Source: Escherichia coli (lineage in GTDB: Bacteria > Pseudomonadota > Gammaproteobacteria > Enterobacterales > Enterobacteriaceae). Taken from it: 64,000 nucleotides of DNA. The stretch lies in assembly GCF_003790525.1 (NCBI RefSeq), contig NZ_CP033635.1; one strand, given 5' to 3'. Of this stretch, positions 1-64,000 are shown piece after piece. The position numbers were made by a program, and so were the translations under genes. Numbering within the stretch: position 1 is the stretch's first letter; each line of letters begins with the position of its first letter. The notes under the pieces are model-generated. The model worked only from the letters and a program-made list of their open reading frames with translations. It was not told the origin of the DNA and ran no database searches.

Positions 1-51
1 CCTGAAGAAGTGGTGCTGGACGCAGAAGACGCGGATATAACAGACAAATAA
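1..51 (+). CDS. uraA: 3' end of uracil permease gene (partial, C-terminal 16 codons plus stop)
   Basis: In-frame read [16 protein letters not shown] then TAA at 49-51; position immediately upstream of hda matches the upp-uraA-hda order. The C-terminal sequence itself is not recalled with certainty. Confidence 0.55.
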
Positions 52-145
52 TGTACCGACCGGGCAGTGTTGCTGCCCGGTTCAAACATCATGGGATTCT
101 GTGGTAAACTTCTCGCGATTTTGTGAAATCCTGGTTGAGGTATCT

Positions 146-847
146 CTGAACACACCGGCACAGCTCTCTTTGCCACTTTATCTTCCTGACGACGAAACCT
201 TTGCAAGTTTCTGGCCGGGGGATAACTCCTCTTTACTGGCCGCGCTGCAAAACGTGCTGCGTCAGGAACATAGCGGTTACATCTATCTCTGGGCACGCGA
301 AGGCGCGGGGCGCAGCCATCTGCTGCACGCGGCTTGCGCGGAATTGTCACAGCGTGGCGATGCGGTGGGTTATGTCCCGCTGGATAAACGCACCTGGTTT
401 GTTCCGGAAGTGCTCGACGGTATGGAGCATTTGTCGCTGGTCTGTATCGACAACATTGAGTGTATTGCAGGCGATGAGTTGTGGGAGATGGCGATTTTCG
501 ATCTCTACAATCGAATTCTGGAATCGGGTAAAACACGGTTGTTGATCACCGGCGATCGTCCACCGCGGCAGTTGAATCTGGGATTACCGGATCTCGCGTC
601 GCGTCTCGACTGGGGGCAGATCTACAAATTGCAGCCACTTTCTGATGAAGATAAGTTGCAGGCGCTACAGTTACGCGCTCGTTTGCGTGGTTTTGAACTG
701 CCGGAAGATGTGGGGCGTTTCTTGCTGAAGCGGCTCGACAGAGAAATGCGCACGTTATTTATGACGCTGGATCAGTTGGATCGTGCGTCGATTACCGCGC
801 AACGTAAGCTGACCATTCCGTTTGTGAAAGAAATTCTGAAGTTGTAG
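146..847 (+). CDS. hda: DnaA regulatory inactivator Hda (AAA+; N-terminal clamp-binding motif QLSLPL)
   Basis: Track ORF 101-847 (248 aa) matches Hda. The mature protein is recalled to begin at a CUG so that the clamp-binding motif is N-terminal; the CTG at 146 gives 233 aa ([16 protein letters not shown]...). Confidence 0.85.
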
Positions 848-886
848 ACAAGACGTTTATTGTCGGAAATGCACCCATAGTATTCG

Positions 887-923
887 TCGGCCGGATAAGA
901 CGCGGCAAGCGTCGCATCCGGCA
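887..923. repeat. REP (repetitive extragenic palindromic) element between convergent hda and yfgD
   Basis: tcggccggataagacgcggcaagcgtcgcatccggca has the typical GCCGGATAAG...CGCATCCGGC REP signature. Confidence 0.7.
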
Positions 924-952
924 ATGTGCTTCAACTAGCGATGGAGCACTTC

Positions 953-1312
953 TTAACCCACGATTTCCAGTACCTGCTCCGGTGGACGACCAATCCGCGC
1001 TTTGCCATTCGCGACCACAATCGGGCGCTCCATTAGCTTTGGATTATCCACCATTGCCTGAATCAGCGCCCCTTCGCTAAGCGAACTGTCAGCCAGGTTC
1101 AGTTCTTTATAAAGATCCTCTTTCTGGCGCATCAATTCACGAGCGCTATTCATTCCCAGCATTTTCAGCAAATCACGCAGCGTTGCCGCATCGGCGGGTG
1201 TCTGAAGGTAGAGCACCACTTCTGGCTCCACGCCGTTTTCTTTCAGCAGGTTCAGCGTTTCCCGGCTCTTTGAACAGCGTGGGTTATGGTAGATTTTTAC
1301 CTGTTTGGTCAT
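953..1312 (-). CDS. yfgD: ArsC-family putative arsenate reductase
   Basis: 119-aa ORF matching YfgD length; sits 20 bp downstream of bepA on the same strand. Confidence 0.85.
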   Translation of the reverse strand: MTKQVKIYHNPRCSKSRETLNLLKENGVEPEVVLYLQTPADAATLRDLLKMLGMNSARELMRQKEDLYKELNLADSSLSEGALIQAMVDNPKLMERPIVVANGKARIGRPPEQVLEIVG

Positions 1313-1332
1313 TGTTCTTCCTTTAATGCGAA

Positions 1333-2796
1333 TTACATCTTGGTATAAGGCTTAAAGCGTTCCTGCAGCTGGCGCAACTGGTCGATGCGCGCATCGTAAC
1401 GCGCTTGTTGCAGGCTGCCTAATTTCACCTGCGAACTGGCGCTACTCAACAAGGAAATGGCCTGATCGAGTCGCCCGGCGAGCGCATAACCTTCTGCTCG
1501 CGCAGCCAGTTCCTGATCGCGGTTATTTAGCGCGGCTTCCGCCTGTGCCAGTAAATCCCAGCCGTTGCTGTCATCTTTATTATTAAAAGTGTAGCGATTC
1601 AGAATATTGGCCGCTTCTTGTGGTTGACCGCCTTGCAGATAAGCGTTCGCCAGGTTGAGCTGCAACACCGGATTGGTGCGCAAATCACGGGCATTTTTCA
1701 GGCGATTGATTGCCTCATTGGCTTTGTTTTGCCCAAGATCGATATCGGTAGCCAGATCGAGATACCATGCGTTACCAGGTTCTGCCGCCAGTAACGGTTG
1801 CAGCGTTTTACGCGCCTCATCGTATTTATTGGCTTCCATCGCCTGTAGAGCACGACCATATTGCGCCGCTCGTTGCTGACGAACGTTTCCTTTCGCCCAT
1901 TCATCCAGCAAATCACTGGTGAGCTGGTTACGTCCGGAATTATACATCCCCAGTGTGCGCACTTTTGCCAGATAGAAATCTTCTGACGATTGCACCACCA
2001 TCGGGCGCATCTGATTGGCACGGTTACGGGCATCAGCCAGACGGCTTTCCGGTAGTGGGTGAGTGAGCAGAATTTCTGGTGGGCGCGAGGAGTAACGCGC
2101 CTGATCGAGTAATTTTTCGAGGAAGGTCGGCATCGCCTGCGGATCGAATCCCGAGCGTTGCAGCACCTGAATACCAATGCGGTCCGCTTCCTGTTCATTT
2201 TGCTGGGTGAAACTGATCATCCCCTGGCGCGTTCCCGCCAGTGTACCGGTCAGCGCCGCCATCCCCGCCTGCGGACTGGCCATCGCCAGTAAAATAGAAC
2301 CTAACGCGCCGACCCAGGTCAGCGGCGCGCTGCGCTGCTGATCTTCCATCGCTCGCGCCAGGTGACGTTGGGTGACGTGGGAGATTTCGTGCGCCATAAC
2401 TGAAGCCAGTTGACTTTCGTTATCGGAATAACGGAACAGGGCAGAGTGCAGCACCACGTTGCCGCCAAAGAAAGCAAAGGCGTTAATTTCGTCGTTGTTG
2501 ATCAGAAAGAAATGAAACGGTGTCTTAACCGAATTGGCATGCGAAACCAGACGCATCCCCAGCGAATTAATATATTGCGTTAACAGCGGGTCATTAATTA
2601 ACGGCGCGCTGCCGCGTAGCTGGCGGACATAATAGTCGCCCATCTGCATTTCCTGGCCAATGGAAAGCGTGCTTCCTGCGGAGGTTCCCATATCCGGCAA
2701 GGTGTCTGCGCTGTCGGCAAACGCCGGGGCTACCTGACCAATGGTCATAGCAGCAATGAGGGTTGCAACCAGGTTTTTTTTCAACTGCCTGAACAT
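1333..2796 (-). CDS. bepA: Periplasmic M48 zinc metalloprotease/chaperone with TPR repeats (beta-barrel assembly-enhancing protease)
   Basis: 487-aa ORF with signal peptide, HEISH zinc motif ([12 protein letters not shown]) and a C-terminal TPR-like region; synteny with yfgD. Confidence 0.9.
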
Positions 2797-2827
2797 AACC
2801 TCTATCCTGTATTTCTGAAGATAGTCA

Positions 2828-2855
2828 TTTGACCGATACTGTGAAATATCGTTCC
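2828..2855 (-). promoter_or_regulatory. Candidate sigmaE-type promoter for bepA (-35 GGAACGA, 16-nt spacer, -10 TCAAA on minus strand)
   Basis: Minus strand reads GGAACGA-N16-TCAAA about 30 nt upstream of the bepA start; bepA/yfgC is recalled as a sigmaE regulon member. Confidence 0.4.
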
Positions 2856-3008
2856 CACCGCGCCGCCTTTGAGTGTAACGGCGAAGATTAGCCCACTCAA
2901 ATGACTTTTCAGTTTCCTGAATCCGTCATAAAAAGCGAAGTCTTTTTTGTGACATTTCGATACAATTGCGGATCGCAATCCCGCTCTTGAGGTTCAGGGA
3001 AGGTCTTT

Positions 3009-4070
3009 ATGCTCGAAATGTTGATGCAATGGTATCGCCGCCGTTTTAGCGACCCGGAAGCGATTGCCTTGCTGGTTATTTTAGTTGCCGGATTTGGCAT
3101 TATCTTTTTCTTTAGTGGCCTGCTTGCTCCGTTGCTGGTGGCTATTGTGCTGGCCTATTTGCTGGAATGGCCAACCGTGCGCCTGCAATCTATTGGCTGC
3201 TCCCGCCGCTGGGCGACGTCGATTGTATTGGTGGTTTTCGTCGGTATATTGCTACTGATGGCGTTCGTGGTGCTGCCTATCGCCTGGCAACAGGGCATCT
3301 ACTTAATCCGCGATATGCCGGGGATGCTCAATAAGCTTTCTGACTTTGCCGCCACGTTGCCGCGCCGCTATCCGGCGTTAATGGACGCGGGCATTATTGA
3401 TGCAATGGCCGAAAATATGCGCAGTCGGATGCTGACCATGGGCGATTCGGTGGTGAAAATTTCCCTCGCCTCGCTGGTCGGTTTGCTGACCATAGCCGTC
3501 TATCTGGTGCTGGTGCCATTGATGGTCTTCTTCCTGCTGAAAGACAAAGAGCAGATGCTGAACGCCGTTCGTCGGGTGCTGCCGCGTAACCGTGGGCTGG
3601 CAGGACAGGTGTGGAAGGAGATGAATCAACAAATCACCAACTATATCCGCGGCAAAGTGCTGGAGATGATCGTGGTGGGGATCGCCACCTGGCTGGGGTT
3701 CTTACTCTTCGGGCTGAACTATTCGCTGCTGCTGGCGGTGCTGGTCGGCTTCTCGGTACTTATTCCGTACATTGGTGCATTTGTGGTGACCATTCCGGTG
3801 GTTGGCGTGGCGCTATTCCAGTTTGGTGCTGGCACGGAATTCTGGAGCTGCTTCGCGGTGTATCTGATTATTCAGGCGCTGGACGGCAACCTGTTAGTAC
3901 CTGTGTTGTTCTCCGAAGCGGTTAACCTGCATCCGCTGGTCATTATTTTATCAGTAGTGATCTTCGGTGGTTTGTGGGGATTCTGGGGCGTATTCTTCGC
4001 CATTCCATTGGCGACGCTGATCAAAGCCGTGATTCACGCCTGGCCCGATGGGCAAATCGCGCAAGAATAA
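3009..4070 (+). CDS. perM: AI-2E family inner-membrane permease
   Basis: 353-aa highly hydrophobic ORF matching YfgO/PerM; divergent from bepA. Confidence 0.85.
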   Translation: MLEMLMQWYRRRFSDPEAIALLVILVAGFGIIFFFSGLLAPLLVAIVLAYLLEWPTVRLQSIGCSRRWATSIVLVVFVGILLLMAFVVLPIAWQQGIYLIRDMPGMLNKLSDFAATLPRRYPALMDAGIIDAMAENMRSRMLTMGDSVVKISLASLVGLLTIAVYLVLVPLMVFFLLKDKEQMLNAVRRVLPRNRGLAGQVWKEMNQQITNYIRGKVLEMIVVGIATWLGFLLFGLNYSLLLAVLVGFSVLIPYIGAFVVTIPVVGVALFQFGAGTEFWSCFAVYLIIQALDGNLLVPVLFSEAVNLHPLVIILSVVIFGGLWGFWGVFFAIPLATLIKAVIHAWPDGQIAQE

Positions 4071-4074
4071 TCTT

Positions 4075-4109
4075 CAGCCCGACGAACTGTTTCGCCGGGC
4101 TGATTTTTA
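4075..4109. terminator. Hairpin between convergent perM and focB, likely bidirectional terminator
   Basis: cagcccg...cgggctg 7-bp stem followed by ATTTTTA on the plus strand; overlaps the focB stop codon. Confidence 0.5.
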
Positions 4110-4955
4110 GGGTTCCTGACGTAAATAAATAGCCCGATAACAAATACTCACCAGCACTGCACCGCCGATAATATTACCCAGCATCACCGGGAGCAGATTG
4201 GCGGTAATAAAATGGCTGACCGTCAGTGCCGGAAAATGGTCTGCGCTACTGTGCGCCAGTTGCCAGAAGGAGGTAGGGGCGAAATGGCGAATGGCAATGG
4301 CGAACGGAATCACAAACAAATTGGCGATACAGTGCTCAAAACCACTGGCGACAAACAGGGTGATGGGCAAAATCATGGCGACGATTTTGTCGCATAACGA
4401 ACGTCCGCAATAACTCATCCACAGCGCCAGGCAAACCATCACATTGCACATAATGCCGAGGCTGACTGATTCAGTAAATGTATGATGCATTTTGCCCTCG
4501 GCGCAGTGTAAAACCGCGACTCCCCACATCGCGTTTTCACTCATCACCAGCCCGGAAAACCAAATTAACAAACTGAAACAGGCAATACCTGCCAGATTAC
4601 CGCAGGCCACCAGAAGTGCATTAATCAGCCATGTTCGCCAGCTAATAACGCCCCGACTTTTTGCCATCACCGTCATTACCGACGAGGTGAACAGGCTGGT
4701 GCCGCAAACCGCCAGCAAAATAAAGCCGAGCGTAAAGCAAAGGCCTCCCACCAGATGGGTTAATGCCTGTGAAGACGGGGCATCGGCGATAACGGTAAGG
4801 TAAAAAGTAAATCCGATCGCCATAAACACGCCTGCGGACATCGCCATTAAAAAGACCGACACTTTGCTGCGGGCAATTTTATGGGCGGCAATCCGTTCAG
4901 CGATTGCCGCTTTTCTGGCGCTCAACTGCAAGTCGAAAGAGAGTTTGTTTCTCAT
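4107..4955 (-). CDS. focB: Formate channel (FNT family), last gene of the hyf operon
   Basis: 282-aa membrane ORF, 21 bp downstream of hyfR on the same strand. Confidence 0.9.
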   Translation of the reverse strand: MRNKLSFDLQLSARKAAIAERIAAHKIARSKVSVFLMAMSAGVFMAIGFTFYLTVIADAPSSQALTHLVGGLCFTLGFILLAVCGTSLFTSSVMTVMAKSRGVISWRTWLINALLVACGNLAGIACFSLLIWFSGLVMSENAMWGVAVLHCAEGKMHHTFTESVSLGIMCNVMVCLALWMSYCGRSLCDKIVAMILPITLFVASGFEHCIANLFVIPFAIAIRHFAPTSFWQLAHSSADHFPALTVSHFITANLLPVMLGNIIGGAVLVSICYRAIYLRQEP

Positions 4956-4976
4956 GAATACTCCTGCAAAAGCAGA

Positions 4977-6989
4977 TTACAACACCTCGCGAACCGAGAT
5001 CCCCAGACGCTGCATTCGTGACAGCAGCGTGGTGCGCTTCATCCCTAATCGTGTCGCCGCGCCACGGGGCCCGGCAACAATGCCATTGGTTTCTCGCAAT
5101 ACCTGAACAATGCGCTGACGTTCTTCTTCGTCATTCTCTGGCGTCGTCGGGTGCAGCAACTGCGCCATTGAACTGCGAAGCGCTGAATCTTCATTTAGCG
5201 TCGGCAGTAAACGGCTTTGTCGGACATTAAGATGTAAATTCAGACTGTTACCGCGAGTCAGTAGTACCGCTCGCTCAATCACGTTTTCCAGCTCGCGCAC
5301 GTTGCCCGGCCAGTCCCACGACATCAACTGGCGTAGCGCCTCGGTCGGGATGGCGTCAATTGCGCGATTCATATGGCGCGCCATTTTTTGCGTGAAATGC
5401 TTTGCTAAAAGAGGGATATCTTCCGGACGGTCGCGCAGTGGCGGCAGTTCCAGTGGGAAGACATTCAGGCGATAAAAGAGATCGCTGCGAAACTGGCGAT
5501 CTTCAACCATTTGCCACAAATCACGGTTGGTGGCGGCAATGACTCTGACATTTACCGGGATCGTTCTACTCCCGCCGAGACGCTCAATCTCCCGTTCCTG
5601 CAATACGCGCAGCAGTTTAGGCTGAAGTTCTAACGGCAGATCGCCAATTTCATCGAGAAACAACGTGCCGCCATCGGCAATTTCAAAACGACCACGATGG
5701 GTATTAATCGCACCAGTAAATGCCCCTTTGTCATGACCGAATAACTCACTTTCCAGAAGACTGGCGGGGATGGCAGCGCAGTTGATTTTGACCAGTGGCT
5801 TGTCGCGTCGTGGGCTAAGTTGATGGATCGCTCTGGCGATCACCTCTTTGCCGGTTCCGGTTTCACCACAAATCAACACCGTACTGTCGCTCTTCGCCAC
5901 AATATCTACCTGCTGGAGCAGGTCTTCCATTGCCTGGCTTTGATAGATAATGTCACCGACGCCCAGATTCGAAAGGAGCTGCTCGCTAAGCTGGTGGTTT
6001 TCTTGCTGCAAGCTTTCCTGCAAATCGGTCATGCTGCGCCAGGCATCGGCATTGCCAACGGCAATAGCGATGCGATCGGCAATATGTTGTAGTAGCTGGC
6101 AGTTTTCCTCACTAAAGAGAGTGGAAGAGGTATGCGCCAGCAACAATGCACCCGGTGTATGGTTGCCAAAGGTGAGCGGTATAAGGAGCGCAGATTCGCA
6201 GCCGTTAGATGCAAGTAAGTGTAATAACGGGTCGCGTTGCCAGAGAAACAGATCGTCTGCACGGTGCGTCAAGGTCGGTTGTCGGGTTTGTAGCGTTTGT
6301 GTCAGCAATACACTGTCGCCAGCCATATTGCGTGGCAGACACGCACAATGTGAGGCAGAAAGATCGCTGCACCACAGGCTGAACTTCTCGTTCTTTCGAT
6401 GATCGCCCAGTACCATACTGACTGAAGCCAGACCGAAAAAATGATGGATCTCACGAGCGACGTCAGCGATCAGATTGTCGAGATCAAGATGTGACAACAC
6501 TGCATTAGTGATATCCACCAGTACCCGATGATGATCGCGATCTTTCTCCAGCAAACGCAGCGCCACCTGCTGTTCTTCATCATTGAGCCATGATTGCAGA
6601 ACCGGAGTGATTATGTGTGCCAGCCAGTTAAACAGTGTGCAATCCTGGGGAGTAAAACGACTGCCGTGGGTGCGAATAAAGCGTAGCTCCGCCATTCCAC
6701 TACTGCCGAGAAGGACGGCGTGGCGCGAATAATCGACCATCTCACCCTGATACTTTGTTGTTGCCGTCACATCGCTGCCATCATCATGGTAGCGGTAATA
6801 GAAGTTGCTTTTGAGAACATGCAGTTCAATAAGTTGTACCGGGCTGAACGGCGGCGGCAGCGGGATGAAGGCGCGTAATAAAGACGCCTTGCCGTGTTTC
6901 TGCGCTAACCGCTCCGCGAGCATTCCGTTTACCGCTTCAATTGTTATTCCTTGCGGCGGGGCAAACATCGCCTCGTCTGACATAGCCAT
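4977..6989 (-). CDS. hyfR: Sigma54-dependent transcriptional activator of the hyf operon (FhlA-like enhancer-binding protein)
   Basis: AAA+ sigma54-interaction domain (GETGTGKE Walker A; GAFTGA motif as ...[10 protein letters not shown]...) and C-terminal HTH; track ORF begins with TTG at 6992, the ATG at 6989 matches MAMSDE. Confidence 0.9.
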
Positions 6990-7018
6990 CAACAGTCCTT
7001 ATTAATGAGAAATCCTTC

Positions 7019-7432
7019 TCACGCAATTTTTCTGGCCATCAGATAGATGGCCGGTTCCTGCACAATTTCATCCAACAGATGAATGAATTGAATGCTACGC
7101 GCCTGCCACGCCGACGTCGCGTCATCTGCCAGTGGCGCGAATGCCCGGGTCAACAGGGCGGTGTGGCTGGCGTCAATAACAATCTCACCAAAAGTCATCA
7201 CCCCCAGCATCTTACGTCGGGCTTGCTCCTCTTCGACCAGTGCAAGCCAATCTTCGTATTCCGTCAGTGGGCAGCGGAAGGCGACATTCAGACAATCAAT
7301 CACGCCAACGTGATGGCCGATAGCTAGCGAGTAATACATTACCTGAGAGCTGTGTTCCGGCATCTCGTCGCTACTGGCGACAAACTTTTTTCGCAGCGTC
7401 CAGAAAACAATTTCCCCGCACTCTTCAGTCAT
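7019..7432 (-). CDS. hyfJ: Hydrogenase-4 maturation/assembly protein (HycH homolog)
   Basis: Track ORF 7019-7495 (158 aa); the internal ATG at 7432 gives the 137-aa protein [11 protein letters not shown]... immediately after the hyfI stop. Confidence 0.85.
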
Positions 7433-8183
7433 GTAACCCCCGGAGTACGCGAAAGAGTTGCTGAACGATACTATTGAGACGTGGATCGTCGGCATCGCGC
7501 AACCAGGTGTTAACCCGATTTCCTGTAGGATCGTCGCTTAAATGGCGCAGGAGTCGATCGCAAATTTCTCGCCCTTGACGATAGCCCGCCAGCCGCCTCG
7601 CTTCTCGCTCAATGGCGATACGCTGTGATGGCGGGATCTGCGGCCACAGCGGTTGCATGGTCACCCCGGTGGGATCGCGATAATCCACCGCGTGAATCTT
7701 CTGTTGCAGCAAACCGAGCGCCACGGCGAAACCGTGAATGGTGGCGGCCGGTGTTGGCGGGCAGCCGGGGATCCAAACATCAATGGGGACAATGGTGTCG
7801 CTGCCGCCCCAGACGCTGTAAAGATCGTGGAAAATACCGCCGCCGACACCGCACGCGCCGTAGGAAACACAAATTTTATGATCGGGGGCAGACTCATATG
7901 CCCGAAGTGCAGGCATACGCATCGCACGGGTGACTGCGCCAGTAAATAACAAAATATCGGCGTGACGCGGTGATGAAACAACCTTAATGCCAAAACGTTC
8001 TGCGTCGAATACGGGTGTGATGGCGGCAAAAATTTCGATTTCGCAGGCGTTACAGCCGCCGCAATCGACGCGATAAACGTAAGCCGAGCGACGGATATCC
8101 TGTAGCAAATGCTGCTTCATCTTTTGCGTTTGCTCGTCCAGCGTAATGGGCTGGCTGACATGTTGCGTAAGCACTGGACTCAT
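7425..8183 (-). CDS. hyfI: Hydrogenase-4 small subunit (NuoB-like, [4Fe-4S])
   Basis: 252-aa ORF with NuoB-type cysteine motifs ([10 protein letters not shown], ...GCPP); overlaps hyfH and hyfJ. Confidence 0.9.
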
Positions 8184-8725
8184 AGCTGCTCCTTAGCCAC
8201 CAGCGGTTCATTTGTGTCGTCGTTGATCAGCGTCGCGCGTTGTTTGCATTCCGGGCAGACGCTCGCTTGCGCCCGTAACATTTCGCGGTTTTGTGGTGCA
8301 TTTTGTTGCTGTGCCAACAGTTCTGCAGCCAGTGCGACGGTTTTTTGCGGGGCAAACGGGCGTTCGCAACGGCTGCAACGTTGTAGATGGAACGTCGCGC
8401 GGGTATAGAGATCGGCTTTATTGGTGACGGTCAGTTCAAAGTTATTGGTAAGCTGAATGGCTCTGGTCGGGCACACTTCTTCACAACGTCCGCAGTAAAT
8501 ACAACGCCCCAGATAGAGCTGCCAGGTGCGCGTATTTTGCTGGTCGTCGGTCTGGATAGTCAGCGCATTTGCCGGACAAGCACAGGCGCAGGCACCGCAG
8601 GCAATACATTGGCTGGGCATCAGGTCCGGTTTCCCGCGAAAGCCTGGGCTGACCTCCAGTGGCGCGAAGGGATACTTCACCGTCGCGGTTCCGGCGCGCA
8701 TAATAGTTTTCAGTAACTTCAGCAT
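8180..8725 (-). CDS. hyfH: Hydrogenase-4 ferredoxin-like subunit (2x[4Fe-4S])
   Basis: 181-aa ORF with two CxxCxxCxxxCP motifs. Confidence 0.9.
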
Positions 8726-8734
8726 TTTCTGTCC

Positions 8735-10450
8735 TTACTTCAGCGGCGAACGGTTACGATCAATGCCGTAGCGTTCGATCTCTTTATACGGCACGGTTTT
8801 TGACTGGCGCTTGCGCACATCAACCAGCGTCACACGGTCGGTACAGGAGTAACAGGGATCAAGGCTACCGATAATCAGCGGTGCGTCAGAAACGGTATTG
8901 CCGCGCAGCATGTAACGCAGCACTGGCCAGTTGGCGTAGGTGGCGGCACGACAGCGCCAGCGGAACAATTTTTGGTTATCACCGAGCATGCTCCAGTGCA
9001 CGTCTTCACCGCGTGGCGCTTCAACAAAGCCCAGCGCGAATGCGTGAGGTTTATAGCTAAAGCCTTCGGTCAGCAGTGGGGTATCCGGCATGTTGTCGAG
9101 GGCAAATTCCAGCATTGCCAGCGAATCAAACGTCTCTTTGACACGGACCATCACGCGGGAGAAGACATCGCCGCCGGTAAAGGTAAACAGCGTTTTGGGA
9201 ATATTACCGTAGTCGGCGTAGGGGTGATCAAAGCGCAAATCACGGGCAAAACCACTGCCGCGGATCAGCGGCCCGACAGGGCTATAATCACGGGCGATTT
9301 GTCGGTCGAGAATGCCAATGCCCTGAGTGCGTTGTTCCATATTCGGCGTGGCAAGCAGCATCTCTACCAGCTCCGACACGTCGGCGCGCATCTCGCGCAC
9401 CAGTTTCAGCGTTTGCAGACGTTGCTCTTTGAGAATATCGCGGCGAACACCACCAATCAGATTCAGACCGTAGGTTTTACGCGACCCGGTCAGCAATTCC
9501 GCCATCGTCATCGACTTTTCCCGCACGCGGAAAAATTGCATAAAGCCGGTATCAAAACCAACAAAATGGCAGGAGAGGCCAAGGTTGAGCAAATGACTAT
9601 GCAGCCGTTCGACTTCCAGCAGAATCGAGCGAATAGTATGCGCTCGTTGCGGCACCTCAATCCCCAGTGCATTTTCAACCGAGTTGGTATAGGCCACACT
9701 GTGGGCAAAACCGCAAATCCCACACACGCGGTCGGATAAGAAGGTCACTTCGTTGTAGCCCATCCGCGTTTCTGCCAGTTTCTCCATGCCGCGATGGACA
9801 TAAAACAGGCGGTAATCAGCATCGACAATTTGCTCGCCATCCACAAACAAGCGGAAGTGACCTGGTTCATCGGAGGTGATATGCAGCGGGCCGACAGGGA
9901 TCACCCGCGCATCGCTGTTGCCCTCGTTGATAAACGGATACGTTTCGGTATCAGTCGTCGGTTCTGGGCGCAGTCGATAATCCATCGCGTCTTTGCGCAG
10001 CGGATGCATATCTTCCGGCCAGTCATCGGGCAACACCAGCCGACGCTGATCCGGCAGGCCAACCGGAATCAGCCCGTACATATCGCGAATTTCTCGCTCG
10101 CCCCAGACCGCGGCAGGGACGCGCGGTGTGACTGACGGAAACTCCCGACTGTCGGCATCGACCAGTGCCTTCACCACGATCCAGCATTTTTCGGCCCCTT
10201 CCATAGAAAGGGCATAATAAACCGCGTAATGACCGTTAAGTGTCCGCTCGTCGTTGCCAAACAGGACTGGAAGCCAGCCATCATGTTGATAATAAAGATA
10301 ATGCACAACGTCAGGCAGCAGATTGATTTTCACCGTAATGGTGACCTGTTCAGGCGTTTGTCGCTCTTCATCCAGCACCGCGCCGGGGAACTGCGTTTTC
10401 AGGGCGGCGAGAATCGCTTCGCCACGATTTGACGATGAATTAACGTTCAC
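8735..10450 (-). CDS. hyfG: Hydrogenase-4 large catalytic subunit (NiFe, HycE/NuoCD-like)
   Basis: Track ORF 8735-10495; the likely start is the GTG at 10450 ([11 protein letters not shown]) with GGAGA upstream, overlapping the hyfF stop. C-terminal DPCxxC NiFe-binding motif present (DPCYSCTDR). Confidence 0.85.
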
Positions 10451-12020
10451 TGTGTTTCTCCGAAACAGATGCGGTGCCTGAAGGCAAAAAATCATGCCAG
10501 GTGCTACGTTGTGCAGGCAGGTCGTGCGTCCCTGAGAGGACTATAGTGGAAGCGCCCGCCAGGATCCTGATGACAGGTTGTGGAATATGCGTTCCCATCG
10601 CCAGCATCATGACCAGCAGAATCACCATTGGCGAGGTGGTCAACCAGCCAAGTTCACCCCGGTTAACGGCCTGCGGCGGTTTCGCCATTAACACCCGCGC
10701 AGCCATCCGTACCAGGCCCGCCAGCACCAGCGTTAACAGCAATAACAGCAGGACGATAAGCAGCAGATGATTACGCGCCAGCCCTGCGGTAACGGTCATA
10801 AATTCGCTAAGAAAAATGTTGAAGGGCGGCATCCCGGCCAGCGCCAGCGCACCGCCGCCAAACAGCACGGCGGTAAATGGCATGATTTTGAGCATTCCGC
10901 AGACGACGTTGAGATCGCGCGTGCCGTACTTGAGCAGTACATTGCCGGAACCGCAGAACAGCAGCGTTTTTGCCAGACTGTGGTTTAAGGTGTGCAGCAG
11001 CGCGGCAAAAATTCCCAGCGGCCCGCCAATGCCTAACGCCACCGCGACCAGTCCCATGTTCTCCACGCTGGAGTACGCCAGCAGACGCTTAATGTCCCGC
11101 TGTACCAGAATGAAAAATGCCGCCACGGCAACCGACAACATGCCGAAGATGAGCAACAACCGGTTGGGGAAATCGCTGCCGATGGCCTGGCAAATAATGA
11201 TGTAATAGCGAATCAGCACCAACAGCGCGCAGTTCAGCAATACGGCGGAGAGCAGGGCGCTGACCGGACTCGGCGCTTCACTGTGAGCATCTGGCAGCCA
11301 GGCGTGCATGGGGAATAGCCCGGTTTTAGTGCCAAAGCCAATTAGCACAAACACAAAGGCCAACAGCATTAATGTTGGGTCAAGCAAGGACGATTGCTTA
11401 AGAACCTCGCTCCAGAATATCGCCATTTCTGCCTGCGGCATAACGCTGGCGGCGTTGGCGTATACCAGCACGGTACCGAACAGACCAAAAGCGACACCAA
11501 CAGTACAAATAATGATGTACTTCCATGCAGCTTCCAGCGATGAACGCTGACCGTAAATGCCTACCAGAAACGCCGAGCTTAAGGTGGTGGCTTCGATCGC
11601 CGCCCACATCACAATCAGGTTATTGCTGGTAACAACCAGCAGCATGGTGAACAAAAACAGATGGAAGAAACCGTAGTAATCGCACAGCGTAACGGGTGAA
11701 AGCTCGCCGTGCTCCACTTCATGACGCATGTAGCCAATCGAGTAAACACCGGTGAGAAAGCCAATCACACCAAGAATGGCGAGGAACAAACCGCCCAGAC
11801 CATCAATATGAAGCCACAGTCCCGCAGCGAATATTTCTCCCGCATCAGCGGCTGTTTGGACCACCCAGAGTGCCAGAATCAGCAGCAGTGTGATCCCTAA
11901 GCTATGTAATACTGTCACCGCGCGAGTCGGAGAGTGCCCCCGTTTCCGGCAGGCAAAACAGAGCAGCGAAAAAAGCAGCGGCGTGAGCAGGAGTAAAGCG
12001 AACATCACAGAATAACTCAT
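10440..12020 (-). CDS. hyfF: Hydrogenase-4 membrane subunit (NuoL/M/N antiporter-like)
   Basis: 526-aa polytopic membrane ORF in hyf order. Confidence 0.9.
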
Positions 12021-12024
12021 CTCA

Positions 12025-12675
12025 TTATCCCTTCAGCGCGGTCAAGTTGTTCACGTTCAGCGTGCCGTGGGTACGCCATATTTTTCTTGCCAGTAACACC
12101 ATCACAATGACGGCGAAGATGGCGTCGGTAGCGATACCAATTTCCACCAGTTCCGGTGCACGCCAGGCAAGAAGCGCCAGCACCAGATGGGAGCCGTTTT
12201 CCATCAGGCAGTAACCAAAAATTTGCCGCAGGATATTGCGCTGGCTGACAATGCACAGCAGGCCAAGCAGAAAATGACCTAACGCCACCGCCAGCGCCGG
12301 TTTCAGCCCGGTAGCCATCGGTAGCTTCACGGGCTGAACGACAAATGCGCAAAGCAGGACAATTAACGCCGCGAGCAGTGTCATCATTGCCGGACCGAAT
12401 AACGCTTTTTCCGGGAGGTTCTGGGGAATATTTCGTGCAGCGTAAGTCATGATTAACGGTACCAGCAGCACTTTGGTGATAAAGGCGCTGGCGGACCAGA
12501 TCAGCAGTTGCTCTGCGGCGAACAGGCACGAGAGAGTGGCGAAAATAGACACCAGCACCAGCGACTGGCAGGCGTAAAATCCGCATGACAGGCGATAGCT
12601 TTTGACACTAATCACAAACAGCGATGTCAGCATCATCAGTCCCGCCAGATTATTTACGATCATAGAACCGGTCAT
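12025..12675 (-). CDS. hyfE: Hydrogenase-4 membrane subunit
   Basis: 216-aa hydrophobic ORF between hyfD and hyfF. Confidence 0.85.
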
Positions 12676-12686
12676 TCATCATCTCC

Positions 12687-14126
12687 TTACTGCAACCAGG
12701 TCGCGGCGATTACGCTGGAAATCAGCGACATCACAATCAGTACAATCAACACCAGGCGCATTGATCCTGGCAGCGGTGCGGCATCGGCGACGGCCTCGCT
12801 CGGTTTGCCAGGCACGACGCGACCAAACCAGCGAATAAACCAGGCGAAACTGGCGACCGATTCAATCATCAGCAGAATCATGGCGGGCAGCAGGATCCAG
12901 TACTCCACTGACAACGAAAAACCGGCAGCAAACAGCGGGAATTTACTGAAGAAGCCGTTGAACGGCGGTACGCCAGTAATCGCCAGCGCGGCTACGCAGA
13001 AACCCACGCCTGGCAACGGCAGGGTGTGCAATACGCCACGCAGACGCGGCAACAAGCGCGTGCCGCAGCTGTAACTCAGCGCACCTGCTACAAGGAAAAA
13101 CAGGCTTTTAGCGAACGCGTGGTTGACGATGTAGGCGATGCTGCCCTCCAGCGACAGCCGCGAGCCGAAGATGGAGAGCGACAAGCCGAAAAACATCCAG
13201 CCAAGTTGAGTGATGGTCGACCAGGCCAGCAACCGCTTCATATCCTGCTGTGGCAAATACATCAGGAAGCCGTAAAGAATGGTGACCAGTGCCATAACCA
13301 TGCCAACGCCGCCAATCACATGCGGGATATTGCCGCCGTCGATAATGGCACGGGCAAAAATGTAAACGCCCACTTTCACCATCGATGCGGCGTGGAGATA
13401 GGCGCTGATCGGTGTTGGCGCTTCCATTGCATCCGGTAGCCACGCTTGCATCGGTAGCTGGGCCGATTTCCCCCACGCGGCAAACAGAATGCCGCCATAA
13501 ACCAGATAACGTGCGTCGCCGTGTAACTCGCTCATCGCGCTAAGCGCAAACGTTCCGGTCTGCAAAAACAGCGTGGCGGCGGCAAGATACAACCCCAGCG
13601 AACCGATATGAGTGATAAGTAACGCTTTTAGTGCTGAACGCTGCGCTTTATCGCTCTGGTAATAACTGATCAACGCCCAGGAGCAGCCGCCCGTAATTTC
13701 AAAAAACAACAACTGACCGAGCAGCGTTGAGGAGAGTACCAGTCCCGCCATCGCGCCGATAAACACCAGCAAAAATGCGTAATAACGATTCGTGCCGTTA
13801 TGCGGGTGTTCGCGATTTTTATCCGTCAGATAACCCGTGGAGTAGATCGTGACCAGCAAACCGAGGAACACCACCACAAACAGAATCAGCGTACTCACGC
13901 GATCAATGACCAGGCCAAACAACGCCACATCCCCCACGTTGACCAACGTCAACGTGACGGCAACTTTATCGGCCTGATAAAACGCGGAGATCAGCGACAA
14001 CATGCACAGCGTGGTCAGCGCGGCGAACAAAATCCCCCATTCGGCGGCCCGACGTTGTGGCGAAAACGAAACGACCAGTGCGCCGATAAAAGGCAGCAAT
14101 AACGTCGTCAGAGCAAGATTTTCCAT
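12687..14126 (-). CDS. hyfD: Hydrogenase-4 membrane subunit (NuoL/M-like)
   Basis: 479-aa polytopic membrane ORF. Confidence 0.9.
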   Translation of the reverse strand: MENLALTTLLLPFIGALVVSFSPQRRAAEWGILFAALTTLCMLSLISAFYQADKVAVTLTLVNVGDVALFGLVIDRVSTLILFVVVFLGLLVTIYSTGYLTDKNREHPHNGTNRYYAFLLVFIGAMAGLVLSSTLLGQLLFFEITGGCSWALISYYQSDKAQRSALKALLITHIGSLGLYLAAATLFLQTGTFALSAMSELHGDARYLVYGGILFAAWGKSAQLPMQAWLPDAMEAPTPISAYLHAASMVKVGVYIFARAIIDGGNIPHVIGGVGMVMALVTILYGFLMYLPQQDMKRLLAWSTITQLGWMFFGLSLSIFGSRLSLEGSIAYIVNHAFAKSLFFLVAGALSYSCGTRLLPRLRGVLHTLPLPGVGFCVAALAITGVPPFNGFFSKFPLFAAGFSLSVEYWILLPAMILLMIESVASFAWFIRWFGRVVPGKPSEAVADAAPLPGSMRLVLIVLIVMSLISSVIAATWLQ

Positions 14127-14142
14127 ATTCCGTCAGTGCTCC

Positions 14143-15090
14143 TTACAGACCGGTTAACCAGAAGACCCAGGCAAGCGCAGCAAGGCTGAAGCCAAGCCAG
14201 GTCACATGGTGAATGAGTAAAAAACGCCCGCGTGCCAGCGTGTTTTCTGCGATAGAGGCCAGAACAAAAATCAGCAAAACCTTGAGCAGCGTAACGACAA
14301 GTGAAGTCAGCAGGCAGGTGAGAGAAAGCTCTTGCGCGCGCCCAAAGGGCAGAAACAGGGCCACAAACAGTGATGCCATCACGACCTGTTTCAGCCCCAG
14401 CCCCAACTTCGCCAGCGCCAGCCCGGCACCGGAATATTCGGTCAGCGGGCCTTCCTGTAATTCCTGTTCTGCTTCAGCAACATCAAAGGGAATTTTTCCC
14501 ATCTCAATGAAGCAGGCAAAACCACAGGCCAGTAACGCCAGTACGGTGGTTAGCGGCGAGTTCCAGCCCGTCGCCAGCGTCTTGCTGATCATCTCGATAT
14601 GCGTGGAATCCGCTATCAGCGCCAATACCAGCAGTGAGAGAATGAGCATGGGTTCGACCAGAATGCCGAGCGTTAACTCGCGACTGGCACCGATTCCCGC
14701 AAAGGGGCTTCCGGTATCCAGCCCGGAAAGAGCAAAGAAAAAACGAAATAGGGCAAGAAGATAGATAAGGGTGATCAGATCGCCGCCGCCCGCAAAAGGG
14801 GAAACAGTAATAAATAGTGGTAGGGCCATCGCCAGCACCAGCATGCTGCTGATTAATACCCACGGCATCAGGCGGAACATCAGACCTGAAGATGTCGGCG
14901 CAACTTCCTGGCGTTTAAACAGTTTGTGGATATCGCGATAATCCTGCCAGATCCCCGGTCCGCGACGGGAGTGCATACGCGCGCGTATCTGCCGGGAAAT
15001 CCCCGTAAAAAGCGGGGTTAGCGCCAGCAGAATCACGGCCTGTGCTAACGCAAAAATGATCAGATATCCGTCGCAAAGAGTTTGTCTCAT
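14143..15090 (-). CDS. hyfC: Hydrogenase-4 membrane subunit (NuoH/HycD-like)
   Basis: Track ORF starts with TTG at 15111 and overlaps hyfB; the ATG at 15090 (MRQTLCDGY) lies downstream of the hyfB stop with AAGGAAA upstream and gives 315 aa. Confidence 0.85.
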   Translation of the reverse strand: MRQTLCDGYLIIFALAQAVILLALTPLFTGISRQIRARMHSRRGPGIWQDYRDIHKLFKRQEVAPTSSGLMFRLMPWVLISSMLVLAMALPLFITVSPFAGGGDLITLIYLLALFRFFFALSGLDTGSPFAGIGASRELTLGILVEPMLILSLLVLALIADSTHIEMISKTLATGWNSPLTTVLALLACGFACFIEMGKIPFDVAEAEQELQEGPLTEYSGAGLALAKLGLGLKQVVMASLFVALFLPFGRAQELSLTCLLTSLVVTLLKVLLIFVLASIAENTLARGRFLLIHHVTWLGFSLAALAWVFWLTGL

Positions 15091-15100
15091 GGTGATTTCC

Positions 15101-17119
15101 TTAGACGGCAATAGCGATTAGCAGCACAACCAGTGCGGCGACCACATACAGGCAATAGAGACGAAAGTCGCCGCTTTGCAGATGCTGTATTTCTTTGGCC
15201 AGCCGTTGGGTGGCGCTCACGATGGGGCGGATCACCCGCTCATCCCAGAAGGGTTCTGTGCTCTGAGCCCTGGCGGTGACGTGCGCAAGACCTTTGTTCA
15301 GCCTCAGCGTAGGGTCGAGCTGTTGTCGTAGACGAAATAGCGCACAAAAGACCACACGCAGCGGCTGCATCACGCCATTGCCTGACGGGGCCATCGCATT
15401 ATCCCAGCCGTAGCCGCATGCCCAGGCATCTCCTGTGCGACGAAACGCTGCGCGGCGCGAACGACACCACAGCCAGTAAAGGCCAGGCAGCAAAGGCATC
15501 GCCAGTAGTAACAGCAACAGTAATGAGGGAGTGACCCGTGTATGAAACGTGCCGGGTACAAGTGCTATTCCGCTGGCGACAGTGACGGGAGGGGTATTGG
15601 TAAACGCATGGGCAATGTGCATTATCTTCGGTGCCAGCCAACTGGCACTAAGCGCAATGAATACGCAGAGTGCCGCGAGCAGTAGCATGGCGACGATCAT
15701 CGTATTTGGCACGTCCTGTGCCTCTTCAGCGTGTGTACTGCGCGGCGCACCACAGAAAGTAATGCCGTACATTTTGACGAAGCACATTACTGCCAGCCCA
15801 CCAGTGACTGCCAGCATCACCATAGCAATAGGACCCGCAAGTTGTAGCGCTACGGCTTCCACACGACTTAGTGAGAACAGCGACTGCCAGGTGTACCATT
15901 CGCTGATAAAACCATTCAGCGGAGGAATGGCTGATATCGCGAGGCAACCAATCAGGCATGCTGCGGCTGTCCACGGCATCCGTTTTGCCAGTGCCCCCAT
16001 TTTTTCCATGTCGTGGGTATGCAAACGCGAAATAATCGCACCCGCGCCGAGAAATAGCAGCCCTTTGAACAGCGCATGGTTGAGCAGATGAAACAGTGCG
16101 CCGAGCAGTCCAACCATGGTGAGCAGCGGGTCGTGCAGTGACAGACCGACCATGGACACACCGACCGCCAGCAAAATAATGCCGACGTTTTCGACGGTAC
16201 TCCAGGCCAGCAGCCGTTTGATATCCTGTTCCGCCAGCGCATACAGCACGCCCAGGAGCGCGGAGATTGCGCCGATCGCCATCACCAGAATGCCCCACCA
16301 CAGCGGCAAACCCGTTTGCGCCAGCAGATCCATCGCCACTTTCAGGATGCCGAAAATACCGATTTTGACCATTACGCCAGACATCAACGCCGAAGCGTGC
16401 GATGGTGCGGCAGGGTGAGCGCGCGGCAACCAGCTGTGCAACGGCATCATCCCGGCTTTCGCGCCAAAACCGAAGAAGGCCAGCAGGAACACCGCCGACG
16501 CCAGCCCCGGAGAAAGTGAAAGCGTGCGGAAACTGGCAAAATCGAGGCTGCCGCTTTCGCGCCCCATCAGCAAGAAGGCGATCATAATCAGCACCGATCC
16601 GGCGTGGGCGATAAAAACGTAGAGCATGCCAGCGTTGATTGACGTTTTATCCTGCCTGGCAATGACCAGAAACCAGGAAGACAGCGACATCATTTCAAAC
16701 AGCACGATGAACCAAAAAGCGTTATCCATCACCAGCAGGGCAACCATCGAGGCGATGAAAAGATTCATAAAGAAGCCCATCGCCGCCGCGCCTTTGCCCT
16801 CGTATTCGCGCATATAAGTCAATGAATAGAGCGAACAAACCACCACCAGCAAGGAGATAACCAGCACCATAAATGCCGAGAGGCTATCCATTCGCAGGGT
16901 TAAATCGGCAAAGTCAAAAGGCGTGGCAAAACGGGCGACTAAAGTTACGCCTGCATGTAATTGCGTAATTCCGCTGATGATGCCAATCACGCCGCCCACC
17001 AGCGATGTGATGCCGGAAAGCTTAATAGCCAGTCTGTCCAGACCGAGTAAAAACAGCGAAGCCAGACTGGCAAACAGATAGAGGATCAGCGACCAGGTTA
17101 ATAATTGCAGGGCATCCAT
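15101..17119 (-). CDS. hyfB: Hydrogenase-4 membrane subunit (NuoL-like proton-pumping subunit)
   Basis: 672-aa polytopic membrane ORF; start overlaps the hyfA stop. Confidence 0.9.
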   Translation of the reverse strand: MDALQLLTWSLILYLFASLASLFLLGLDRLAIKLSGITSLVGGVIGIISGITQLHAGVTLVARFATPFDFADLTLRMDSLSAFMVLVISLLVVVCSLYSLTYMREYEGKGAAAMGFFMNLFIASMVALLVMDNAFWFIVLFEMMSLSSWFLVIARQDKTSINAGMLYVFIAHAGSVLIMIAFLLMGRESGSLDFASFRTLSLSPGLASAVFLLAFFGFGAKAGMMPLHSWLPRAHPAAPSHASALMSGVMVKIGIFGILKVAMDLLAQTGLPLWWGILVMAIGAISALLGVLYALAEQDIKRLLAWSTVENVGIILLAVGVSMVGLSLHDPLLTMVGLLGALFHLLNHALFKGLLFLGAGAIISRLHTHDMEKMGALAKRMPWTAAACLIGCLAISAIPPLNGFISEWYTWQSLFSLSRVEAVALQLAGPIAMVMLAVTGGLAVMCFVKMYGITFCGAPRSTHAEEAQDVPNTMIVAMLLLAALCVFIALSASWLAPKIMHIAHAFTNTPPVTVASGIALVPGTFHTRVTPSLLLLLLLAMPLLPGLYWLWCRSRRAAFRRTGDAWACGYGWDNAMAPSGNGVMQPLRVVFCALFRLRQQLDPTLRLNKGLAHVTARAQSTEPFWDERVIRPIVSATQRLAKEIQHLQSGDFRLYCLYVVAALVVLLIAIAV

Positions 17120-17736
17120 TAGCGTTGCTCCTGAGTGAGGGAAAGGGGATCCTCCCCGCCATTGGCAAACCAGCTTGCGGCAAGGCGCTGTTTTTCTTTC
17201 ATCTGACGTTGCAGTCTATCGTCGGTGATCAGCCGTAACGCCTGATTCGGACAAGCGCGAACGCAGGCCGGACCTTCTGGCAAGAAATCACACAGGTCGC
17301 ATTTCACCGCGACGGTCTGGACACCCGGTTCCCAGCGCAGCAAAGCATGTTGGGTCGACACGTTTTCTTCGCCGTCTTTGAGTGAGCCCTCAGCCTGAAA
17401 AACATATTGCGCAGGGGCATTCACCGGACGGCTTCCTGAAGCGCTGATTGCGCCAAATGGGCAGACCACGGCGCAAAGCTTGCAACCAATACAAAGGCTT
17501 TCGTTGAGTTGGATCGCATCATCCCTCTGGGAGATGGCATTGACCGGGCAGACCTGCAGGCAAGGGGCTTCCTCACAGTGATGACACACGACAGGGGCAG
17601 TGAGTGTTGACGTCTTCGCCAGGGCCAGGCGCGGGTGTTGCTGTAAACCTTGCGTTTTATGCACGTCCGAACAGGCAGCGAGACAGGTATTACATCCTGT
17701 ACACCACAGTGGTTCGGCCACCACAAAGCGGTTCAT
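17119..17736 (-). CDS. hyfA: Hydrogenase-4 electron-transfer subunit (4x[4Fe-4S] ferredoxin, HycB-like)
   Basis: Track ORF 17119-17775; the ATG at 17736 (MNRFVVAEPLWCTGCNTC) is preceded by AGGAG; multiple CxxCxxCxxxCP motifs. Confidence 0.9.
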   Translation of the reverse strand: MNRFVVAEPLWCTGCNTCLAACSDVHKTQGLQQHPRLALAKTSTLTAPVVCHHCEEAPCLQVCPVNAISQRDDAIQLNESLCIGCKLCAVVCPFGAISASGSRPVNAPAQYVFQAEGSLKDGEENVSTQHALLRWEPGVQTVAVKCDLCDFLPEGPACVRACPNQALRLITDDRLQRQMKEKQRLAASWFANGGEDPLSLTQEQR

Positions 17737-17777
17737 GTCGGCTCCTTGAAAATGATATGAAACATTGCATTTCATAT

Positions 17778-17793
17778 TGCATAAAGAATGCCA
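17778..17793 (-). promoter_or_regulatory. Sigma54 (-24/-12) promoter of the hyf operon
   Basis: Minus strand reads TGGCATTCTTTATGCA (GG-N10-GC spacing, consensus TGGCAC-N5-TTGCA) about 40 nt upstream of the hyfA ATG; hyfR encodes the matching sigma54 activator. Confidence 0.6.
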
Positions 17794-17888
17794 GTCTGAT
17801 TAATTTAATATATTCAATAAGTTATGAATTAACTGTATTCTGAACGGTACAAAAATGATGGTCATTAACGTTCAGCAATAAATGGATT

Positions 17889-17933
17889 CGACACCCGTGT
17901 CGCAGGGGAAAGCGAGAATGTGATCTTGATCAC
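17889..17933. promoter_or_regulatory. Candidate upstream activator sequences for the hyf sigma54 promoter (two inverted repeats)
   Basis: CGACAC-CC-GTGTCG (17889-17902) and GTGATC-TT-GATCAC (17920-17933) lie about 100-150 bp upstream of the -24/-12 element, the usual position for enhancer-binding-protein sites. Confidence 0.35.
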
Positions 17934-17988
17934 GAGAAGTGAGGTGTGCTGGCCGCAAGCACAGCCAGCACGGAATGGAGCAAAGTAA

Positions 17989-18459
17989 TCAGGCGTGTTC
18001 TTTCAGCCAGTTCAGCACAACGTCGTGGTGATTGCTGGTTTTGAAATCGTCAAAGACATGTTCGATTTTGCCATCAGCGTCAATCAGGAAGCTGATGCGA
18101 TGAATACCATCGTAGGTTTTGCCCATGAAGGACTTTTCACCCCAGACGCCGAATTGTTCGCACACCTGGTGGTCCTCATCAGACAGGAGCGTAAAGTTAA
18201 GCAGCTCTTTTTCCGCAAAACGGGAGAGTTTTTCGGGTTTATCGGTGCTGATACCCAGCACATCGACGCCCGCTTTTTTCAACTCATCCATGTTATCGCG
18301 TAAGCCGCAGGCCTGTACGGTACAGCCGGGGGTCATGGCTTTCGGGTAGAAATAAACCAGAACACGCTGTCCCTGGAAGTCGGTCAAATTAACTTGTTCT
18401 CCGTCTTGATCCGGCAAGCTAAATTTCGGTGCGATATCACCGGCTTTCAGTGGATTCAT
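17989..18459 (-). CDS. bcp: Thiol peroxidase (peroxiredoxin, bacterioferritin comigratory protein)
   Basis: 156-aa ORF with peroxiredoxin active-site context (FYPKAMTPGCT). Confidence 0.9.
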   Translation of the reverse strand: MNPLKAGDIAPKFSLPDQDGEQVNLTDFQGQRVLVYFYPKAMTPGCTVQACGLRDNMDELKKAGVDVLGISTDKPEKLSRFAEKELLNFTLLSDEDHQVCEQFGVWGEKSFMGKTYDGIHRISFLIDADGKIEHVFDDFKTSNHHDVVLNWLKEHA

Positions 18460-19031
18460 TACTTAACTCCATCCTGTTCATCATGTTGGGAATAATTGAC
18501 GACGTTAATACTGCCTTGTGCATTGAGTTCTGTACATAGGGCTTTGAACGCTTGCTCAATATTTGCTGCGTCCGCAGATGCGGGGCTGTGGGCAGTTATC
18601 TGAATATGCAACTGCGCAGCCCGTTCATTTTCAGCAGGTTGCGTGCGCGACACCAGCTCCGCAATGTTCATATGATGCGCGTCGAAAAGTGCTGTGAAGC
18701 GTTCAATTAAATGCGGGGAGTCTGCCACATCGACCTGAACCCAGACAGATGCTGGCATTGGCGGACGCGGACGCGCCGTCGTGCGCTTCATCACGATTAA
18801 AAGATCCAGTTCGGCACCTTTCAACGGTAACGTTGATTCAATCAGAGTAATGGCATTCCATGAACCGGAAAGCAGCATGATAAACGTGAACTCTTCTCCC
18901 AGCATCGCCAGGCGACTGTCTTCAATATTACAGCCGCAACTACTGACATGACGGGTGATGGTGTTCACTATTCCAGGGCGATCGGCACCCAACGCAGTGA
19001 TCACCAGATAATGTTGCGATGACAGTGTCAA
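18459..19031 (-). CDS. gcvR: Glycine cleavage system transcriptional repressor (ACT domains)
   Basis: Track ORF 18459-19097; the recalled GcvR N-terminus MTLSSQHYLVITALGADRPG corresponds to a TTG start at 19031 with AGGAA upstream (190 aa). Confidence 0.8.
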   Translation of the reverse strand: MTLSSQHYLVITALGADRPGIVNTITRHVSSCGCNIEDSRLAMLGEEFTFIMLLSGSWNAITLIESTLPLKGAELDLLIVMKRTTARPRPPMPASVWVQVDVADSPHLIERFTALFDAHHMNIAELVSRTQPAENERAAQLHIQITAHSPASADAANIEQAFKALCTELNAQGSINVVNYSQHDEQDGVK

Positions 19032-19176
19032 ACTGGTTATTCCTTCAAGGGGTGAGTTGTTCTTAAGGAAAGCATAAAAAAAACATGCATACAACAATCA
19101 GAACGGTTCTGTCTGCTTGCTTTTAATGCCATACCAAACGTACCATTGAGACACTTGTTTGCACAGAGGATGGCCC

Positions 19177-20055
19177 ATGTTCACGGGAAGTATTGTCGCG
19201 ATTGTTACTCCGATGGATGAAAAAGGTAATGTCTGTCGGGCTAGCTTGAAAAAACTGATTGATTATCATGTCGCCAGCGGTACTTCGGCGATCGTTTCTG
19301 TTGGCACCACTGGCGAGTCCGCTACCTTAAATCATGACGAACATGCTGATGTGGTGATGATGACGCTGGAGCTGGCTGACGGGCGCATTCCGGTGATTGC
19401 CGGGACCGGTGCTAACGCTACTGCGGAAGCCATTAGCCTGACGCAGCGCTTCAATGACAGCGGTATCGTCGGCTGCCTGACGGTAACCCCTTACTACAAT
19501 CGTCCGTCGCAAGAAGGTTTGTATCAGCATTTCAAAGCCATCGCTGAACATACTGACCTGCCGCAAATTCTGTATAATGTGCCGTCCCGTACTGGCTGCG
19601 ATCTGCTCCCGGAAACGGTGGGCCGTCTGGCGAAAGTAAAAAATATTATCGGAATCAAAGAGGCAACAGGGAACTTAACGCGTGTAAACCAGATCAAAGA
19701 GCTGGTTTCAGATGATTTTGTTCTGCTGAGCGGCGATGATGCGAGCGCGCTGGACTTCATGCAATTAGGCGGTCATGGGGTTATTTCCGTTACGGCTAAC
19801 GTCGCAGCGCGTGATATGGCCCAGATGTGCAAACTGGCAGCAGAAGGGCATTTTGCCGAGGCACGCGTTATTAATCAGCGTCTGATGCCATTACACAACA
19901 AACTATTTGTCGAACCCAATCCAATCCCTGTGAAATGGGCATGTAAGGAACTGGGTCTTGTGGCGACCGATACGCTGCGCCTGCCAATGACACCTATCAC
20001 CGACAGTGGTCGTGAGACGGTCAGAGCGGCGCTTAAGCATGCCGGTTTGCTGTAA
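19177..20055 (+). CDS. dapA: 4-hydroxy-tetrahydrodipicolinate synthase
   Basis: ATG at 19177 ([18 protein letters not shown]) with AGAGGA RBS; 292 aa. Confidence 0.95.
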
Positions 20056-20071
20056 AGTTTAGGGAGATTTG

Positions 20072-21106
20072 ATGGCTTACTCTGTTCAAAAGTCGCGCCT
20101 GGCAAAGGTTGCGGGTGTTTCGCTTGTTTTATTACTCGCTGCCTGTAGTTCTGACTCACGCTATAAGCGTCAGGTCAGTGGTGATGAAGCCTACCTGGAA
20201 GCGGCACCGCTTGCGGAGCTTCATGCCCCGGCTGGAATGATTTTGCCGGTGACCTCCGGTGATTATGCAATCCCGGTGACCAACGGTAGTGGTGCTGTCG
20301 GTAAGGCGCTGGACATTCGTCCACCAGCCCAGCCGCTGGCACTGGTTTCTGGCGCGCGTACCCAGTTCACGGGCGATACCGCTTCATTGCTGGTGGAAAA
20401 TGGTCGTGGCAATACTCTGTGGCCGCAGGTGGTTAGCGTGCTGCAGGCGAAAAACTACACCATCACCCAACGTGATGATGCTGGTCAGACACTGACCACC
20501 GATTGGGTACAATGGAACCGTCTGGACGAAGACGAGCAGTATCGTGGTCGTTATCAAATCTCTGTTAAGCCGCAGGGTTATCAGCAGGCGGTTACGGTTA
20601 AACTGCTGAACCTGGAACAGGCGGGCAAACCGGTTGCAGACGCGGCTTCCATGCAGCGTTACAGCACGGAGATGATGAACGTTATTTCCGCCGGTCTGGA
20701 TAAATCTGCCACTGACGCCGCGAACGCTGCGCAAAATCGTGCCTCCACCACTATGGACGTACAAAGTGCAGCTGATGACACCGGTTTACCGATGCTGGTC
20801 GTACGCGGGCCGTTCAATGTGGTTTGGCAACGTCTGCCAGCGGCGCTGGAAAAAGTGGGCATGAAAGTGACCGACAGCACCCGTTCGCAGGGTAACATGG
20901 CCGTAACTTACAAGCCGCTGTCTGACAGCGACTGGCAGGAACTGGGCGCGAGCGATCCAGGCCTGGCATCCGGTGACTATAAACTGCAGGTTGGCGATTT
21001 AGATAACCGCAGCAGCCTACAGTTCATCGATCCGAAAGGTCATACTCTGACTCAGAGTCAGAATGACGCGCTGGTAGCTGTCTTCCAGGCTGCGTTTAGC
21101 AAGTAA
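20072..21106 (+). CDS. bamC: Outer-membrane lipoprotein, BAM complex subunit
   Basis: ATG at 20072 ([27 protein letters not shown], lipobox LAAC); 344 aa; 16 bp after dapA. Confidence 0.9.
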
Positions 21107-21112
21107 AAATAC

Positions 21113-21139
21113 AGGGCTGGAGTCATCCGGCCCTTTTTT
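21113..21139 (+). terminator. Rho-independent terminator after bamC
   Basis: agggctgg-agtcat-ccggccct hairpin followed by TTTTTT. Confidence 0.6.
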
Positions 21140-21149
21140 CTGATATGAT

Positions 21150-21165
21150 ACGCAAACGTGTGCGT
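21150..21165. promoter_or_regulatory. PurR operator-like box upstream of purC
   Basis: ACGCAAACGTGTGCGT resembles the PurR box (ACGCAAACGTTTTCNT-type). Confidence 0.5.
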
Positions 21166-21211
21166 CGGCAGAAAAACGCGATTTTAGCGGTAATTCGCAC
21201 GAAATTTGTTT

Positions 21212-21255
<44 letters not shown>

Positions 21256-21318
21256 ACATCTGGCACACCAGACAGCAATAGATTTTAAAACGTTAATTCA
21301 CACCCAGGAGTGATAAAG

Positions 21319-22032
21319 ATGCAAAAGCAAGCTGAGTTGTATCGTGGTAAAGCGAAAACCGTATACAGCACGGAAAACCCGGACCTGTTGGTGCTCGAAT
21401 TCCGCAATGATACGTCAGCAGGGGATGGCGCGCGCATTGAGCAGTTTGATCGCAAAGGTATGGTGAACAACAAGTTCAACTACTTCATTATGAGCAAACT
21501 GGCTGAAGCGGGTATCCCGACTCAAATGGAGCGTCTGCTCTCCGATACCGAATGTCTGGTGAAAAAGCTGGATATGGTGCCGGTTGAGTGTGTCGTGCGT
21601 AACCGTGCTGCTGGCTCTCTGGTGAAACGTCTTGGAATCGAAGAAGGTATTGAGCTGAACCCGCCACTGTTCGATCTGTTCCTGAAAAACGACGCCATGC
21701 ACGATCCGATGGTCAACGAATCTTACTGCGAAACCTTTGGCTGGGTGAGCAAAGAGAACCTGGCGCGTATGAAAGAGCTGACCTACAAAGCGAACGACGT
21801 GCTGAAAAAACTGTTCGATGATGCTGGTCTCATTCTGGTCGACTTCAAGCTGGAGTTTGGTCTGTACAAAGGCGAAGTGGTTCTGGGCGATGAGTTCTCC
21901 CCGGACGGCAGCCGCCTGTGGGACAAAGAAACGCTGGAGAAAATGGACAAAGACCGTTTCCGCCAGAGCCTCGGTGGCCTGATCGAAGCCTATGAAGCCG
22001 TTGCCCGCCGCCTGGGTGTACAGCTGGACTGA
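21319..22032 (+). CDS. purC: Phosphoribosylaminoimidazole-succinocarboxamide synthase
   Basis: ATG at 21319 ([31 protein letters not shown]) with CAGGAG RBS; 237 aa. Confidence 0.95.
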
Positions 22033-22199
22033 TTTTTCTATTCATCATCTTGCCGTGCTGCTGGCACGGCAAGACAACCGCTCTCATAAGATGTGCATTG
22101 AACGCTCATTCCTCCGCCATTTCATCCCGCTTTCCTGTGGTAATCTTCCTCTGAACCACCTACGATCATTTCTATAATGAATATATTGTTGAGGTATCT

Positions 22200-23063
22200 A
22201 TGCGTTGGCAAGGGCGACGTGAAAGTGACAATGTTGAAGACAGGCGCAATAGCTCCGGCGGTCCGTCAATGGGCGGTCCCGGTTTTCGCCTGCCAAGCGG
22301 TAAAGGCGGGCTGATTTTACTGATAGTCGTGCTGGTTGCAGGCTACTATGGCGTTGATTTAACCGGGTTGATGACCGGACAGCCGGTTTCCCAACAGCAA
22401 TCAACGCGGTCAATTAGCCCTAATGAAGACGAAGCCGCAAAATTCACCTCGGTGATTCTGGCAACCACGGAAGACACCTGGGGACAGCAATTCGAGAAGA
22501 TGGGTAAAACCTATCAGCAACCGAAGCTGGTCATGTACCGTGGAATGACGCGTACCGGCTGCGGGGCGGGACAGTCCATAATGGGGCCATTCTATTGCCC
22601 GGCGGATGGCACAGTTTATATCGATCTCTCCTTCTATGATGACATGAAAGACAAACTTGGCGCGGATGGCGATTTTGCCCAGGGGTACGTTATCGCTCAT
22701 GAAGTCGGTCATCATGTGCAGAAACTGCTAGGCATCGAGCCGAAAGTTCGTCAACTGCAACAAAACGCGACGCAGGCGGAAGTAAACCGCTTATCTGTGC
22801 GTATGGAACTCCAGGCCGACTGTTTTGCCGGTGTCTGGGGGCATAGTATGCAGCAGCAAGGTGTTCTGGAAACCGGCGATCTGGAAGAGGCGCTGAACGC
22901 GGCGCAGGCCATCGGCGATGACCGTTTACAACAGCAAAGTCAGGGGCGAGTAGTACCAGACAGTTTCACTCATGGCACTTCTCAGCAACGCTACAGCTGG
23001 TTTAAACGTGGTTTCGACAGCGGCGATCCGGCACAATGCAATACTTTTGGTAAAAGCATTTAA
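22200..23063 (+). CDS. ypfJ: Predicted zinc metallopeptidase (HExxH) with one N-terminal TM segment
   Basis: 287-aa ORF with AHEVGHH motif; synteny. Confidence 0.85.
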
Positions 23064-23077
23064 CTTCCGGGGCAGGG

Positions 23078-25093
23078 ATGGCTGAACTGACTGCGCTTCA
23101 CACATTAACAGCGCAAATGAAACGTGAAGGGATCCGCCGCTTGCTGGTGTTGAGCGGGGAAGAGGGTTGGTGTTTTGATCATGCGCTTAAGTTGCGTGAT
23201 GCCTTACCTGGCGACTGGCTGTGGATTTCGCCGCAGCCAGATGCTGAAAACCACTGTTCTCCCTCGGCACTACAAACTTTACTTGGGCGCGAGTTCCGGC
23301 ATGCGGTATTCGACGCCCGCCACGGCTTTGATGCCGCTGCCTTTGCGGCACTTAGCGGAACGTTGAAAGCGGGAAGCTGGCTAGTGTTGTTACTCCCTGT
23401 ATGGGATGAGTGGGAAAACCAACCTGATGCCGACTCGCTGCGCTGGAGTGATTGCCCTGACCCTATTGCGACGCCGCATTTTGTCCAGCATTTCAAACGC
23501 GTACTTACGGCGAATAACGACGCTATCCTCTGGCGGCAAAACCAGCCGTTCTCGTTGGCGCATTTTACTCCCCGTACTGACTGGCACCCCGCGACCGGCG
23601 CACCACAGCCAGAACAACAGCAACTCTTACAGCAGCTACTGACCATGCCATTGGGCGTGGCGGTGGTAACGGCTGCGCGTGGGCGCGGTAAATCGGCGCT
23701 GGCAGGGCAACTCATTTCTCGTATTGCGGGTAGTGCGATTGTCACCGCGCCCGCAAAAGCGGCAACGTATGTACTGGCACAATTTGCGGGCGAGAAGTTT
23801 CGCTTTATTGCACCGGATGCCTTGTTAGCCAGCGATGAGCAAGCCGACTGGCTGGTGGTCGATGAAGCCGCAGCCATACCTGCGCCGTTGTTGCATCAAC
23901 TGGTATCGCGTTTTCCTCGAACGTTGTTAACCACTACGGTGCAGGGCTACGAAGGCACCGGACGTGGTTTTTTGCTGAAATTTTGCGCTCGCTTTCCGCA
24001 TTTACACCGTTTTGAACTGCAACAACCGATCCGCTGGGCGCAGGGATGCCCGCTGGAGAAAATGGTCAGCGAGGCACTGGTGTTTGACGATGAAAACTTC
24101 ACTCACGAACCACAAGGTGACATCGTCATTTCTGCTTTTGAACAGACGTTATGGCGAAGCGAACCAGAAACGCCGTTAAAGGTATATCAGCTATTGTCTG
24201 GCGCGCACTACCGGACCTCGCCGCTGGATTTACGCCGGATGATGGATGCACCAGGGCAACATTTTTTACAGGCGGCTGGCGAAAACGAGATTGCCGGAGC
24301 GCTGTGGCTGGTGGATGAGGGGGGATTATCTCAACAACTCAGTCAGGCGGTATGGGCAGGTTTTCGTCGCCCTCGGGGTAATCTGGTGGCCCAGTCGCTG
24401 GCGGCGCACGGCAGCAATCCACTGGCAGCGACATTGCGTGGACGGCGGGTAAGCCGGATAGCAGTTCATCCGGCGCGTCAGCGGGAAGGCACAGGGCGGC
24501 AACTTATTGCTGGTGCTTTGCAATATACGCATGACCTCGACTATCTTTCGGTGAGTTTTGGTTACACCGGGGAGTTATGGCGTTTCTGGCAACGCTGCGG
24601 TTTTGTGCTGGTGCGAATGGGTAATCATCGTGAAGCCAGCAGCGGTTGCTATACGGCGATGGCACTGTTACCGATGAGTGATGCGGGTAAACAGCTGGCT
24701 GAACGTGAGCATTACCGTTTACGTCGCGATGCGCAAGCTCTCGCGCAGTGGAATGGCGAAATGCTTCCCGTTGATCCACTAAACGATGCCGTCCTTTCTG
24801 ACGACGACTGGCTTGAACTGGCCGGTTTTGCTTTCGCTCATCGTCCGCTATTAACGTCGTTAGGTTGCTTAATGCGTCTGTTACAAACCAGCGAAATGGC
24901 ATTACCGGCGCTGCGTGGGCGTTTACAGAAAAACGCCAGTGACGCGCAGTTATGTACCACACTTAAACTTTCAGGCCGTAAGCTGTTACTGGTCCGTCAG
25001 CGGGAAGAGGCCGCGCAGGCGCTATACGCACTTGATGATGTTCGCACTGAGCGTTTGCGCGATCGCATAACGCAATGGCAATTTTTTCACTGA
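23078..25093 (+). CDS. tmcA: tRNA(Met) cytidine acetyltransferase (helicase-like ATPase plus GNAT domain)
   Basis: 671-aa ORF with Walker A (GRGKSA); synteny with ypfJ/ypfH. Confidence 0.85.
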   Translation: MAELTALHTLTAQMKREGIRRLLVLSGEEGWCFDHALKLRDALPGDWLWISPQPDAENHCSPSALQTLLGREFRHAVFDARHGFDAAAFAALSGTLKAGSWLVLLLPVWDEWENQPDADSLRWSDCPDPIATPHFVQHFKRVLTANNDAILWRQNQPFSLAHFTPRTDWHPATGAPQPEQQQLLQQLLTMPLGVAVVTAARGRGKSALAGQLISRIAGSAIVTAPAKAATYVLAQFAGEKFRFIAPDALLASDEQADWLVVDEAAAIPAPLLHQLVSRFPRTLLTTTVQGYEGTGRGFLLKFCARFPHLHRFELQQPIRWAQGCPLEKMVSEALVFDDENFTHEPQGDIVISAFEQTLWRSEPETPLKVYQLLSGAHYRTSPLDLRRMMDAPGQHFLQAAGENEIAGALWLVDEGGLSQQLSQAVWAGFRRPRGNLVAQSLAAHGSNPLAATLRGRRVSRIAVHPARQREGTGRQLIAGALQYTHDLDYLSVSFGYTGELWRFWQRCGFVLVRMGNHREASSGCYTAMALLPMSDAGKQLAEREHYRLRRDAQALAQWNGEMLPVDPLNDAVLSDDDWLELAGFAFAHRPLLTSLGCLMRLLQTSEMALPALRGRLQKNASDAQLCTTLKLSGRKLLLVRQREEAAQALYALDDVRTERLRDRITQWQFFH

Positions 25094-25166
25094 CTCCTTC
25101 AATTTTCTCCCATGGTCATTGTGAGTCAGCGGCGTAAAATTAATGACATCAGTTAAGGAGTTCGCC

Positions 25167-25865
25167 ATGAAACATGACCATTTTGTTGTTCAAAGCCCGG
25201 ATAAACCTGCGCAACAATTGTTACTGCTTTTCCACGGTGTCGGGGATAACCCGGTGGCAATGGGGGAAATAGGCAGCTGGTTTGCGCCGCTATTTCCTGA
25301 TGCGCTGGTGGTGAGTGTCGGAGGCGCGGAGCCGAGCGGTAATCCGGCGGGGCGTCAGTGGTTTTCGGTGCAGGGTATTACGGAAGATAATCGCCAGGCG
25401 CGTGTGGATGCCATCATGCCGACGTTTATTGAAACGGTGCGCTACTGGCAGAAACAGAGCGGAGTAGGGGCTAACGCCACGGCGCTAATCGGTTTCTCTC
25501 AAGGCGCGATTATGGCGCTGGAGAGCATTAAAGCCGAACCGGGCCTTGCCTCACGCGTCATTGCCTTTAACGGACGGTATGCGAGCCTGCCGGAAACTGC
25601 GTCTACAGCCACGACAATTCACCTGATTCATGGCGGTGAAGATCCGGTTATCGATCTGGCGCATGCGGTTGCGGCGCAGGAAGCGTTAATCAGTGCCGGT
25701 GGTGACGTGACGCTGGATATCGTGGAGGATTTAGGCCATGCGATCGACAATCGCAGTATGCAATTTGCTCTGGATCACTTGCGTTATACCATTCCGAAAC
25801 ATTATTTCGACGAAGCGCTAAGCGGCGGTAAGCCTGGCGATGATGATGTGATTGAAATGATGTAA
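25167..25865 (+). CDS. ypfH: Alpha/beta-hydrolase esterase
   Basis: Track ORF 25143-25865; the ATG at 25167 (MKHDHFVV) has an AAGGAG RBS 6 nt upstream; GFSQG nucleophile-elbow motif. Confidence 0.85.
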   Translation: MKHDHFVVQSPDKPAQQLLLLFHGVGDNPVAMGEIGSWFAPLFPDALVVSVGGAEPSGNPAGRQWFSVQGITEDNRQARVDAIMPTFIETVRYWQKQSGVGANATALIGFSQGAIMALESIKAEPGLASRVIAFNGRYASLPETASTATTIHLIHGGEDPVIDLAHAVAAQEALISAGGDVTLDIVEDLGHAIDNRSMQFALDHLRYTIPKHYFDEALSGGKPGDDDVIEMM

Positions 25866-25870
25866 TAATA

Positions 25871-25940
25871 GCCGGGTAGGTCTGATAAGACTGTATCAGG
25901 CATCATGGCCGGATGCGGCGTTAACGCCTTATCCGGCCAC
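25871..25940. repeat. Paired REP elements (BIME-like) between ypfH and ypfN
   Basis: gccgggtaggtctgataag...ggccggatgcggcgttaacgccttatccggccac: two REP-type units in inverted orientation. Confidence 0.7.
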
Positions 25941-25945
25941 TTAGC

Positions 25946-26146
25946 TTACTTCTTCGGTTGATCCTTTTTCGGCCAGTCGTCGTCATCGTCCCACTTATCG
26001 TTGAAATCACGATGCGGGGGAAGCTCCGGCTTGTTGGCGAGAAATTTCTTATGGTCGACGCGCTTGAGATCTTTAATCACGTTCAGCAGGACGCCTACCA
26101 AAAAGACAATCACCAGAATCCACCAATATTTAGCCAGCCAGTCCAT
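25946..26146 (-). CDS. ypfN: Small membrane protein (UPF0370), 66 aa
   Basis: Track ORF 25946-26170; the ATG at 26146 ([18 protein letters not shown]) has an AGAGGA RBS; single TM helix and acidic/lysine-rich tail. Confidence 0.8.
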
Positions 26147-26173
26147 GCTTATTTCCTCTTGCGGAACCACTCA

Positions 26174-27301
26174 TCACGCGACGAGCTGTTCCATGATACG
26201 TTGATACATACGGGCAAGTAGCTGCAGGTCGGCAGCGTTCACACATTCATTAATTTTATGAATAGTGGCATTGACCGGCCCGAGTTCCACCACCTGCGCC
26301 CCCATGCGGGCAATAAAGCGCCCGTCGGACGTTCCGCCTGTGGTCAGTAGCTGCGGTTTAATTTCATTATAGTGCTCAACCGCGTTAACGACCGCATCCA
26401 CCAGTTTACCGCGTGCGGTCAAAAATGGCTGCCCGGAAAGCCACCAATCCACCGTATAGCGCAGTTGATGTTTTTCAAGCAGGGCAAGTACCTGCGCTTT
26501 GATCATCTCATCCGTCAGTTCGGTGCTGAAGCGGAAGTTAAACTGCACAAACAGTTCACCCGGAATAACGTTGTTACTGCCCGTTCCCGCCTGAATATTG
26601 GCAATCTGCATACTGGTCGCCGGGAAAAATTCATTGCCCTGATCCCACTCAATAGCCACTAATTCATTAAGGAAAGGTGCTGCGCGATGTACCGGATTGT
26701 CAGCCAGATGCGGGTAGGCAACATGCCCCTGAACGCCATGAATGGTAAGGTTGCAGGTTAATGATCCGCGACGACCATTTTTCACCACATCACCTACCAC
26801 TTCGATACTCGACGGTTCGCCGACCAGGCAGTAATCGAGACGCTCATTACGTGCCATTAACGCCTCGACGACTTTTACCGTACCGTTGTGGGCACTGGCT
26901 TCTTCATCAGAGGTGATCAGAAATGCCAGTCGCCCCGTATGGTTGGGATGTTGTGCGACAAAACGTTCTGCCGCTACCACCATCGCCGCCAGCGAGCCTT
27001 TCATATCTGCCGCACCGCGCCCGAATAACATGCCGTCACGAATGGTGGGTTCAAACGGCGGATTGATCCAACGGTCGGCGTCGCCAGGCGGCACCACGTC
27101 GGTATGCCCGGCAAAGGCTAACGTTTCACCTTGCCCACGCCATGCCCAAAAATTCTGCGTATCGGCAAAGTCCATGCGTTCAACGGTAAAACCGATCGCC
27201 TGCAAACGTTCAATCAACAAAGCCTGGCATCCTGCGTCATCAGGACTCAGGGAAGGGCGGCGAATAAGCTGTTGTGTCAGCTCAATAACCGGGCACGACA
27301 T
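26174..27301 (-). CDS. dapE: Succinyl-diaminopimelate desuccinylase (M20 peptidase family)
   Basis: 375-aa ORF; synteny yffB-dapE-ypfN. Confidence 0.95.
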
Positions 27302-27304
27302 AGA

Positions 27305-27679
<375 letters not shown>

Positions 27680-28041
27680 TTATGAGAATAAATACTCATT
27701 TAAGGGTGAAAACATTTTGCCTGCAAATGATCATCAGGAAATATAACATTATCGAAGTATTCAAATTAACAACTATTAAATAACATTAAACATTTTTAAC
27801 GTAAACATTAAGAATATTCATCTTGTTATCTGTCTGTATTTTAACCAGAATTAAATCAGTATTAGATGCCGTATGAATATCTCGAAATGTTGCTGTGTAT
27901 CACATACAAATTATCACCGCAGGACCATAGTATTTACATAAGGTTTGTCCCCCGGAGGTAGTCATCGCAGCAATCGAGTAAATTAGCTTCACCACGGTAT
28001 ATTGTTTCCGTAGAATACCCATAATTATAAGAGAGGTTGTT

Positions 28042-28101
28042 ATGATTGAACGTGAACTGGGGAACTGGAAAGACTTTATCGAAGTTATGCTTCGTAAGTA
28101 A
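28042..28101 (+). CDS. ypfM: Small protein YpfM (19 aa), below the ORF-track size cutoff
   Basis: ATG at 28042 reads MIERELGNWKDFIEVMLRK then TAA; AGAGAGG RBS 6-12 nt upstream; followed by an intrinsic terminator. Matches the recalled K-12 small protein between yffB and acrD. Confidence 0.75.
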   Translation: MIERELGNWKDFIEVMLRK

Positions 28102-28166
28102 TTCCTGAGACAAAGTACAAACAGCAAGAACCCGCTGAGCAGGTTCTTAATCGGAAAGTTGAAAAA

Positions 28167-28194
28167 GGCGACACATTAGCATGTCGCCTTTTTT
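28167..28194 (+). terminator. Rho-independent terminator after ypfM, probably also serving convergent acrD
   Basis: ggcgaca-cattagca-tgtcgcc hairpin followed by TTTTTT; an A-run precedes it, so the complement also carries a U-tract. Confidence 0.65.
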
Positions 28195-28199
28195 ATTGC

Positions 28200-31100
28200 T
28201 TATTCCGGGCGCGGCTTCAGCGGGAAGCGGCGGCGCACCAGCACAAAGAACAGCGGCACGAAGTAAATAGCCAGAATAGTGGCCGAAATCATCCCGCCCA
28301 TTACGCCAGTACCCACCGCATGCTGACCACCGGAACCGGCACCCGTGCTGGTTGCCATTGGCAATACGCCGAAGATAAATGCCAGCGAAGTCATCAGAAT
28401 CGGGCGTAAACGCTGACGGCAGGCGTGGAGCGTCGCTTCAAACAGGTCGTGGCCTTTTTGGTTCATCTCGTTAGCAAACTCGACGATCAGGATGGCATTT
28501 TTCGCCGATAAACCAATGACCGTTAACAGGCCCACCTGGAAGTAAACGTCGTTTTCCAGCCCGCGCATCCAGGTTGCCAGCAGCGCGCCGATAACCCCCA
28601 GCGGCACGACCAGCATTACCGAGAACGGCACCGACCAGCTTTCATACAACGCCGCAAGACACAGGAATACCACCAGCAAGGAAATGGCGTACAGCGCCGG
28701 AGCCTGCGCGCCGGAAAGCCGCTCCTGATACGACATCGCCGTCCACTCCAGACCAAAGCCGTTTGGCAACTGCTTCACTAACGATTCCATAATATCCATC
28801 GCCGTACCGGTACTGACCCCCGGTGCGGCTTCCCCTACAATCTCTACCGCAGAATAACCGTTATAGCGTTCCAGACGCGGCGAGCCTGTCTCCCAGCGTG
28901 AGGTCGCGAAAGCAGAGAAGGGCACCATGCCGCCATCTTTATTTCGGACATACCAGAGATTGATGTCATCTGGCAGCATGCGATACGGCGCAGCTGCCTG
29001 CACATAGACTTTCTTCACGCGACCGCGATCCATAAAGTCATTCACATAGCTCGAACCCCAGGCGGTTTGCAGTGTGTCGTTAATATCGTCGATAGCAACG
29101 CCCAGCGCCTGAGCTTTACGCTGGTCGATATCAATCTGCAACTGCGGACTGTCGTCGAGGCCGTTATGGCGCACACGGGTTAGCTCCGGGTTTTCCGCCG
29201 CCAGCGCCAGCAACTGGTTACGTGCTGCCATCAGCGCATCGTGACCCGCTCCAGCGTGGTCCTGCAACTCCATATCAAAACCCGCAGAACTACCAAGACC
29301 GCTAATTGCTGGCGGGCTGCTGGCGATAACGCGAGCTTCTTTAATCTTGTTAAACGCCTTCGTTGCACGCTCGATAATGGCAAACGAGGTGCCGGTCTTA
29401 CTGTCGCGTTCGCTCCAGTCTTTCAGGCGGATAAACATTCTCGCCACGTTTTGCCCGTTACCCCCAGGGCCAGAACCAACAGTGGCAAACACCGACATGA
29501 TGTTGTCTTTTTCATGGGTGAAGTAGTATTTCTCGATTTGCTCAACGACTTTCAGGGTCTGTTGTTGGGTTGAACCGCTGGGCAACTGTACCGAGGTAGT
29601 AAACATGCCACGGTCTTCCAGTGGCAAGAACGACGTCGGCAAACGCAGGAACAGGAACACCATGCCGCCAAGCAGCAGGACATAAATCACAATCCAGCGC
29701 AGGCTACGGTGGAGAATTTTCGCCACCCCTTTTTCGTAGCGTTCGGCGTTGCGGTTAAACATCTGGTTAAACCAGGCAAAAAAGCCTTTTTGCCCGTGAT
29801 GCTCACCTTTTTTCAGTGGCTTAAGTAGCGTGGCACACAGAGCCGGAGTGAGGATCATCGCTACCAGTACTGACAGCACCATCGCTGCAACAATGGTAAT
29901 AGAGAACTGGCGATAGATGGCACCGGTGGTGCCGCCGAAGAAGGCCATTGGTACAAATACCGCCGAAAGCACCATCGCAATCCCGACCAGTGCCCCCTGG
30001 ATCTGCCCCATCGATTTACGTGTGGCTTCGCGAGGAGTGAGTCCTTCCTCACTCATAATACGTTCGACGTTTTCCACCACCACGATGGCGTCATCCACCA
30101 GCAGACCGATCGCCAGCACCATCGCGAACATGGTTAAGGTGTTGACGCTGTAACCGAAGGCATAAAGTACGGAGAAGGTTCCCATCAACACCACCGGCAC
30201 GGCGATAGTGGGTATCAGCGTGGCGCGGAAGTTTTGCAGGAACAGATACATAACGAGGAAAACCAGAGCGATAGCTTCCAGCAGCGTTTTCACCACGTCT
30301 TCAATGGAGGCTTTAACAAACGAGGTGGTTTCATACGCCACCTTGTATTCCAGTCCGTGCGGGAAATACTGCGCCAGCTCGTCGAGACGATTGAGCACCA
30401 GCTCCGCTGTCGCCATTTCGTTCGCGCCGGAGGCCAGTTTTACCCCCAGCCCGGAGGCTGGCATACCATTGAAGCGGCTAAGATAATCGTATTTTTCCGC
30501 CCCCATTTCGATGGTGGCGACATCGCCCAGCCTTACCTCTGAGCCGTCCTGATTCACCCGCAAGGTGATATCGCGGAACTGTTCTGGTGTTTGTAGCAGT
30601 GACTGGGCGTTAATGGTGGCGTTGAGCGCCTGCTTATCGACGGAAGGCGTACCACCAAGTTGCCCAACCGCAATCTGCGCGTTCTGTGACTCAATGGCAT
30701 CAGTGACATCTTTAGCCGTCATCTGGAAACTGTTGAGTTTCGCCGGGTCCAGCCAGATACGCATGGAATATTGCGAACCATAGGCATCGATATCCCCGAC
30801 GCCATTCACGCGGCTTAACGGATCCTGAATATTACTGGCAACGTAATCGGCAATATCCTGTTTATCCATCGAACCATCGGTAGAGACGAAGGCAATGGTC
30901 AGAATATTGGTATCGCCGGTTTTACGCACCGTCACGCCCTGATTTTGCACCGCCTGCGGTAACTTTCGCATGGCTGATTGCAGCTGGTTTTGTACTTGCT
31001 GCACGGCTTCGTCCGGATCGGTGCCTGCTTTAAAACTTAAAGTGACAGATGCCTGGCCGGTGCCACTGCTCTGAGACGACATATACATGAGATTATCGAG

Positions 31101-31313
31101 GCCGGTCATATTTTGCTCGATAACCTGGGTCACGGTGTTTTCCAGCGTCTGGGCCGATGCGCCGGGATAGTTAGCGGTCACTCGCACATTCGGTGGCGCG
31201 AGATCGGGGTATTGTTCAACGGGCAATGAAAAAATCGCCAGGGTACCTGTCAGACACAACAGGATTGCCAGCACCCAGGCAAAAATGGGGCGATCAATAA
31301 AGAAATTCGCCAT
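28200..31313 (-). CDS. acrD: RND multidrug/aminoglycoside efflux pump, inner-membrane transporter
   Basis: 1037-aa ORF with AcrB-type N-terminus ([18 protein letters not shown]). Confidence 0.95.
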
Positions 31314-31383
31314 TAAAAGAGGACCTCGTGTTTCTGCGTATCGTTGTAGGCTTGACTTGCTTCACTGTAGCGGCAAGGTACGA

Positions 31384-31401
31384 GCCAATCGTGGAGAAAA
31401 A
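31384..31401 (-). promoter_or_regulatory. BaeR-binding box upstream of acrD
   Basis: Minus strand reads TTTTTCTCCACGATTGGC, 17/18 match to the recalled BaeR consensus TTTTTCTCCATDATTGGC, about 70-90 bp upstream of the acrD start. Confidence 0.6.
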
Positions 31402-31476
31402 AAGGAGTTAATGTAAATTATCATGCCCTTTTATACTGAACCTTAAGTGCCACTATTCTTTGGTCAATAAGAGGCA

Positions 31477-33177
31477 TTACATCAGCTGACTTTCCTCACC
31501 CTCCGCAGAGCGAAAGCTAATACTCACTAACGTGCCGCCGCCGGAAGGTTGCGAAAAAGTCAGCGTCCCACCCAATCTTTCCGCGCGTTCGCGCATGATA
31601 TTCAGACCATAATGGCCTTCGGGTTCTTTCGGTTCACCGATGCCAATCCCGTTGTCGCGAATATAGACTGTGTGATTGCCATCCGGCGCGGTGACGCAGC
31701 TAACGGCGATTTCGCTGGCGTTGGCGTGCTTCATCGCATTCAGCACCGCTTCGCGAATAATTTGCAACAAATGCACCTGCATTTGCGCATCCAGCGCCAG
31801 GGTTGGCAGACGGCAGTCGAGGGTCAGTTTGGCGCTGGTTTGATTTTGTAACGTATCCAGCATTTCCCTCAACGCGGAGGGGAGATCCGCCTGCTGCAGC
31901 GTCAGGCGGAAAGTAGTTAACAGCTCGCGTAACTGCCGATAAGCATCATTCAACGCCTGGGAAAAATCGGCCATGATACTTTGTGCGGTGGCATTATCTT
32001 CCGGTATCGAACGCTTCAGTAACGTCAACTGGATACGTAAGTAAGAAAGTACCTGAGCCAGCGAGTCGTGCAATTCGCGGGCGATGGTCGCACGTTCTTC
32101 CATCAACAATAACTGCTGAAAATGCTTCTGCGCCTGATTAAAGTACAAACCGCGTCCCAGCATCGACGAAACGCTGTTAAGCAGCGGTTCTGATGATGAA
32201 ACGTGACTATTTTGCCAGTGCAGTTCGCCGTAAACCGTCTCTTGCATTGTCACCGGTAAAATCTGCATCGGCAATTCCGGGTTTGGCTGCCCTTCGCTAA
32301 TCCGCCAGTTGTCACCGACATTTAACTCCAGATATTCAGCCGCTTCATTGTCGCGAACAATCTGCAAAATATGGCGGAAACAATGCACATCAATCTGGCT
32401 GGTGTTTAGCGCCTGCGAACACTGATACAACACCTCCAGACGACGCTTGGCCTCGTGGAGATCGCGGGTCTTTTCTTCTACTGACGCCTCCAGCGAACGG
32501 TACAATTTATGCAGCTCGCTCGACATCTGGTTAAAGGTTTTTGCAAGCAGGCCAAGCTCATTCGGCAGGCTGGTATCCAGCGGCGGCGAGTCGAACTGCC
32601 CGTGTTCAATACGCTGACTGGCGGTAACCAGCTGATTCAGCGGGGCAACCACCTGATGGCGTATGCGGCGCAAAGTAAAAAAGACCAGCGTGAAAATACC
32701 GATGCCGCCAGCCAGGGAAATCGCCACCACCAGCAGCATTTTGCGTTCAGCGTAGTGCTGTAAAGCCAGCACGAACAGGTCTATCTGATTAACATAATTA
32801 TTAATATTGGCCTGATACCACGGCAAGTCGCCCTTGCTGAGCCGATTATTCATCTCCAGCCAGTTGGCATTCAGATGCGCATAGCGGGTTTTTACTGCCT
32901 CTGGCACATACCAGACGTTGAGATTGGTTAATACCGGTGAATGCAGTGCCTGCTGAAATAACTGGCGATGTGCATTGAGTTGTGGACTGCCACTTTGCAA
33001 ATCGTAGCCCAGGCGGTAACTCTGCATACGCAGCGATCCGGCAATATTGATAGCCTCAGCGTCGCGCAAACTGCTCGCCAGAGTTAGCAGAGCGATACCC
33101 GTGGAAAGAATCGACAGCAGCACAATGTAAAAAAAGGCCCGGGCCAGACTGGCCGAGACGGGTCGTTTAACAATCAC
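31477..33177 (-). CDS. narQ: Nitrate/nitrite sensor histidine kinase
   Basis: Track ORF 31477-33192; the recalled N-terminus MIVKRPVSASLARAFFYIVLL corresponds to the GTG at 33177 with GGAGAA RBS (566 aa); HAMP and HisKA_3 (ELHDSLAQ) regions present. Confidence 0.9.
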   Translation of the reverse strand: MIVKRPVSASLARAFFYIVLLSILSTGIALLTLASSLRDAEAINIAGSLRMQSYRLGYDLQSGSPQLNAHRQLFQQALHSPVLTNLNVWYVPEAVKTRYAHLNANWLEMNNRLSKGDLPWYQANINNYVNQIDLFVLALQHYAERKMLLVVAISLAGGIGIFTLVFFTLRRIRHQVVAPLNQLVTASQRIEHGQFDSPPLDTSLPNELGLLAKTFNQMSSELHKLYRSLEASVEEKTRDLHEAKRRLEVLYQCSQALNTSQIDVHCFRHILQIVRDNEAAEYLELNVGDNWRISEGQPNPELPMQILPVTMQETVYGELHWQNSHVSSSEPLLNSVSSMLGRGLYFNQAQKHFQQLLLMEERATIARELHDSLAQVLSYLRIQLTLLKRSIPEDNATAQSIMADFSQALNDAYRQLRELLTTFRLTLQQADLPSALREMLDTLQNQTSAKLTLDCRLPTLALDAQMQVHLLQIIREAVLNAMKHANASEIAVSCVTAPDGNHTVYIRDNGIGIGEPKEPEGHYGLNIMRERAERLGGTLTFSQPSGGGTLVSISFRSAEGEESQLM

Positions 33178-33382
33178 ACGCGTCTTCTCCACAAAAAATC
33201 ATTAATGTTCCAGTTCGCTGAAACGCAATTTAGTCAGTGATGGGATTATTTGATCTGCCACAGTTTATAGCGAAATAGTTACTTATTCTGGGCACATGAA
33301 CATTGCCGATTCCCCTGTAAGTCGGGTAATAACAACACTCATATAAAGAATAAGGTTTTTACAACCAAAAAAGAAGGTCGTT

Positions 33383-35362
33383 ATGAATCGTTTTATTATG
33401 GCCAACAGTCAGCAATGTCTGGGTTGTCATGCTTGTGAAATCGCCTGTGTCATGGCTCACAATGACGAGCAACATGTCCTGAGCCAACGCCATTTTCATC
33501 CCCGAATTACGGTTATCAAACATCAGCAGCAACGTAGTGCAGTGACCTGTCACCATTGTGAAGATGCGCCCTGCGCCCGTAGCTGCCCTAATGGCGCAAT
33601 CAGCCACGTTGATGACAGCATTCAGGTCAATCAGCAAAAGTGTATTGGCTGTAAATCCTGCGTGGTGGCCTGTCCATTTGGTACGATGCAAATCGTCCTG
33701 ACACCCGTTGCGGCTGGCAAAGTTAAAGCCACGGCGCATAAATGCGACCTTTGTGCAGGGCGCGAAAACGGTCCTGCCTGTGTCGAAAATTGCCCGGCGG
33801 ACGCGCTGCAACTGGTCACTGACGCCGCACTCTCCGGCATGGCGAAATCCCGCCGCTTACGCACCGCACGTCAGGAACATCAACCGTGGCATGCCAGTAC
33901 CGCGGCACAAGAAATGCCGGTAATGAGTAAAGTCGAGCAAATGCAGGCAACGCCCGCGCGTGGCGAGCCGGACAAACTGGCGATTGAAGCGCGCAAAACC
34001 GGTTTTGATGAAATTTATCTGCCATTCCGTGCCGATCAGGCACAACGGGAAGCCTCGCGTTGCCTTAAGTGTGGCGAGCACAGCGTTTGTGAATGGACCT
34101 GCCCGCTGCATAACCATATACCGCAGTGGATTGAACTGGTGAAAGCAGGAAACATCGACGCCGCCGTCGAGCTTTCTCACCAGACCAACACCCTGCCGGA
34201 AATTACCGGACGCGTTTGCCCGCAAGACCGTTTGTGTGAAGGTGCCTGTACTATTCGCGATGAGCACGGCGCAGTAACTATCGGCAACATTGAACGCTAC
34301 ATTTCAGATCAGGCGTTGGCGAAAGGTTGGCGTCCTGACTTAAGTCATGTCACCAAAGTGGACAAGCGAGTGGCGATTATCGGTGCGGGTCCGGCAGGGC
34401 TGGCCTGTGCGGATGTTCTGACCCGCAATGGCGTAGAGGTGACGGTGTACGATCGCCATCCAGAAATCGGTGGCTTGCTCACTTTCGGCATTCCTTCTTT
34501 CAAACTGGATAAATCCCTGCTGGCACGCCGTCGGGAAATCTTCAGCGCGATGGGGATTCACTTCGAACTCAATTGTGAAGTGGGTAAAGATGTCTCTTTG
34601 GATTCGCTTTTGGAACAATACGACGCGGTCTTCGTTGGCGTAGGCACTTACCGTTCCATGAAAGCGGGTTTACCCAATGAAGATGCGCCGGGCGTTTATG
34701 ACGCCCTGCCGTTCCTCATCGCCAACACTAAACAGGTGATGGGACTCGAAGAGCTACCGGAAGAGCCGTTTATCAATACCGCCGGACTCAACGTCGTGGT
34801 ACTGGGCGGCGGCGACACCGCGATGGACTGTGTGCGTACCGCGCTGCGCCACGGCGCGAGTAACGTCACCTGCGCTTATCGTCGTGATGAAGCTAACATG
34901 CCAGGCTCGAAGAAAGAGGTGAAGAACGCCCGCGAAGAGGGGGCCAACTTTGAATTTAACGTCCAGCCGGTGGCGCTTGAGCTGAATGAGCAAGGTCACG
35001 TTTGCGGAATTCGTTTCCTGCGCACGCGTCTTGGCGAGCCGGATGCCCAGGGGCGTCGGCGTCCAGTGCCGGTGGAAGGCAGTGAATTTGTCATGCCAGC
35101 CGACGCGGTGATTATGGCGTTTGGCTTCAATCCGCACGGGATGCCGTGGCTGGAGTCGCACGGTGTAACGGTAGACAAATGGGGTCGCATCATCGCGGAT
35201 GTGGAAAGCCAGTACCGTTACCAGACCACCAATCCGAAAATCTTCGCTGGTGGTGACGCCGTGCGTGGTGCGGATCTGGTGGTTACCGCAATGGCAGAAG
35301 GACGTCATGCGGCACAGGGGATTATTGACTGGCTGGGGGTAAAATCAGTCAAATCTCACTGA
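33383..35362 (+). CDS. aegA: Putative oxidoreductase: N-terminal 4Fe-4S ferredoxin domain fused to a glutamate-synthase-small-subunit-like FAD/NAD(P) domain
   Basis: 659-aa ORF with multiple Cys clusters and a Rossmann motif (IIGAGPAGLA). Confidence 0.85.
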   Translation: MNRFIMANSQQCLGCHACEIACVMAHNDEQHVLSQRHFHPRITVIKHQQQRSAVTCHHCEDAPCARSCPNGAISHVDDSIQVNQQKCIGCKSCVVACPFGTMQIVLTPVAAGKVKATAHKCDLCAGRENGPACVENCPADALQLVTDAALSGMAKSRRLRTARQEHQPWHASTAAQEMPVMSKVEQMQATPARGEPDKLAIEARKTGFDEIYLPFRADQAQREASRCLKCGEHSVCEWTCPLHNHIPQWIELVKAGNIDAAVELSHQTNTLPEITGRVCPQDRLCEGACTIRDEHGAVTIGNIERYISDQALAKGWRPDLSHVTKVDKRVAIIGAGPAGLACADVLTRNGVEVTVYDRHPEIGGLLTFGIPSFKLDKSLLARRREIFSAMGIHFELNCEVGKDVSLDSLLEQYDAVFVGVGTYRSMKAGLPNEDAPGVYDALPFLIANTKQVMGLEELPEEPFINTAGLNVVVLGGGDTAMDCVRTALRHGASNVTCAYRRDEANMPGSKKEVKNAREEGANFEFNVQPVALELNEQGHVCGIRFLRTRLGEPDAQGRRRPVPVEGSEFVMPADAVIMAFGFNPHGMPWLESHGVTVDKWGRIIADVESQYRYQTTNPKIFAGGDAVRGADLVVTAMAEGRHAAQGIIDWLGVKSVKSH

Positions 35363-35429
35363 TAGCCTGCGCAGACAAACCCGACTTCACAGCGTAAGAT
35401 AATTGTTCATTTCGCGCTGTGGAGTCGGT

Positions 35430-36005
35430 ATGACGCAACAAATCACCCTCATTAAAGACAAAATTCTCTCCGATAACTATTTCACCCTGCACAACATTAC
35501 TTACGATCTCACGCGCAAAGATGGCGAAGTTATCCGTCATAAACGTGAAGTTTACGATCGCGGTAATGGTGCGACGATCCTCCTGTACAACGCGAAGAAA
35601 AAGACCGTGGTTCTGATTCGTCAGTTCCGTGTCGCTACCTGGGTTAATGGCAATGAAAGCGGGCAGCTGATTGAAACCTGCGCCGGGCTGCTGGATAACG
35701 ACGAACCGGAAGTGTGCATTCGCAAAGAAGCAATTGAAGAGACGGGCTATGAAGTGGGCGAAGTGCGCAAATTATTTGAACTGTATATGTCGCCTGGCGG
35801 TGTGACTGAGCTAATCCACTTTTTTATCGCCGAATACAGTGACAGCCAGCGCGCTAACGCCGGTGGTGGTGTCGAAGATGAAGATATTGAAGTGCTTGAG
35901 CTGCCGTTCAGCCAGGCGCTGGAGATGATTAAAACCGGCGAGATACGTGACGGTAAGACGGTGTTATTGCTTAACTATTTGCAAACGTCACATTTAATGG
36001 ACTGA
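35430..36005 (+). CDS. nudK: GDP-mannose pyrophosphatase (Nudix hydrolase)
   Basis: Track ORF 35403-36005; the ATG at 35430 ([13 protein letters not shown]) has a GGAG RBS; Nudix box ([21 protein letters not shown]). Confidence 0.85.
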
Positions 36006-36130
36006 AAAATAACAATAATATTTCGTTGTTTATTATTGGCTCAATCCGACAAATCCGATTGAGCCGCGCTACCTGCGCAACGAAGATACGACTTGTGCTG
36101 TTTGTTTGAACTTCTGGGGTCGTACCGTCC

Positions 36131-37174
36131 ATGCGCTATCGCATTTTCCTTCTCTTTTTTTTCGCTTTGTTGCCGACGTCTTTGGTGTGGGCGGCACCAG
36201 CGCAACGGGCGTTTTCCGACTGGCAGGTCACCTGTAATAACCAAAACTTCTGCGTGGCGCGTAATACGGGCGATCATAACGGACTGGTGATGACCCTGAG
36301 CCGCAGCGCCGGGGCGCATACCGATGCCGTTTTACGTATTGAGCGCGGCGGGTTGAAGTCGCCGGATGCGTCTGAAGGGGAGATAGCGCCACGGCTGCTG
36401 TTAGATGGTGAGCCGTTGGCGTTAAGTGGTGACAAGTGGCGGATTTCACCATGGTTACTAGTAACCGATGATACGGCAACCATCACCGCGTTTTTGCAGC
36501 TGATTCAGGAAGGGAAGGCAATCACCTTACGCGATGGCAATCAGACCATTTCTCTGAATGGCTTAAAAGCGGCGTTGTTGTTTATTGATGCTCAGCAAAA
36601 GCGCGTTGGCAGTGAAACCGCGTGGATAAAGAAAGGGGACGAACCGCCGCTCAGCGTACCGCCCGCGCCTGCGCTGAAAGAGGTCGCGGTGGTTAACCCA
36701 ACGCCGACGCCACTCTCACTCGAAGAACGCAACGATTTGCTGGATTATGGAAACTGGCGGATGAATGGTCTGCGCTGCTCGCTTGATCCGTTACGTCGTG
36801 AGGTGAATGTCACTGCGCTGACCGATGATAAAGCACTGATGATGATTAGCTGTGAGGCAGGGGCCTATAACACCATTGATTTGGCATGGATTGTGTCGCG
36901 TAAAAAGCCGCTAGCCTCGCGCCCGGTTCGGTTGCGTTTGCCGTTCAACAACGGTCAGGAGACGAATGAACTGGAACTGATGAACGCAACATTTGATGAG
37001 AAATCGCGTGAACTGGTGACCTTAGCGAAAGGGCGCGGATTAAGCGATTGTGGCATTCAGGCGCGCTGGCGCTTTGACGGTCAGCGTTTTCGCCTGGTGC
37101 GTTACGCCGCAGAACCCACCTGCGATAACTGGCATGGGCCAGACGCCTGGCCCACGTTGTGGATCACCCGTTAA
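36131..37174 (+). CDS. ypfG: Periplasmic DUF1176-family protein
   Basis: 347-aa ORF with signal peptide (MRYRIFLLFFFALLPTSLVWA); synteny. Confidence 0.8.
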   Translation: MRYRIFLLFFFALLPTSLVWAAPAQRAFSDWQVTCNNQNFCVARNTGDHNGLVMTLSRSAGAHTDAVLRIERGGLKSPDASEGEIAPRLLLDGEPLALSGDKWRISPWLLVTDDTATITAFLQLIQEGKAITLRDGNQTISLNGLKAALLFIDAQQKRVGSETAWIKKGDEPPLSVPPAPALKEVAVVNPTPTPLSLEERNDLLDYGNWRMNGLRCSLDPLRREVNVTALTDDKALMMISCEAGAYNTIDLAWIVSRKKPLASRPVRLRLPFNNGQETNELELMNATFDEKSRELVTLAKGRGLSDCGIQARWRFDGQRFRLVRYAAEPTCDNWHGPDAWPTLWITR

Positions 37175-37217
37175 ACAAAATCCCAGATGCGCCCCTAAAA
37201 AGCGCACAGACTGTCTC

Positions 37218-37255
37218 CTCGCCCCTCTGGGGAGAGGGTTAGGGTTAGGGGAACA
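37218..37255. repeat. G-rich 38-bp intergenic repeat, copy 1 (CTCGCCCCTCTGGGGAGAGGGTTAGGGTTAGGGGAACA)
   Basis: Near-identical (36/38) to a second copy at 50611-50648; contains the CCCTCT-GGGG-AGAGGG hairpin; sits between ypfG and the tktB 3' end. Confidence 0.6.
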
Positions 37256-37276
37256 TACAGCATCCGGCGATCACCA

Positions 37277-39280
37277 TCAGGCACCTTTCACTCCCAGCAC
37301 CTTATGCGCTTTTGCCACAATATTCTCGGCGGTAAAGCCAAAGAACGGGAACAGCTTATCCGCCGGAGCAGATTCCCCGTAACCCGTCATCCCGACAATT
37401 GCCCCTTTCAGACCAACATACTTGTACCAGTAATCGGCGATGCCTGCTTCCACCGCTACGCGAGCCGCAACGTTAGAAGGCAACACCGACTCCCGATATT
37501 CCTCATCCTGGGCGTCGAAAATATCGGTCGAGGGCAGGGAAACTACGCGTACATTGCGACCTTCTCCCGCTAATTTCTCTGCCGCTTGCAGGGTGATTTC
37601 CATCTCTGAACCGGTGGCAATCAAAATAATATCTGGCTTACCGCCGCTGTCTTTCAACACATAACCACCACGAGCAATCTCTTTAACCTGATCCGGCGTA
37701 CGTTCCACCTGGGCCAGATTCTGCCTGGAGAGGATCAGTGCCGTCGGTCCGTTGTGGCGCTCAACCGCCAGCTTCCAGCCCACCGCTGCTTCCACCTGAT
37801 CGCACGGTCGCCAGGTGCTGAAATTTGGCGTTAAGCGCAGACTGGCCAGTTGCTCAACAGCCTGGTGCGTAGGACCATCTTCGCCCAGGCCAATTGAGTC
37901 GTGGGTATAAACCATAATCTGCCGCGCTTTCATCAGTGCCGCCATCCGCGCGGCGTTACGGGCGTATTCAACAAACATCAGGAACGTCGCGGTATACGGC
38001 ACAAAGCCGCCGTGGTGCGCAATGCCGTTGGCGATAGCGGTCATGCCAAATTCACGCACCCCGTAGTGAATGTAGTTGCCCGCCGGATCTTCCTTCAGCG
38101 AAACAGAACCTTTCCAGATGGTCAGGTTGCTGGGAGCCAGATCCGCCGAACCGCCGAGCAGCTCCGGTAGCATAGGCCCGTAAGCGTTAAGCGTATTTTG
38201 CGAAGCCTTACGGGTAGCGATTTTCGCCGGATTCGCCTGCAACTCATTGATATATTTCTGAGTCGTTTTCTCCCAGTCCTTCGGTAAACCACCGCTCATC
38301 CGACGGGTAAACTCTTCTGCCAGTTGCGGATGAGCCTTTTTATAGGCGGCAAACTTCTCATTCCAGCTCTGCTGCGCTTTTTCGCCTTTTTCGCGGGCAT
38401 CCCAGGCGTGATAAATCTCTTTAGGGATCTCAAATGGCGGATGGTGCCAGCCCAGTTTTTGCCGTGCCAGCGCCACTTCTTCTTCCCCCAGTGGTGCGCC
38501 GTGCGCCTCTTCCTTACCTGCTTTATTCGGCGAACCAAAGCCAATCACCGTACGGCAGATAATCAGCGACGGCTTATCTTTCACGCTTTGCGCTTCAAGG
38601 ATCGCTTCCTTCACCGCCTGCGGATCGTGGCCGTCGATCTCGTGGATCACATGCCAGTGATAGGCTTCAAAACGTTTTGCTGTATCGTCGGTAAACCAGC
38701 CTTCGGTTTCACCGTCGATGGAAATACCGTTGTGATCGTAAAAACCAATCAGCTTGCCCAGTCCCAGCGTGCCCGCCAGCGAACAGACTTCGTGGGAAAT
38801 ACCTTCCATCAGGCAGCCGTCGCCCATAAACACATAGGTGAAGTGATCGACAATTTCATGATCTGGCTGGTTAAACTGCGCCGCCAGCGTACGCTCTGCT
38901 ATCGCCAGCCCGACGGCGTTCGCCAAACCTTGTCCAAGTGGACCGGTGGTGGTTTCAACACCAGGCGTATAGCCGATTTCCGGGTGACCAGGGGTTTTCG
39001 AATGCAACTGACGAAAGTTCTTCAGTTCTTCCAGCGGCAGGTCGTAACCGGTCAGATGCAGCAAACTGTAGAGCAGCATCGACGCGTGACCGTTGGAAAG
39101 AATAAAGCGGTCGCGATCATACCAGGTTGGGTCGGTAGGATTATGTTTAAGAAAATCGTTCCACAGCACTTCGGCAATATCAGCCATGCCCATCGGCGCG
39201 CCGGGATGACCAGAATTGGCTTTTTGTACCGCATCCATACTGAGTGCGCGAATCGCATTGGCAAGGTCTTTTCGGGACAT
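37277..39280 (-). CDS. tktB: Transketolase 2
   Basis: Track ORF 37277-39343; the ATG at 39280 ([31 protein letters not shown]) has a GGAGTG RBS; 667 aa. Confidence 0.95.
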
Positions 39281-39299
39281 ATAACACTCCGTGGCTGGT

Positions 39300-40250
39300 T
39301 TATAGTTTGGCGGCAAGAAGATCTTCCAGTTTGCGTTGATCAACGGCGAACAGACGAATGCCTTCAGACAGTTTTTCTACCGCCATCGCATCCTGATTGT
39401 GCTCCCAACGGAACTCCGCTTCGCTCATGGGAGCTGGGCGTGGGAACGTCTGAGAAGGTGGGATTAATTTACGTACCACTGGCGAAACTTTTTCCTGCAG
39501 CTCCTTTAGCAAATTCGGTGCGATAGTCAGTCGATCGCAGCCGGTTAAGGCGAGGATTTGTTCGGTGCGACGGAAACTCGCGCCCATCACAATGGTTTCA
39601 TAGTGGTGTTGCTTATAGTAGTCGTAGATATTGCGTACTGATTTAACGCCTGGATCTTCTTCCACCACATACGGGTCCATCGGCTTGCGTGCCTGATACC
39701 AGTCATAAATACGCCCGACAAACGGCGAAATCAGAAATACGCCTGCTTCTGCACAGGCCCGCGCCTGTGCAAAAGAAAACAGCAGCGTCAGGTTGCAGTT
39801 AATACCTTCTTTTTCCAGCTCTTCTGCCGCGCGAATTCCTTCCCAGGTTGAAGCCAGCTTGATCAAAATGCGTGATTTCTCAACGCCTTGTTGCTGATAC
39901 AAGTCCACCAGATGGCGGGCCTTTTCAATACTCTTTTCTTTATCAAAAGAGAGGCGTGCATCAACTTCTGTTGACACGCGACCGGGTACGATTTTGAGAA
40001 TTTCAGCACCGAAATTGACCGCCAGTTTGTCACACGCTGCGACCACCTGTTGTTCCTGGGTTTTGCCATTTTTTTTACCCCAGGCGATAGCATCGTCTAT
40101 TAAATGCTCATATTGTGATAATCCGGCAGCCTTGAGTAACAGCGAAGGATTGGTGGTGGCATCCTGGGGATGATAATGGCGAATGGACTCAATATCGCCG
40201 CTGTCTGCCACGACAGTGGTGAACTGTTTGATGCCGTCTAACTCGTTCAT
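39300..40250 (-). CDS. talA: Transaldolase A
   Basis: 316-aa ORF; talA-tktB operon arrangement. Confidence 0.95.
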
Positions 40251-40538
40251 AGGAAATACTCCTTGAAAAGTAAAGTGTTAGATGAGTGCGTTAATTCACA
40301 CTTCTGAGAAATTTCGCTAAACGCATCAAAAAAGCATAGCAGACAGGCATGGTATTGCTGGATTAAGCAGGTAACATCAGTGTTATAGGATTATTACCAA
40401 AACATTATATTAATGGTGAGAGTTTGGACTTGCTCAAAGTCTGTAGACTCCGGCAAGGTAATAATGTGCGCCACGTTGTGGGCAGGGGCTGTTGCCCACA
40501 CACTTTATTTGTGAACGTTACGTGAAAGGAACAACCAA

Positions 40539-42818
40539 ATGGATGACCAGTTAAAACAAAGTGCACTTGATTTCCATGAATTTCCAGTTCCAGGGAAAAT
40601 CCAGGTTTCTCCAACCAAGCCTCTGGCAACGCAGCGCGATCTGGCGCTGGCCTACTCACCAGGCGTTGCCGCACCTTGTCTTGAAATCGAAAAAGACCCG
40701 TTAAAAGCCTACAAATATACCGCGCGTGGTAACCTGGTGGCGGTGATCTCTAACGGTACGGCGGTGCTGGGGTTAGGCAACATTGGCGCGCTGGCAGGCA
40801 AACCGGTGATGGAAGGCAAGGGCGTTCTGTTTAAGAAATTCGCCGGGATTGATGTATTTGACATTGAAGTTGATGAACTCGACCCGGACAAATTTATTGA
40901 AGTCGTCGCCGCGCTTGAACCGACCTTCGGCGGCATCAACCTCGAAGACATTAAAGCGCCAGAATGTTTCTATATTGAACAGAAACTGCGCGAGCGGATG
41001 AATATTCCAGTATTCCACGACGATCAGCACGGCACGGCAATTATCAGCACTGCCGCCATCCTCAACGGATTGCGCGTGGTGGAGAAAAACATCTCCGACG
41101 TGCGGATGGTGGTTTCCGGCGCGGGTGCAGCAGCAATTGCCTGTATGAACCTGCTGGTGGCGCTGGGGCTGCAAAAACATAACATCGTGGTTTGTGATTC
41201 AAAAGGCGTTATCTATCAGGGCCGTGAGCCAAATATGGCGGAAACCAAAGCCGCATATGCGGTGGTGGATGACGGCAAACGTACCCTCGATGATGTGATT
41301 GAAGGTGCGGATATTTTCCTCGGCTGTTCCGGCCCGAAAGTGCTGACCCAGGAAATGGTGAAGAAAATGGCTCGGGCACCAATGATCCTGGCGCTGGCGA
41401 ATCCGGAACCGGAAATTCTGCCGCCGCTGGCGAAAGAAGTGCGTCCGGATGCCATCATCTGTACCGGCCGTTCCGACTACCCGAACCAGGTGAACAACGT
41501 CCTTTGCTTCCCGTTTATCTTCCGTGGCGCGCTGGACGTTGGCGCAACCGCCATCAACGAAGAGATGAAACTGGCGGCAGTACGCGCGATTGCAGAACTG
41601 GCCCATGCGGAACAGAGTGAAGTGGTGGCTTCAGCGTATGGCGATCAGGATCTGAGCTTTGGTCCGGAATACATCATTCCAAAACCGTTTGATCCGCGCT
41701 TGATCGTTAAGATCGCTCCTGCGGTGGCGAAAGCGGCGATGGAGTCGGGCGTGGCGACGCGTCCGATTGCTGATTTCGACGTCTACATCGACAAGCTGAC
41801 GGAGTTCGTTTACAAAACCAACCTGTTTATGAAGCCGATTTTCTCCCAGGCTCGCAAAGCGCCGAAGCGCGTAGTTCTGCCGGAAGGGGAAGAGGCGCGC
41901 GTTCTGCATGCCACTCAGGAATTGGTAACGCTGGGACTGGCGAAACCGATTCTTATTGGTCGTCCGAACGTGATCGAAATGCGCATTCAGAAACTGGGCT
42001 TGCAGATCAAGGCGGGCGTTGATTTTGAGATCGTCAATAACGAATCCGATCCGCGCTTTAAAGAGTACTGGACCGAATACTTCCAGATCATGAAGCGTCG
42101 CGGTGTCACTCAGGAGCAGGCGCAGCGTGCGCTGATCAGTAACCCGACAGTGATCGGCGCGATCATGGTTCAGCGTGGCGAAGCCGATGCAATGATTTGC
42201 GGTACGGTGGGCGATTATCATGAACACTTTAGCGTGGTGAAAAATGTCTTTGGTTATCGCGATGGCGTTCACACCGCAGGTGCCATGAACGCGCTGCTGT
42301 TGCCGAGTGGTAACACCTTTATTGCCGATACCTACGTCAATGATGAGCCTGATGCAGAAGAGCTGGCGGAGATCACCTTGATGGCGGCAGAAACTGTTCG
42401 TCGTTTTGGTATTGAACCGCGTGTGGCTCTGTTGTCGCACTCCAACTTTGGTTCTTCTGACTGCCCGTCGTCGAGCAAAATGCGTCAGGCGCTGGAACTG
42501 GTCAGGGAACGTGCGCCAGAACTGATGATTGATGGTGAAATGCACGGCGATGCAGCGCTGGTGGAAGCGATTCGCAACGACCGTATGCCGGACAGCCCTT
42601 TGAAAGGTTCCGCTAATATTCTGGTGATGCCGAACATGGAAGCTGCCCGCATTAGTTACAACTTACTGCGCGTTTCCAGCTCGGAAGGTGTGACTGTCGG
42701 TCCGGTGCTGATGGGCGTGGCGAAGCCGGTTCACGTGTTAACGCCGATCGCATCGGTACGTCGTATCGTCAACATGGTGGCGCTGGCCGTGGTTGAAGCG
42801 CAAACCCAACCGCTGTAA
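40539..42818 (+). CDS. maeB: NADP-dependent malic enzyme (malic enzyme domain plus PTA-like C-terminal domain)
   Basis: 759-aa ORF; divergent from talA. Confidence 0.95.
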
Positions 42819-42835
42819 TTCTTTTTTAACTCTCA

Positions 42836-42863
42836 CGCTTACCCTGAATATTCAGGGTAAGCG
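42836..42863 (+). terminator. Perfect palindrome after maeB, putative terminator
   Basis: cgcttaccctgaatattcagggtaagcg (stem of about 12 bp) followed by a weak U-tract (GTTTAG). Confidence 0.45.
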
Positions 42864-43110
42864 GTTTAGCTGCAATATATTAGTAAAGTTTATTACTGAG
42901 TTTGCGAATAATAAAAAAAACAGTATATAAAATATCTCGATATTATTTTATTTATATTCATGCGTTGCATATGAAAGTTTATGCACCACAGCAAATATCT
43001 CTCCATTCTTAGTGATCTACCTCACCTTTTAAACGCGCTTGCCGAATTTTGTTATTTACTCTGACGAAATATTGTCACGATACACGAAAGTTTTTCACAG
43101 GCGGCGACTC

Positions 43111-43446
43111 ATGGATAAAGAACGCATCATTCAGGAATTTGTGCCCGGTAAACAGGTCACACTGGCGCATCTCATCGCGCATCCCGGCGAGGAACTGGCG
43201 AAGAAAATCGGCGTTCCGGATGCGGGCGCAATTGGCATTATGACGCTAACTCCCGGAGAAACGGCGATGATCGCCGGTGATTTAGCGCTGAAAGCTGCCG
43301 ATGTGCATATCGGTTTTCTCGACCGTTTTAGCGGCGCGCTGGTGATTTATGGCTCGGTGGGTGCAGTAGAAGAAGCGTTATCACAAACCGTCAGTGGTTT
43401 AGGTCGCTTATTAAATTATACGCTTTGTGAAATGACCAAAAGTTAA
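43111..43446 (+). CDS. eutS: Ethanolamine-utilisation microcompartment shell protein (BMC domain)
   Basis: Track ORF 43039-43446; the ATG at 43111 ([32 protein letters not shown]) gives 111 aa. Confidence 0.85.
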
Positions 43447-43458
43447 TACGAGGCATTC

Positions 43459-43938
43459 ATGAAACGAATTGCGTTTGTGGGTACCGTCGGGGCAGGAAAA
43501 ACAACGTTATTTAATGCGTTGCAGGGGAATTATACCCTCGCCAGAAAAACACAGGCCGTGGAATTTAATGATAAGGGCGATATTGATACGCCGGGTGAAT
43601 ATTTTAGCCATCCCCGCTGGTATCACGCCTTAATTACCACGCTACAGGATGTGGACATGCTGATCTATGTCCACGGCGCGAATGACCCGGAAAGTCGGTT
43701 GCCTGCCGGGTTGCTGGATATTGGCGTCAGCAAACGGCAAATCGCCGTCATCAGTAAAACGGACATGCCAGATGCTGACGTCGCCGCAACGCGAAAGTTA
43801 TTGCTTGAGACGGGCTTCGAAGAGCCGATTTTCGAGCTAAACAGCCACGACCCGCAAAGCGTGCAGCAACTGGTGGATTATCTGGCATCTCTCACCAAAC
43901 AGGAGGAAGCAGGTGAAAAAACTCATCACAGCGAATGA
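43459..43938 (+). CDS. eutP: Ethanolamine-utilisation P-loop protein (acetate kinase-like)
   Basis: 159-aa ORF with Walker A GTVGAGKTT. Confidence 0.9.
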   Translation: MKRIAFVGTVGAGKTTLFNALQGNYTLARKTQAVEFNDKGDIDTPGEYFSHPRWYHALITTLQDVDMLIYVHGANDPESRLPAGLLDIGVSKRQIAVISKTDMPDADVAATRKLLLETGFEEPIFELNSHDPQSVQQLVDYLASLTKQEEAGEKTHHSE

Positions 43939-44614
43939 TATTCGTGAAGCACACGCGCGCGGCGAACTGGCAATGTCCGTGGTTCTGCGCGCCAGCATTA
44001 TTACCCCGGAAGCTCGTGAAGTGGCTGATCTGTTGGGTTTTACCATCACCGAATGTGATGAATCGACTGCGGTAACGACGTCCGTTCCCGCCAGCGTGCC
44101 AGCCGATAAAACCGAAAGCCAGCGCATCCGCGAAACCATCATCGCCCAGCTACCGGAAGGCCAGTTTACCGAAAGCCTGGTCGCGCAGCTGATGGAAAAA
44201 GTGATGAAGGAAAAACAGTCACTGGAGCAGGGTGCAATGCAGCCGAGTTTCAAATCGGTGACCGGCAAAGGCGGCATCAAAGTGATTGATGGCAGCAGCG
44301 TCAAGTTTGGTCGTTTCGATGGCGCGGAACCGCACTGCGTAGGCTTGACTGATCTCGTGACCGGAGACGACGGCAGCAGTATGGCCGCTGGTTTCATGCA
44401 GTGGGAGAACGCCTTCTTTCCGTGGACCCTGAACTACGACGAAATCGACATGGTGCTGGAAGGGGAACTGCATGTTCGCCACGAAGGCGAAACTATGATC
44501 GCCAAAGCGGGCGATGTGATGTTTATCCCGAAAGGCTCCAGTATCGAATTTGGTACGACATCCAGCGTGAAATTCCTGTATGTCGCCTGGCCGGCTAACT
44601 GGCAATCCCTATGA
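43913..44614 (+). CDS. eutQ: Ethanolamine-utilisation cupin-domain protein
   Basis: 233-aa ORF; overlaps the eutP 3' end by 26 nt. Confidence 0.9.
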   Translation: MKKLITANDIREAHARGELAMSVVLRASIITPEAREVADLLGFTITECDESTAVTTSVPASVPADKTESQRIRETIIAQLPEGQFTESLVAQLMEKVMKEKQSLEQGAMQPSFKSVTGKGGIKVIDGSSVKFGRFDGAEPHCVGLTDLVTGDDGSSMAAGFMQWENAFFPWTLNYDEIDMVLEGELHVRHEGETMIAKAGDVMFIPKGSSIEFGTTSSVKFLYVAWPANWQSL

Positions 44615-45414
44615 AAGATTTCATCACCGAAGCATGGCTAAGAGCGAACCATACGCTCAGCGAAGGCGCAGAGATCCATCTCCCTGCGGACAGTCGCCTG
44701 ACGCCCTCTGCCCGGGAGTTACTGGAAAGCCGCCATCTGCGCATCAAGTTTATTGACGAGCAGGGCCGCCTGTTTGTTGACGATGAACAGCAGCAGCCGC
44801 AGCCCGTTCATGGGCTGACCAGTAGCGATGAACATCCGCAGGCGTGCTGCGAACTGTGCCGCCAGCCGGTGGCAAAAAAGCCGGATACGCTGACTCACCT
44901 GTCGGCGGAAAAAATGGTTGCCAAAAGCGATCCGCGCCTGGCTTTTCGCGCTGTTCTCGACAGCACCATTGCGCTGGCAGTGTGGCTGCAAATTGAACTG
45001 GCGGAACCGTGGCAGCCGTGGCTGGCGGATATCCGTTCGCGTCTTGGCAACATTATGCGTGCCGATGCGCTGGGGGAACCGCTGGCCTGCCAGGCGATTG
45101 TCGGGCTTTCTGACGAAGATCTGCATCGGCTTTCTCACCAGCCGCTGCGTTATCTCGACCACGATCATCTGGTGCCGGAAGCCAGCCACGGGCGCGATGC
45201 GGCGTTGCTAAATCTGCTACGCACCAAAGTGCGGGAAACCGAAACCGTAGCGGCGCAGGTCTTTATCACCCGCAGCTTTGAAGTATTACGCCCGGACATC
45301 TTGCAGGCGCTGAACCGCCTTTCCAGCACGGTCTACGTGATGATGATCCTGAGCGTAACGAAGCAGCCGCTAACGGTGAAGCAGATCCAACAACGACTGG
45401 GGGAAACGCAATGA
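44611..45414 (+). CDS. eutT: Ethanolamine-utilisation cob(I)alamin adenosyltransferase
   Basis: 267-aa ORF; ATGA overlap with eutQ. Confidence 0.9.
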
Positions 45415-46427
45415 TTATTGAACGTTGTCGTGAACTGGCGTTGCGAGCGCCCGCCAGAGTGGTTTTTCCGGATGCGTTAGATCAGCGTGTGCTGAAAGCT
45501 GCGCAATATTTACATCAACAAGGTCTGGCAACGCCCATTCTGGTCGCTAATCCGTTTGAACTTCGTCAGTTTGCGCTCAGTCATGGCGTAGCGATGGACG
45601 GGCTACAGGTGATTGATCCGCATGGCAACCTCGCAATGCGGGAAGAATTTGCTCATCGCTGGCTGGCCCGCGCGGGCGAAAAAACGCCGCCGGATGCGCT
45701 GGAAAAACTCACCGAACCGCTGATGTTCGCCGCCGCAATGGTCAGCGCCGGTAAAGCGGATGTCTGTATCGCGGGCAATCTCTCTTCCACGGCGAATGTG
45801 CTGCGTGCCGGATTACGCATTATTGGCTTGCAGCCAGGCTGTAAAACGCTCTCATCCATTTTCCTGATGCTGCCACAGTACAGCGGTCCGGCGTTGGGTT
45901 TTGCCGATTGCAGCGTGGTGCCACAGCCGACGGCGGCGCAGTTGGCGGATATCGCGCTTGCCAGCGCCGAAACCTGGCGCGCCATCACCGGAGAAGAACC
46001 GCGCGTGGCGATGCTGTCGTTTTCCAGCAACGGTAGTGCCCGTCACCCCTGCGTTGCCAACGTGCAGCAGGCGACAGAAATCGTCCGTGAGCGCGCACCA
46101 AAGCTGGTTGTCGATGGCGAGTTGCAGTTTGACGCCGCCTTCGTGCCGGAAGTGGCGGCGCAAAAAGCGCCTGCCAGCCCGCTACAAGGCAAGGCCAATG
46201 TGATGGTTTTTCCGTCGCTGGAAGCCGGAAATATTGGCTACAAAATCGCACAACGACTTGGCGGATATCGTGCCGTCGGGCCATTGATACAAGGACTTGC
46301 CGCGCCGATGCACGATCTCTCTCGTGGTTGTAGCGTGCAGGAAATTATCGAACTGGCGCTGGTGGCAGCTGTGCCGCGTCAGACAGAAGTGAACCGCGAA
46401 AGCAGTTTACAAACACTGGTTGAATGA
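45411..46427 (+). CDS. eutD: Ethanolamine-utilisation phosphotransacetylase
   Basis: 338-aa ORF, PTA-like; ATGA overlap with eutT. Confidence 0.9.
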
Positions 46428-46465
46428 ACGGTCCCGTTCTGGACCCTGATAAAGAGGAAAGCACA

Positions 46466-46759
46466 ATGGAAGCATTAGGAATGATCGAAACCCGGGGCCT
46501 GGTTGCACTGATTGAGGCTTCTGACGCGATGGTTAAAGCTGCGCGCGTCAAGCTGGTTGGTGTTAAGCAGATTGGCGGCGGCCTGTGTACTGCCATGGTT
46601 CGTGGTGATGTTGCAGCCTGTAAAGCCGCGACCGATGCAGGTGCCGCAGCGGCACAGCGTATCGGCGAGCTGGTATCTGTACACGTTATCCCGCGTCCGC
46701 ACGGCGACCTGGAAGAAGTGTTCCCGATCGGCCTGAAAGGCGATAGCAGCAACCTGTAA
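46466..46759 (+). CDS. eutM: Major BMC shell protein (hexamer)
   Basis: Track ORF 46424-46759; the ATG at 46466 ([28 protein letters not shown]) has an AAGAGGAAA RBS; 97 aa. Confidence 0.9.
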
Positions 46760-46865
46760 TCACCCTGTGTGACGTCGATTCGGGCGTCACGCTCTCTCCT
46801 TTTTCATTTTACCTTCTGCGGAGGGTAGGGGGAGCTTTTACCTGAAATACGCCACGGAGGCGGGT

Positions 46866-47153
46866 ATGAAACTGGCAGTCGTCACTGGACAAATTGTTTG
46901 TACCGTACGCCATCACGGACTGGCGCATGACAAATTGCTGATGGTGGAAATGATTGATCCACAAGGTAATCCTGACGGGCAATGCGCTGTCGCCATCGAC
47001 AATATTGGCGCGGGAACCGGGGAGTGGGTGTTGCTGGTGAGTGGCAGTTCCGCCCGCCAGGCGCATAAAAGCGAAACGTCACCGGTCGATCTGTGCGTGA
47101 TTGGCATCGTCGATGAGGTGGTGTCTGGCGGTCAGGTCATTTTCCACAAATAA
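46866..47153 (+). CDS. eutN: BMC vertex (pentamer) protein
   Basis: 95-aa ORF (MKLAVVTGQIVCTVRH). Confidence 0.9.
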   Translation: MKLAVVTGQIVCTVRHHGLAHDKLLMVEMIDPQGNPDGQCAVAIDNIGAGTGEWVLLVSGSSARQAHKSETSPVDLCVIGIVDEVVSGGQVIFHK

Positions 47154-47164
47154 GGCAGAACATC

Positions 47165-48568
47165 ATGAATCAACAGGATATTGAACAGGTGGTGAAAGCG
47201 GTACTGCTGAAAATGCAAAGCAGTGACACGCCGCCCGCCGCCGTTCATGAGATGGGCGTTTTCGCGTCCCTGGATGACGCCGTTGCGGCAGCCAAAGTCG
47301 CCCAGCAAGGGTTAAAAAGCGTGGCAATGCGCCAGTTAGCCATTGCTGCCATTCGTGAGGCAGGCGAAAAACACGCCAGAGATTTAGCGGAACTTGCCGT
47401 CAGTGAAACCGGCATGGGGCGCGTTGAAGATAAATTTGCCAAAAACGTCGCTCAGGCGCGCGGCACACCAGGCGTTGAGTGCCTCTCACCACAGGTGCTG
47501 ACCGGTGACAACGGCCTGACCCTGATTGAAAACGCGCCCTGGGGCGTGGTGGCTTCGGTGACGCCTTCCACTAACCCGGCGGCAACCGTAATTAACAACG
47601 CCATCAGCCTGATTGCCGCGGGCAACAGCGTCATTTTTGCCCCGCATCCGGCGGCGAAAAAAGTCTCCCAGCGGGCGATTACGCTGCTCAACCAGGCGAT
47701 TGTTGCCGCAGGCGGGCCGGAAAACTTACTGGTTACTGTGGCCAATCCGGATATCGAAACCGCGCAACGTTTGTTCAAGTTCCCGGGTATCGGCCTGCTG
47801 GTGGTGACCGGCGGCGAAGCGGTAGTGGAAGCGGCGCGTAAACACACCAATAAACGTCTGATTGCCGCAGGCGCTGGCAACCCGCCGGTAGTGGTGGATG
47901 AAACCGCCGACCTCGCCCGTGCTGCTCAGTCCATCGTCAAAGGCGCGTCTTTCGATAACAACATCATTTGTGCCGACGAAAAGGTACTGATTGTTGTTGA
48001 TAGCGTAGCCGATGAACTGATGCGTCTGATGGAAGGCCAGCATGCGGTGAAACTGACCGCAGAGCAGGCGCAGCAACTGCAATCGGTGTTGCTGAAAAAT
48101 ATCGACGAGTGCGGAAAAGGCACCGTCAGCCGTGACTGGGTTGGTCGCGATGCGGCGAAAATCGCGGCGGCAATCGGCCTTAAAGTTCCGGAACAAACGC
48201 GACTGCTGTTTGTAGAAACCACCGCAGAACATCCGTTTGCCGTGACCGAACTGATGATGCCGGTGCTGCCCGTCGTGCGCGTCGCCAACGTGGCGGATGC
48301 CATTGCGCTGGCGGTGAAACTGGAAGGCGGTTGCCACCACACGGCGGCAATGCACTCGCGCAATATCGAGAACATGAACCAGATGGCGAATGCCATTGAT
48401 ACCAGCATTTTCGTTAAGAACGGACCGTGCATTGCCGGGCTGGGGCTGGGCGGGGAAGGCTGGACCACCATGACCATCACCACGCCAACCGGTGAAGGGG
48501 TAACCAGCGCGCGGACGTTTGTCCGTCTGCGTCGCTGTGTATTAGTCGATGCGTTTCGCATTGTTTAA
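47165..48568 (+). CDS. eutE: CoA-acylating acetaldehyde dehydrogenase
   Basis: 467-aa aldehyde-dehydrogenase-family ORF with N-terminal BMC-targeting-like segment. Confidence 0.9.
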   Translation: MNQQDIEQVVKAVLLKMQSSDTPPAAVHEMGVFASLDDAVAAAKVAQQGLKSVAMRQLAIAAIREAGEKHARDLAELAVSETGMGRVEDKFAKNVAQARGTPGVECLSPQVLTGDNGLTLIENAPWGVVASVTPSTNPAATVINNAISLIAAGNSVIFAPHPAAKKVSQRAITLLNQAIVAAGGPENLLVTVANPDIETAQRLFKFPGIGLLVVTGGEAVVEAARKHTNKRLIAAGAGNPPVVVDETADLARAAQSIVKGASFDNNIICADEKVLIVVDSVADELMRLMEGQHAVKLTAEQAQQLQSVLLKNIDECGKGTVSRDWVGRDAAKIAAAIGLKVPEQTRLLFVETTAEHPFAVTELMMPVLPVVRVANVADAIALAVKLEGGCHHTAAMHSRNIENMNQMANAIDTSIFVKNGPCIAGLGLGGEGWTTMTITTPTGEGVTSARTFVRLRRCVLVDAFRIV

Positions 48569-48578
48569 GGAGTAACCG

Positions 48579-49415
48579 ATGGCGCACGATGAACAATGGC
48601 TCACCCCACGTCTGCAAACGGCGGCAACGCTGTGTAACCAGACGCCCGCCGCGACGGAATCTCCGCTGTGGCTGGGGGTGGATCTGGGCACCTGCGATGT
48701 GGTGTCGATGGTTGTCGACCGCGACGGTCTGCCGGTGGCGGTATGCCTCGACTGGGCCGATGTGGTCCGCGACGGCATCGTCTGGGATTTCTTCGGTGCG
48801 GTCACCATTGTTCGTCGCCATCTCGACACCCTCGAGCAGCAATTCGGTCGCCGTTTTAGCCATGCGGCGACCTCTTTTCCTCCAGGTACGGACCCGCGTA
48901 TTTCCATCAACGTGCTGGAGTCTGCCGGACTGGAAGTGAGCCATGTACTGGATGAGCCAACCGCAGTCGCGGATCTGCTGCAACTGGACAACGCCGGTGT
49001 AGTGGATATCGGCGGTGGCACTACTGGTATTGCCATCGTGAAAAAGGGCAAGGTGACGTACTCGGCGGATGAAGCGACCGGCGGACATCACATCTCTCTG
49101 ACTCTCGCCGGAAATCGTCGTATTTCGCTGGAAGAGGCAGAGCAGTACAAGCGCGGTCACGGTGAAGAGATTTGGCCCGCGGTGAAACCGGTGTACGAAA
49201 AAATGGCGGACATTGTCGCCCGGCATATTGAAGGGCAGGGCATTACGGATTTATGGCTGGCGGGCGGCTCTTGTATGCAACCGGGCGTGGCGGAACTGTT
49301 TCGCAAACAATTTCCGGCGTTACAGGTGCATTTACCGCAGCACAGTTTGTTTATGACCCCGCTGGCGATCGCCAGTAGCGGGCGAGAGAAAGCGGAGGGG
49401 CTATATGCAAAATGA
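48579..49415 (+). CDS. eutJ: Ethanolamine-utilisation chaperonin-like protein (actin/Hsp70 fold)
   Basis: 278-aa ORF. Confidence 0.9.
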   Translation: MAHDEQWLTPRLQTAATLCNQTPAATESPLWLGVDLGTCDVVSMVVDRDGLPVAVCLDWADVVRDGIVWDFFGAVTIVRRHLDTLEQQFGRRFSHAATSFPPGTDPRISINVLESAGLEVSHVLDEPTAVADLLQLDNAGVVDIGGGTTGIAIVKKGKVTYSADEATGGHHISLTLAGNRRISLEEAEQYKRGHGEEIWPAVKPVYEKMADIVARHIEGQGITDLWLAGGSCMQPGVAELFRKQFPALQVHLPQHSLFMTPLAIASSGREKAEGLYAK

Positions 49416-50592
49416 ATTGCAGACCGCGCTCTTTCAGGCGTTCGATACCCTGAATCTGCAACGGGTAAAAACATTTAGCGTTCCACCGGTGACGCTTTGC
49501 GGTCCGGGCGCGGTGAGCAGTTGTGGGCAGCAAGCGCAAACGCGTGGGCTGAAACATCTGTTCGTGATGGCAGACAGCTTTTTGCATCAGGCAGGGATGA
49601 CCGCCGGGCTGACACGTAGCCTGGCCGTTAAAGGTATCGCCATGACGCTCTGGCCATGTCCGGTGGGCGAACCATGCATCACCGACGTGTGTGCAGCCGT
49701 GGCGCAGTTGCGTGAATCAGGCTGTGACGGGGTGATTGCGTTTGGCGGCGGCTCGGTGCTGGATGCAGCAAAAGCCGTGGCGTTGCTGGTGACGAACCCG
49801 GATAGCACGCTGGCAGAGATGTCAGAAACCAGCGTTCTGCAACCGCGCCTGCCGTTGATTGCCATTCCGACTACCGCCGGAACCGGCTCTGAAACCACCA
49901 ACGTAACGGTGATTATCGATGCGGTGAGCGGGCGTAAGCAGGTGTTAGCCCATGCCTCGCTGATGCCGGATGTGGCGATTCTCGACGCCGCATTGACCGA
50001 AGGTGTGCCGTCGCATGTCACGGCGATGACTGGCATTGATGCGTTAACCCATGCCATTGAAGCGTACAGCGCGCTGAACGCCACACCATTTACCGACAGC
50101 CTGGCGATTGGCGCCATTGCGATGATTGGTCAATCGCTGCCGAAAGCGGTGGGCTACGGTCACGACCTTGCCGCGCGCGAGAGCATGTTGCTGGCTTCAT
50201 GTATGGCGGGAATGGCGTTTTCCAGTGCGGGGCTTGGGTTGTGCCACGCGATGGCGCATCAGCCAGGGGCGGCGCTGCATATTCCGCACGGTCTGGCGAA
50301 CGCTATGTTGCTGCCAACGGTAATGGAATTTAACCGGATGGTTTGTCGTGATCGGTTTAGTCAGATTGGCCGGGCGCTGAGAACTAAAAAATCCGACGAT
50401 CGTGACGCTATTAACGCGGTAAGTGAGCTGATTGCGGAAGTCGGGATTGGTAAACGACTGGGCGATATTGGTGCGACATCTGCGCATTACGGCGCATGGG
50501 CGCAGGCCGCGCTGGAAGATATTTGTCTGCGCAGCAACCCGCGTACCGCCAGCCTGGAGCAGATTATTGGTCTGTATGCTGCGGCGCAATAA
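49405..50592 (+). CDS. eutG: Iron-containing alcohol dehydrogenase
   Basis: 395-aa Fe-ADH-family ORF; 11-nt overlap with eutJ. Confidence 0.9.
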   Translation: MQNELQTALFQAFDTLNLQRVKTFSVPPVTLCGPGAVSSCGQQAQTRGLKHLFVMADSFLHQAGMTAGLTRSLAVKGIAMTLWPCPVGEPCITDVCAAVAQLRESGCDGVIAFGGGSVLDAAKAVALLVTNPDSTLAEMSETSVLQPRLPLIAIPTTAGTGSETTNVTVIIDAVSGRKQVLAHASLMPDVAILDAALTEGVPSHVTAMTGIDALTHAIEAYSALNATPFTDSLAIGAIAMIGQSLPKAVGYGHDLAARESMLLASCMAGMAFSSAGLGLCHAMAHQPGAALHIPHGLANAMLLPTVMEFNRMVCRDRFSQIGRALRTKKSDDRDAINAVSELIAEVGIGKRLGDIGATSAHYGAWAQAALEDICLRSNPRTASLEQIIGLYAAAQ

Positions 50593-50610
50593 AAGTGTAC
50601 GGACAGTCCC

Positions 50611-50648
50611 CTCGCCCCTTTGGGGAGAGGGTTAGGGTGAGGGGAACA
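50611..50648. repeat. G-rich 38-bp intergenic repeat, copy 2 (CTCGCCCCTTTGGGGAGAGGGTTAGGGTGAGGGGAACA)
   Basis: 36/38 identical to 37218-37255; followed by partial inverted copies (ccctcacccc at 50674-50683, gtgaggg at 50701-50707) in the 169-bp eutG-eutH spacer. Confidence 0.6.
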
Positions 50649-50761
50649 GAGTCGCTCCGGTGCAAACAATTACCCTCACCCCGGTCCCTCGGCTTCCAGA
50701 GTGAGGGAAAAACCCACTTTCAGCATTGGCAATAAATAACAACTAACAGGGAGTAAAGGCG

Positions 50762-51988
50762 ATGGGAATTAACGAAATCATCATGTACATCATGATGTTC
50801 TTTATGCTGATAGCTGCCGTAGACAGGATCCTGTCGCAGTTCGGCGGTTCTGCTCGTTTCCTCGGTAAGTTCGGTAAAAGTATCGAAGGATCCGGCAGTC
50901 AGTTCGAAGAAGGCTTTATGGCAATGGGCGCTTTGGGCCTGGCGATGGTTGGTATGACCGCGCTGGCACCTGTTCTGGCCCACGTACTCGGACCGGTGAT
51001 TATCCCGGTTTACGAAATGCTCGGCGCAAACCCGTCAATGTTCGCCGGAACACTGCTGGCGTGCGATATGGGCGGCTTCTTCCTCGCCAAAGAGTTGGCG
51101 GGCGGCGACGTAGCAGCGTGGCTATACTCTGGATTAATTCTCGGGTCGATGATGGGGCCAACGATTGTGTTTTCCATTCCGGTGGCGCTCGGCATTATCG
51201 AACCTTCTGACCGTCGTTATCTGGCGCTCGGCGTGCTGGCGGGCATTGTGACCATTCCGATTGGCTGTATTGCCGGTGGTCTGGTGGCTATGTACTCCGG
51301 TGTGCAGATCAACGGTCAGCCAGTGGAATTCACCTTTGCGCTGATCCTGATGAACATGATCCCGGTACTTATCGTTGCGGTGCTGGTGGCGCTGGGGCTG
51401 AAATTCATCCCGGAAAAAATGATCAACGGCTTCCAGATCTTCGCCAAATTCCTCGTTGCATTGATCACCCTCGGTCTTGCCGCTGCGGTAGTGAAATTCC
51501 TCCTTGGCTGGGAACTGATCCCGGGCCTTGATCCTATCTTTATGGCCCCTGGCGATAAACCCGGTGAAGTGATGCGCGCCATTGAAGTTATCGGCTCGAT
51601 CTCCTGCGTTCTGTTAGGGGCGTATCCGATGGTGCTGCTGCTGACTCGCTGGTTTGAAAAACCGCTGATGAGTGTCGGTAAGGTGCTGAATATGAACAAT
51701 ATAGCGGCAGCCGGCATGGTGGCAACGCTTGCCAACAACATCCCGATGTTTGGCATGATGAAGCAGATGGATACCCGCGGCAAAGTCATCAACTGTGCCT
51801 TCGCCGTTTCCGCTGCTTTCGCCCTGGGCGACCATTTAGGCTTCGCGGCTGCCAACATGAACGCCATGATCTTCCCGATGATTGTCGGCAAGCTGATCGG
51901 CGGCGTCACGGCGATTGGCGTGGCGATGATGCTGGTACCTAAAGAAGACGCGAGCGCGGCTAAAACCGAAGCGGAGGCGCAATCGTGA
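50762..51988 (+). CDS. eutH: Ethanolamine permease/facilitator
   Basis: 408-aa polytopic membrane ORF. Confidence 0.9.
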   Translation: MGINEIIMYIMMFFMLIAAVDRILSQFGGSARFLGKFGKSIEGSGSQFEEGFMAMGALGLAMVGMTALAPVLAHVLGPVIIPVYEMLGANPSMFAGTLLACDMGGFFLAKELAGGDVAAWLYSGLILGSMMGPTIVFSIPVALGIIEPSDRRYLALGVLAGIVTIPIGCIAGGLVAMYSGVQINGQPVEFTFALILMNMIPVLIVAVLVALGLKFIPEKMINGFQIFAKFLVALITLGLAAAVVKFLLGWELIPGLDPIFMAPGDKPGEVMRAIEVIGSISCVLLGAYPMVLLLTRWFEKPLMSVGKVLNMNNIAAAGMVATLANNIPMFGMMKQMDTRGKVINCAFAVSAAFALGDHLGFAAANMNAMIFPMIVGKLIGGVTAIGVAMMLVPKEDASAAKTEAEAQS

Positions 51989-53388
51989 ACACTCGCCAGC
52001 TACTGAGCGTCGGTATCGATATCGGCACCACCACCACCCAGGTGATTTTCTCCCACCTGGAGCTGGTTAACCGTGCGGCGGTGTCGCAGGTGCCGCGCTA
52101 CGAATTCATCAAACGCGAAATTAGCTGGCAAAGCCCGGTGTTCTTTACCCCTGTCGATAAACAGGGTGGTTTAAAAGAAGCGGAACTGAAAACCTTAATC
52201 CTGGATCAATATCAGGCTGCGGGCATTGCGCCGGAAAGTGTTGATTCTGGTGCCATCATCATCACCGGTGAAAGCGCGAAAACCCGCAACGCTCGCCCGG
52301 CGGTGATGACGCTCTCCCAGTCGCTGGGCGATTTTGTCGTCGCCAGCGCCGGGCCGCATCTCGAATCCGTGATCGCCGGTCACGGTGCCGGGGCGCAAAC
52401 TCTTTCTGAACAACGGCTGTGTCGGGTACTGAATATCGATATCGGCGGTGGCACTGCGAACTACGCCCTGTTCGATGCCGGAAAAATCAGCGGCACCGCC
52501 TGCCTCAACGTCGGCGGTCGCCTGCTGGAAACCGACAGCCAGGGGCGCGTGGTTTACGCTCATAAACCGGGGCAGATGATTGTGGATGAGTGCTTCGGCG
52601 CAGGCACTGACGCCCGTTCGCTGACCGGCGCGCAGCTGGTGCAGGTTACCCGCCGGATGGCAGAGCTGATTGTCGAAGTGATTGACGGAACGCTTTCGCC
52701 GCTCGCGCAGGCATTGATGCAAACCGGTTTGCTGCCCGTAGGTGTTACGCCCGAAATCATTACGCTTTCTGGCGGCGTTGGCGAATGTTATCGCCACCAG
52801 CCCGCCGACCCGTTCTGTTTTGCCGATATTGGCCCGCTTCTGGCAACGGCGCTGCATGACCATCCGCGCCTGCGTGAGATGAACGTGCAGTTTCCGGCGC
52901 AAACCGTGCGCGCCACGGTGATTGGCGCGGGTGCACATACCCTTTCGCTCTCTGGCAGCACAATCTGGCTGGAGGGCGTACAACTGCCGCTGCGCAACTT
53001 GCCGGTGGCGATCCCAATTGATGAAAAGGATCTGGTGAGTGCCTGGCAACAGGCGCTGATTCAGCTGGATCTTGATCCTAAAACTGACGCGTACGTGCTG
53101 GCGCTTCCCGCCTCGCTGCCTGTGCGTTACGCCGCGGTACTGACGGTCATCAACGCGTTGGTCGATTTCGTCGCGCGTTTTCCGAATCCGCATCCCCTGC
53201 TGGTGGTGGCCGGGCAGGACTTTGGTAAAGCTCTGGGCATGTTGTTGCGCCCACAGCTACAACAACTCCCGTTGGCAGTCATTGACGAAGTGATTGTCCG
53301 CGCGGGGGACTATATCGACATTGGTACGCCTCTTTTTGGCGGATCGGTTGTGCCGGTGACGGTGAAATCACTCGCATTTCCTTCCTGA
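51985..53388 (+). CDS. eutA: Ethanolamine ammonia-lyase reactivating factor
   Basis: 467-aa ORF; ATGA overlap with eutH. Confidence 0.9.
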   Translation: MNTRQLLSVGIDIGTTTTQVIFSHLELVNRAAVSQVPRYEFIKREISWQSPVFFTPVDKQGGLKEAELKTLILDQYQAAGIAPESVDSGAIIITGESAKTRNARPAVMTLSQSLGDFVVASAGPHLESVIAGHGAGAQTLSEQRLCRVLNIDIGGGTANYALFDAGKISGTACLNVGGRLLETDSQGRVVYAHKPGQMIVDECFGAGTDARSLTGAQLVQVTRRMAELIVEVIDGTLSPLAQALMQTGLLPVGVTPEIITLSGGVGECYRHQPADPFCFADIGPLLATALHDHPRLREMNVQFPAQTVRATVIGAGAHTLSLSGSTIWLEGVQLPLRNLPVAIPIDEKDLVSAWQQALIQLDLDPKTDAYVLALPASLPVRYAAVLTVINALVDFVARFPNPHPLLVVAGQDFGKALGMLLRPQLQQLPLAVIDEVIVRAGDYIDIGTPLFGGSVVPVTVKSLAFPS

Positions 53389-53399
53389 GGGAACGACTT

Positions 53400-54761
53400 A
53401 TGAAACTAAAGACCACATTGTTCGGCAATGTATATCAGTTTAAGGATGTAAAAGAGGTGCTGGCTAAAGCCAACGAACTGCGTTCGGGGGATGTGCTGGC
53501 GGGCGTTGCTGCGGCAAGCTCACAGGAGCGCGTGGCGGCAAAGCAGGTGTTGTCGGAAATGACCGTAGCGGACATCCGCAATAATCCGGTGATTGCCTAT
53601 GAAGATGACTGCGTGACGCGGCTGATTCAGGACGATGTTAACGAAACGGCCTACAACCAGATTAAAAACTGGAGCATCAGCGAACTGCGTGAGTATGTGC
53701 TGAGCGATGAAACCAGCGTGGACGACATTGCCTTTACCCGCAAAGGGCTGACCTCGGAAGTGGTAGCGGCGGTAGCGAAGATTTGCTCCAACGCGGACCT
53801 GATCTACGGCGCGAAGAAAATGCCGGTGATCAAAAAGGCCAATACCACCATCGGTATTCCGGGCACCTTTAGCGCCCGCTTGCAGCCAAACGATACCCGT
53901 GACGATGTGCAAAGTATCGCCGCGCAAATCTACGAAGGGCTTTCCTTCGGGGTGGGCGATGCGGTGATCGGCGTTAACCCGGTGACTGACGACGTGGAAA
54001 ACTTAAGCCGCGTGTTGGATACCATCTATGGCGTGATCGACAAATTCAACATCCCAACTCAGGGCTGCGTACTGGCGCACGTCACCACCCAGATCGAAGC
54101 GATTCGTCGCGGCGCACCGGGCGGGCTGATTTTCCAGAGTATTTGCGGCAGCGAAAAAGGGCTGAAAGAGTTTGGCGTGGAGCTGGCGATGCTCGACGAA
54201 GCGCGCGCAGTGGGTGCAGAGTTTAACCGTATCGCCGGGGAAAACTGCCTCTACTTCGAAACCGGACAAGGTTCGGCGCTGTCCGCTGGCGCTAACTTCG
54301 GCGCTGACCAGGTGACGATGGAAGCGCGTAACTATGGGCTGGCGCGTCATTACGATCCGTTTATCGTCAACACCGTGGTCGGTTTTATTGGGCCGGAGTA
54401 TCTCTACAACGACCGCCAGATTATCCGCGCGGGCTTAGAAGATCACTTTATGGGCAAGCTGAGCGGCATCTCTATGGGCTGTGACTGCTGCTACACCAAC
54501 CACGCTGACGCTGACCAGAACCTCAACGAAAACCTGATGATCCTGCTCGCCACCGCAGGCTGTAACTACATCATGGGGATGCCGCTGGGTGATGACATCA
54601 TGCTCAACTACCAGACTACGGCCTTCCACGACACCGCCACTGTGCGTCAGTTACTCAACCTGCGCCCGTCACCGGAGTTTGAACGCTGGCTGGAAAGCAT
54701 GGGCATTATGGCAAACGGTCGCCTGACCAAACGGGCGGGCGATCCGTCACTGTTCTTCTGA
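53400..54761 (+). CDS. eutB: Ethanolamine ammonia-lyase large subunit
   Basis: 453-aa ORF starting 11 bp after the eutA stop. Confidence 0.95.
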   Translation: MKLKTTLFGNVYQFKDVKEVLAKANELRSGDVLAGVAAASSQERVAAKQVLSEMTVADIRNNPVIAYEDDCVTRLIQDDVNETAYNQIKNWSISELREYVLSDETSVDDIAFTRKGLTSEVVAAVAKICSNADLIYGAKKMPVIKKANTTIGIPGTFSARLQPNDTRDDVQSIAAQIYEGLSFGVGDAVIGVNPVTDDVENLSRVLDTIYGVIDKFNIPTQGCVLAHVTTQIEAIRRGAPGGLIFQSICGSEKGLKEFGVELAMLDEARAVGAEFNRIAGENCLYFETGQGSALSAGANFGADQVTMEARNYGLARHYDPFIVNTVVGFIGPEYLYNDRQIIRAGLEDHFMGKLSGISMGCDCCYTNHADADQNLNENLMILLATAGCNYIMGMPLGDDIMLNYQTTAFHDTATVRQLLNLRPSPEFERWLESMGIMANGRLTKRAGDPSLFF

Positions 54762-54781
54762 TGACGCGGAGATAACACATC

Positions 54782-55669
54782 ATGGATCAAAAACAGATTG
54801 AAGAAATTGTACGCAGCGTGATGGCGTCAATGGGACAAGCGGCCCCCGCGCCGTCAGAAGCAAAGTGCGCCACCACCACCTGTACGACACCAGTGACCTC
54901 GGAAAGCTGCGCGCTGGATTTAGGTTCTGCGGAAGCAAAAGCGTGGATTGGTGTGGAAAACCCGCATCGCGCAGACGTATTAACAGAACTGCGTCGCAGC
55001 ACCGTGGCCCGCGTTTGTACCGGTCGTGCCGGTCCGCGTCCGCGTACCCAGGCGTTGCTGCGTTTCCTGGCCGATCACTCTCGTTCGAAAGATACCGTAC
55101 TGAAAGAAGTGCCGGAAGAGTGGGTGAAAGCGCAGGGCTTGCTGGAAGTCCGCTCTGAAATTAGCGACAAAAATCTCTACCTGACTCGTCCGGATATGGG
55201 CCGCCGCCTGTGTGCAGAAGCTGTTGAAGCGCTGAAAGCGCAGTGTGTTGCCAATCCGGACGTGCAGGTCGTTATTTCTGATGGCCTGTCAACTGATGCG
55301 ATCACCGTGAACTACGAAGAGATCCTGCCACCGCTGATGGCGGGCCTGAAACAGGCCGGGCTGAAAGTCGGTACGCCATTCTTTGTTCGTTATGGTCGCG
55401 TGAAGATTGAAGATCAGATCGGTGAGATCCTCGGCGCGAAAGTGGTGATCCTGCTGGTGGGGGAACGCCCGGGATTAGGGCAGTCAGAAAGCCTCTCCTG
55501 CTACGCCGTTTACTCGCCGCGTATTGCAACCACCGTTGAGGCCGATCGTACCTGTATCTCTAACATTCACCAGGGCGGCACGCCGCCGGTTGAAGCCGCA
55601 GCCGTCATTGTGGATTTGGCGAAACGTATGCTGGAGCAGAAAGCATCCGGCATCAACATGACCCGATAA
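54782..55669 (+). CDS. eutC: Ethanolamine ammonia-lyase small subunit
   Basis: 295-aa ORF. Confidence 0.95.
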
Positions 55670-55678
55670 GGAGGCATC

Positions 55679-56338
55679 ATGCCAGCTTTAGATTTGATTC
55701 GACCGTCGGTAACCGCCATGCGGGTGATTGCCTCCGTTAACGCCGAATTTGCACGTGAACTGAAATTGCCGCCGCATATTCGTAGCCTCGGGCTGATTTC
55801 TGCTGATTCAGATGACGTCACCTACATTGCGGCTGACGAAGCGACCAAGCAGGCGATGGTCGAAGTGGTATATGGTCGCTCGCTGTATGCGGGCGCTGCA
55901 CACGGCCCGTCACCGACTGCCGGTGAGGTGCTGATTATGCTGGGTGGGCCAAACCCGGCGGAAGTGCGTGCTGGTCTGGATGCGATGGTTGCGCATATTG
56001 AAAATGGCGCTGCTTTCCAGTGGGCTAATGACGCAGAAAATACAGCCTTCCTGGCACATGTCGTTTCGCGTACCGGTTCTTATCTCTCATCAACCGCCGG
56101 GATCACGCCTGGCGATCCGATGGCGTATCTGGTGGCACCGCCGCTGGAAGCGACCTACGGCATTGATGCAGCGTTGAAATCTGCCGACGTGCAGCTGGTG
56201 ACCTATGTCCCGCCACCGTCTGAAACCAACTACTCGGCAGCATTTTTAACCGGTAGCCAGGCCGCGTGTAAAGCAGCCTGTAACGCCTTTACCGATGCAG
56301 TGCTGGAAATCGCGCGTAATCCAATCCAGCGTGCGTAA
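55679..56338 (+). CDS. eutL: BMC shell protein (tandem-BMC trimer)
   Basis: 219-aa ORF. Confidence 0.9.
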
Positions 56339-56350
56339 CGGAGGTTGCCG

Positions 56351-56851
56351 ATGATCAATGCACTGGGATTGCTGGAAGTGGACGGCATGGTCGCCGCGAT
56401 AGATGCAGCTGATGCCATACTCAAAGCAGCTAACGTTCGTCTGCTCAGTCATGAAGTGCTTGACCCTGGTCGCCTAACGCTGGTGGTGGAAGGCGATCTG
56501 GCGGCGTGTCGTGCGGCGCTGGACGCAGGTTGTGCTGCCGCGATGCGTACCGGGCGTGTCATCAGCCGTAAGGAGATCGGTCGGCCAGACGATGACACCC
56601 AGTGGCTGGTTACTGGCTTTAACCGCCAGCCGAAGCAACCCGTAAAGGAACCCGACGCGCCAGTTATCGTCGCGGAATCTGCTGACGAGTTGTTGGCGCT
56701 GTTAACATCAGTACGTCAGGGAATGACGGCAGGAGAAGTGGCTGCCCACTTTGGCTGGCCGCTGGAAAAAGCCAGAAATGCGCTCGAACAGCTCTTTTCT
56801 GCCGGGACGTTACGTAAACGCAGTAGTCGTTACCGTCTCAAGCCCCATTAA
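56351..56851 (+). CDS. eutK: BMC shell protein with C-terminal nucleic-acid-binding-like domain
   Basis: Track ORF starts at TTG 56345; the ATG at 56351 (MINALGLLEVDGMVAAIDAADA) has a GGAGG RBS; 166 aa. Confidence 0.85.
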   Translation: MINALGLLEVDGMVAAIDAADAILKAANVRLLSHEVLDPGRLTLVVEGDLAACRAALDAGCAAAMRTGRVISRKEIGRPDDDTQWLVTGFNRQPKQPVKEPDAPVIVAESADELLALLTSVRQGMTAGEVAAHFGWPLEKARNALEQLFSAGTLRKRSSRYRLKPH

Positions 56852-56896
56852 CCTGTCGGAGGTGCCGGGTGTCCTACAACACCCGGCATTAACATC

Positions 56897-57949
56897 ATGA
56901 AAAAGACCCGTACAGCCAATTTGCACCATCTTTATCATGAACCCTTACCCGAAAACCTGAAGCTCACGCCGAAGGTCGAAGTGGATAATGTTCATCAACG
57001 ACAGACAACGGATGTCTATGAACATGCTTTGACAATTACCGCCTGGCAGCAGATTTACGATCAGCTGCATCCGGGCAAGTTTCATGGTGAATTTACGGAA
57101 ATTCTACTCGATGATATTCAGGTTTTTCGTGAATACACTGGTCTGGCGCTGCGTCAGTCGTGCCTGGTCTGGCCGAACTCGTTCTGGTTTGGCATTCCGG
57201 CGACGCGCGGTGAGCAGGGATTTATCGGTTCGCAATGTCTGGGAAGCGCAGAAATTGCGACGCGCCCGGGTGGAACCGAGTTTGAATTAAGTACGCCGGA
57301 CGATTACACGATCCTGGGCGTAGTGCTTTCTGAAGATGTCATCACTCGTCAGGCTAACTTTTTGCATAATCCGGATCGGGTATTACATATGCTGCGTAGC
57401 CAGTCGGCGTTGGAAGTGAAAGAGCAGCATAAAGCCGCGCTGTGGGGCTTTGTCCAACAGGCGCTGGCGACATTTTGCGAGAACCCGGAAAATCTTCATC
57501 AGCCTGCTGTGCGTAAAGTGCTGGGGGATAATTTGCTCATGGCGATGGGGGCGATGCTGGAAGAAGCGCAGCCAATGGTGACGGCGGAAAGCATCAGTCA
57601 TCAGAGTTACCGTCGATTGCTTTCCCGCGCCCGTGAATATGTGCTGGAAAACATGTCTGAACCGGTAACGGTGTTGGAGTTGTGCAATCAATTGCATGTC
57701 AGCCGCCGCACGCTACAAAACGCGTTTCACGCTATTTTAGGCATTGGCCCAAACGCGTGGCTGAAACGCATTCGCCTGAACGCCGTACGCCGCGAACTGA
57801 TAAGCCCGTGGTCGCAAAGCACAACGGTAAAAGACGCCGCCATGCAGTGGGGATTCTGGCATCTGGGGCAATTTGCCACGGATTACCAGCAGCTGTTTGC
57901 CGAGAAGCCGTCACTGACGCTGCATCAGCGGATGCGGGAGTGGGGGTGA
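56897..57949 (+). CDS. eutR: AraC-family transcriptional activator of the eut operon
   Basis: 350-aa ORF with C-terminal AraC-type HTH. Confidence 0.9.
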
Positions 57950-57954
57950 GGGAG

Positions 57955-58857
<903 letters not shown>

Positions 58858-59727
58858 TTACCGCTTTCTCGAGTGTGCTTTCTGGTTGTCAAACCAGTGG
58901 AAATAACTGATCACGCCTTCGGCAATCGCTGTGGCGATTTTCTGGCGAAACGCTGCAGTGCCTAACAGCCGCTCTTCTTCCGGGTTGGTGATAAACGAGG
59001 TTTCCACCAGCACCGACGGAACCGACGGCGATTTCAACACCACAAACGCGGCTTGTTCGGTGTTGCGGCTGTGCAGTTTATGCACCGGCTTAATCTTTTT
59101 CAGAATATGCGAGCCGAGCGTCAGGCTGTTTTTAATAGTATCGGTTTGCACCAGATCAAACAGCACTTGCTGCAATAGGTGATCCTTGTCAGTCGCCTTT
59201 TTACCGGCAACTTCATCGGCGCGGTTTTCGCGTTCAGACAGGTATTTCGCCATTGCGCTACTTGCGCCGCGGTTAGAGAGAGCAAATACCGAAGCACCGG
59301 CAGCTTTCGGGTTAGTAAAGCCGTCGGCATGAATTGACATAAACAGGTCTGCGCCGTGTTTATGGGCGATTTCAACGCGATCGTACAGCGGGATAAACGT
59401 ATCGCCAGAACGCGTTAAACGCGCATCAATGCCATGATTACGCAAAATGGAACGGACGTTTTTAGCAATCGCCAGCACCACATGTTTTTCTTTCGAACCG
59501 TTGCGTCCGATCGCTCCGGTATCAATCCCGCCGTGGCCTGGATCGAGAACAACGACACGTTTGCCGCCGTTTTTTTTTGCTTTCGGCTTGCTGTGTCCGT
59601 TGCTGGTTTTTAAAGGTTCTTCTTTGGCGATGGCTTGCGACATTCCTGACAACGTCAGGGCAGCCAATCCGGCTTTCAGCACCTGGCGGCGCGAAGTGAG
59701 TGTTTTTAGTGGTTTAAAAGTGCTCAT
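58858..59727 (-). CDS. amiA: N-acetylmuramoyl-L-alanine amidase, Tat-exported
   Basis: 289-aa ORF with Tat-type signal (SRRQVLKAGLAALTLSG); 3 bp upstream of hemF. Confidence 0.95.
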   Translation of the reverse strand: MSTFKPLKTLTSRRQVLKAGLAALTLSGMSQAIAKEEPLKTSNGHSKPKAKKNGGKRVVVLDPGHGGIDTGAIGRNGSKEKHVVLAIAKNVRSILRNHGIDARLTRSGDTFIPLYDRVEIAHKHGADLFMSIHADGFTNPKAAGASVFALSNRGASSAMAKYLSERENRADEVAGKKATDKDHLLQQVLFDLVQTDTIKNSLTLGSHILKKIKPVHKLHSRNTEQAAFVVLKSPSVPSVLVETSFITNPEEERLLGTAAFRQKIATAIAEGVISYFHWFDNQKAHSRKR

Positions 59728-59940
59728 ACGGCCTGAGTTGTAATAATAAAGTTCCAGATGTTATATCGTATCGCGTAATCCGTTACGACGGTTTGCTGTT
59801 GAGAATTGTTTTACTTTTCATTTCAATAGTTGACAACTCCCCATTATGCCACTTTTTCAACCGATTTTCGTCAGATATTGGCTAATTCGACCGTTCACGC
59901 CATAATCAGCCTTTTAACCCGCAAAAAGGTAACGAATACC

Positions 59941-60366
59941 ATGGAGATACGCGTATTTCGCCAGGAAGATTTCGAAGAGGTCATCACCCTTTGGGAGCGT
60001 TGCGACTTGCTGCGTCCGTGGAACGATCCGGAAATGGACATCGAGCGTAAGATGAACCATGACGTCAGTTTGTTTCTGGTCGCTGAGGTAAACGGTGAAG
60101 TGGTCGGAACGGTGATGGGCGGTTATGACGGGCATCGCGGGTCTGCTTATTATCTTGGCGTGCATCCAGAGTTTCGTGGGCGTGGGATTGCTAATGCGTT
60201 GCTTAATCGGTTGGAGAAAAAGCTGATTGCTCGCGGCTGTCCGAAAATTCAGATCAACGTGCCGGAAGATAACGACATGGTGCTCGGAATGTATGAACGC
60301 CTGGGATATGAACACGCCGACGTGCTGAGTCTGGGTAAGCGTTTGATTGAAGATGAAGAGTACTGA
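59941..60366 (+). CDS. ypeA: GNAT-family N-acetyltransferase
   Basis: Track ORF 59830-60366; the ATG at 59941 ([27 protein letters not shown]) gives 141 aa. Confidence 0.85.
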
Positions 60367-60802
60367 GTTTCATCCTGTCCATTATGATGCGCACGGTCGC
60401 CTGCGTTTACCCTTGCTCTTCTGGCTTGTGCTATTGCTTCAGGCGCGAACCTGGGTGCTGTTTGTCATTGCCGGTGCGTCGCGCGAGCAGGGTACTGCGC
60501 TGCTAAATCTGTTTTATCCCGATCACGATAATTTCTGGCTGGGGTTGATTCCCGGTATTCCGGCGGTGCTGGCATTTTTGCTGAGTGGTCGGCGGGCTTC
60601 ATTTCCCCGTATCTGGCATGTGCTCTATTTTCTGTTGCTGTTGGCGCAGGTGGTTTTACTTTGTTGGCAACCGTGGCTGTGGCTGAACGGTGAATCCGTT
60701 AGCGGTATCGGTCTGGCGCTGGTAGTGGCGGATATCGTGGCGTTAATCTGGCTGCTGACCAATCGACGTTTACGCGCTTGTTTTAATGAAGAAAAAGAAT
60801 AA
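60353..60802 (+). CDS. yfeZ: Inner-membrane protein of unknown function
   Basis: Track ORF starts at TTG 60347; the ATG at 60353 (MKSTEFHPV) gives 149 aa and overlaps the ypeA 3' end by 14 nt. Confidence 0.8.
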
Positions 60803-60862
60803 CGGCACTTTTTGGTGAATTTGCACTCCAAGCAACGTTATTGAATAACCAAAGGAAGTGAC

Positions 60863-61438
60863 ATGAAATCGCTGCGTTTAATGTTATGCGCTATGCCGTT
60901 GATGCTGACCGGCTGTTCCACGATGTCGTCAGTTAACTGGTCGGCCGCTAACCCGTGGAACTGGTTTGGATCATCCACCAAAGTGAGCGAGCAGGGCGTG
61001 GGTGAATTAACGGCGTCCACACCACTGCAAGAACAAGCCATTGCTGATGCGCTTGATGGCGATTATCGCCTGCGCAGCGGAATGAAAACCGCGAACGGCA
61101 ACGTGGTGCGCTTTTTTGAAGTGATGAAAGGCGACAACGTGGCGATGGTGATTAACGGTGATCAAGGCACGATCAGCCGCATTGATGTGCTGGATAGCGA
61201 TATTCCTGCTGACACCGGTGTTAAAATCGGTACACCGTTTAGTGACCTTTACAGCAAAGCATTTGGCAATTGCCAAAAGGCCGACAGTGATGATAATCGT
61301 GCCGTCGAATGTAAAGCCGAAGGCAGTCAACATATTAGCTACCAGTTCAGCGGGGAATGGAGTGGCCCTGAAGGGTTAATGCCTTCGGACGATACCCTGA
61401 AAAACTGGAAAGTCAGTAAAATTATCTGGCGGCGTTAA
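60863..61438 (+). CDS. yfeY: Lipoprotein (DUF1131)
   Basis: 191-aa ORF with lipobox LMLTGCS. Confidence 0.85.
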   Translation: MKSLRLMLCAMPLMLTGCSTMSSVNWSAANPWNWFGSSTKVSEQGVGELTASTPLQEQAIADALDGDYRLRSGMKTANGNVVRFFEVMKGDNVAMVINGDQGTISRIDVLDSDIPADTGVKIGTPFSDLYSKAFGNCQKADSDDNRAVECKAEGSQHISYQFSGEWSGPEGLMPSDDTLKNWKVSKIIWRR

Positions 61439-61449
61439 TTTGCGTCTGA

Positions 61450-62433
<984 letters not shown>

Positions 62434-62456
62434 GCGTTTCTGATTCATTGATTAAA

Positions 62457-62489
62457 GGCCAGCCAGTAACACAACTGACTGGCCTTTTT
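62457..62489. terminator. Hairpin plus U-tract between convergent yfeX and yfeW
   Basis: ggccagccagt...actgactggcc imperfect stem followed by TTTTTATT on the plus strand. Confidence 0.55.
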
Positions 62490-62490
62490 A

Positions 62491-63792
62491 TTACTGCTTT
62501 AACGCCGCATACACCTGATCAACTACCCAACCATAAGTTGCAATCGGTAGCTGACCGCTTTCGAACATATTGGGATTTTTTTGTGGATCGGCAACTGGCG
62601 AATGTGGCTTGTTGCTTAACATCACAATCGCCATATGATTCACCGGATCGATAACGGTCACCGTCCCGGTCCAACCTGTGTGACCGTAGGTTTGCGGGCT
62701 TGCCAGCGTGCCAAACGTCGGCGTCATGGTGGCATTACCATTCACGCGCCAGCCAAGGCCAAAAGTGGCATCTTCCTTAGAGCTGGTGGTGAACATCTTC
62801 ACCGTTTCTGCATTGAACAGCTGCACATCACCATAGCCACCGCCGTTCAGCATCGTTTGCATTAACACCGCAATATCGCCGGTATTGGAAAACAAACCTG
62901 CGTGCCCGGAAACACCGCCCATCGAATAAAAGGCTTTTTCATCGTGCACCTGACCCCAGAGAGTGGAGGTGCGGATATTCGGGAAGTGAATCACGCCATC
63001 GCGGGTATTGCCGTTCAGTTCCGTGGCGGCAATTTGCTGTGGTTTAAAGCCTTTCAACAGCGGATTAAACACCGTATGCGTCAGGCCGAGCGGGCGATAA
63101 ATCGACTCTTCAACATAGTGGTCAAGCGGCTGACCGGTGACCGACTCGACGATAAATCCAAGCAGCATATAATCGACATCGCTGTAGATATGCTTGCTGC
63201 CGGGCTGATACTCCAGCGGCGTGCGCTTGATCATCTCCAGCGTCTGGCCTTTATCCTGGGAATATAACGCGCCCGCGACCGCTTTATTCGGGTATTGCGG
63301 ATCTGCCGGGAAACCGCCGCTGTGATGCAGCAGATCAGAAATCCGCAGCGTGTTTTTGCCTTTGATCGCATCGTTCGGGCTGTCGGCAAACCCTGGAATA
63401 TATTTCGCAATCCGATCGTCAGGATGCAGTTTGCCTTCGCTCATCAGCTTTTGCAGCGCGAAGTTAGTGGCGTACATCTTGGTGTTTGAGGCCAGATCAT
63501 ACAGCGTCCCGGTGGTGGCTTTTACAGGCTGCGCCATTAACGCGCTGCCATCGTACTTTTTCGCCGCGCCCCAGGCTTTGCGATAAACAATCTGATTATC
63601 TTTTATAATCAGCAGGTTTACGCCGGGATAACCGGCATCAACTTGCTGGCTTATCCAGCGATCCATCTGATTAAGCCGTTCGACGTTAAACCCTGCCTTC
63701 TCTGGCGAACTTTCTGTCAGAACAGGGTATTTTGCGGCGCTGACGCTACAGCTGACAGCCAGCAGAGAAAGATAGAGCATTGTCCGTTTCAT
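62491..63792 (-). CDS. yfeW: Penicillin-binding protein 4B (class C beta-lactamase-like DD-peptidase)
   Basis: Track ORF 62491-63879; the ATG at 63792 (MKRTMLYLSLLAVSCSVSA signal peptide) gives about 433 aa; SxxK-type motif (LASNTK). Confidence 0.85.
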   Translation of the reverse strand: MKRTMLYLSLLAVSCSVSAAKYPVLTESSPEKAGFNVERLNQMDRWISQQVDAGYPGVNLLIIKDNQIVYRKAWGAAKKYDGSALMAQPVKATTGTLYDLASNTKMYATNFALQKLMSEGKLHPDDRIAKYIPGFADSPNDAIKGKNTLRISDLLHHSGGFPADPQYPNKAVAGALYSQDKGQTLEMIKRTPLEYQPGSKHIYSDVDYMLLGFIVESVTGQPLDHYVEESIYRPLGLTHTVFNPLLKGFKPQQIAATELNGNTRDGVIHFPNIRTSTLWGQVHDEKAFYSMGGVSGHAGLFSNTGDIAVLMQTMLNGGGYGDVQLFNAETVKMFTTSSKEDATFGLGWRVNGNATMTPTFGTLASPQTYGHTGWTGTVTVIDPVNHMAIVMLSNKPHSPVADPQKNPNMFESGQLPIATYGWVVDQVYAALKQ

Positions 63793-63796
63793 ATTA

Positions 63797-64000
63797 TCAG
63801 TCCAGATTGACGTTACGGCAGCCAAAGAGCGTGGTGAAAATAAACCCGCAAACCCATGCCACCAGAATCCCGCCTGCATAAACCGCCATTGCAGGAAGGA
63901 TACCTTGTGCTGAGGTCATCAGCGGCAGCGCCACCAGACCAGACGGCCCAAAGGCGCTGTTTAAGCCCATCGGCAGACCCCACCAGGCTATCAGTCCGAT
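63797..64000 (-). CDS. murP: 3' end of a PTS EIIBC-type membrane protein, probably the N-acetylmuramic-acid transporter (partial)
   Basis: Minus-strand frame reads ...[67 protein letters not shown] then stop at 63797-63799, 4 bp before the yfeW start; identity inferred from the recalled murQ-murP-yfeW order. Confidence 0.55.

Follow-up and report, generated by a model that had tools for sequence, protein, structure and literature searches.

A stem-loop between nudK and ypfG of Escherichia coli probably holds the core of an RcsB-type ypfG promoter

The nudK-ypfG spacer and its inverted repeat

The DNA analysed here is a stretch of 64,000 nt from Escherichia coli, referred to below as the window. 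According to its open reading frames and BLAST matches, the genes around the region of interest follow the order aegA-nudK-ypfG-tktB, with tktB on the minus strand (Table 1). The plus strand of the window corresponds to the minus strand of MG1655, and an MG1655 coordinate is obtained by subtracting the window position from 2618908. The hairpin region is identical in MG1655, where 36038-36065 becomes 2582843-2582870 on the minus strand.

Table 1. Features of the nudK-ypfG region in window coordinates; features called predicted or candidate rest on sequence comparison.
Feature	Position	Strand	Remarks
nudK CDS	35430..36005	+	GDP-mannose hydrolase, upstream neighbour; stop codon 36003-36005
Promoter-like match	36015..36044	-	TTGAGC 36044-36039, 18 bp, TATTAT 36020-36015; 9/12 consensus match in a scan, speculative
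Inverted repeat	36038..36065	.	9-bp arms GGCTCAATC / GATTGAGCC, inner GA/TC pairs around CAAA
Conserved 20-bp block ATCCGAYAAATCYGATTGAG	36044..36063	+	Hairpin loop and 3' arm; candidate operator and first five bases of the predicted -35
RcsB-box-like 14-mer TCCGACAAATCCGA	36045..36058	+	Promoter-distal half TCCGA, promoter-proximal half TCCGA
Predicted -35 hexamer TTGAGC	36059..36064	+	Most of the hairpin 3' arm; TTGAG (nearly) invariant
Conserved octamer GAAGATAC	36082..36089	+	Predicted -10 hexamer GAAGAT at 36082-36087
Predicted ypfG transcription start	36091..36096 (~36094)	+	~7 nt past the T at 36087, by analogy with rprA
Shine-Dalgarno-like GGGG run to ypfG ATG	36116..36133	+	GGGG 36116-36119, ATG 36131-36133; CYGGGGTTGTRCC...ATG conserved
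ypfG CDS	36131..37174	+	DUF1176, 347 aa; gene that the element would serve

A sequence-only reading of this DNA had described a 9-bp stem after nudK, and the letters bear it out: 36038-36065 reads GGCTCAATC-CGACAAATCC-GATTGAGCC, i.e., two perfect arms around 10 nt, located 33 nt past the nudK stop codon and 66 nt ahead of the ypfG start codon. The lack of a T-run, pointed out in the same reading, is confirmed as well, since the stem is followed by GCGCTACCTG on the plus strand and AATAATAAAC on the minus strand, and the terminator scan made no call. In the predicted fold, two further inner pairs (G36048-C36055 and A36049-T36054) form beyond a C.C mismatch and leave a CAAA loop; the inverted-repeat search reports 12-nt arms that are 92% complementary. 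The hairpin has a free energy of -14.1 kcal/mol as plus-strand RNA and -16.0 kcal/mol as minus-strand RNA, with z-scores of -6.0 and -5.2, respectively, and none of the 200 shuffled sequences folds equally well.

Perfect 9-bp repeats with loops of 3-12 nt were counted at 10 separate sites across the 64 kb (18 nested hits), as against a mean of 3.2 hits in first-order Markov shuffles. A perfect 9-bp repeat of this type is uncommon, neither unique nor exceptional. The window holds no second copy of the element: the search returned a single match with up to 3 mismatches allowed. As an imperfect palindrome between genes, it resembles REP/BIME elements; it differs from them in being single-copy per genome (median) and in being tied to one gene, with a position that is conserved across genera. 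Nor is its sequence known to resemble the REP consensus.

The region was found in 5425 of the 5426 complete E. coli genomes, at a median of one place per genome. It is missing from one genome and present twice in another, where one of the copies lies on a record of plasmid type. A sample of four variant E. coli genomes shows three changes; two of them (36035 and 36069) fall outside the hairpin, and the third affects 36056, an unpaired pyrimidine position. The A-to-G change at 36035 is present in many E. coli.

Several other repeats and ends were observed in the neighbourhood. The AT-rich stretch 36007-36038 contains an 8-bp inverted repeat CAATAATA/TATTATTG (36013-20 and 36031-38). Beyond ypfG, a G+C-rich repeat-like stretch ctcgcccctctggggagagggttagggttagggg lies between ypfG and tktB at 37205-37250. 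The Term-seq data of Adams et al. 2021 include a 3' end at MG1655 2581778 (+), labelled antisense to ypfG, which corresponds to approximately 37130 in the window and adjoins the hairpin GGGCCAGACGCCTGGCCC (37137-37154; region 37125-37160, minus strand). The tktB transcript thus seems to end ~147 nt beyond its own stop codon, within the 3' end of the convergent ypfG.

Conservation of the spacer across Enterobacteriaceae

A search with NudK yielded 80 loci from Enterobacteriaceae, one per species, whose spacers were aligned (loci are numbered L001 onwards where they have to be told apart). In 77 of the 80 loci ypfG follows nudK, usually after a spacer of ~125 bp. The most conserved part of the spacer is the 20-bp block ATCCGAYAAATCYGATTGAG, which has no mismatches in 47 of 78 loci and a single one in a further 14. 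Over the 74 non-Escherichia loci its mean identity to E. coli equals 0.91, as against 0.38 for the preceding 20 nt and 0.35 for the following 18 nt; the flanks and the spacer around the conserved islands stay at 0.35-0.39, the level of otherwise unalignable DNA.

The block covers the loop and the 3' arm of the hairpin, and conservation of the two arms is sharply different. Over the 78 nudK-ypfG loci, the 3' arm is fixed whereas the 5' arm GGCTCA is free to vary, and compensatory changes are absent. An outer stem of 8-9 bp is restricted to Escherichia (the window and L002-L004) and L080, and 7 outer pairs are formed in Kluyvera L078, L028, L038, and L040. When each species is folded separately, most genera cannot form the outer six pairs, and a minimum free energy of -1.4 kcal/mol is typical. 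The fraction of alignment cells that are paired is 67.2% versus 68.8% in column shuffles, and the covariation score is 0.033 versus 0.044; the observed values are reached by 500 of 500 shuffles. The hairpin is not a conserved RNA structure. Of the conservation in related genomes that the sequence-only reading had proposed to look for, the 20-bp block of loop and 3' arm is thus kept and the base pairing is not.

The 5' arm GGCTCA extends the block in a lineage-specific manner, being present in Escherichia and a small number of other lineages, and according to the per-species folding several lineages have partial extensions of the operator symmetry. It may be neutral, it may extend the symmetry of the operator, or it may create a mirror-image -35 hexamer on the minus strand.

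Presence of the block follows ypfG rather than nudK. The block is found wherever ypfG sequence is kept (78 of 78 loci, a few of them with only piecewise matches to the gene), and is absent or decayed in all 3 loci that lack ypfG (E. albertii L005 and Pluralibacter L051 and L056). In these 3 loci tktB directly follows nudK, which is intact where the block is lost. The remnant in E. albertii, GGCTCACTCCGGTTGAACC, carries a 9-bp deletion that removes one ATCCGA unit and three substitutions, next to a nudK that is 97% identical. Since the block is lost along with ypfG while nudK stays, it belongs to ypfG and not to nudK. In the gap between nudK and tktB of the E. albertii locus (L005:3074-3245), a REP-like sequence GCGGATGCGGCGTAAACGCCTTATCCGCC was also observed.

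The position of the block relative to nudK is informative too. In Klebsiella, Raoultella, and relatives (L023, L037, L043, L052, L062, L063, L065, L070, L074, L076, and L077), the 20-mer begins inside nudK, 6 to 19 nt ahead of the end of the frame, and overlaps the stop codon (~3050-3090 of these loci), and the nudK-ypfG spacer is ~35 nt shorter. Such an overlap with the end of nudK is easy to accommodate for a DNA site and awkward for an element of the 3' UTR.

Many genera (Enterobacter, Lelliottia, Leclercia, and others, e.g., L032, L039, L044, L048, and many more) have a second box-like unit, TCAGATAAATCTAT, just upstream of the conserved box, ~13 bp 5' of the 20-mer. It has one mismatch to the RcsB consensus and does not occur in E. 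coli.

A predicted ypfG promoter and its candidate activator box

Downstream of the block, the alignment contains a second conserved island, the octamer GAAGATAC, which is identical in 55 of 73 loci (mean identity 0.89). In 70 of the 73 loci exactly 18 nt separate it from the 20-mer, and the sequence of this gap varies. Such a pair of conserved blocks, kept at a constant distance while the sequence between them drifts, is the signature of a promoter. The layout is of the sigma-70 type, with TTGAGC, 17 bp, and GAAGAT. The -10 hexamer is a poor one, matching 3 of 6 bases, which is why a simple scan does not call the promoter, although positions A2 and T6 are both present. These two -10 positions weigh most for a sigma-70-type polymerase. 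Variants of the hexamer (GAACAT, GAATAT, GATGAT, CAGGAT, and AAAGAT) always keep A2 and A5-T6 (xAxxAT) while positions 3 and 4 vary, and the few loci with deviating spacing (16 or 18) retain an xAxxxT hexamer. The block is therefore likely to be, judging by its layout, a pseudo-palindromic operator joined to the -35 hexamer of an activator-dependent ypfG promoter of an ordinary kind, with the start placed by prediction. The start of ypfG is not listed in the supplementary tables of transcription start sites that were searched.

RcsB is the response regulator of the Rcs envelope-stress phosphorelay. The box of its homodimer, TN(G/A)GAN4TC(T/C)NA, has been defined structurally and by EMSA (PMC7913699). 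The 14-mer TCCGACAAATCCGA agrees with this consensus at 7 of the 8 specified positions, the distal R being C here, and a box with one mismatch is low in information: according to the background of the window, ~0.045 such boxes are expected by chance per 125 bp. The departure from the consensus is itself conserved, as the distal R position is C or T in nearly all orthologous loci (TCYGA, not TNRGA). The distal half-site may be deliberately weak, asymmetric, or shared with a partner or another protein. The box ends at 36058 and the predicted -35 begins at 36059, a position suited to activation given the predicted +1.

Upstream regions of genes that change together with ypfG were scanned for the same box. 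Boxes with at most one mismatch are found for 9 of 11 genes, with none for ypeC and ymgI. In total, the 11 other upstream regions hold 11 such boxes in ~2.06 kb, and the background of the 64-kb window is 0.36 boxes per kb with no exact match. Exact boxes belong to rprA, ycfJ, ivy, and ymgG, and those of bdm and others have one mismatch. Like ypfG, the genes rprA, ivy, ygaC, and ycfJ have TCYGA as the promoter-proximal half.

Among known RcsB targets, rprA is the closest in architecture. In MG1655 it has the exact box TGAGACGAATCTGA followed by TCGACG, 17 bp, TACTAT, and a start 7 nt further on. Both genes thus combine a 14-bp box, a -35-like hexamer that begins with T, a spacer of 17 bp, and a -10 with A2 and T6 retained, and the register is the same: the rprA box is centred ~42 bp upstream of the annotated +1, and that of ypfG at approximately -42.5 from the predicted start. 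The proximal half of the rprA box, AATCTGAT, is the version found in ypfG of Salmonella and Klebsiella. The two differ in the distal half, where rprA matches the consensus exactly (TGAGA...TCTGA) and ypfG has TCYGA, and in the start, which is annotated for rprA and predicted for ypfG. The RcsA-independent set (bdm, ivy, ycfJ, ymgG, mliC, ygaC, and osmB) also resembles ypfG: these genes are co-expressed with it, both in one i-modulon and under Rcs-inducing conditions, their upstream regions contain a box that departs from the consensus at no more than one position, and in several cases the box abuts a -35-like hexamer. Unlike in ypfG, the distance from box to ATG varies among them, and none has the 28-bp palindrome of E. 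coli ypfG.

Published expression data place ypfG in the same group of genes. Under a LolCDE inhibitor it is induced 38-44-fold together with osmB, ycfJ, bdm, wza, ypeC, ygaC, and ivy (PMC5105897). In an O157:H7 isolate with a disrupted rcsB it is reduced 4.6-fold, along with ycfJ (-25-fold) and ypeC (-24-fold) (PMC5343319). Its i-modulon comprises bdm, ivy, mliC, osmB, ycfJ, ypeC, ygaC, yaiY, ymgD, ymgG, and rcsA, and is separate from the colanic-acid RcsAB i-modulon (PMC6892915). Complement induces ypfG together with ycfJ and ygaC (PMC4145685), and ypfG responds with ypeC both in E. coli and in Klebsiella. The literature thus reports dependence of ypfG expression on RcsB and the Rcs system, which could be indirect. 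The main text of two transcriptome papers that report a change of ypfG does not mention nudK, which fits a promoter of its own for ypfG. As for the site itself, neither RcsB binding data nor a paper describing it was found in the searchable literature.

Taken as DNA, then, the loop and the 3' arm of the stem-loop would form the core of the ypfG promoter, whose box would most likely bind a dimer of phosphorylated RcsB; we give this reading, including the inferred binding and start, a probability of roughly 0.6. The core would be a 14-bp pseudo-palindromic activator box abutting TTGAGC, followed by the 17-bp spacer and the weak GAAGAT. A phosphorylated RcsB dimer would occupy a class II position, as at rprA, and would bring RNA polymerase to a promoter that is poor without it. 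Transcription would begin at ~36094, downstream of the entire hairpin, which would leave the hairpin outside the ypfG mRNA. Its inner five pairs (ATC/GAT and GA/TC) could then be a by-product of the box symmetry, and the outer six (GGCTCA/TGAGCC) a lineage-specific mirror image of the -35 flank. Among the functions suggested by the sequence-only reading, a protein-binding palindrome comes closest to this evidence; the conserved unit, however, is the 20-bp stretch of loop and 3' arm, not the 28-bp palindrome.

Alternative readings and what the element means

The same operator and promoter may be served by a regulator other than the RcsB homodimer: either a heterodimer in which an auxiliary partner of RcsB occupies the non-canonical distal half, or an unrelated helix-turn-helix protein that binds as a dimer to the tandem WATCYGATW units (36043-36051 and 36052-36060). 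The conserved pyrimidine in the distal half, which violates the RcsB consensus, speaks for such a regulator, as do the composition of the block from two 9-bp ATCYGAT-type mini-palindromes with a 9-bp period, the extension of conservation past the 14-bp box, and the TCAGATAAATCTAT unit directly upstream in many genera. On the other hand, the bases past the box are accounted for by the -35 hexamer, the register is identical to that of rprA, and expression tracks RcsB status and the RcsA-independent Rcs gene set. We know of no alternative regulator whose motif fits the block better, and consider this reading rather unlikely.

RNA-level explanations fare worse. The hairpin does resemble an intrinsic terminator in being stable, fairly G+C-rich, and placed shortly past a stop codon, but it has no U-rich tract on either strand, no call in the terminator scan, no mapped 3' end among the entries listed, and no conservation of pairing, and an intrinsic terminator was rejected. 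An Rfam scan of 35000-37500 at permissive E-values returned only noise, e.g., a plant miRNA model with E = 8.6 over the hairpin. As a role confined to E. coli, the hairpin might serve at the 3' end of the nudK mRNA as a pause, or might block 3' exonucleases once Rho has terminated transcription, and so set the stability of the message. Ends of Rho-dependent transcripts are reportedly often trimmed back to stem-loops. Such a role would suit a hairpin that is stable by itself (z = -6 on the plus strand), lies 33 nt past a gene that no intrinsic terminator follows, and is still transcribed on any nudK read-through RNA. Within it, the only change in the four variant E. coli genomes is at 36056, already unpaired; its invariance in E. 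coli, however, is uninformative because the diversity of the species is too low. The 3' ends of Rho-dependent transcripts have been mapped by Dar and Sorek 2018 (PMC6061677). Against an RNA role stand the absence of conserved pairing and of compensatory changes outside Escherichia and the loss of the hairpin in E. albertii, which retains nudK. In the Term-seq data of Adams et al. 2021, moreover, no 3' end lies at MG1655 25828xx-25829xx among the entries listed, where expression is low, and nudK is not among the entries listed either; no nudK 3' end was found in the other supplements searched. The Rho-dependent pause or RNA-stability element of the sequence-only reading thus finds no support, with an unconserved helix, covariation below shuffles, and no 3' end in those tables, and a function of this kind in E. 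coli alone appears improbable.

Even more doubtful is a bidirectional site. The near-perfect 28-bp palindrome of Escherichia might allow one activator dimer to fire both ypfG (plus strand, ~36094) and, through the mirrored TTGAGC and TATTAT of the minus strand, an antisense RNA that enters nudK from ~36008. The promoter scan does match these hexamers at 9 of 12 positions with an 18-bp spacer, and the box centre (36051.5) would be ~43.5 bp from the antisense start, mirroring the ypfG side. The substrate that NudK hydrolyses, GDP-mannose, is a precursor of colanic acid, which would supply a functional rationale for antisense control of nudK. If the reading were true, envelope stress would induce ypfG while reducing the GDP-mannose hydrolase just when GDP-mannose is required for colanic-acid synthesis. 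The match, however, is a consensus match in an AT-rich stretch and exists in one lineage only, and the scan gave 2 promoter-like hits versus 1.9 expected in shuffles. Nor is there an antisense 3' end or any other nudK record among the entries listed by Adams et al. 2021, and the two transcriptome papers checked leave nudK unmentioned in their main text.

Several further candidates were tried and rejected. For the interval from the -10 to the ATG, RNAalifold gave only 2 pairs and no covariation, so that a conserved 5' UTR or anti-Shine-Dalgarno structure finds no support there. In the per-species folds of this interval the mean z-score is -0.47 when the RNA is of the read-through type and +1.12 when it begins at the predicted start, the latter RNA being, if anything, less structured than shuffled controls. 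In the window, an inverted repeat was observed between 36075-36092 and 36119-36136 (14/18 complementary) that pairs the -10 region with the Shine-Dalgarno run and the ATG; such pairing could arise only in nudK read-through RNA and would hide the start codon there; as a conserved feature it is supported neither by RNAalifold nor by z-scores across genera. By eye, a sigma-28 promoter with CCGATAA as its -10 has no conserved -35 at the proper distance and a T/C variation within the motif, a -10 within the 20-mer (GATAAA or TAAATC) lacks key bases and would not account for the remainder of the block, and a Fur box over the block matches ~7/15 of the 7-1-7 consensus. A Fur box has instead been predicted upstream of ypfG (PMC4145685), and the AT-rich stretch 36007-36037, which is not conserved outside Escherichia, may underlie that prediction.

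With an RcsB-type promoter as the preferred reading, a terminator-less hairpin is reassigned to the control region of ypfG, which encodes a conserved periplasmic DUF1176 protein. No general principle is altered by the element. As a practical matter, palindromic activator sites that abut a -35 hexamer can mimic RNA hairpins, and comparison across genera tells the two apart. The locus would also add an RcsB-type site that is clean, strongly conserved, and atypical in its distal half. Since ypfG is among the more strongly induced genes under envelope stress, the precise operator, -35, and -10 would turn the transcriptomic correlation that places it in the Rcs set into a direct regulatory link.

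Follow-up and report, generated by a model that had tools for sequence, protein, structure and literature searches.

The two G-rich intergenic repeats detected in a 64,000-nucleotide stretch of Escherichia coli DNA (the window) were very probably copies of BoxC, a non-coding repeat of no demonstrated function in the cell. The repeat is not new, as the family has carried four names since 1992 and the second of the two copies (copy 2) has been tabulated individually for the near-identical strain SMS-3-5. BoxC was first noted next to envM/fabI (Bergler 1992), and was later redescribed as PIT elements (Hoyne 2000, 2002), as TMECO triplex motifs and as HPG1/HPG2 G-quadruplex motifs. TMECO was equated with the motif earlier called BoxC and re-found as PIT elements by Holder et al. 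2015 (PMC4666352), in which the consensus was given as CCCTCNCCC-N3-6-GGGNGAGGG-N3-GGGNGAGGG and 23 strict copies were reported in MG1655, with the member sequences tabulated in its Table 1. The HPG1 core GGGAGAGGGTTAGGGTGAGGG and its CCG-loop variant, HPG2, were described by Kaplan et al. 2016 (PMC5100583). The original K-12 GenBank record contained 33 BoxC annotations with lengths of 51-59 bp, about 56 bp. The earlier note on this DNA had left the family unnamed; the repeat proved to be catalogued as BoxC, PIT, TMECO and HPG1, and was accounted for by this catalogued family. The sequence, the three-block anatomy, the intergenic site, the multi-copy dispersal, the pairing of type A with inverted type B and the variability between strains were all the same here as in the published BoxC/PIT/TMECO/HPG1-HPG2 family. 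Nothing essential differed from BoxC; copy 1 and the type B partner of copy 2 failed the strict published pattern, both being decayed.

The sequences at 37218-37255 and 50611-50648, both on the + strand, were identical at 36 of 38 positions, and 100 dinucleotide-preserving shuffles yielded no chance match to the 38-mer. The 38-bp repeat was thus present twice as the earlier note had claimed, with its length understated, since the similarity extended to 37197-37255 and 50590-50648 (51/59 identical). The shared 59 bp fits the published BoxC unit length of 51-59 bp. The 5' extension common to both copies, AAAAG(C/T)G(C/T)AC(A/G)GAC(T/A)GT / AAAAGnGnACnGACnGT, was also found in several K-12 copies. 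A likeness by chance or local convergence between two sequences of no family can be dismissed, given that no chance matches were expected, that thousands of family copies were present in E. coli genomes and that copy 2 was identical to published members. Both copies were intergenic, in the ypfG-tktB and eutG-eutH spacers, and lay downstream of two unrelated genes, as had been described. The internal hairpin CCCTCT-GGGG-AGAGGG, which had been attributed to the repeat, was perfect only in copy 1, and represented one of several competing registers. No further copies were detected in the window by strict patterns and short-word BLAST, apart from a chance 10-mer at 57943-57952. The search of the whole window against Rfam gave no matches at the gathering threshold, and only chance-level ones were obtained on both loci with E up to 10. 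Over both loci the window was 100% identical to E. coli SC516; SMS-3-5 was 100% identical over the short queries, of 101 bp and 300 bp.

Copy 1 was located in the 102-bp spacer (37175-37276) between the convergent genes ypfG, with its stop at 37172-37174, and tktB, with its stop at 37277-37279 on the - strand. In the BoxC unit a C-rich 9-mer precedes two G-rich 9-mers that are both complementary to it, and in a single strand the C block can pair with either G block. The following features were assigned at copy 1.

37197..37255, + strand: BoxC type A, copy 1 (decayed allele), from pattern comparison and alignment with copy 2
37197-37214: 5' extension of copy 1
37216-37224: C-block TCCTCGCCC, followed by the loop CTCTG
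37230-37238: G-block 1 GGGAGAGGG, followed by the loop TTA
37242-37250: G-block 2 GGGTTAGGG, followed by the tail GAACA
37260..37269, no strand: REP-like half site GCATCCGGCG, from alignment of spacer alleles

The strict TMECO pattern was missed by copy 1 at 2 of the 27 block positions, namely at 37216 (C->T, C block) and at 37246 (G->T), the latter being the midpoint of the second G block, where it falls in the third strand's central triad. Copy 1 was a decayed allele, because the ortholog at the same site in CFSAN018748 had the canonical sequence CCCTCGCCCCTCTGGGGAGAGGGTTAGGGTGAGGGG, an exact pattern match. Its absence from the published SMS-3-5 list is explained by the two deviations, which a pattern search would miss. 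The G->T substitution retained the G4 potential of copy 1 and lost the central triplex triad. It was also observed that this substitution turned the G-rich arm at 37236-37251 into GGGTTAGGGTTAGGGG, which corresponds to two and a half vertebrate telomere repeat units. The half site GCATCCGGCG was common to the BoxC- and REP-bearing ypfG-tktB alleles, and marked where the variable cassette ends on the right. A REP stem was considered for the sequence flanking copy 1 on the left, CCCAGATGCG, and dropped as too weak.

Copy 2 began at the eutG stop codon (50590-50592) and ran on into the eutG-eutH spacer (50593-50761), with eutH starting 170 bp downstream, at 50762; it was situated within the 17-gene eut operon, upstream of eutH and eutABC. 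In this operon eutA and eutB were adjacent (eutH-eutA-eutB, about 51,000-56,000), leaving it uninterrupted; the eut operon of K-12 carries a cryptic prophage. The features of copy 2 and its surroundings were as follows.

50586..50593, no strand: 8-bp direct repeat GCAATAAA, left copy, bracketing the 143-bp BoxC cassette
50591..50648, + strand: BoxC type A, copy 2 (canonical), from a strict TMECO pattern match at 50609-50643; its 5' extension overlaps the eutG stop codon only
50609-50617: C-block CCCTCGCCC, followed by the loop CTTTG
50623-50631: G-block 1, followed by the loop TTA
50635-50643: G-block 2 GGGTGAGGG, followed by the tail GAACA
50649..50671, + strand: spacer of the composite A+B element, homologous to the composite spacers of K-12 fepB-entC, ygfF-gcvP and alx-sstT
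50672..50707, - strand: degenerate BoxC type B, inverted, CCCTCACTCTGGAAGCCGAGGGACCGGGGTGAGGGT, from alignment with the composites
50729..50736, no strand: 8-bp direct repeat GCAATAAA, right copy

The strict TMECO pattern had its sole match in the window at copy 2, which was letter-identical to TMECO Nos 7, 11 and 15 of MG1655, published as "type A mm". The same copy is TMECO No. 157 of SMS-3-5 (Holder Table S8), at 2652573-2652608 in the orthologous eutG-eutH spacer, and the distance from No. 157 to the copy-1 locus in SMS-3-5 was exactly 13,419 bp, the same as in the window. Copy 2 was half of a known composite consisting of type A and inverted type B. Such pairs of type A (TTA loop) and inverted type B (CCG/TCG loop), ~26-27 bp apart, were noted by both Holder (PMC4666352) and Kaplan (PMC5100583), and in the window 27 bp lay between the type A core (50609-50644) and the type B core (50672-50707). 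The eutG-eutH cassette was aligned end to end, spacer included, with three K-12 A+B composites (fepB-entC, ygfF-gcvP and alx-sstT). In the type B partner the third block and the CCG loop were intact, and the first two blocks had decayed.

The dispersal of the family was evaluated with the 101-bp copy-1 query, which was found at 56,567 places in 5,423 of the 5,426 complete E. coli genomes (median 11 per genome, range 1-23), almost all of them chromosomal. These counts agreed with the small dispersed element that had been suspected from the window. In the tables of Holder, UTI89, S88 and E2348/69, strains of phylogroup B2, have 1-2 copies, and SE11 and W have 26-30. The family was rare on mobile elements: among plasmid records it was present in 78 of 72,556 (PLSDB), many of which were megabase replicons, and Azospirillum and Rhizobium replicons were among the matches; among phage records it was present in 3 of 50,697. 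A 47-bp match with 93.6% identity to the BoxC core was observed in the Campylobacter jejuni phages A18a and A11a, an unexpected host range for which contamination or chance is possible. In the pattern scan of the whole collection, the exact three-block pattern was also seen far outside the enterobacteria, at no fewer than 120 loci in at least three organisms. Among the matches listed, dozens were in Mitsuaria chitosanitabida and others in a Methylomirabilota MAG and a Contendobacter MAG; among these listed matches the loops were lineage-specific (e.g. GCTTGC) and inverted pairs were frequent. The retention of the three 9-mers in very distant bacteria speaks against a complete lack of function and argues for some constraint, from either a structure or a protein partner.

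The two spacers were polymorphic in E. coli, most strains having REP/BIME elements in place of BoxC. With the BoxC allele at ypfG-tktB taken as at least 80% coverage of the 101-bp copy-1 query, it was carried by 1,633 of 5,426 genomes, and the other five alleles aligned contained 1-3 REP units between the same flanks. The window-type eutG-eutH spacer, defined as at least 80% coverage of a 601-bp query, was carried by 305 of 5,426 genomes. Among seven other eutG-eutH alleles, including that of K-12, the smallest content was one partly deleted unit and the largest was 5 BIME units, each about 100 bp long, and the BIME-bearing ones had the same 8-bp bracket (CAATAAAT). No empty eutG-eutH allele was detected with a synthetic empty-site query in 60 sampled genomes, all of which were filled or only partly aligned. 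No earlier report of allelic alternation between BoxC and BIME was found in a literature search, and because that search was unproductive the alternation is not claimed here as new. Alternative alleles were also determined at three K-12 BoxC loci. At pstA-pstB a clean filled/empty pair was present with a single type A BoxC, in which the filled allele (that of K-12) was longer by 92 bp, the 8-bp repeat AACCGTGT was present three times and a BIME lay 17 bp from the insertion point; of 30 genomes sampled, about 12 were filled. The alternative allele of frlR-yhfS had a 52-bp internal deletion that left the C-block remnant GAGGGGACCGT, and that of tauD-hemB had an unrelated short hairpin, GCCGGGTTGGATAACCCGGC, in place of the BoxC cassette. 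The outcomes at these three loci match the 'intergenic change' categories of Holder (PMC4666352). On the likeliest reading, BoxC occupies intergenic spacers that tolerate it, both at the 3' ends of genes and between cistrons, and turns over by gain, replacement and decay as E. coli strains diverge.

A role of the two copies at the RNA level, either as a terminator or as a 3' hairpin shielding the upstream message from exonucleases in the manner of REP/BIME, was judged very unlikely. The element does lie just 3' of ypfG, tktB and eutG, and the same two spacers hold REP/BIME in other strains, elements that stabilise upstream mRNA. The 54-nt RNA was folded at -18 kcal/mol for copy 1 and -23.7 kcal/mol for copy 2, with the C-rich block paired to the first G block, or to the second G block in copy 2 (ViennaRNA predictions, hairpin pairing only), but these energies barely beat those of shuffles (z-scores -0.2 to -1.9). 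A compound stem, GAUCGCCGGAUGC...GCAUCUGGGAUU, can be formed by the whole spacer on the tktB strand (37175-37290, - strand), with BoxC inside and UUUUGUUU after it; its energy was no better than that of shuffles (z = -0.5). BoxC resembles Rho-independent terminators in being a G+C-rich hairpin just downstream of genes, but differs from them in that the T-run after the stem is absent on both strands and that members are found inside operons. No hairpin-plus-T-run was present at either copy on either strand, and promoter and terminator scans detected nothing at either copy. Copy 2 lies in mid-operon and another member lies between pstA and pstB, where a strong terminator, as at eutG-eutH, would be polar on essential downstream cistrons. 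A terminator role for intra-operon copies was speculated on by Kaplan et al. (PMC5100583), whereas the reporter tests of Hoyne and Maher 2002, as summarised by Holder et al. (PMC4666352), were negative for both promoter and terminator activity, and the orientation of the family relative to genes is unbiased (PMC4666352). The terminator or RNA-stability role suggested in the earlier note was therefore not supported, with no terminator-like site at the copies, fold energies near those of shuffles, copy 2 and the pst member inside operons and the published reporter tests negative.

An action on the DNA itself, in which a transient triplex or G-quadruplex on single-stranded DNA stalls replication or repair and makes BoxC a rearrangement hotspot (Holder et al.) or a regulatory switch (Kaplan et al.), also seemed unlikely for these copies. 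By CD and NMR, the single-stranded DNA adopts a very stable purine-motif intrastrand triplex (PMC4666352), or a G-quadruplex depending on the ion, and the 'type A mm' sequence, identical to copy 2, forms a triplex in vitro with a Tm of about 74 C (PMC4666352). In vivo, however, DMS footprinting gave no support for a stable triplex, and no triplex signal was seen for the duplex form (PMC4666352). Both copies were canonical G4 motifs and constituted 2 of only 3 such motifs in the 64-kb window; the third, GGGCTGGGGCTGGGCGGGG at 48437-48455 on the + strand, precedes eutG in the eut operon and has no relation to BoxC. The triplex of copy 1 is predicted from its sequence to be weaker, since the G->T at 37246 hits the central triad, yet copy 1 with this substitution persists in many strains. 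The high variability of both spacers among E. coli, together with the clean absence, partial deletion or cassette replacement seen at other BoxC loci, would fit a hotspot, but strains without BoxC also vary at eutG-eutH, from 1 to 5 BIME units. Because the BIME alleles vary too, the variability is a property of the slot, for which BoxC is not demonstrably responsible. Read as ordinary BoxC copies, the two elements probably have little or no function, and any effect they have would come from a stable transcript hairpin or from single-stranded DNA taking up a transient non-B structure.

Given the bracketing repeats and the shared slots, BoxC was also considered as an active or recently active MITE or REP-doublet mobile element that makes an 8-bp target duplication and uses the same slots as REP/BIME, which we regard as improbable. 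Like MITEs, BoxC is small, non-coding, dispersed and polymorphic in presence, and AACCGTGT brackets the pstA-pstB copy as GCAATAAA brackets the eutG-eutH cassette. The 8-bp repeats flank both the pstA-pstB insertion, for which a clean empty allele exists, and the eutG-eutH cassette, although slippage deletion could equally give such repeats. BoxC differs from MITEs in that neither a cognate transposase nor defined terminal inverted repeats were identified, and one of its alternative alleles was an internal deletion and not a clean excision. To our knowledge, no transposase is associated with BoxC, unlike the REP transposases. BoxC shares with REP/BIME the slot type (gene 3' ends and intercistronic sites), the palindromic character and the multi-copy state, the latter elements occupy these two spacers in other strains, and the BoxC composite of A and inverted B is similar to an inverted REP doublet, whereas the sequences of the two families are unrelated. 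The REP/BIME signature, an imperfect palindrome of ~35-40 bp (GCCGGATGCG...CTTATCCGGCCTAC), was absent from the window copies and present in alternative alleles of both spacers, which upheld the earlier view that the repeat is not a canonical REP unit. At eutG-eutH the same CAATAAA direct repeats enclose a BoxC composite in some strains and a BIME array in others, a pattern that on this reading would point to a mobilising enzyme, or to selection that favours 'some structured element' in these places. Insertion versus deletion of the motif during evolution was left open by Holder et al. (PMC4666352).

As a discovery the two repeats carry little weight, being ordinary members of a known repeat, one of them decaying and the other half of a decaying composite. 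These results suggested that scans of genomes should recognise BoxC/TMECO, decayed copies included, before G-rich intergenic repeats are flagged. The alternation of BoxC with REP/BIME, together with the 8-bp brackets, offers a concrete way to ask whether BoxC is mobile, and the mildly new lead for the family lies in these brackets.

Follow-up and report, generated by a model that had tools for sequence, protein, structure and literature searches.

The maeB–eutS Locus

The DNA analyzed here is a 64,000-nucleotide stretch of Escherichia coli sequence, referred to below as the window. [quoted passage not shown] Positions 42700–43200 (501 bases) are 100% identical to E. coli strain SC516. Between the two genes lie a short linker, a perfect palindrome with a degenerate tail, a very AT-rich segment, and a conserved block that adjoins eutS (Table 1). 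The eut operon is intact from eutS to eutR (43111 to ~57950), and no prophage is present between eutA and eutB. The prophage CPZ-55 occupies that position in BW25113 and similar K-12 strains (PMC7617246).

Table 1. Features of the maeB–eutS region, in window coordinates
Feature	Position	Strand	Remarks
maeB, malic enzyme, 759 aa	40539..42818	+	ORF list; annotation of SC516 and K-12; co-directional with eutS
T-rich 17-nt linker TTCTTTTTTAACTCTCA	42819..42835	+	from maeB stop codon to hairpin
Perfect 28-nt palindrome CGCTTACCCTGAAT/ATTCAGGGTAAGCG	42836..42863	+	sequence, fold, single copy, positional equivalence
Degenerate polymorphic tail GTTTAGCTG	42864..42872	+	last 9 nt common to islet-carrying strains
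Escherichia-specific very AT-rich segment	42873..42992	.	alternative allele to the 2227-bp islet
Conserved eut control region (P1 and eutS 5' leader)	42993..43110	+	118 nt, 39.8% GC
CRP-like inverted repeat AGTGA-TCTACC-TCACC, AGTGATCTACCTCACC (candidate)	43011..43026	.	center 43018.5; invariant GTG...C...T columns
Nearly invariant 18-nt box TTGCCGAATTTTGTTATT	43039..43056	.	columns conserved to at least 90%; probable EutR site, at the −35 region or partly covering it
Candidate extended −10 TGTTATTTA	43050..43058	+	TGTTAT conserved; start would be near 43064, −47 from ATG
Alternative candidate extended −10 TGTCACGAT, TGn-xAxxAT	43073..43081	+	start would be near 43088
Shine-Dalgarno-like AGGCGG	43099..43104	+	6 nt before the eutS ATG
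eutS, 111 aa	43111..43446	+	first gene of the intact 17-gene eut operon

A Perfect Palindrome Close behind maeB

The perfect palindrome that the initial annotation had described behind maeB is borne out exactly. Its two arms of 14 nt each (14+14, at 42836–42863) are 100% complementary with a spacer of 0, and on the sense strand it begins 17 nt past the maeB stop codon. The corresponding RNA adopts a 12-bp stem capped by a 4-nt AUAU loop (dG −20.4 kcal/mol), a fold whose z value against shuffled sequences is −7.8. Such a stable, GC-clamped hairpin on the sense strand, close behind a stop codon, is a hallmark of a terminator. Chance offers little for such structures: in Markov-1 sequence, 0.025 perfect stems of at least 12 bp with loops of 0–8 nt are expected per 64 kb. 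The window holds two loci of this kind, and 42836–42863 is its longest perfect palindrome. The other perfect 12-bp stem, at 28162–28193 with a loop of 8 nt, is located where acrD and ypfM converge and probably terminates both. An imperfect, REP-like palindrome, TGGCCGGATGCGGCGTTAACGCCTTATCCGGCCA, is found at 25906–25939, between ypfN and ypfH. When 42300–43600 was scanned against Rfam at a permissive threshold, chance-level matches only were returned.

Of 5426 complete E. coli genomes, 5409 carry the hairpin element once; the two "places" reported per genome are both strands of one site. The exact 44-mer of the window is present in 2285 of the 5426 genomes. Another common allele, found for example in K-12, has A in place of G at 42863 and therefore a C-A mismatch at the terminal pair, so that not every strain has a perfect palindrome. 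All of the intact E. coli hairpins that were read (8/8) agree in their inner 26 nt, and strain MS 21-1 has a hairpin with a diverged loop region. In E. coli PRO_A-1482-6W-A_ESBL (locus L073, about 1530–2320), IS1 lies within the 3' arm of the hairpin, flanked by a target duplication of CAGGGTAAG; this insertion constitutes a natural hairpin-disruption mutant. E. coli 19AR0656 (H12, NZ_CM132277.1) matches only the first 114 of the 501 query nucleotides, i.e., to the end of maeB, so its spacer must have undergone a different rearrangement. Some 50 other genomes have neither a full-length spacer nor the islet described below.

The Equivalent Slot in Relatives

Species-representative genomes supplied 63 loci encoding EutS relatives, and the spacer was extracted wherever maeB precedes eutS. 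In Citrobacter, Klebsiella, Pseudocitrobacter, and Yokenella, the spacer is 159–166 nt long (stop codon through ATG) in 20 of 23 loci. These short spacers consist of a homologous linker, a textbook terminator with the arrangement GGCGCGGG-loop-CCCGCGCC-TTTTTTATTT (for example, GGCGCGGG-TTTC-TCCCGCGCC-TTTTTATTT), and then, directly, the conserved eut block. The E. coli linker TTCTTTTTTAACTCTCA resembles TTTCACTTTAATTAATTC, the sequence ahead of the canonical terminator in Citrobacter and Klebsiella. Two longer Citrobacter spacers carry the same terminator ahead of inserted DNA, and the K. pneumoniae spacer has two different hairpins. Altogether, a canonical terminator occupies the same slot in 23/23 maeB–eutS loci of the four sister genera, which makes the E. 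coli hairpin its positional equivalent. Salmonella diarizonae likewise has a canonical terminator, GGCGCAGG..CCTGCGC-TTTTTTAT, after maeB. In Escherichia species, the slot of the sister-genus terminator is filled by a different hairpin, the palindrome.

Variation within Escherichia bears on which strand matters. The hairpin is kept in E. whittamii, E1V33, MOD1-EC7003, and E. coli MS 21-1, with loops of different length and sequence. One-sided substitutions affect three stem positions, and each of them yields U-G or G-U in the maeB sense and a C-A mismatch in the opposite sense. The variant hairpins have dG values of −16.3 to −19.6 on the + strand versus −7.5 to −15.6 on the − strand, an asymmetry consistent with pairing being kept in the transcribed sense. 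In a pairing test, 94 of 96 cells were paired, with three one-sided G-U substitutions that pair on the + strand only, no compensatory ones, and uninformative shuffle controls; because compensatory double substitutions are absent, the pairing statistics have no power. As far as these sequences can tell, the pattern of variation fits an RNA element of the maeB transcript and not a DNA operator. We consider it likely that the palindrome encodes a stem-loop with which the maeB transcript ends, and that it is an Escherichia-specific equivalent of the Rho-independent terminator in sister genera.

The eut Control Region

The spacer downstream of the palindrome had been described as about 250 bp of very AT-rich DNA in which the eut promoter was expected, and each half of this description applies to a different part of it. 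Very AT-rich composition holds for 42864–42992, which at 25.6% GC falls in the lowest 0.24% of all 129-nt segments of the window (53.6% GC as a whole). It does not extend to 42993–43110, so the spacer is not uniform. The promoter, conversely, can be placed in the eutS-proximal ~118 bp, which are conserved, but not in the very AT-rich part. The most AT-rich stretch of the window is elsewhere, at 27647–27917 in the divergent ypfM–yffB spacer, where GC content drops to 20% over 129 nt.

In a 20-locus alignment, 42993–43110 is conserved from Escherichia to Morganella, and the block is common to all examined Enterobacterales loci in which eutS follows it. The conservation upstream of eutS that is expected of P1 among EutR-encoding Enterobacterales is thus a property of 42993–43110 and not of 42864–42992. 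The 129-bp AT-rich segment is absent from Citrobacter, Klebsiella, and Yokenella, from which it follows that the EutR-dependent promoter does not require it. It is the conserved 118 bp adjoining eutS, rather than the very AT-rich DNA, that make up the real eut control region, and for promoter engineering, 42864–42992 can be regarded as lineage-specific and probably dispensable.

Several elements can be proposed within the block. By hand alignment, the inverted repeat at 43011–43026 matches 15 of the 21 positions of the CRP consensus. This candidate joins a conserved TGTGA-N6-TCACA-like repeat to reported CRP binding at eutS, which is among the cAMP-CRP targets found in E. coli K-12 by genomic SELEX, a survey in which the bound position is not specified (PMC3105977). 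The TTGCCGAATTTTGTTATT box is almost unchanged as far as Morganella and Buttiauxella. According to a review, the EutR footprint lies just upstream of the P1 −35 element, confirming a prediction from comparative genomics (PMC5821096), and the box is probably the EutR site.

Two candidate start sites can be derived from the sequence, one near 43064 (with TGTTATTTA as the −10 element) and one near 43088 (with TGTCACGAT). The eutS RNA in a Salmonella CsrA study extends from −47 to +48, and its first base is homologous to 43064. At the second candidate, A43077 and A43080 are invariant and T43081 is nearly invariant across genera in the 20-locus alignment. With a start near 43088, the CRP site would lie near −69.5 to −70.5 and the invariant box would cover the −35 region. 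An upstream CRP site with an activator box over the −35 region is the usual layout of AraC-family activators that work with CRP. In either model, more than 200 bp separate the promoter from the palindrome upstream of it, and the promoter falls outside the very AT-rich DNA. The eutS leader/promoter also contains a direct repeat, ACGAAAnnTTnTCAC, at 43064–43078 and 43084–43098 (20 bp apart), the first copy of which is partly conserved across genera and the second of which is not. A scan of 42600–43300 for consensus promoters and terminators called nothing. P1 was presumably missed because it is activator-dependent, and the palindrome hairpin was missed because its T-tract is weak. That the eut promoter is controlled by CRP and EutR is already known.

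A Glycosyltransferase Islet in Place of the AT-Rich Segment

The segment between the hairpin tail and the eut block is one allele of a variable slot. In 92 of the 5426 complete E. coli genomes, 42873–42992 is replaced by a 2227-bp islet, as in E. coli LD67-1 (locus L065, 3046–5272), with 84 copies sharing at least 99% identity. Two genes are encoded by the islet, both on the minus strand: a family-4 (GT4) glycosyltransferase and a GINT1_N-family protein. In the islet strains, homology to the window continues across the hairpin and the 9 nt GTTTAGCTG, and it resumes at 42993. There, the TTA at 42865–42867 serves as the stop codon for the islet's minus-strand glycosyltransferase-like gene. Intermediate or diverged forms are found in MS 21-1 (L068), which has one gene plus remnants, and in HS-02 (L067), which has a spacer of 984 nt (stop codon through ATG). 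In a multiple alignment, collinear patches of similarity connect the AT-rich segment with the regulatory region of the islet. When the segment alone is compared with that regulatory region, z is 0.9–2.9. Because this similarity hardly exceeds that of shuffles, an origin of the segment as a deletion scar is plausible but a candidate only.

The hairpin and the AT-rich DNA could on this evidence be relics of a convergent arrangement, in which a minus-strand islet once lay between maeB and eut and shared the hairpin. Most E. coli would then have deleted the islet genes, leaving the hairpin, 9 nt with the old stop codon, and a decayed promoter piece. The placement of the islet exactly between 42872 and 42993 in 92/5426 genomes, with its last gene ending 3 nt from the hairpin, speaks for such a history, as do the intermediate forms in MS 21-1 and HS-02 and the collinear similarity patches. 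However, the similarity of the AT-rich segment is barely above shuffles, and the sequence behind the hairpin on the minus strand is A-rich rather than U-rich. Moreover, the same hairpin is present in other Escherichia species without the islet, and the same cassette occurs without a related hairpin behind it both in Shimwellia and in another, Logan-assembled contig with a protein cluster labeled Pluralibacter gergoviae. We regard this history as possible but doubtful; it is compatible with the explanation of the hairpin as the maeB terminator. Import of the hairpin together with the glycosyltransferase cassette was considered and rejected, since Shimwellia and the Logan-assembled contig carry the cassette in other contexts with no related hairpin.

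A wider reading, quite improbable when taken as a whole, makes the spacer of most E. coli genomes the scar of a lost convergent islet, with the hairpin as a terminator formerly shared by maeB and the islet and the 120-bp AT-rich DNA as a fossil of the islet's promoter region. This DNA would still attract RNA polymerase or nucleoid proteins and would thereby provide Escherichia with a lineage-specific layer of eut or antisense-maeB control. By genomic SELEX, a binding peak of the sigma-S RNA polymerase holoenzyme was found in the eutS–maeB spacer of K-12, which corresponds to about 42800–43100 of the window (PMC5493296). This peak is compatible with promoter-like AT-rich DNA, and its presence in a binding list does not imply function.

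Other lineages have also received DNA here. In Salmonella diarizonae (locus L007, 946–2187), a minus-strand gene for a 413-aa radical-SAM/SPASM protein and AT-rich DNA lie between the canonical maeB terminator and the eut block, and in Salmonella arizonae (L006), the start of the same gene adjoins the eut block. Salmonella thus has cargo of another kind in this slot. The 10-nt AGGGTAAGCG, common with the leader of the Salmonella radical-SAM gene, was taken as a chance match (roughly 0.07 expected). Citrobacter amalonaticus (L015) and Citrobacter sp. MGH106 (L025) have an extra 125–210 bp between the maeB terminator and the eut block; the two inserts have CTCTAAATAATTC...CCTGTAATTT in common and resemble a small repeat or MITE. 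In Enterobacteriaceae, foreign DNA has repeatedly entered the interval from the maeB terminator to the eut promoter.

The U-Tract and Competing Readings of the Hairpin

The palindrome had been noted for its weak U-tract, and rightly so. Its tail, GUUUAGCU, has four U in the first 8 nt (RNA tract GUUUAG), fewer than the five or more in the 8 nt directly 3' of the stem that we used to define a U-tract. Relatives have better tails, among them ATTTTTAT / ATTTTTATATT, GTTTTATTG, and GTTTTGCTG. The count is 6/8 in E. whittamii and in MOD1-EC7003, and MS 21-1 and E. coli PCP06238 just reach the limit at 5/8. The same gradation appears in the tail score, which is −2.8 in the window, −3.2 to −3.7 in Escherichia relatives with variant hairpins, and about −5.3 to −5.8 in the canonical terminators of Citrobacter, Klebsiella, and Salmonella. 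Among E. coli strains, the tail varies (GTTTAG, GTTTTC, GTTTGG, GTTAAG, and GTCCAG), and GTCCAG, the form in THO-010, is almost devoid of U. Judged from these alleles, constraint on the E. coli U-tract seems weak, and because the tail is polymorphic, selection for a canonical intrinsic terminator seems relaxed. This weakly constrained U-tract is the main argument against an efficient canonical terminator.

It is also the reason why we retain another reading, in which the hairpin is mainly a barrier to 3'-exonucleases that sets or stabilizes the end of the maeB mRNA, with transcription stopping downstream, either through Rho or diffusely in the AT-rich spacer. The degenerate, polymorphic tail (down to GTCCAG) next to a strictly conserved stem would suit such a barrier, and Rho-dependent transcripts have been described that are trimmed back to stable stem-loops (PMC6061677). 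The 137 nt after the hairpin are C-poor, however (16 C versus 18 G in 42864–43000), which is unlike a Rho loading site, and true U-tracts stand at the equivalent position in sister species and genera. We judge a role confined mainly to 3'-end protection to be unlikely.

It is very unlikely that the palindrome belongs to a REP/BIME-type family of dispersed repeats or serves mobile DNA as a target for recombination. An islet junction does lie 9 nt from it, and IS1 did enter its 3' arm in one strain and duplicate CAGGGTAAG. Yet the many copies per genome that mark a dispersed repeat are replaced here by a single locus in each of 5409 genomes, and on that ground, the dispersed-repeat reading was rejected. 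In addition, the palindrome has no similarity to the REP-like one at 25906–25939, and insertions are found at the maeB–eutS spacer in other genera that lack the Escherichia hairpin.

That the palindrome serves as a DNA site for a dimeric regulator or an insulator protein is exceedingly improbable despite its perfect dyad symmetry, because other Escherichia have lost the central symmetry (29-nt forms, odd loops, and T-G positions) and kept the RNA pairing, sister genera have an unrelated GC-rich terminator there, and the palindrome sits where a gene ends, with the conserved control region about 150 bp farther downstream. An operator would be expected to keep its dyad symmetry in relatives and to match a known consensus; the symmetry is not kept, and of the two consensus sequences compared, those of the ARG box and Cra, neither fits. 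The TGAAT/ATTCA half-sites resemble those of the ARG box and Cra sites. This match was rejected on half-site spacing, which is 0–2 nt in the core TGAATATTCA, whereas the ARG-box and Cra consensus sequences need 4. Between a protein-binding site and an insulator-like terminator, the two roles suggested in the initial annotation, the slot shared with the sister-genus terminators and the pairing in the maeB sense favor the terminator, and the broken symmetry speaks against the protein site.

Proposed Role of the Hairpin

Our preferred explanation is that the palindrome acts at the 3' end of the maeB transcript. RNA polymerase leaving maeB would transcribe the GC-clamped 12-bp hairpin 17 nt past the stop codon. 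The hairpin and the short GUUUAG tract would then cause part of the transcripts to be released and leave them with a nuclease-resistant 3' end. Constitutive maeB transcription would in this way be kept out of the tightly regulated eut operon. Both termination at the hairpin and its efficiency are what we infer from sequence, and with its short, polymorphic U-tract, the E. coli hairpin probably terminates less efficiently than its counterparts in sister genera.

Published proteomics of K-12 W3110 bear on this proposal. MaeB was quantifiable and unchanged with or without ethanolamine plus B12, and in the same experiment, Eut proteins were undetected or barely detectable without the inducers and rose 5- to 325-fold with them (PMC11334477). 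With MaeB steady and Eut induced, little maeB transcription appears to be expressed as Eut protein, and these data argue, indirectly, against substantial read-through from maeB. In the supplementary 3'-end (Term-seq) data of PMC7815308 and PMC12207403, no entries were found for maeB, eutS, or the K-12 coordinates.

In its hairpin and its position, the element conforms to the definition of an intrinsic terminator; its U-tract falls short of that definition in this genome and satisfies it in sister species. The finding is an ordinary one, and nothing at the locus departs from known kinds of elements: a striking perfect palindrome of a well-studied E. coli locus resolves into an ordinary end-of-gene hairpin. 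What is mildly new is that the ancestral terminator has been replaced in place in Escherichia, that its U-tract has decayed, and that the spacer has been reused by small islets. For engineering or deletion of the eut promoter, the hairpin may have to be treated as a leaky insulator in E. coli.

Comparison with Known Systems

The closest counterpart of the hairpin is the canonical intrinsic terminator after maeB in Citrobacter, Klebsiella, Yokenella, and Salmonella. Both lie at the same position, about 20 nt past the stop codon, and on the same strand, and both form a stable hairpin with a GC-rich base that is followed by the eut control region. The Escherichia stem differs in having an unrelated sequence, 12 bp instead of 8–9, and half of its pairs A-U. 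In E. coli, moreover, the U-tract has shrunk to GUUUAG and is polymorphic, and the terminator scan makes no call.

In islet-carrying E. coli, the hairpin stands between the ends of maeB (+) and the glycosyltransferase-like gene (−), as a bidirectional terminator would. Unlike such a terminator, it has no U-rich tract on its minus-strand side, and the window contains no convergent gene. With REP/BIME elements, the palindrome shares an intergenic location downstream of a gene and a place in the range from imperfect to perfect palindromes. It departs from them in being single-copy, in its sequence, and in showing no clustering.

The control region, finally, can be compared with P1 of Salmonella and EHEC, which responds to the AraC-family regulator EutR with ethanolamine and adenosylcobalamin, and to CRP. 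The E. coli block is nearly identical to those of Salmonella, Citrobacter, and Klebsiella. A CRP-like site and an invariant box next to the −35 region are present in it, and no difference is seen within the block. What sets the E. coli locus apart is the upstream 129-bp AT-rich DNA, an Escherichia-specific addition that lies outside the conserved promoter.

Follow-up and report, generated by a model that had tools for sequence, protein, structure and literature searches.

Short, conserved overlaps between neighboring genes of the eut and hyf operons in an Escherichia coli chromosome

The DNA analyzed here, hereafter the window, is a 64,000-nucleotide stretch of Escherichia coli chromosome that is near-identical to strain SMS-3-5 (NC_010498.1), with 100% identity across positions 43000–46500. 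Across the 5,426 complete genomes of this species, 5,407 carry at least 80% of that same interval. L001 matches window positions 29000–60500 exactly, and L002 shows two differences from positions 1–32217. Every annotated coding sequence in the window translates cleanly. The eut operon is unbroken, in contrast to its interrupted counterpart in K-12, and it carries the gene order (eutSPQTDMNEJGHABCLKR) and the protein families expected of the enterobacterial eut locus (EUT1). On the plus strand, eutP (43459–43938) is an intact reading frame for a 159-residue PduV-EutP GTPase-like acetate kinase, with PF10662 spanning residues 1–143; eutQ (43913–44614) encodes 233 residues comprising an N-terminal shell/cargo linker and a cupin domain (PF06249, residues 85–232); eutT (44611–45414) encodes a corrinoid adenosyltransferase of 267 residues (PF01923); and eutD (45411–46427), annotated as pta, encodes a 338-residue phosphotransacetylase (PF01515). 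Farther along the same strand lie eutJ (48579–49415), eutG (49405–50592), eutH (50762–51988), and eutA (51985–53388). Three open reading frames antisense to eutQ and eutT (186, 128, and 156 amino acids) matched no Pfam family and were taken as spurious, and a scan of the entire window at Rfam gathering thresholds returned no hits.

At nine junctions in the eut and hyf operons, the downstream gene starts at or before the stop codon of its upstream neighbor on the same strand. An earlier note on this DNA, assigned to positions 43913–45414 (the eutQ start through the eutT stop), had listed these overlaps; all nine are present in the sequence and its annotation, and the RefSeq values are identical to those of curated K-12 MG1655. 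In the eut operon (plus strand), eutP and eutQ share 26 nt (43913–43938, opening with the GTG of eutQ and closing with the TGA of eutP), eutQ/eutT (44611–44614) and eutT/eutD (45411–45414) share 4 nt each with the sequence ATGA, eutJ/eutG share 11 nt (49405–49415, ATGCAAAATGA), and eutH/eutA share 4 nt (51985–51988), for which the noted length holds with the sequence being GTGA, not ATGA. In the hyf operon (minus strand), the overlaps are 1 nt at hyfA/hyfB (17119, TAATG), 11 nt at hyfF/hyfG (10440–10450, with a GTG start for hyfG), 4 nt at hyfH/hyfI (8180–8183, ATGA), and 8 nt at hyfI/hyfJ (7425–7432, ATGACTGA). Separately, we observed that the K-12 hyfG carries a 48-nt deletion.

Co-directional overlaps of −4 and −1 nt (ATGA, TGATG, or TAATG) are generic in prokaryotic operons, and eutQ/eutT, eutT/eutD, eutH/eutA, and hyfH/hyfI (−4) together with hyfA/hyfB (−1) belong to these canonical classes, with −8 and −11 being the next in-phase classes. 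Two junctions depart from the generic picture: the 26 nt of eutP/eutQ exceed the range of efficient re-initiation (−8 to +10), and eutT lacks the Shine-Dalgarno (SD) sequence usual before the downstream gene of such pairs. Overlaps account for 10 of the 43 tabulated same-strand neighbor pairs in the window. This rate agrees with what has been published for E. coli, where −4 is the commonest spacing and the range −8 to +6 holds 707 of 2,987 pairs (PMC10666635), and the window is thus not enriched. Our main reading, to which we assign a probability of roughly 85%, is that the eut and hyf overlaps are real, correctly annotated, conserved, and ordinary short overlaps of co-directional genes in two long operons. 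Short overlaps are a well-known and common feature of bacterial operons.

Were the overlaps annotation artifacts, the true starts would lie further downstream and the genes would not overlap, a possibility to which the GTG starts of eutQ, eutA, and hyfG and an in-frame ATG 20 codons inside eutQ lend some color. We weighed it by scanning all in-frame start candidates for SD complementarity, by comparing N-termini across about 50 related loci spanning Escherichia to Pseudomonas and Xenophilus, and by aligning Pfam and PDB homologs, whose matches start at residues 1–9. In each frame scanned, the annotated start is the candidate with the best SD. The duplexes at the eight starts other than eutT have ΔG values of −6.6 to −10.3 kcal/mol versus −1.5 to −6.3 kcal/mol at downstream candidates, which lack an SD; for eutT there is no second candidate. 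Across the related loci (13–15 genera), the alignments of EutQ, EutT, EutD, EutG, and EutA begin with the first residue or no more than a few residues away from it, and the first 10–15 residues from the annotated starts are conserved as far as Pseudomonas and Xenophilus. The eutQ start is fixed in all relatives, as GTG or ATG, with residue 1 aligned; its N-terminus (MKKLITANDIR) is kept from Escherichia to Pseudomonas, and the corresponding region of Salmonella EutQ is functionally required (PMC12487888). EutT likewise conserves MxxFITExWLR. Pfam matches begin at residue 1 in EutP and EutD, where residue 1 of EutD corresponds to position 1 of the PTA_PTB profile. The N-termini of HyfB, HyfG, and HyfI agree to within 0–4 residues with those of HycC, HycE, and HycG, with HyfB residues 3–604 aligning to HycC residues 3–573 (7z0s) and HyfG residues 7–571 to HycE residues 4–581. 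No corrected start removed an overlap, and the SD scan, conservation, and homolog alignments together largely rule out mis-called starts, leaving the artifact explanation exceedingly improbable.

Comparison with the related loci showed that overlap is a property of the individual junction. It occurs at eutP/eutQ in 38 of 49 scored loci, at eutQ/eutT in 17 of 47, at eutT/eutD in 47 of 47, at eutJ/eutG in 34 of 41, and at eutH/eutA in 31 of 39; the comparison junctions eutS/eutP, eutN/eutE, eutE/eutJ, eutD/eutM, and eutM/eutN overlap in none of 43–50 loci, and eutG/eutH in 1 of 40. The positions of overlaps are non-random, being conserved junction by junction across genera. The eutT/eutD spacing is −4 or −11 in all scorable loci (13 genera), eutJ/eutG is −11 in 32 of 41, and eutH/eutA is −4 in 31 of 39, opening to +9 to +11 in Pseudomonas and Xenophilus. 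Salmonella enterica, whose EUT1 locus of 17 genes shares its gene order and overlapping junctions with the window, scores −23 at eutP/eutQ, −4 at eutQ/eutT and eutT/eutD, and −11 at eutJ/eutG, its eutP stop lying 3 nt earlier. The eutM-eutN spacer of Salmonella contains REP-like (repetitive extragenic palindrome) sequences, whereas that of the window contains two conserved hairpins. We read the latter from per-sequence folds, as the RNAalifold consensus for this spacer was uninformative, with the MAFFT alignment placing the stems out of register. A search for internal promoters and terminators across 42700–47200 gave counts at or below shuffle expectation, the eutM-eutN hairpin being the sole notable match.

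The C-terminal tails of the upstream proteins vary across these loci and the N-termini of the downstream proteins are conserved. Each overlap pairs a conserved downstream N-terminus with a loosely constrained upstream tail, and the next gene has its ribosome-binding site within that tail. The 26-nt junction of eutP and eutQ illustrates this arrangement. The EutP tail past the PF10662 domain is poorly conserved, and the eutP stop lies at −26, −23, −4, +4, +11, +12, or +15 relative to the fixed eutQ start. In contrast, an SD for eutQ is kept in nearly all relatives despite the changing sequence of the EutP tail; in the window it reads AGGAGG (43901–43906, plus strand), lies among the codons of eutP, and precedes the GTG by 6 nt (ΔG −10.3 kcal/mol). 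In Salmonella, Yang et al. explicitly noted in 2025 that eutQ codons 1–9 overlap eutP (PMC12487888). This overlap would in essence be incidental, arising from the point at which the eutP frame ends, and eutQ is probably translated mainly from its own strong site, since the abundance of EutQ exceeds that of EutP about 14-fold. Judged by sequence, neither a programmed frameshift nor a fusion seems likely where the A-rich ends of these two genes overlap (GTGAAAAAAC): the eutP frame holds no canonical slippery heptamer, and a −1 shift would miss the eutQ frame. In Morganella, what looked like a fusion of eutP and eutQ (−765) came from tblastn aligning through stop codons, the true spacing being +12, and the same artifact produced apparent overlaps in Serratia, where the spacing is +4 or +11.

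The wandering eutP stop raises the broader possibility that drift of stop codons in compact operons has produced all of the overlaps neutrally, and that they affect translation at no junction. The lack of constraint on upstream tails fits this explanation, as do the first codons of eutD (ATGATTATTGAA), where each of the two other frames meets a TGA; whichever frame comes in therefore terminates within 11 nt, and the alternation between −4 and −11 is accounted for. Nevertheless, neutrality throughout appears unlikely given that eutT and eutD overlap in every locus scored, that the state of each junction is specific to it across orders, that the SD is lost at eutT only together with overlap, and that coupling has been demonstrated experimentally at hyfHI (PMC6728339).

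It is at eutQ/eutT that the sequence points most clearly to an effect on translation. The eutT ATG lacks an SD (anti-SD ΔG −1.7 kcal/mol), and its frame offers no other start codon from a stop lying 5 codons upstream to a point 50 codons downstream. We scored SD strength against overlap at this junction in 47 related loci plus the window. The −4 overlap always occurs without an SD (ΔG −1.5 to −2.3 kcal/mol; n = 18, including the window), and gaps of +4 to +12 nt always occur with one (ΔG −5.2 to −9.2 kcal/mol; n = 29), an association with a Mann-Whitney p of 7.6e-9 that overstates the evidence, as the loci are phylogenetically non-independent. Both the SD-less ATGA state and the SD-bearing spacer are found within Citrobacter (Citrobacter-type junction, TAAGGCGGATGTATG). 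Lacking both an SD and an alternative start, eutT most likely needs ribosomes to finish eutQ and re-initiate in place if it is to be translated, and coupling from eutQ to eutT is strongly suggested by these features. This junction is the best candidate here for obligatory termination-reinitiation. Certainty is tempered by bioB-bioF, a pair sharing the ATGA overlap and a very weak SD, at which a reporter revealed de novo translation of bioF and no detectable coupling (PMC6728339). The strongest form of the proposal, that eutT has lost a ribosome-binding site of its own, owes all of its translation to re-initiation after eutQ, and toggles between the two states among lineages, we hold tentatively, with the balance tipped slightly against it.

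The earlier note had further taken the overlaps as translational coupling, a reasonable reading that holds by published experiment for hyfH/hyfI and finds the support described above at eutQ/eutT. Eight of the nine junctions lie within the distance compatible with re-initiation (overlap or a gap of up to about 10 nt), with eutP/eutQ, at −26, outside it. The hyfH-hyfI pair studied by Huber et al. in 2019 and 2023 is the very pair in the window, with its ATGA and an AAGGAG SD inside hyfH; there, coupling operates mainly through termination-reinitiation, with 10–30% de novo initiation (PMC6728339, PMC10666635). At eutT/eutD (SD GGGGGA, ΔG −8.4 kcal/mol), eutJ/eutG (GGAGGGG, −10.0 kcal/mol), eutH/eutA (GGAGG, −9.5 kcal/mol), hyfA/hyfB, hyfF/hyfG, and hyfI/hyfJ, a good SD lies 5–9 nt upstream of the start, and both re-initiation and independent initiation may therefore occur. 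Our literature search on eut and translational coupling found no paper. Coupling could also arise if starts were sequestered in RNA structure that is melted by the upstream ribosome, a recognized model (PMC12548453) for which the eutJ/eutG junction, whose fold pairs the SD with downstream sequence (z −1.43), offers the nearest match. However, none of the nine overlapping junction regions is more stable than its shuffles at |z| > 1.5, and controls behave alike: across 16 junctions folded from −60 to +30, z ranged unremarkably from −1.4 to +1.8, with no difference between overlapping and non-overlapping regions. Occlusion of start sites is thus unsupported, and we give coupling through RNA unfolding a very small chance.

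What the overlaps might accomplish was the final claim of the earlier note, which held them consistent with stoichiometric co-translation of complex subunits. For eut this lacks support. In a published K-12 W3110 proteome, relative iBAQ values, an intensity-based measure of abundance that reflects protein stability as well as synthesis, are 100 for EutQ, 7 for EutP, 10 for EutD, and 7 for EutG, so that overlapping eut pairs are not near-equal in abundance (PMC11334477). In the same proteome, EutB and EutC, which form a genuine complex, stand at 37 and 24, approximately equimolar despite a gap of +20 nt between their genes (PMC11334477); genes for shell proteins also lack overlaps. EutP is cytosolic and EutQ encapsulated (PMC12487888), which tells against their being subunits of one stable complex. 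The eut overlaps very probably do not set equal subunit stoichiometry. We know of no overlapping eut pair that forms a complex, and to our knowledge none has been reported for eutQ/eutT, eutT/eutD, or eutH/eutA.

For the hyf pairs, the idea of a complex is plausible by analogy, in that HyfB, HyfG, and HyfI are homologous to the HycC, HycE, and HycG subunits of formate hydrogenlyase, a complex of solved structure (7z0s). HyfJ is an assembly factor and hence an exception. Published genome-wide figures agree with the hyf case: heteromeric complexes are 4.5-fold overrepresented among E. coli pairs at −8 to +10 nt, with 30.4% versus 6.8% of pairs encoding complex subunits. Yet even genome-wide, 70% of close pairs are non-complex. 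Taking these figures together with the hyf homologies and the postulated role of EutJ as a chaperone of EutG on one side, and the unequal abundances, separate localization, and equimolar, non-overlapping EutB/EutC on the other, we see only a slim chance that the overlaps serve to ensure 1:1 co-translation.

With EutP and EutQ about 14-fold apart in abundance, overlap alone is no evidence of equal subunit production. Otherwise the check, which upholds the annotated start codons of nine genes in eut and hyf, is of little import beyond housekeeping. Editing the last 30 nt of eutP, eutT, eutJ, or eutH would strike the ribosome-binding site of the next gene, and insertions or deletions in the 3′ end of eutQ would likely be polar on eutT translation, which matters for eut engineering. 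If eutT is indeed translated only through re-initiation after eutQ, the level of the corrinoid adenosyltransferase would be tied to that of the most abundant Eut protein, at a small and constant fraction of it, and the eutQ/eutT junction would offer a naturally occurring test of how an enzyme ratio is set by the efficiency of re-initiation.

The window carries an uninterrupted eut operon of 17 genes (43111–57949, plus strand) and the hyfABCDEFGHIJR-focB operon (4107–17736, minus strand), and its translation revealed no internal stop in any annotated CDS. An annotated record matches positions 29000–60500 exactly and another comparison, of an annotated record with positions 1–32217, differs at 2 positions. 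E. coli SMS-3-5 is 100% identical to the window over 43000–46500, and at least 80% of this segment is present in 5,407 of 5,426 complete E. coli genomes. The eutA–eutB gap is 11 nt (53389–53399) and the operon is intact here; in K-12 MG1655 this junction is interrupted by the 6.8-kb cryptic prophage CPZ-55.

Sequence and annotation agree on all the overlaps listed in the earlier note. On the plus strand, these are eutP/eutQ (26 nt, 43913–43938, with a GTG start), eutQ/eutT (4 nt, ATGA, 44611–44614), eutT/eutD (4 nt, ATGA, 45411–45414), eutJ/eutG (11 nt, 49405–49415), and eutH/eutA (4 nt, GTGA rather than ATGA, 51985–51988); on the minus strand, they are hyfA/hyfB (1 nt), hyfF/hyfG (11 nt), hyfH/hyfI (4 nt), and hyfI/hyfJ (8 nt). 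The hand-curated K-12 MG1655 annotation gives the same nine values. Outside these operons, gcvR, which starts with TTG, overlaps bcp by 1 nt (18459), and ypeA/yfeZ overlap by 14 nt (60353–60366); hda (146–847) has CTG as its annotated start codon. Window-wide, 10 of 43 tabulated same-strand neighbor pairs overlap, a tabulation that leaves out ypeA/yfeZ. This is similar to published figures, and there is no enrichment: in most groups of prokaryotes, overlaps affect approximately 15% of co-directional pairs, and in E. coli the commonest spacing is −4, with 24% of pairs between −8 and +6 (PMC10666635).

Misassigned start codons could have generated these overlaps artifactually. For each downstream frame, we scored anti-Shine-Dalgarno (SD) pairing over the region bounded by the closest in-frame stop upstream and a point 50 codons into the gene. 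With the exception of eutT, annotated starts had the best pairing in frame (−6.6 to −10.3 kcal/mol); alternatives scored −6.3 kcal/mol or weaker, apart from a GTG three codons into hyfI (−7.6). The eutT ATG lacks an SD (−1.7 kcal/mol), yet it is the sole start codon available in the scan. We also fetched 55 loci encoding EutQ relatives, from Escherichia, Citrobacter, Salmonella, Klebsiella, Pseudocitrobacter, Intestinirhabdus, Yokenella, Buttiauxella, Pluralibacter, Morganella, Serratia, Entomohabitans, Pseudomonas, and Xenophilus, and modeled all eut genes there by tblastn. The EutQ alignment begins at residue 1 in all loci, with GTG or ATG as the start, and the N-termini of EutQ (MKKLITANDIR), EutT (MxxFITExWLR), EutD (M[IL][IL]ERCR), and EutA (MxxxxLxSVGIDxGT) are conserved as far as Pseudomonas and Xenophilus. 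EutD and EutP match Pfam families from residue 1, and at their N-termini HyfB, HyfG, and HyfI match HycC, HycE, and HycG of the solved formate hydrogenlyase complex (7z0s) to within 0–4 residues. No overlap was removed by these checks, and the annotation of the overlapping genes is sound.

Overlap is a conserved property of particular junctions. It occurs at eutP/eutQ in 38 of 49 related loci, at eutQ/eutT in 17 of 47, at eutJ/eutG in 34 of 41, and at eutH/eutA in 31 of 39, while eutT/eutD overlaps in all 47 (13 genera), by 4 or 11 nt without exception. The comparison junctions eutS/P, N/E, E/J, D/M, and M/N overlap in 0 of 43–50 loci, and eutG/H in 1 of 40; because the loci are phylogenetically non-independent, we treat these counts as descriptive. 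At every overlap, the conserved N-terminus of the downstream protein is encoded over an upstream C-terminal tail that varies (the EutP Pfam domain, for instance, stops at residue 143 of 159), and the position of the first stop in the upstream frame sets the overlap length. The eutP stop accordingly shifts among relatives (−26, −23, −4, +4, +11, +12, +15) around a fixed eutQ start, and the first codons of eutD (ATGATTATTGAA) contain TGA in both alternative frames, hence the −4/−11 alternation at eutT/eutD. SD motifs inside the upstream tails are kept across relatives despite changes in the encoded residues. Two loci are atypical: in Citrobacter sp. NCU1 (L012), the eutQ–eutT gap is 156 nt versus +9 nt in close relatives, probably a small insertion, and in the Citrobacter koseri representative genome (NCTC10786, L046), the eut genes give only fragmentary matches, their starts are shifted, and gaps measure 76–1,253 nt, so that the operon looks pseudogenized.

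The earlier note read the overlaps as stoichiometric co-translation of complex subunits, echoing a published genome-wide hypothesis for E. coli, in which complex subunits make up 30.4% of closely spaced pairs versus 6.8% of distant ones. For eut, this reading fails. Relative iBAQ abundances in E. coli K-12 W3110 on ethanolamine are EutQ 100, EutM 96, EutL 39, EutB 37, EutE 27, EutC 24, EutS 11, EutD 10, EutK 8, EutG 7, EutP 7, and EutN 1 (PMC11334477), placing EutP:EutQ at ~1:14 and EutQ:EutD at ~10:1; the true complex EutB/EutC is near-equimolar (37 versus 24) despite a +20 nt gap. Moreover, EutP is cytosolic and its deletion causes no growth defect, whereas EutQ is encapsulated, its N-terminal region joining shell and cargo (PMC12487888, which explicitly notes the eutP/eutQ overlap for Salmonella). 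For hyf, stoichiometric co-translation would be plausible, its products being homologs of complex subunits.

Within hyf, the window hyfG encodes 571 aa (8735–10450, minus strand) and can be aligned with HycE over its whole length. The K-12 MG1655 gene encodes 555 aa and lacks 48 nt found at 9238–9285 (minus strand), a segment bracketed by perfect 10-nt direct repeats, GCCCGTGATT (site 9238–9295). This costs 16 residues, aligned with FSNVGPMVRASGHARD in HycE; given this counterpart, the deletion appears to be the derived state in K-12. The full segment occurs in 2,179 of 4,294 E. coli genomes matching that part of hyfG, and sampled non-carriers have the K-12-like split match. Attempts to activate Hyd-4 in K-12 failed (PMC7654741), on which the deletion might bear; the deletion was not mentioned in the literature covered by a limited search.

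Two eut spacers were also noted. The 106-nt eutM–eutN spacer (46760–46865) contains two strong hairpins (46767–46792 and about 46794–46834) followed by a conserved box (UUUUACCUGAAAU; also given as CUUUUACCUGAAAU), with an MFE of −43.5 kcal/mol (z −3.0; 1 of 200 shuffles equally good). Citrobacter, Pluralibacter, Morganella, and Xenophilus share this layout, with pairing kept over differing stem sequences; in other genera, either the first hairpin is seen or the second is constructed differently, and Salmonella and most Klebsiella instead carry REP-like (repetitive extragenic palindrome) sequences. The hairpins have no Rfam family. The spacer is possibly a partial terminator or mRNA 3′-end stabilizer, and might account for the large excess of EutM over EutN (96:1). 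The GC-rich, 169-nt eutG–eutH spacer (50593–50761; fold z −1.8) holds nested palindromes (CCCCTCGCCCCTTTGGGGAGAGGG, GGGTGAGGGG...CCCTCACCCC); across the related loci this spacer measures anything between 27 and 474 nt (216 in K-12), suggesting that a dispersed repeat was inserted. In checks of both strands, no Rfam family matched in the window, promoter- and terminator-like matches in 42700–47200 were at or below shuffle expectation, and antisense ORFs, lacking Pfam matches, were rejected as genes.

Translational coupling itself has been demonstrated experimentally at hyfH/hyfI, where termination-reinitiation is tight, the last 15 nt of hyfH suffice, and de novo initiation accounts for 10–30% of hyfI initiation (PMC6728339, PMC10666635). 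Among eut junctions, eutQ/eutT is the best candidate for obligatory re-initiation, since eutT has neither an SD nor an alternative start. An SD is absent in all cases at −4 (−1.5 to −2.3 kcal/mol; n = 18 including the window) and present in all relatives with gaps of +4 to +12 (−5.2 to −9.2 kcal/mol; n = 29), and Citrobacter includes both states. This assignment falls short of certainty because bioBF, likewise an ATGA pair with a weak SD, nonetheless initiates de novo (PMC6728339). At the other junctions, starts have good SDs, and RNA folds are unremarkable (z −1.4 to +1.8), as in non-overlapping controls; re-initiation and independent initiation would both be possible there. The strong AGGAGG site and the Eut abundances suggest that eutQ initiates mainly independently of eutP, and its −26 nt spacing lies beyond the range at which efficient re-initiation has been shown. 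Short gene overlaps are a textbook phenomenon, and one of the pairs named here had already been tested by published experiment; what is mildly new is limited to the way SD presence and overlap vary together at eutQ/eutT.

Follow-up and report, generated by a model that had tools for sequence, protein, structure and literature searches.

The 106-nt spacer between eutM and eutN in the eut operon of Escherichia coli is supported, by folding and by comparison among genera, as a real structured RNA element under purifying selection. It has two hairpins, is conserved above the neutral level, and, as published protein values support, lies exactly between the genes for the most abundant (EutM) and the least abundant (EutN) shell protein. 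In several other genera the same gap is occupied by REP elements. The spacer may be a cis-acting 3′ protective or insulating stem-loop module in the eut polycistronic mRNA, of the type represented by the REP of malE-malF, and we give this reading a probability of approximately 45%. As such it would block exonucleases, would mark off an upstream segment after cleavage, and would uncouple eutN from eutM.

The window, i.e. the whole 64-kb stretch of DNA that was analysed, contains around eutM and eutN the E. coli eut operon, as determined from open reading frames and RefSeq annotation. The 730 bases from eutM to eutN are present in 5,406 of 5,426 complete E. coli genomes and are 100% identical in strain CFSAN061771. 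The spacer itself is kept at 90% identity or more in approximately 5,400 of the 5,426 genomes and occupies one place per genome, and an origin as a dispersed repeat was therefore rejected. The earlier note on this DNA gave the exact coordinates of the spacer and described the eut genes as mostly overlapping or closely packed, which agrees with the other gaps of −26 to +45 nt. It missed a second exception, the 169 nt between eutG and eutH (50593–50761); eutN and eutH are the only genes found more than 45 nt from their upstream eut neighbour.

The spacer element has no annotation in MG1655, and a cmscan search of positions 44000–50000 gave no Rfam match in 46760–46865 at E = 10 or below. A scan and inspection by eye revealed no internal sigma-70 promoter in the spacer on either strand, and there is no plus-strand open reading frame starting with ATG, GTG or TTG inside it. 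A minus-strand open reading frame (MKKERA) was considered and rejected, as it is not kept in Citrobacter. No published description of the element was found in the searchable literature, which misses many subscription papers.

Several other features of the operon were observed. The eutG-eutH spacer contains a G+C-rich palindromic dispersed repeat (CCCCTCGCCCCTTTGGGGAGAGGGTTAGGGTGAGGGG...), which the median E. coli genome has at 16 places. The version present here is shared at 80% or more by only 303 genomes, and K-12 has 216 nt at this position; the small number of genomes sharing it indicates that, in contrast to the eutM-eutN spacer, the eutG-eutH spacer varies among strains. An EutM of 111 aa would result from an in-frame ATG at 46424, which overlaps the stop codon of eutD (ATGA, 46424–46427). 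The RefSeq eutM start is the ATG at 46466 (97 aa), which has a better Shine-Dalgarno sequence, AAGAGGAAAG; the LF82 paper uses the long form, with 335 bp for eutM (PMC6379400). At the eutA-eutB junction (53388–53400) the genes are 11 nt apart, and the strain of the window thus does not have the CPZ-55 cryptic prophage that interrupts the operon of K-12 MG1655 here.

Table 1. Positions of the features of the eutM-eutN region and of REP cores in the window
Feature	Position	Strand	Basis or remark
eutM CDS, 97 aa, major hexameric shell protein	46466–46759	+	ORF and translation; RefSeq annotation of identical DNA; upstream cistron
eutM-eutN spacer, 106 nt	46760–46865	+	eutM stop TAA at 46757–46759; eutN ATG at 46866
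Hairpin 1: 10-bp stem GUGUGACGUC / GGCGUCACGC, loop GAUUCG	46767–46792 (arms 46767–46776 and 46783–46792)	+	folding, alignment
Hairpin 2, two-part	46794–46834	+	folding, RNAalifold consensus
Hairpin 2, outer stem CUCUCCU / GGGGGAG	46794–46800 / 46828–46834	+	fold
Hairpin 2, inner stem UACCUUC / GAGGGUA	46810–46816 / 46821–46827	+	fold
Hairpin 2, apical loop UGCG (4 nt) and U-rich 9-nt internal loop	internal loop 46801–46809	+	fold
A/U-rich linker CUUUUACCUGAAAUA, unpaired	46835–46849	+	minimum-free-energy and consensus folds
eutN translation-initiation region	46850–46865	+	consensus fold
Mini-hairpin CGCC-ACGGA-GGCG, 4 bp	46850–46862	+	half-covers Shine-Dalgarno GGAGG at 46856–46860
eutN CDS, 95 aa, pentameric vertex protein	46866–47153	+	ORF; RefSeq annotation; downstream cistron
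REP-core sites in the window	890–902, 25925–25937; with one mismatch, 21223 and 39540		

The plus strand of the spacer folds with −43.0 kcal/mol (z −3.17 relative to dinucleotide shuffles), and the fold of the minus strand is unremarkable (z −0.98). Both hairpins are non-random. Hairpin 1 begins 7 nt past the eutM stop codon and has −17.4 kcal/mol with a z of −4.28, a stability that none of 200 dinucleotide shuffles equalled. The hairpin described in the earlier note (gtgacg-tcgattcgg-cgtcac) is real and is the core of this longer, 10-bp stem. The pyrimidine tract and G-rich segment described there are also present (46794–46800 and 46821–46834), and since they pair with each other to form hairpin 2 (−17.3 kcal/mol, z −2.39, pairing probabilities 0.5–1.0), they are not separate features.

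The motif GTGACGYC-N3-25-GRCGTCAC occurs once in the 64-kb window (0.00 expected). The GUGACG/CGUCAC core of hairpin 1 is invariant in 21 aligned class-A sequences, which come from Escherichia, Citrobacter, Klebsiella spallanzanii, Buttiauxella and Entomohabitans, while the loop ranges from 5 to 23 nt; Yokenella has a compensated variant with a 4-nt loop. Changes on both sides of the stem are seen in the two outer pairs and in column pair 26–51 of alignment A1. A loop that varies from 4 to 23 nt around an invariant core points to a hairpin rather than a DNA site of fixed spacing, and this variation in the distance between arms led to the rejection of a binding site on double-stranded DNA, CRP-like or of another kind, at the inverted repeat. 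Pairing of the 5′ arm with a CGUCAC in eutN codons 5–7 was also rejected, as this hexamer is found in REP-class loci as well and is missing in Buttiauxella.

Positions 46793–46865 (73 nt) are 92–95% identical between E. coli and four species of the C. freundii complex. The neutral yardstick, approximately 530 four-fold degenerate sites of eutD, eutM, eutN and eutE, gives 51–56% identity, and the difference is highly significant (Fisher p = 1e-11 to 1e-13). In an alignment of the 22 spacers that carry hairpin 1, 90.9% of the cells form standard pairs, as opposed to 45–59% when the partner columns are slid by 1–3, and 11 pairs show changes on both sides; the observed covariation was reached by none of 500 shuffles. 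The RNAalifold consensus contains hairpin 1, the two stems of hairpin 2 and also the mini-hairpin. Among the Escherichia sequences compared, the spacer has six variable sites; the outer stem of hairpin 2 has two of these, and the other four are unpaired. The hairpin to which the earlier note drew attention is conserved, with compensatory changes in its stem.

For the inner stem of hairpin 2, three compensated versions are seen (ACCUUC/GAGGGU, GUUCUC/GAGAGC and GCCCUC/GAGGGC). In the linker, UUUUACCUGAA is invariant in 16 of 16 two-hairpin sequences, and the linkers of Buttiauxella and Entomohabitans retain ACCUGAA or AUCUGAA; judged from sequence and fold, the linker could serve as a site for an endonuclease or for protein binding. 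A generic hairpin or exonuclease block would need less sequence conservation than is seen in the linker UUUUACCUGAAAUA and in the outer stem and U-rich internal loop of hairpin 2. Such strong conservation hints at an additional, sequence-specific partner, which could be CsrA, acting at two CGGAGG motifs, or else RNase E, Hfq or ribosomal protein S1. By contrast, the whole hairpin 2 and linker region is dispensable in genera that have REPs in its place.

A scan with one genome per species gave 48 eutN loci, 42 of which have eutM upstream. The eutM-eutN gap is 52–211 nt in all 42, including those of Pseudomonas and Rhodocyclaceae, and is always longer than the eutN-eutE gap, which is 10–15 nt in Enterobacteriaceae. 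Among 37 distinct sequences, the first 50 nt past the eutM stop codon have a median of −17.4 kcal/mol, with a hairpin that starts 1–12 nt after the stop. The GUGACG hairpin, with or without hairpin 2, is found in Escherichia, many Citrobacter, K. spallanzanii, Buttiauxella and Entomohabitans, and as a variant in Yokenella. REP elements take its place in Salmonella, Klebsiella species other than K. spallanzanii, C. koseri, C. amalonaticus, Pseudocitrobacter and Pluralibacter, and these spacers retain only the approximately 12 nt that adjoin the ribosome-binding site. The gaps of Pseudomonas and Rhodocyclaceae have unrelated G+C-rich hairpins. What is maintained in all these loci is a long gap that starts with a stable hairpin and not a particular sequence or U-tract. 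In Salmonella, with which the earlier note proposed a comparison, a hairpin opens the gap too, but it is a REP.

The E. coli spacer has neither the REP consensus (GCCGGATAAGRCG...CGYC..ATCCGGC) nor dispersed copies; the Salmonella, Klebsiella and C. koseri spacers do qualify as REPs. REP cores (GCCGGATAAGRCG) are found four times in the window (0.15 expected), but none is in the eut operon. Three assemblies labelled Gemelliphila palaticanis, Prolixibacteraceae bacterium JC049 and Caballeronia mineralivorans have EutN on tiny contigs of 269–466 bp that is 87–100% identical to that of E. coli; these look like enterobacterial contamination.

Published expression values are available for strains with essentially this spacer: that of K-12 MG1655 is 100% identical to the window, and that of LF82 differs at one unpaired base (46765). 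In strain W3110 grown on ethanolamine and B12, the relative iBAQ values are EutQ 100, EutM 96, EutL 39, EutB 37, EutE 27, EutC 24, EutD 10 and EutN 1 (PMC11334477). The EutM:EutN protein ratio in W3110 is thus approximately 96:1, with the qualification that iBAQ is imprecise for a protein of 95 aa (PMC11334477). A literature search for Term-seq, absolute RNA-seq or CsrA data covering eutM and eutN produced one usable table, the LF82 transcript values. In minimal medium and in bile salts, respectively, the RPKM values are 108 and 357 for eutD, 55 and 177 for eutM, 5 and 62 for eutN, 14 and 149 for eutE, 13 and 147 for eutJ, and 106 and 514 for eutH (PMC6379400). This single data set, which has per-gene values only, gives an eutM:eutN mRNA ratio of 3–11:1, and under induction eutH, eutB and eutC mRNAs are above eutM (PMC6379400). 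The transcript step that the earlier note expected across the spacer is therefore present, in that eutM mRNA exceeds eutN mRNA 3–11-fold, but with recovery of the genes past eutN it amounts to a local dip. As an mRNA difference of 3-fold is too small to produce a protein difference of approximately 100-fold, most of the ratio must be set at eutN translation or EutN stability.

Predicted opening energies at the ribosome-binding regions are 14.7 kcal/mol for eutN, 6.0 for eutM, the lowest in the operon, and 7.1 for eutE. In 38 of 38 Enterobacteriaceae loci, with any type of spacer, the eutN value (9.1–18.1) exceeds those of eutM (4.6–9.2) and eutE (4.8–10.4 kcal/mol). Hairpins 1 and 2 together contribute only approximately 3 kcal/mol to the eutN value. 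The mini-hairpin over the Shine-Dalgarno sequence is part of the RNAalifold consensus, yet at −6.5 kcal/mol it is no better than shuffles (z −0.15). The consensus fold of the eutN start from −25 to +75 is weak (−7.4 kcal/mol), with almost no covariation support. The accessibility argument for weak eutN translation, which depends on these models, is thus a soft one. A long-range helix in which the eutN ribosome-binding site pairs with bases just past the eutM stop codon, and which could have been a coupling switch, is present in the E. coli minimum-free-energy fold; it was rejected, since it takes another register in Citrobacter, is not in the consensus, and with a wider sequence context has a probability of no more than 0.03. 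Codons 12–20 might occlude the eutN start, with a probability of approximately 0.5 in E. coli; this was rejected as well, as neither consensus nor covariation supports it.

Two further observations concern the start of eutN. The first approximately 36 bases (46866–46901; ATGAAACTGGCAGTCGTCACAGGACAAATYGTTTGT) are near-invariant at synonymous positions across most Enterobacteriaceae genera, which suggests that the 5′ coding region is under constraint beyond that of the protein sequence. In loci of the C. freundii complex, a six-codon open reading frame (ATG CCA CGG AGG CGS GTA TGA, MPRRRV) overlies the eutN Shine-Dalgarno sequence and has its stop codon in the ATGA of the eutN start. It is possibly a coupling mini-ORF in that complex; the E. 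coli equivalent begins with ACG, not ATG.

How the spacer might act can be looked at in several ways. The earlier note suggested a partial attenuator or a processing site. In a partial intrinsic terminator, hairpin 1 with UCUCUCCUUUUU and/or hairpin 2 with CUUUUACC would halt some RNA polymerases before eutN. The stem of hairpin 1 is G+C-rich (6 of 10 bp are G-C), as in intrinsic terminators, and U-containing tracts follow both hairpins. A permissive scan flagged hairpin 1 with its tail as terminator-like, but the same scan gives 5 sites against 2.1 expected by chance. The tract 3′ of hairpin 1, UCUCUCCU, has just 4 U in its first 8 bases and is not a conserved, uninterrupted U-tract, and the stem of hairpin 2 that would have to terminate has the 9-nt internal loop above it. 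Buttiauxella alone has a better tract after hairpin 1, UUUCUUUA (UUUCUUU); no U-tract follows the hairpin in Yokenella, Entomohabitans or the REP-type spacers of Salmonella and Klebsiella, which argues that the part common to all taxa is a stable hairpin and not a terminator. The uninduced LF82 values for eutN, eutE and eutJ, all well below eutM, are what termination would give. On induction, however, eutE and eutJ nearly equal eutM, with eutH, eutB and eutC higher, and the downstream EutE, EutB, EutC and EutL proteins still amount to 24–39% of the EutQ reference, compared with 96% for EutM. An attenuator would depress all downstream genes, yet eutE recovers, and a simple attenuator consequently does not explain the ratio; the earlier note's view that the element could set a high-eutM/low-eutN stoichiometry is supported by the position of the spacer at the exact boundary but not as regards this mechanism. 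Termination as the main role is thus unlikely. Somewhat less unlikely is a translational throttle or insulator for eutN, whereby coupling to eutM would be broken, the ribosome-binding site would lie in a poorly accessible fold, and effects on mRNA would follow secondarily from low ribosome occupancy. Such a role and the protective module overlap and are not mutually exclusive. The protein ratio far above the mRNA ratio fits such a throttle, as do the opening energies in all 38 loci, the Shine-Dalgarno sequence half-buried in a conserved mini-hairpin, and the unusual distance of eutN from its upstream neighbour, which only eutH shares. Set against these are the weak consensus fold almost devoid of covariation, a mini-hairpin no more stable than shuffles, the failure of the long-range helix to appear in the consensus, the small contribution of hairpins 1 and 2, the imprecision of iBAQ for so short a protein, and a GGAGG five bases from the AUG, which by sequence is a strong site.

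The spacer might alternatively serve, through hairpin 2, the U-rich internal loop and the linker, as a sequence-specific binding platform for a protein such as Hfq, or CsrA at GGA motifs (46820–46822 and 46856–46858), or give rise to a processed sRNA from the eutM 3′ end with a C/U-rich seed. Primary-sequence conservation over 73 nt above structural need would be explained in this way; a U-rich tract adjoins a hairpin that itself precedes a UUUU, and the two CGGAGG motifs are 36 nt apart with one in a hairpin loop. But the GGA motifs fall trivially within Shine-Dalgarno-like runs, the predicted fold has the C/U ‘seed’ in a paired state, REP-bearing genera dispense with the region, Rfam gives no match even at E = 10, and no paper in the searchable literature was found that ties CsrA or an sRNA to the spacer. 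A platform or sRNA is quite improbable. More improbable still, and already disfavoured, is an absence of function, i.e. a leftover of operon assembly with a chance fold. The spacers do vary widely in length and content among genera (52–211 nt), REP elements come and go, and both paired E. coli polymorphisms are in the outer stem of hairpin 2; nevertheless, conservation far over four-fold sites (p down to 1e-13), compensatory changes in the stems, fold z-scores of −3 to −4, retention in nearly all E. coli genomes, and a hairpin-initiated long gap in 42 of 42 loci speak against it. A broader possibility, which we regard as doubtful, is that the gap is a dedicated stoichiometry-setting RNA module with a selected folded barrier that differs by genus, in which the conservation of hairpin 2 and the linker would stem from a specific RNA-binding partner or a processed regulatory RNA.

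The protective or insulating stem-loop module preferred here would work as follows. Hairpin 1, with hairpin 2 as a backup, would form a stable 3′ boundary right behind eutM. An endonucleolytic cut, made either in the A/U-rich linker or within the eutN segment with its poor translation, would be followed by 3′-to-5′ exonucleolytic decay that the hairpins would stop. By blocking exonucleases, the hairpins would allow the eutM-containing upstream segment to outlive the eutN segment, which would decay faster. The 106-nt folded, untranslated gap would in addition separate eutN initiation from the heavy ribosome traffic on eutM, leaving eutN reliant on its own, predicted poorly accessible ribosome-binding site. 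The processing-site half of the earlier note's idea is a plausible hypothesis.

Here the more abundant cistron does have, at its 3′ boundary, a stem-loop that is both stable and conserved, and the REPs in the exact same gap of other genera may be taken as a functional substitution that favours the stabilizer. REP stem-loops are the textbook 3′ stabilizer, as in malEFG (summarized in PMC5927463). Less stable cistrons carry fewer ribosomes (PMC5927463), which fits the difference in opening energy between eutN and eutM. Against the stabilizer, induced eutM (177 RPKM) is not above eutD (357) or eutH (514), and the pattern is a dip at eutN rather than a clearly stabilized upstream block. Furthermore, the sequence conservation of hairpin 2 and the linker (92–95%) exceeds the need of a generic exonuclease block, and REPs insert at any extragenic space, so that their presence here may reflect opportunity and not function. 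REP hairpins 15 nt or less from a stop codon reportedly lower expression of the upstream gene, a finding attributed to Liang, Rudd and Deutscher (2015), and this would oppose a high level of EutM.

Microcompartment shells contain many hexamers and need very few vertex pentamers. Loss of EutN leads to elongated, unclosed structures (PMC12487888), and a preprint describes a changed compartment morphology when pduN, the EutN equivalent, was moved within its operon (bioRxiv 10.64898/2026.05.01.722140). If the spacer helps to fix the EutM:EutN ratio, it would be a small natural element with which expression inside an operon can be tuned. This would matter for the rebuilding of Eut compartments in E. 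coli, which is usually done with the spacer omitted or changed. The short list of intercistronic stabilizer elements would then also gain a non-REP example. Should the gap be a dedicated module, the dosage of the vertex protein would be insulated from that of the shell protein, giving control of compartment closure and shape. Even if a role in the ratio proves false, there is still a clean, conserved non-coding element that current annotation ignores.

Among known systems, the closest is the REP/BIME paradigm of malE-malF (PMC5927463). In both cases a stable stem-loop lies in an intra-operon gap right after the cistron that needs the most abundance, a good U-tract is not needed, and the same eut gap holds true REPs in Salmonella, most Klebsiella loci, C. 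koseri and C. amalonaticus. The E. coli element differs in being single-copy, in having its own invariant GUGACG/CGUCAC core instead of the REP consensus, and in its second, sequence-conserved hairpin. Dar and Sorek (2018; PMC5927463) describe protective 3′ structures, which are similar in that a conserved structure separates a more abundant cistron from a less abundant one, the weaker cistron is predicted to be poorly translated, and sequence conservation is above that of wobble positions. Most of theirs, however, are inside the downstream coding sequence, whereas the eut element has a dedicated spacer. The eut operon was not expressed in their data, and ‘eut’ appears 0 times in PMC5927463.

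Enterococcus faecalis also has hairpins within an ethanolamine-utilization cluster that modulate downstream genes, under control of the ANTAR protein EutV, but these are true Rho-independent terminators that follow dual hexaloop hairpins which bind EutV (PMC5821096). The E. coli spacer, by comparison, has loops of 4–23 nt, a poor U-tract and no Rfam match, and in enterobacteria eut is under the control of EutR, which acts at the promoter. An ANTAR target of the EutV/NasR type was rejected, as only in Escherichia does hairpin 1 have a 6-nt loop, hairpin 2 has a loop of 4 nt, and no Rfam match was obtained at E = 10 or below. Processing of the papBA type, where RNase E cuts beside a hairpin (cited in PMC5927463), is resembled in the A/U-rich single-stranded linker near stable hairpins and in the different abundance of the flanking cistrons. 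It should be pointed out that in pap the downstream cistron is the stabilized one, and that cleavage in eut is putative. The eutM-eutN spacer is therefore best described as a solid candidate for a conserved, unannotated regulatory RNA, which is REP-like in its proposed role but is not itself a REP, an ANTAR target, a member of an Rfam family or a convincing intrinsic terminator.

Follow-up and report, generated by a model that had tools for sequence, protein, structure and literature searches.

The spacer between eutG and eutH in this Escherichia coli genome holds an inverted pair of BoxC repeats, and we are close to certain of both the identity of the element and its family membership. What is new here is the distribution of alleles at this site within E. 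coli and the empty site found in Citrobacter. On the whole, the evidence makes it probable that the BoxC pair, which sits at a hypervariable site, is specific to a lineage and has no dedicated function. Most likely, it is a repeat, neutral or selfish, that took the place of a REP-pair (BIME) repeat and that has at most a passive, REP-like effect on mRNA decay.

The window, by which we mean the whole 64-kb stretch of DNA that was analyzed, covers the eut genes and a second copy of the repeat. In the open reading frame list, the last base of eutG is 50592 and the first base of eutH is 50762, giving a spacer of 169 bp, and the earlier claim of a first-pass annotation that this distance is unlike that at most eut junctions held up. 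It is the longest junction within the operon. With the exception of eutM-eutN, the others overlap or are separated by 45 nt or less, and the only further junctions above 40 nt are eutM-eutN (106 nt) and eutK-eutR (45 nt). The eutM-eutN spacer, at window positions 46760 to 46865, is the second-longest eut junction. The features of the region, and the second copy, are as follows.

49405 to 50592, plus strand: eutG coding sequence, with the stop codon TAA at 50590 to 50592; from the open reading frame list, and annotated as eutG in the identical strain SC516.
50587 to 50593, plus strand: left 7-bp direct repeat CAATAAA, covering the final Gln codon of eutG together with its stop codon.
50594 to 50729, plus strand: insert of 136 bp, the BoxC (PIT/TMECO) inverted pair with flanking conserved sequence, from alignment with other copies.
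50609 to 50644, plus strand: intact type-A BoxC/TMECO motif, CCCTCGCCCC-TTT-GGGGAGAGGG-TTA-GGGTGAGGGG, with a canonical G-quadruplex (G4) motif at 50622 to 50644.
50645 to 50672, plus strand: center of 28 nt between the two units, forming the loop of the predicted long-range stem, with a small GCUCCGGUGC hairpin inside; from folds and alignment.
50673 to 50707, minus strand: decayed type-B BoxC motif, CCCTCACTCTGGAAGCCGAGGGACCGGGGTGAGGG, of which the GGGGTGAGGG end alone is intact, its own hairpin being mostly lost.
50730 to 50736, plus strand: right 7-bp direct repeat CAATAAA, common to the BIME allele of K-12 and other strains.
50748 to 50753, plus strand: eutH Shine-Dalgarno sequence AGGGAG, conserved across all alleles and genera.
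50762 to 51988, plus strand: eutH coding sequence, from the open reading frame list and the annotation in the identical strain SC516.
37198 to 37255, plus strand: second copy within the window, located in the ypfG-tktB spacer and made up of one type-A-like BoxC unit, in which GGGTTAGGGG replaces GGGTGAGGGG.

Positions 50610 to 50647 match positions 37217 to 37254 over 38 nt with 2 mismatches, which confirms that the spacer carries a copy of the 38-bp repeat previously claimed for it, and the similarity reaches 58 nt at 88% identity when 50591 to 50648 is aligned with 37198 to 37255 in the ypfG-tktB spacer. The inverted partial matches described earlier are likewise present, with CCCTCACCCC at 50673 to 50682 (earlier placed at 50674 to 50683, off by one) and GTGAGGG at 50701 to 50707. 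Moreover, GGGTGAGGG at 50635 to 50643 is the exact reverse complement of 50673 to 50681. What the first-pass annotation had missed is that the repeat and the inverted pieces make up a single dispersed element of 136 bp. There is a vanishingly small probability that the spacer similarity and the inverted matches arose from G/C-rich sequence alone. Nothing speaks for such an origin but the modest z-score of the predicted fold, a weak point, whereas a match of this kind occurred 0 times in 100 shuffles and thousands of homologous copies are found across E. coli genomes; a chance origin is refuted by the shuffles and the megablast copies.

BoxC was described as a repeat of 56 bp with about 32 copies (PMC2267715), and it was later renamed as the PIT element, the TMECO triplex motif (Holder et al. 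2015, PMC4666352), and the HPG1/HPG2 G-quadruplex motif (Kaplan et al. 2016, PMC5100583). The motif as defined here is 34 to 37 nt long and consists of a C-tract, a loop of 3 to 4 nt, a G-tract, TTA (type A) or CCG (type B), and then GGGTGAGGG. The unit at 50609 to 50644, CCCTCGCCCCTTTGGGGAGAGGGTTAGGGTGAGGGG, conforms to this definition and is identical to K-12 TMECO nos. 7, 11, and 15. The literature on the BoxC/PIT family reportedly also includes work by Bergler (1992), Bachellier (1996-99), and Hoyne and Maher (2000/2002). A 16-kb part of the window shows 100% identity to E. coli SMS-3-5, SC516, and relatives, and from the 100% match to SMS-3-5 we predicted that the eut copy would lie at NC_010498 2652608-2652573. 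Exactly these coordinates are given for TMECO no. 157 of SMS-3-5 in Table S8 of Holder et al. 2015 (PMC4666352), an entry that is the eut copy and that is listed with no comment on the eut operon. The eutG-eutH copy is thus already known and catalogued, and it is an ordinary dispersed repeat. The site itself is unlike catalogued BoxC sites in being BIME-occupied in most strains, and that occupancy is not mentioned in the published BoxC catalogues. A covariance search with Rfam 15 gave no match in the window at gathering thresholds, and a relaxed search of 50500 to 50850 returned chance-level matches only (E of 0.27 or more).

When the spacer was compared by megablast with 5,426 complete E. coli genomes, the median number of homologous places per genome was 6 to 7 and the maximum was 14. 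All seven BoxC loci that we inspected are intergenic. The eut copy aligned over its full length with six other paired copies, located at cca-bacA, gcvP-ygfF, sstT-alx, recA-recX, fepB-entC, and hrpB-mrcB. The aligned element is about 130 bp long and opens with a short conserved leader, AAAAG.GCACGGAC.GT, after which come the hairpin CCCTCGCCCC-TTT-GGGGAGAGGG, TTA, GGGTGAGGGG, and a center of about 28 nt; the mirror half reads CCCTCACCCC-GG-CCCTCTCCCT-GGAA-GGGAGAGGG. In the published pairs, a type-A unit always stands with an inverted type-B unit (BoxC/TMECO literature), and the eut copy shows the same A+B arrangement, with type A on the plus strand at 50609 to 50644 and the decayed type B on the minus strand at 50673 to 50707, where the CCGGGGTGAGGG end is intact. 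A strict motif search detected the A unit only at eut and both units at gcvP-ygfF, sstT-alx, fepB-entC, and hrpB-mrcB. The eut copy therefore shares with published BoxC/TMECO elements the 36-nt type-A motif and a strictly intergenic location, and it pairs type A with an inverted type B some 28 nt away, like five K-12 BoxC loci, but it departs from typical BoxC pairs in the decay of its type-B unit. It is located inside an operon, 16 nt from a stop codon, for which the comparable K-12 BoxC cases are pstA-pstB and yihS-yihR.

Species-representative genomes were scanned with an EutH query, which returned 50 loci, and 26 other-species spacers were examined. The first-pass annotation had suggested comparison of the spacer with that of another species, and the comparison revealed no conservation of the element: BoxC was absent from the eutG-eutH junction in 26 of the 26 other-species spacers examined, and also from about 93% of E. 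coli. In five Citrobacter genomes the spacer is 27 nt long and reads gcaCAATAAATACACATATGACAGGGAGTGAAGGCTatg, with no repeat and one CAATAAA, and the spacers of Pluralibacter and Yokenella measure 32 nt. The Salmonella diarizonae spacer contains one REP (67 nt), Klebsiella and other Citrobacter spacers contain their own REP types, and E. whittamii and two further Escherichia lineages have BIME units in the spacer. Set beside these spacers, the Escherichia state amounts to an insert plus a 7-bp target duplication. The element-free spacer of 27 nt in Citrobacter indicates that the eut operon functions without BoxC. By the comparison of spacers, the eut element is a lineage-specific repeat insertion and not a conserved part of eut regulation. 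It is of little significance for eut biology, as it is a catalogued dispersed repeat and the operons of other genera work without it.

Within E. coli, the BoxC allele (at least 80% of the insert) occurs in 381 of the 5,426 complete genomes, about 7%, and it is nearly invariant, as the 60 best-matching carriers each show 100% or 98.6% identity. The other E. coli genomes examined have 1 to about 6 REP-pair (BIME) units with exactly the same boundaries. K-12 and B2 strains have a 216-bp spacer with two such units, and the BIME spacer lengths elsewhere are 116 bp (one unit), 315 bp (three), 516 bp (five), and 578 bp (about six), while O157:H7 has a truncated REP pair in a spacer of 99 bp. There are at least seven length alleles of the eut spacer. 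In K-12, B2 strains, E. whittamii, and cryptic Escherichia, the BIME arrays run from 116 to 578 nt between the same boundaries. Every allele is flanked by gcgCAATAAA on the left and CAATAAATAACAACTAACAGGGAGTAAAGGCGatg on the right, and no empty eutG-eutH junction was found among the 5,426 complete E. coli genomes. The REP core (GCCGGATG ... CATCCGGC, with a GTAG/CTAC foot) is absent from the eutG-eutH spacer of the window, and the alternative BIME alleles hold 2 to 11 REP cores. Ordinary REPs of 29 nt, 93% mutually complementary, are present elsewhere in the window at 21222 to 21250 and 25910 to 25938, so this strain has nearby REPs but none in the eut spacer.

We infer that Escherichia probably carried BIME at this site first and that BoxC took its place later, in a minority lineage. 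The two repeats, BIME-2 and BoxC, are alike in being palindromic, GC-rich, multicopy, and intergenic, in occupying exactly the same eut position between the same CAATAAA flanks, and in forming stable RNA hairpins with no U tract. However, their sequences are unrelated, and the number of BIME units varies at eut whereas that of the BoxC allele does not. A common BoxC/BIME origin through a similarity of the BoxC center GCCAGCACCGGTGCGAACAATT to the BIME-2 linker CCAGTGGCGCGGTGCAATT was considered and rejected, as the local alignment was no better than shuffles (p = 0.17-0.5). The BIME allele of eutG-eutH is itself a clear copy-number-variable BIME-2 array within an operon. The junction offers a clean natural case in which two unrelated palindromic repeat families, BoxC and BIME, are alleles of a site that is empty in a sister genus, and it could be useful for finding out how repeats of this kind reach a site and displace each other.

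Exchange between BoxC and REP sequences was also seen at cca-bacA, where strain NT1W25 has a BoxC pair, with no flanking direct repeat around it, and K-12 has a BIME with common boundaries, and at ypfG-tktB, where the window has a single BoxC unit and K-12 a REP in the same place. Since the alternation occurs at these two loci as well, the exchange is a general feature of the two kinds of repeat. In natural isolates, boxC insertions at BIME loci were reportedly described by Bachellier et al. 1997 (Genetics 145:551). Within window positions 37175 to 37300, REP-like arms (CCAGATGCGCC ... CAGCATCCGGCG) flank the BoxC unit, as if it lay inside a REP or had replaced one. The recA-recX spacer of an O145 strain contains a BoxC pair, and K-12 has nothing at that point; the O145 allele is flanked by TTTAATC and TTAAATC, an imperfect duplication of a sequence that is single in K-12. 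The difference at gcvP-ygfF is an indel of about 1 kb that includes ygfF. In the gcvP-bglA region of B2 strains (APEC O1), ygfF and the adjacent BoxC pair are missing together relative to K-12-like strains, and homology breaks exactly after the gcvP terminator (GGCGCCTTTTT), which places the BoxC pair at the edge of the indel. The sstT-alx site has three alleles, in strains including FY10 and 4/1-1: an intact pair, a collapse to a single hairpin, and an unrelated GC-rich insert of about 430 bp. BoxC copies were also found on plasmids, at 9 to 10 places in the genome collection; Holder et al. 2015 (PMC4666352) reported no association of TMECO with plasmids. The copy on plasmid pMTY18781-3 (2572-2610) and the SMS-3-5 chromosomal pair (272.8 kb) both adjoin a glycosyltransferase gene.

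The perfect 7-bp direct repeat around the 136-bp insert, of which the element-free Citrobacter site has a single copy, would fit a MITE-like, non-autonomous mobile element that inserted at the AT-rich CAATAAA after the eutG stop and duplicated its target, as would the arms, which form imperfect terminal inverted repeats, the recA-recX flanks in O145, and the plasmid-borne copies. However, we hold this to be improbable, since the BIME allele has exactly the same duplication and BoxC need not have made it, the cca-bacA pair has no flanking repeat, and the differences at gcvP-ygfF and sstT-alx are larger replacements rather than clean insertions. In addition, the ends of the element vary between copies, and a transposase partner for BoxC is not known. 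The BoxC pair is comparable to MITEs, ERIC/IRU, YPAL, and Correia elements in its size of about 130 bp, its imperfect terminal inverted repeats, its intergenic location, its presumed co-transcription, and its presence/absence polymorphism between strains. It is unlike MITEs in that the loci compared showed no consistent target-site duplication, that it has no known parent insertion sequence, and that its arms are themselves hairpin/triplex motifs. Because both eut alleles carry the same 7-bp CAATAAA duplication and Citrobacter a single copy, BoxC pairs and BIMEs might be interchangeable cassettes with a shared target-duplicating mechanism; a related possibility is selection for a strongly folded RNA after eutG. 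Identical 7-bp flanks around two unrelated repeats leave some room for a common insertion mechanism or for selection of a structured element, but the chance of either is slim. All 5,426 E. coli genomes have kept a repeat at the site. Selection for a structured element is one way to account for this, the other being that no route to deletion exists. If such selection operates, exchanging a REP located 2 nt downstream of the stop for a BoxC stem located 16 nt downstream would adjust both EutG translation and access to the eutH ribosome-binding site in phylogroup D/F strains, which we take SMS-3-5 and similar strains to be.

An extended stem-loop had been proposed for the spacer transcript, and this structural proposal held in the main. 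A stable structure is predicted, comprising a 5' hairpin, CCCUC.CCCC/GGGG.GAGGG, and then a 9-bp long-range stem, GGGUGAGGG/CCCUCACCC, but the energy of the 121-nt core (-51 kcal/mol) is only 1.3 to 1.9 sd better than that of dinucleotide shuffles, a small margin because the composition of the spacer alone folds well. A plus-strand scan of the spacer (50593 to 50761) found no terminator-like or promoter-like sites, the terminator-like matches of the scan being solely inside eutH. There is no U tract after either stem, and transcription should consequently read through the spacer. As summarized in Holder et al. 2015 (PMC4666352), which draws on Hoyne and Maher, the repeat family acted neither as promoter nor as terminator and left RNA polymerase unaffected. 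In the fold model, the eutH Shine-Dalgarno sequence is partly paired with the decayed right arm of the BoxC element, and its predicted unpaired probability is 0.43 to 0.47 in BoxC alleles, compared with 0.71 in BIME alleles and 0.65 in the empty Citrobacter spacer. The first stem begins 16 nt after the eutG stop in the BoxC allele, and the REP begins 2 nt after it in the BIME allele. REP elements reportedly stabilize upstream mRNA (Newbury 1987; Liang, Rudd, and Deutscher 2015, Mol Cell 58:431), and the latter authors are said to have found lower translation of the upstream gene where a REP lies within about 15 nt of the stop codon. Under this rule, the shift from 2 to 16 nt suggests that the BoxC swap could matter for EutG.

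It is doubtful, however, that a functional stem-loop sets the expression of eutS-G relative to eutH-R through mRNA processing, 3' exonuclease protection, or partial occlusion of the eutH ribosome-binding site. The stability of the predicted fold would favor such a role but exceeds that of shuffles by the small margin given above, and the stems have no following U tract in a family for which terminator and promoter activity was, according to that summary, absent. The lower predicted accessibility of the eutH Shine-Dalgarno sequence in BoxC than in BIME alleles, the different distances of the stem from the eutG stop, and the reported REP effects on upstream mRNA stability and translation all point toward a function, and some strongly structured repeat is kept in every Escherichia allele; yet most E. 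coli and every other species sampled lack the BoxC element itself, Citrobacter operons manage with 27 nt, and the decayed right arm argues against purifying selection on the structure. A candidate regulatory role of the eut BoxC element is thus unsupported, and a quantitative effect on eutG or eutH, by way of mRNA decay or EutG/EutH ratios, may exist. In the account that we prefer, with BoxC as a lineage-specific occupant, an intact type-A unit faces a decayed type-B unit across the 28-nt center, and this pair would have replaced the BIME allele within E. coli. A point against the account is that such a swap would have had to leave both CAATAAA copies as they were. The element would be transcribed within the eut polycistron, its RNA would fold into the hairpin and the 9-bp long-range stem, and polymerase would read through it, there being no U tract. 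At most, it would then passively obstruct 3' exonucleases in the manner of the REPs that it replaced, and presumably it is not a dedicated eut regulator. The eut alleles provide a natural experiment on whether a structured repeat downstream of a stop codon adjusts the expression of genes in the same operon.

A process at the DNA level is a possibility to which we give some weight, though well short of that given to a lineage-specific occupant with no dedicated function. While the DNA is being replicated or transcribed, the element might transiently adopt an intrastrand triplex or a G-quadruplex and so be a hotspot of deletion, replacement, and copy-number change, with allele diversity as the consequence. 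Triplex and G4 formation as single-stranded DNA in vitro was demonstrated for the identical sequence (Holder et al. 2015, PMC4666352; Kaplan et al. 2016, PMC5100583), and the latter study described a G4/hairpin switch. TMECO loci are far more rearranged than control intergenic regions, but no sign of a triplex came from DMS footprinting in vivo, and the DNA took the duplex form when double-stranded (Holder et al. 2015, PMC4666352). The length alleles at eut and the three states of the sstT-alx pair would suit a hotspot, as would the finding that the 64-kb window has just three canonical G4 motifs and that the two BoxC copies supply two of them. However, length variation at eut resides mostly in BIME alleles, and the BoxC allele is nearly invariant among the best-matching carriers. 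The RNA energy model also prefers the hairpin (-22.1) to the G4 (-12.6), and a G-quadruplex in the RNA was rejected, as the minimum-energy fold was unchanged with G4 energies enabled. The third canonical G4 motif of the window, GGGCTGGGGCTGGGCGGGG, lies at 48437 to 48455 inside the eutE coding sequence, on the sense strand.
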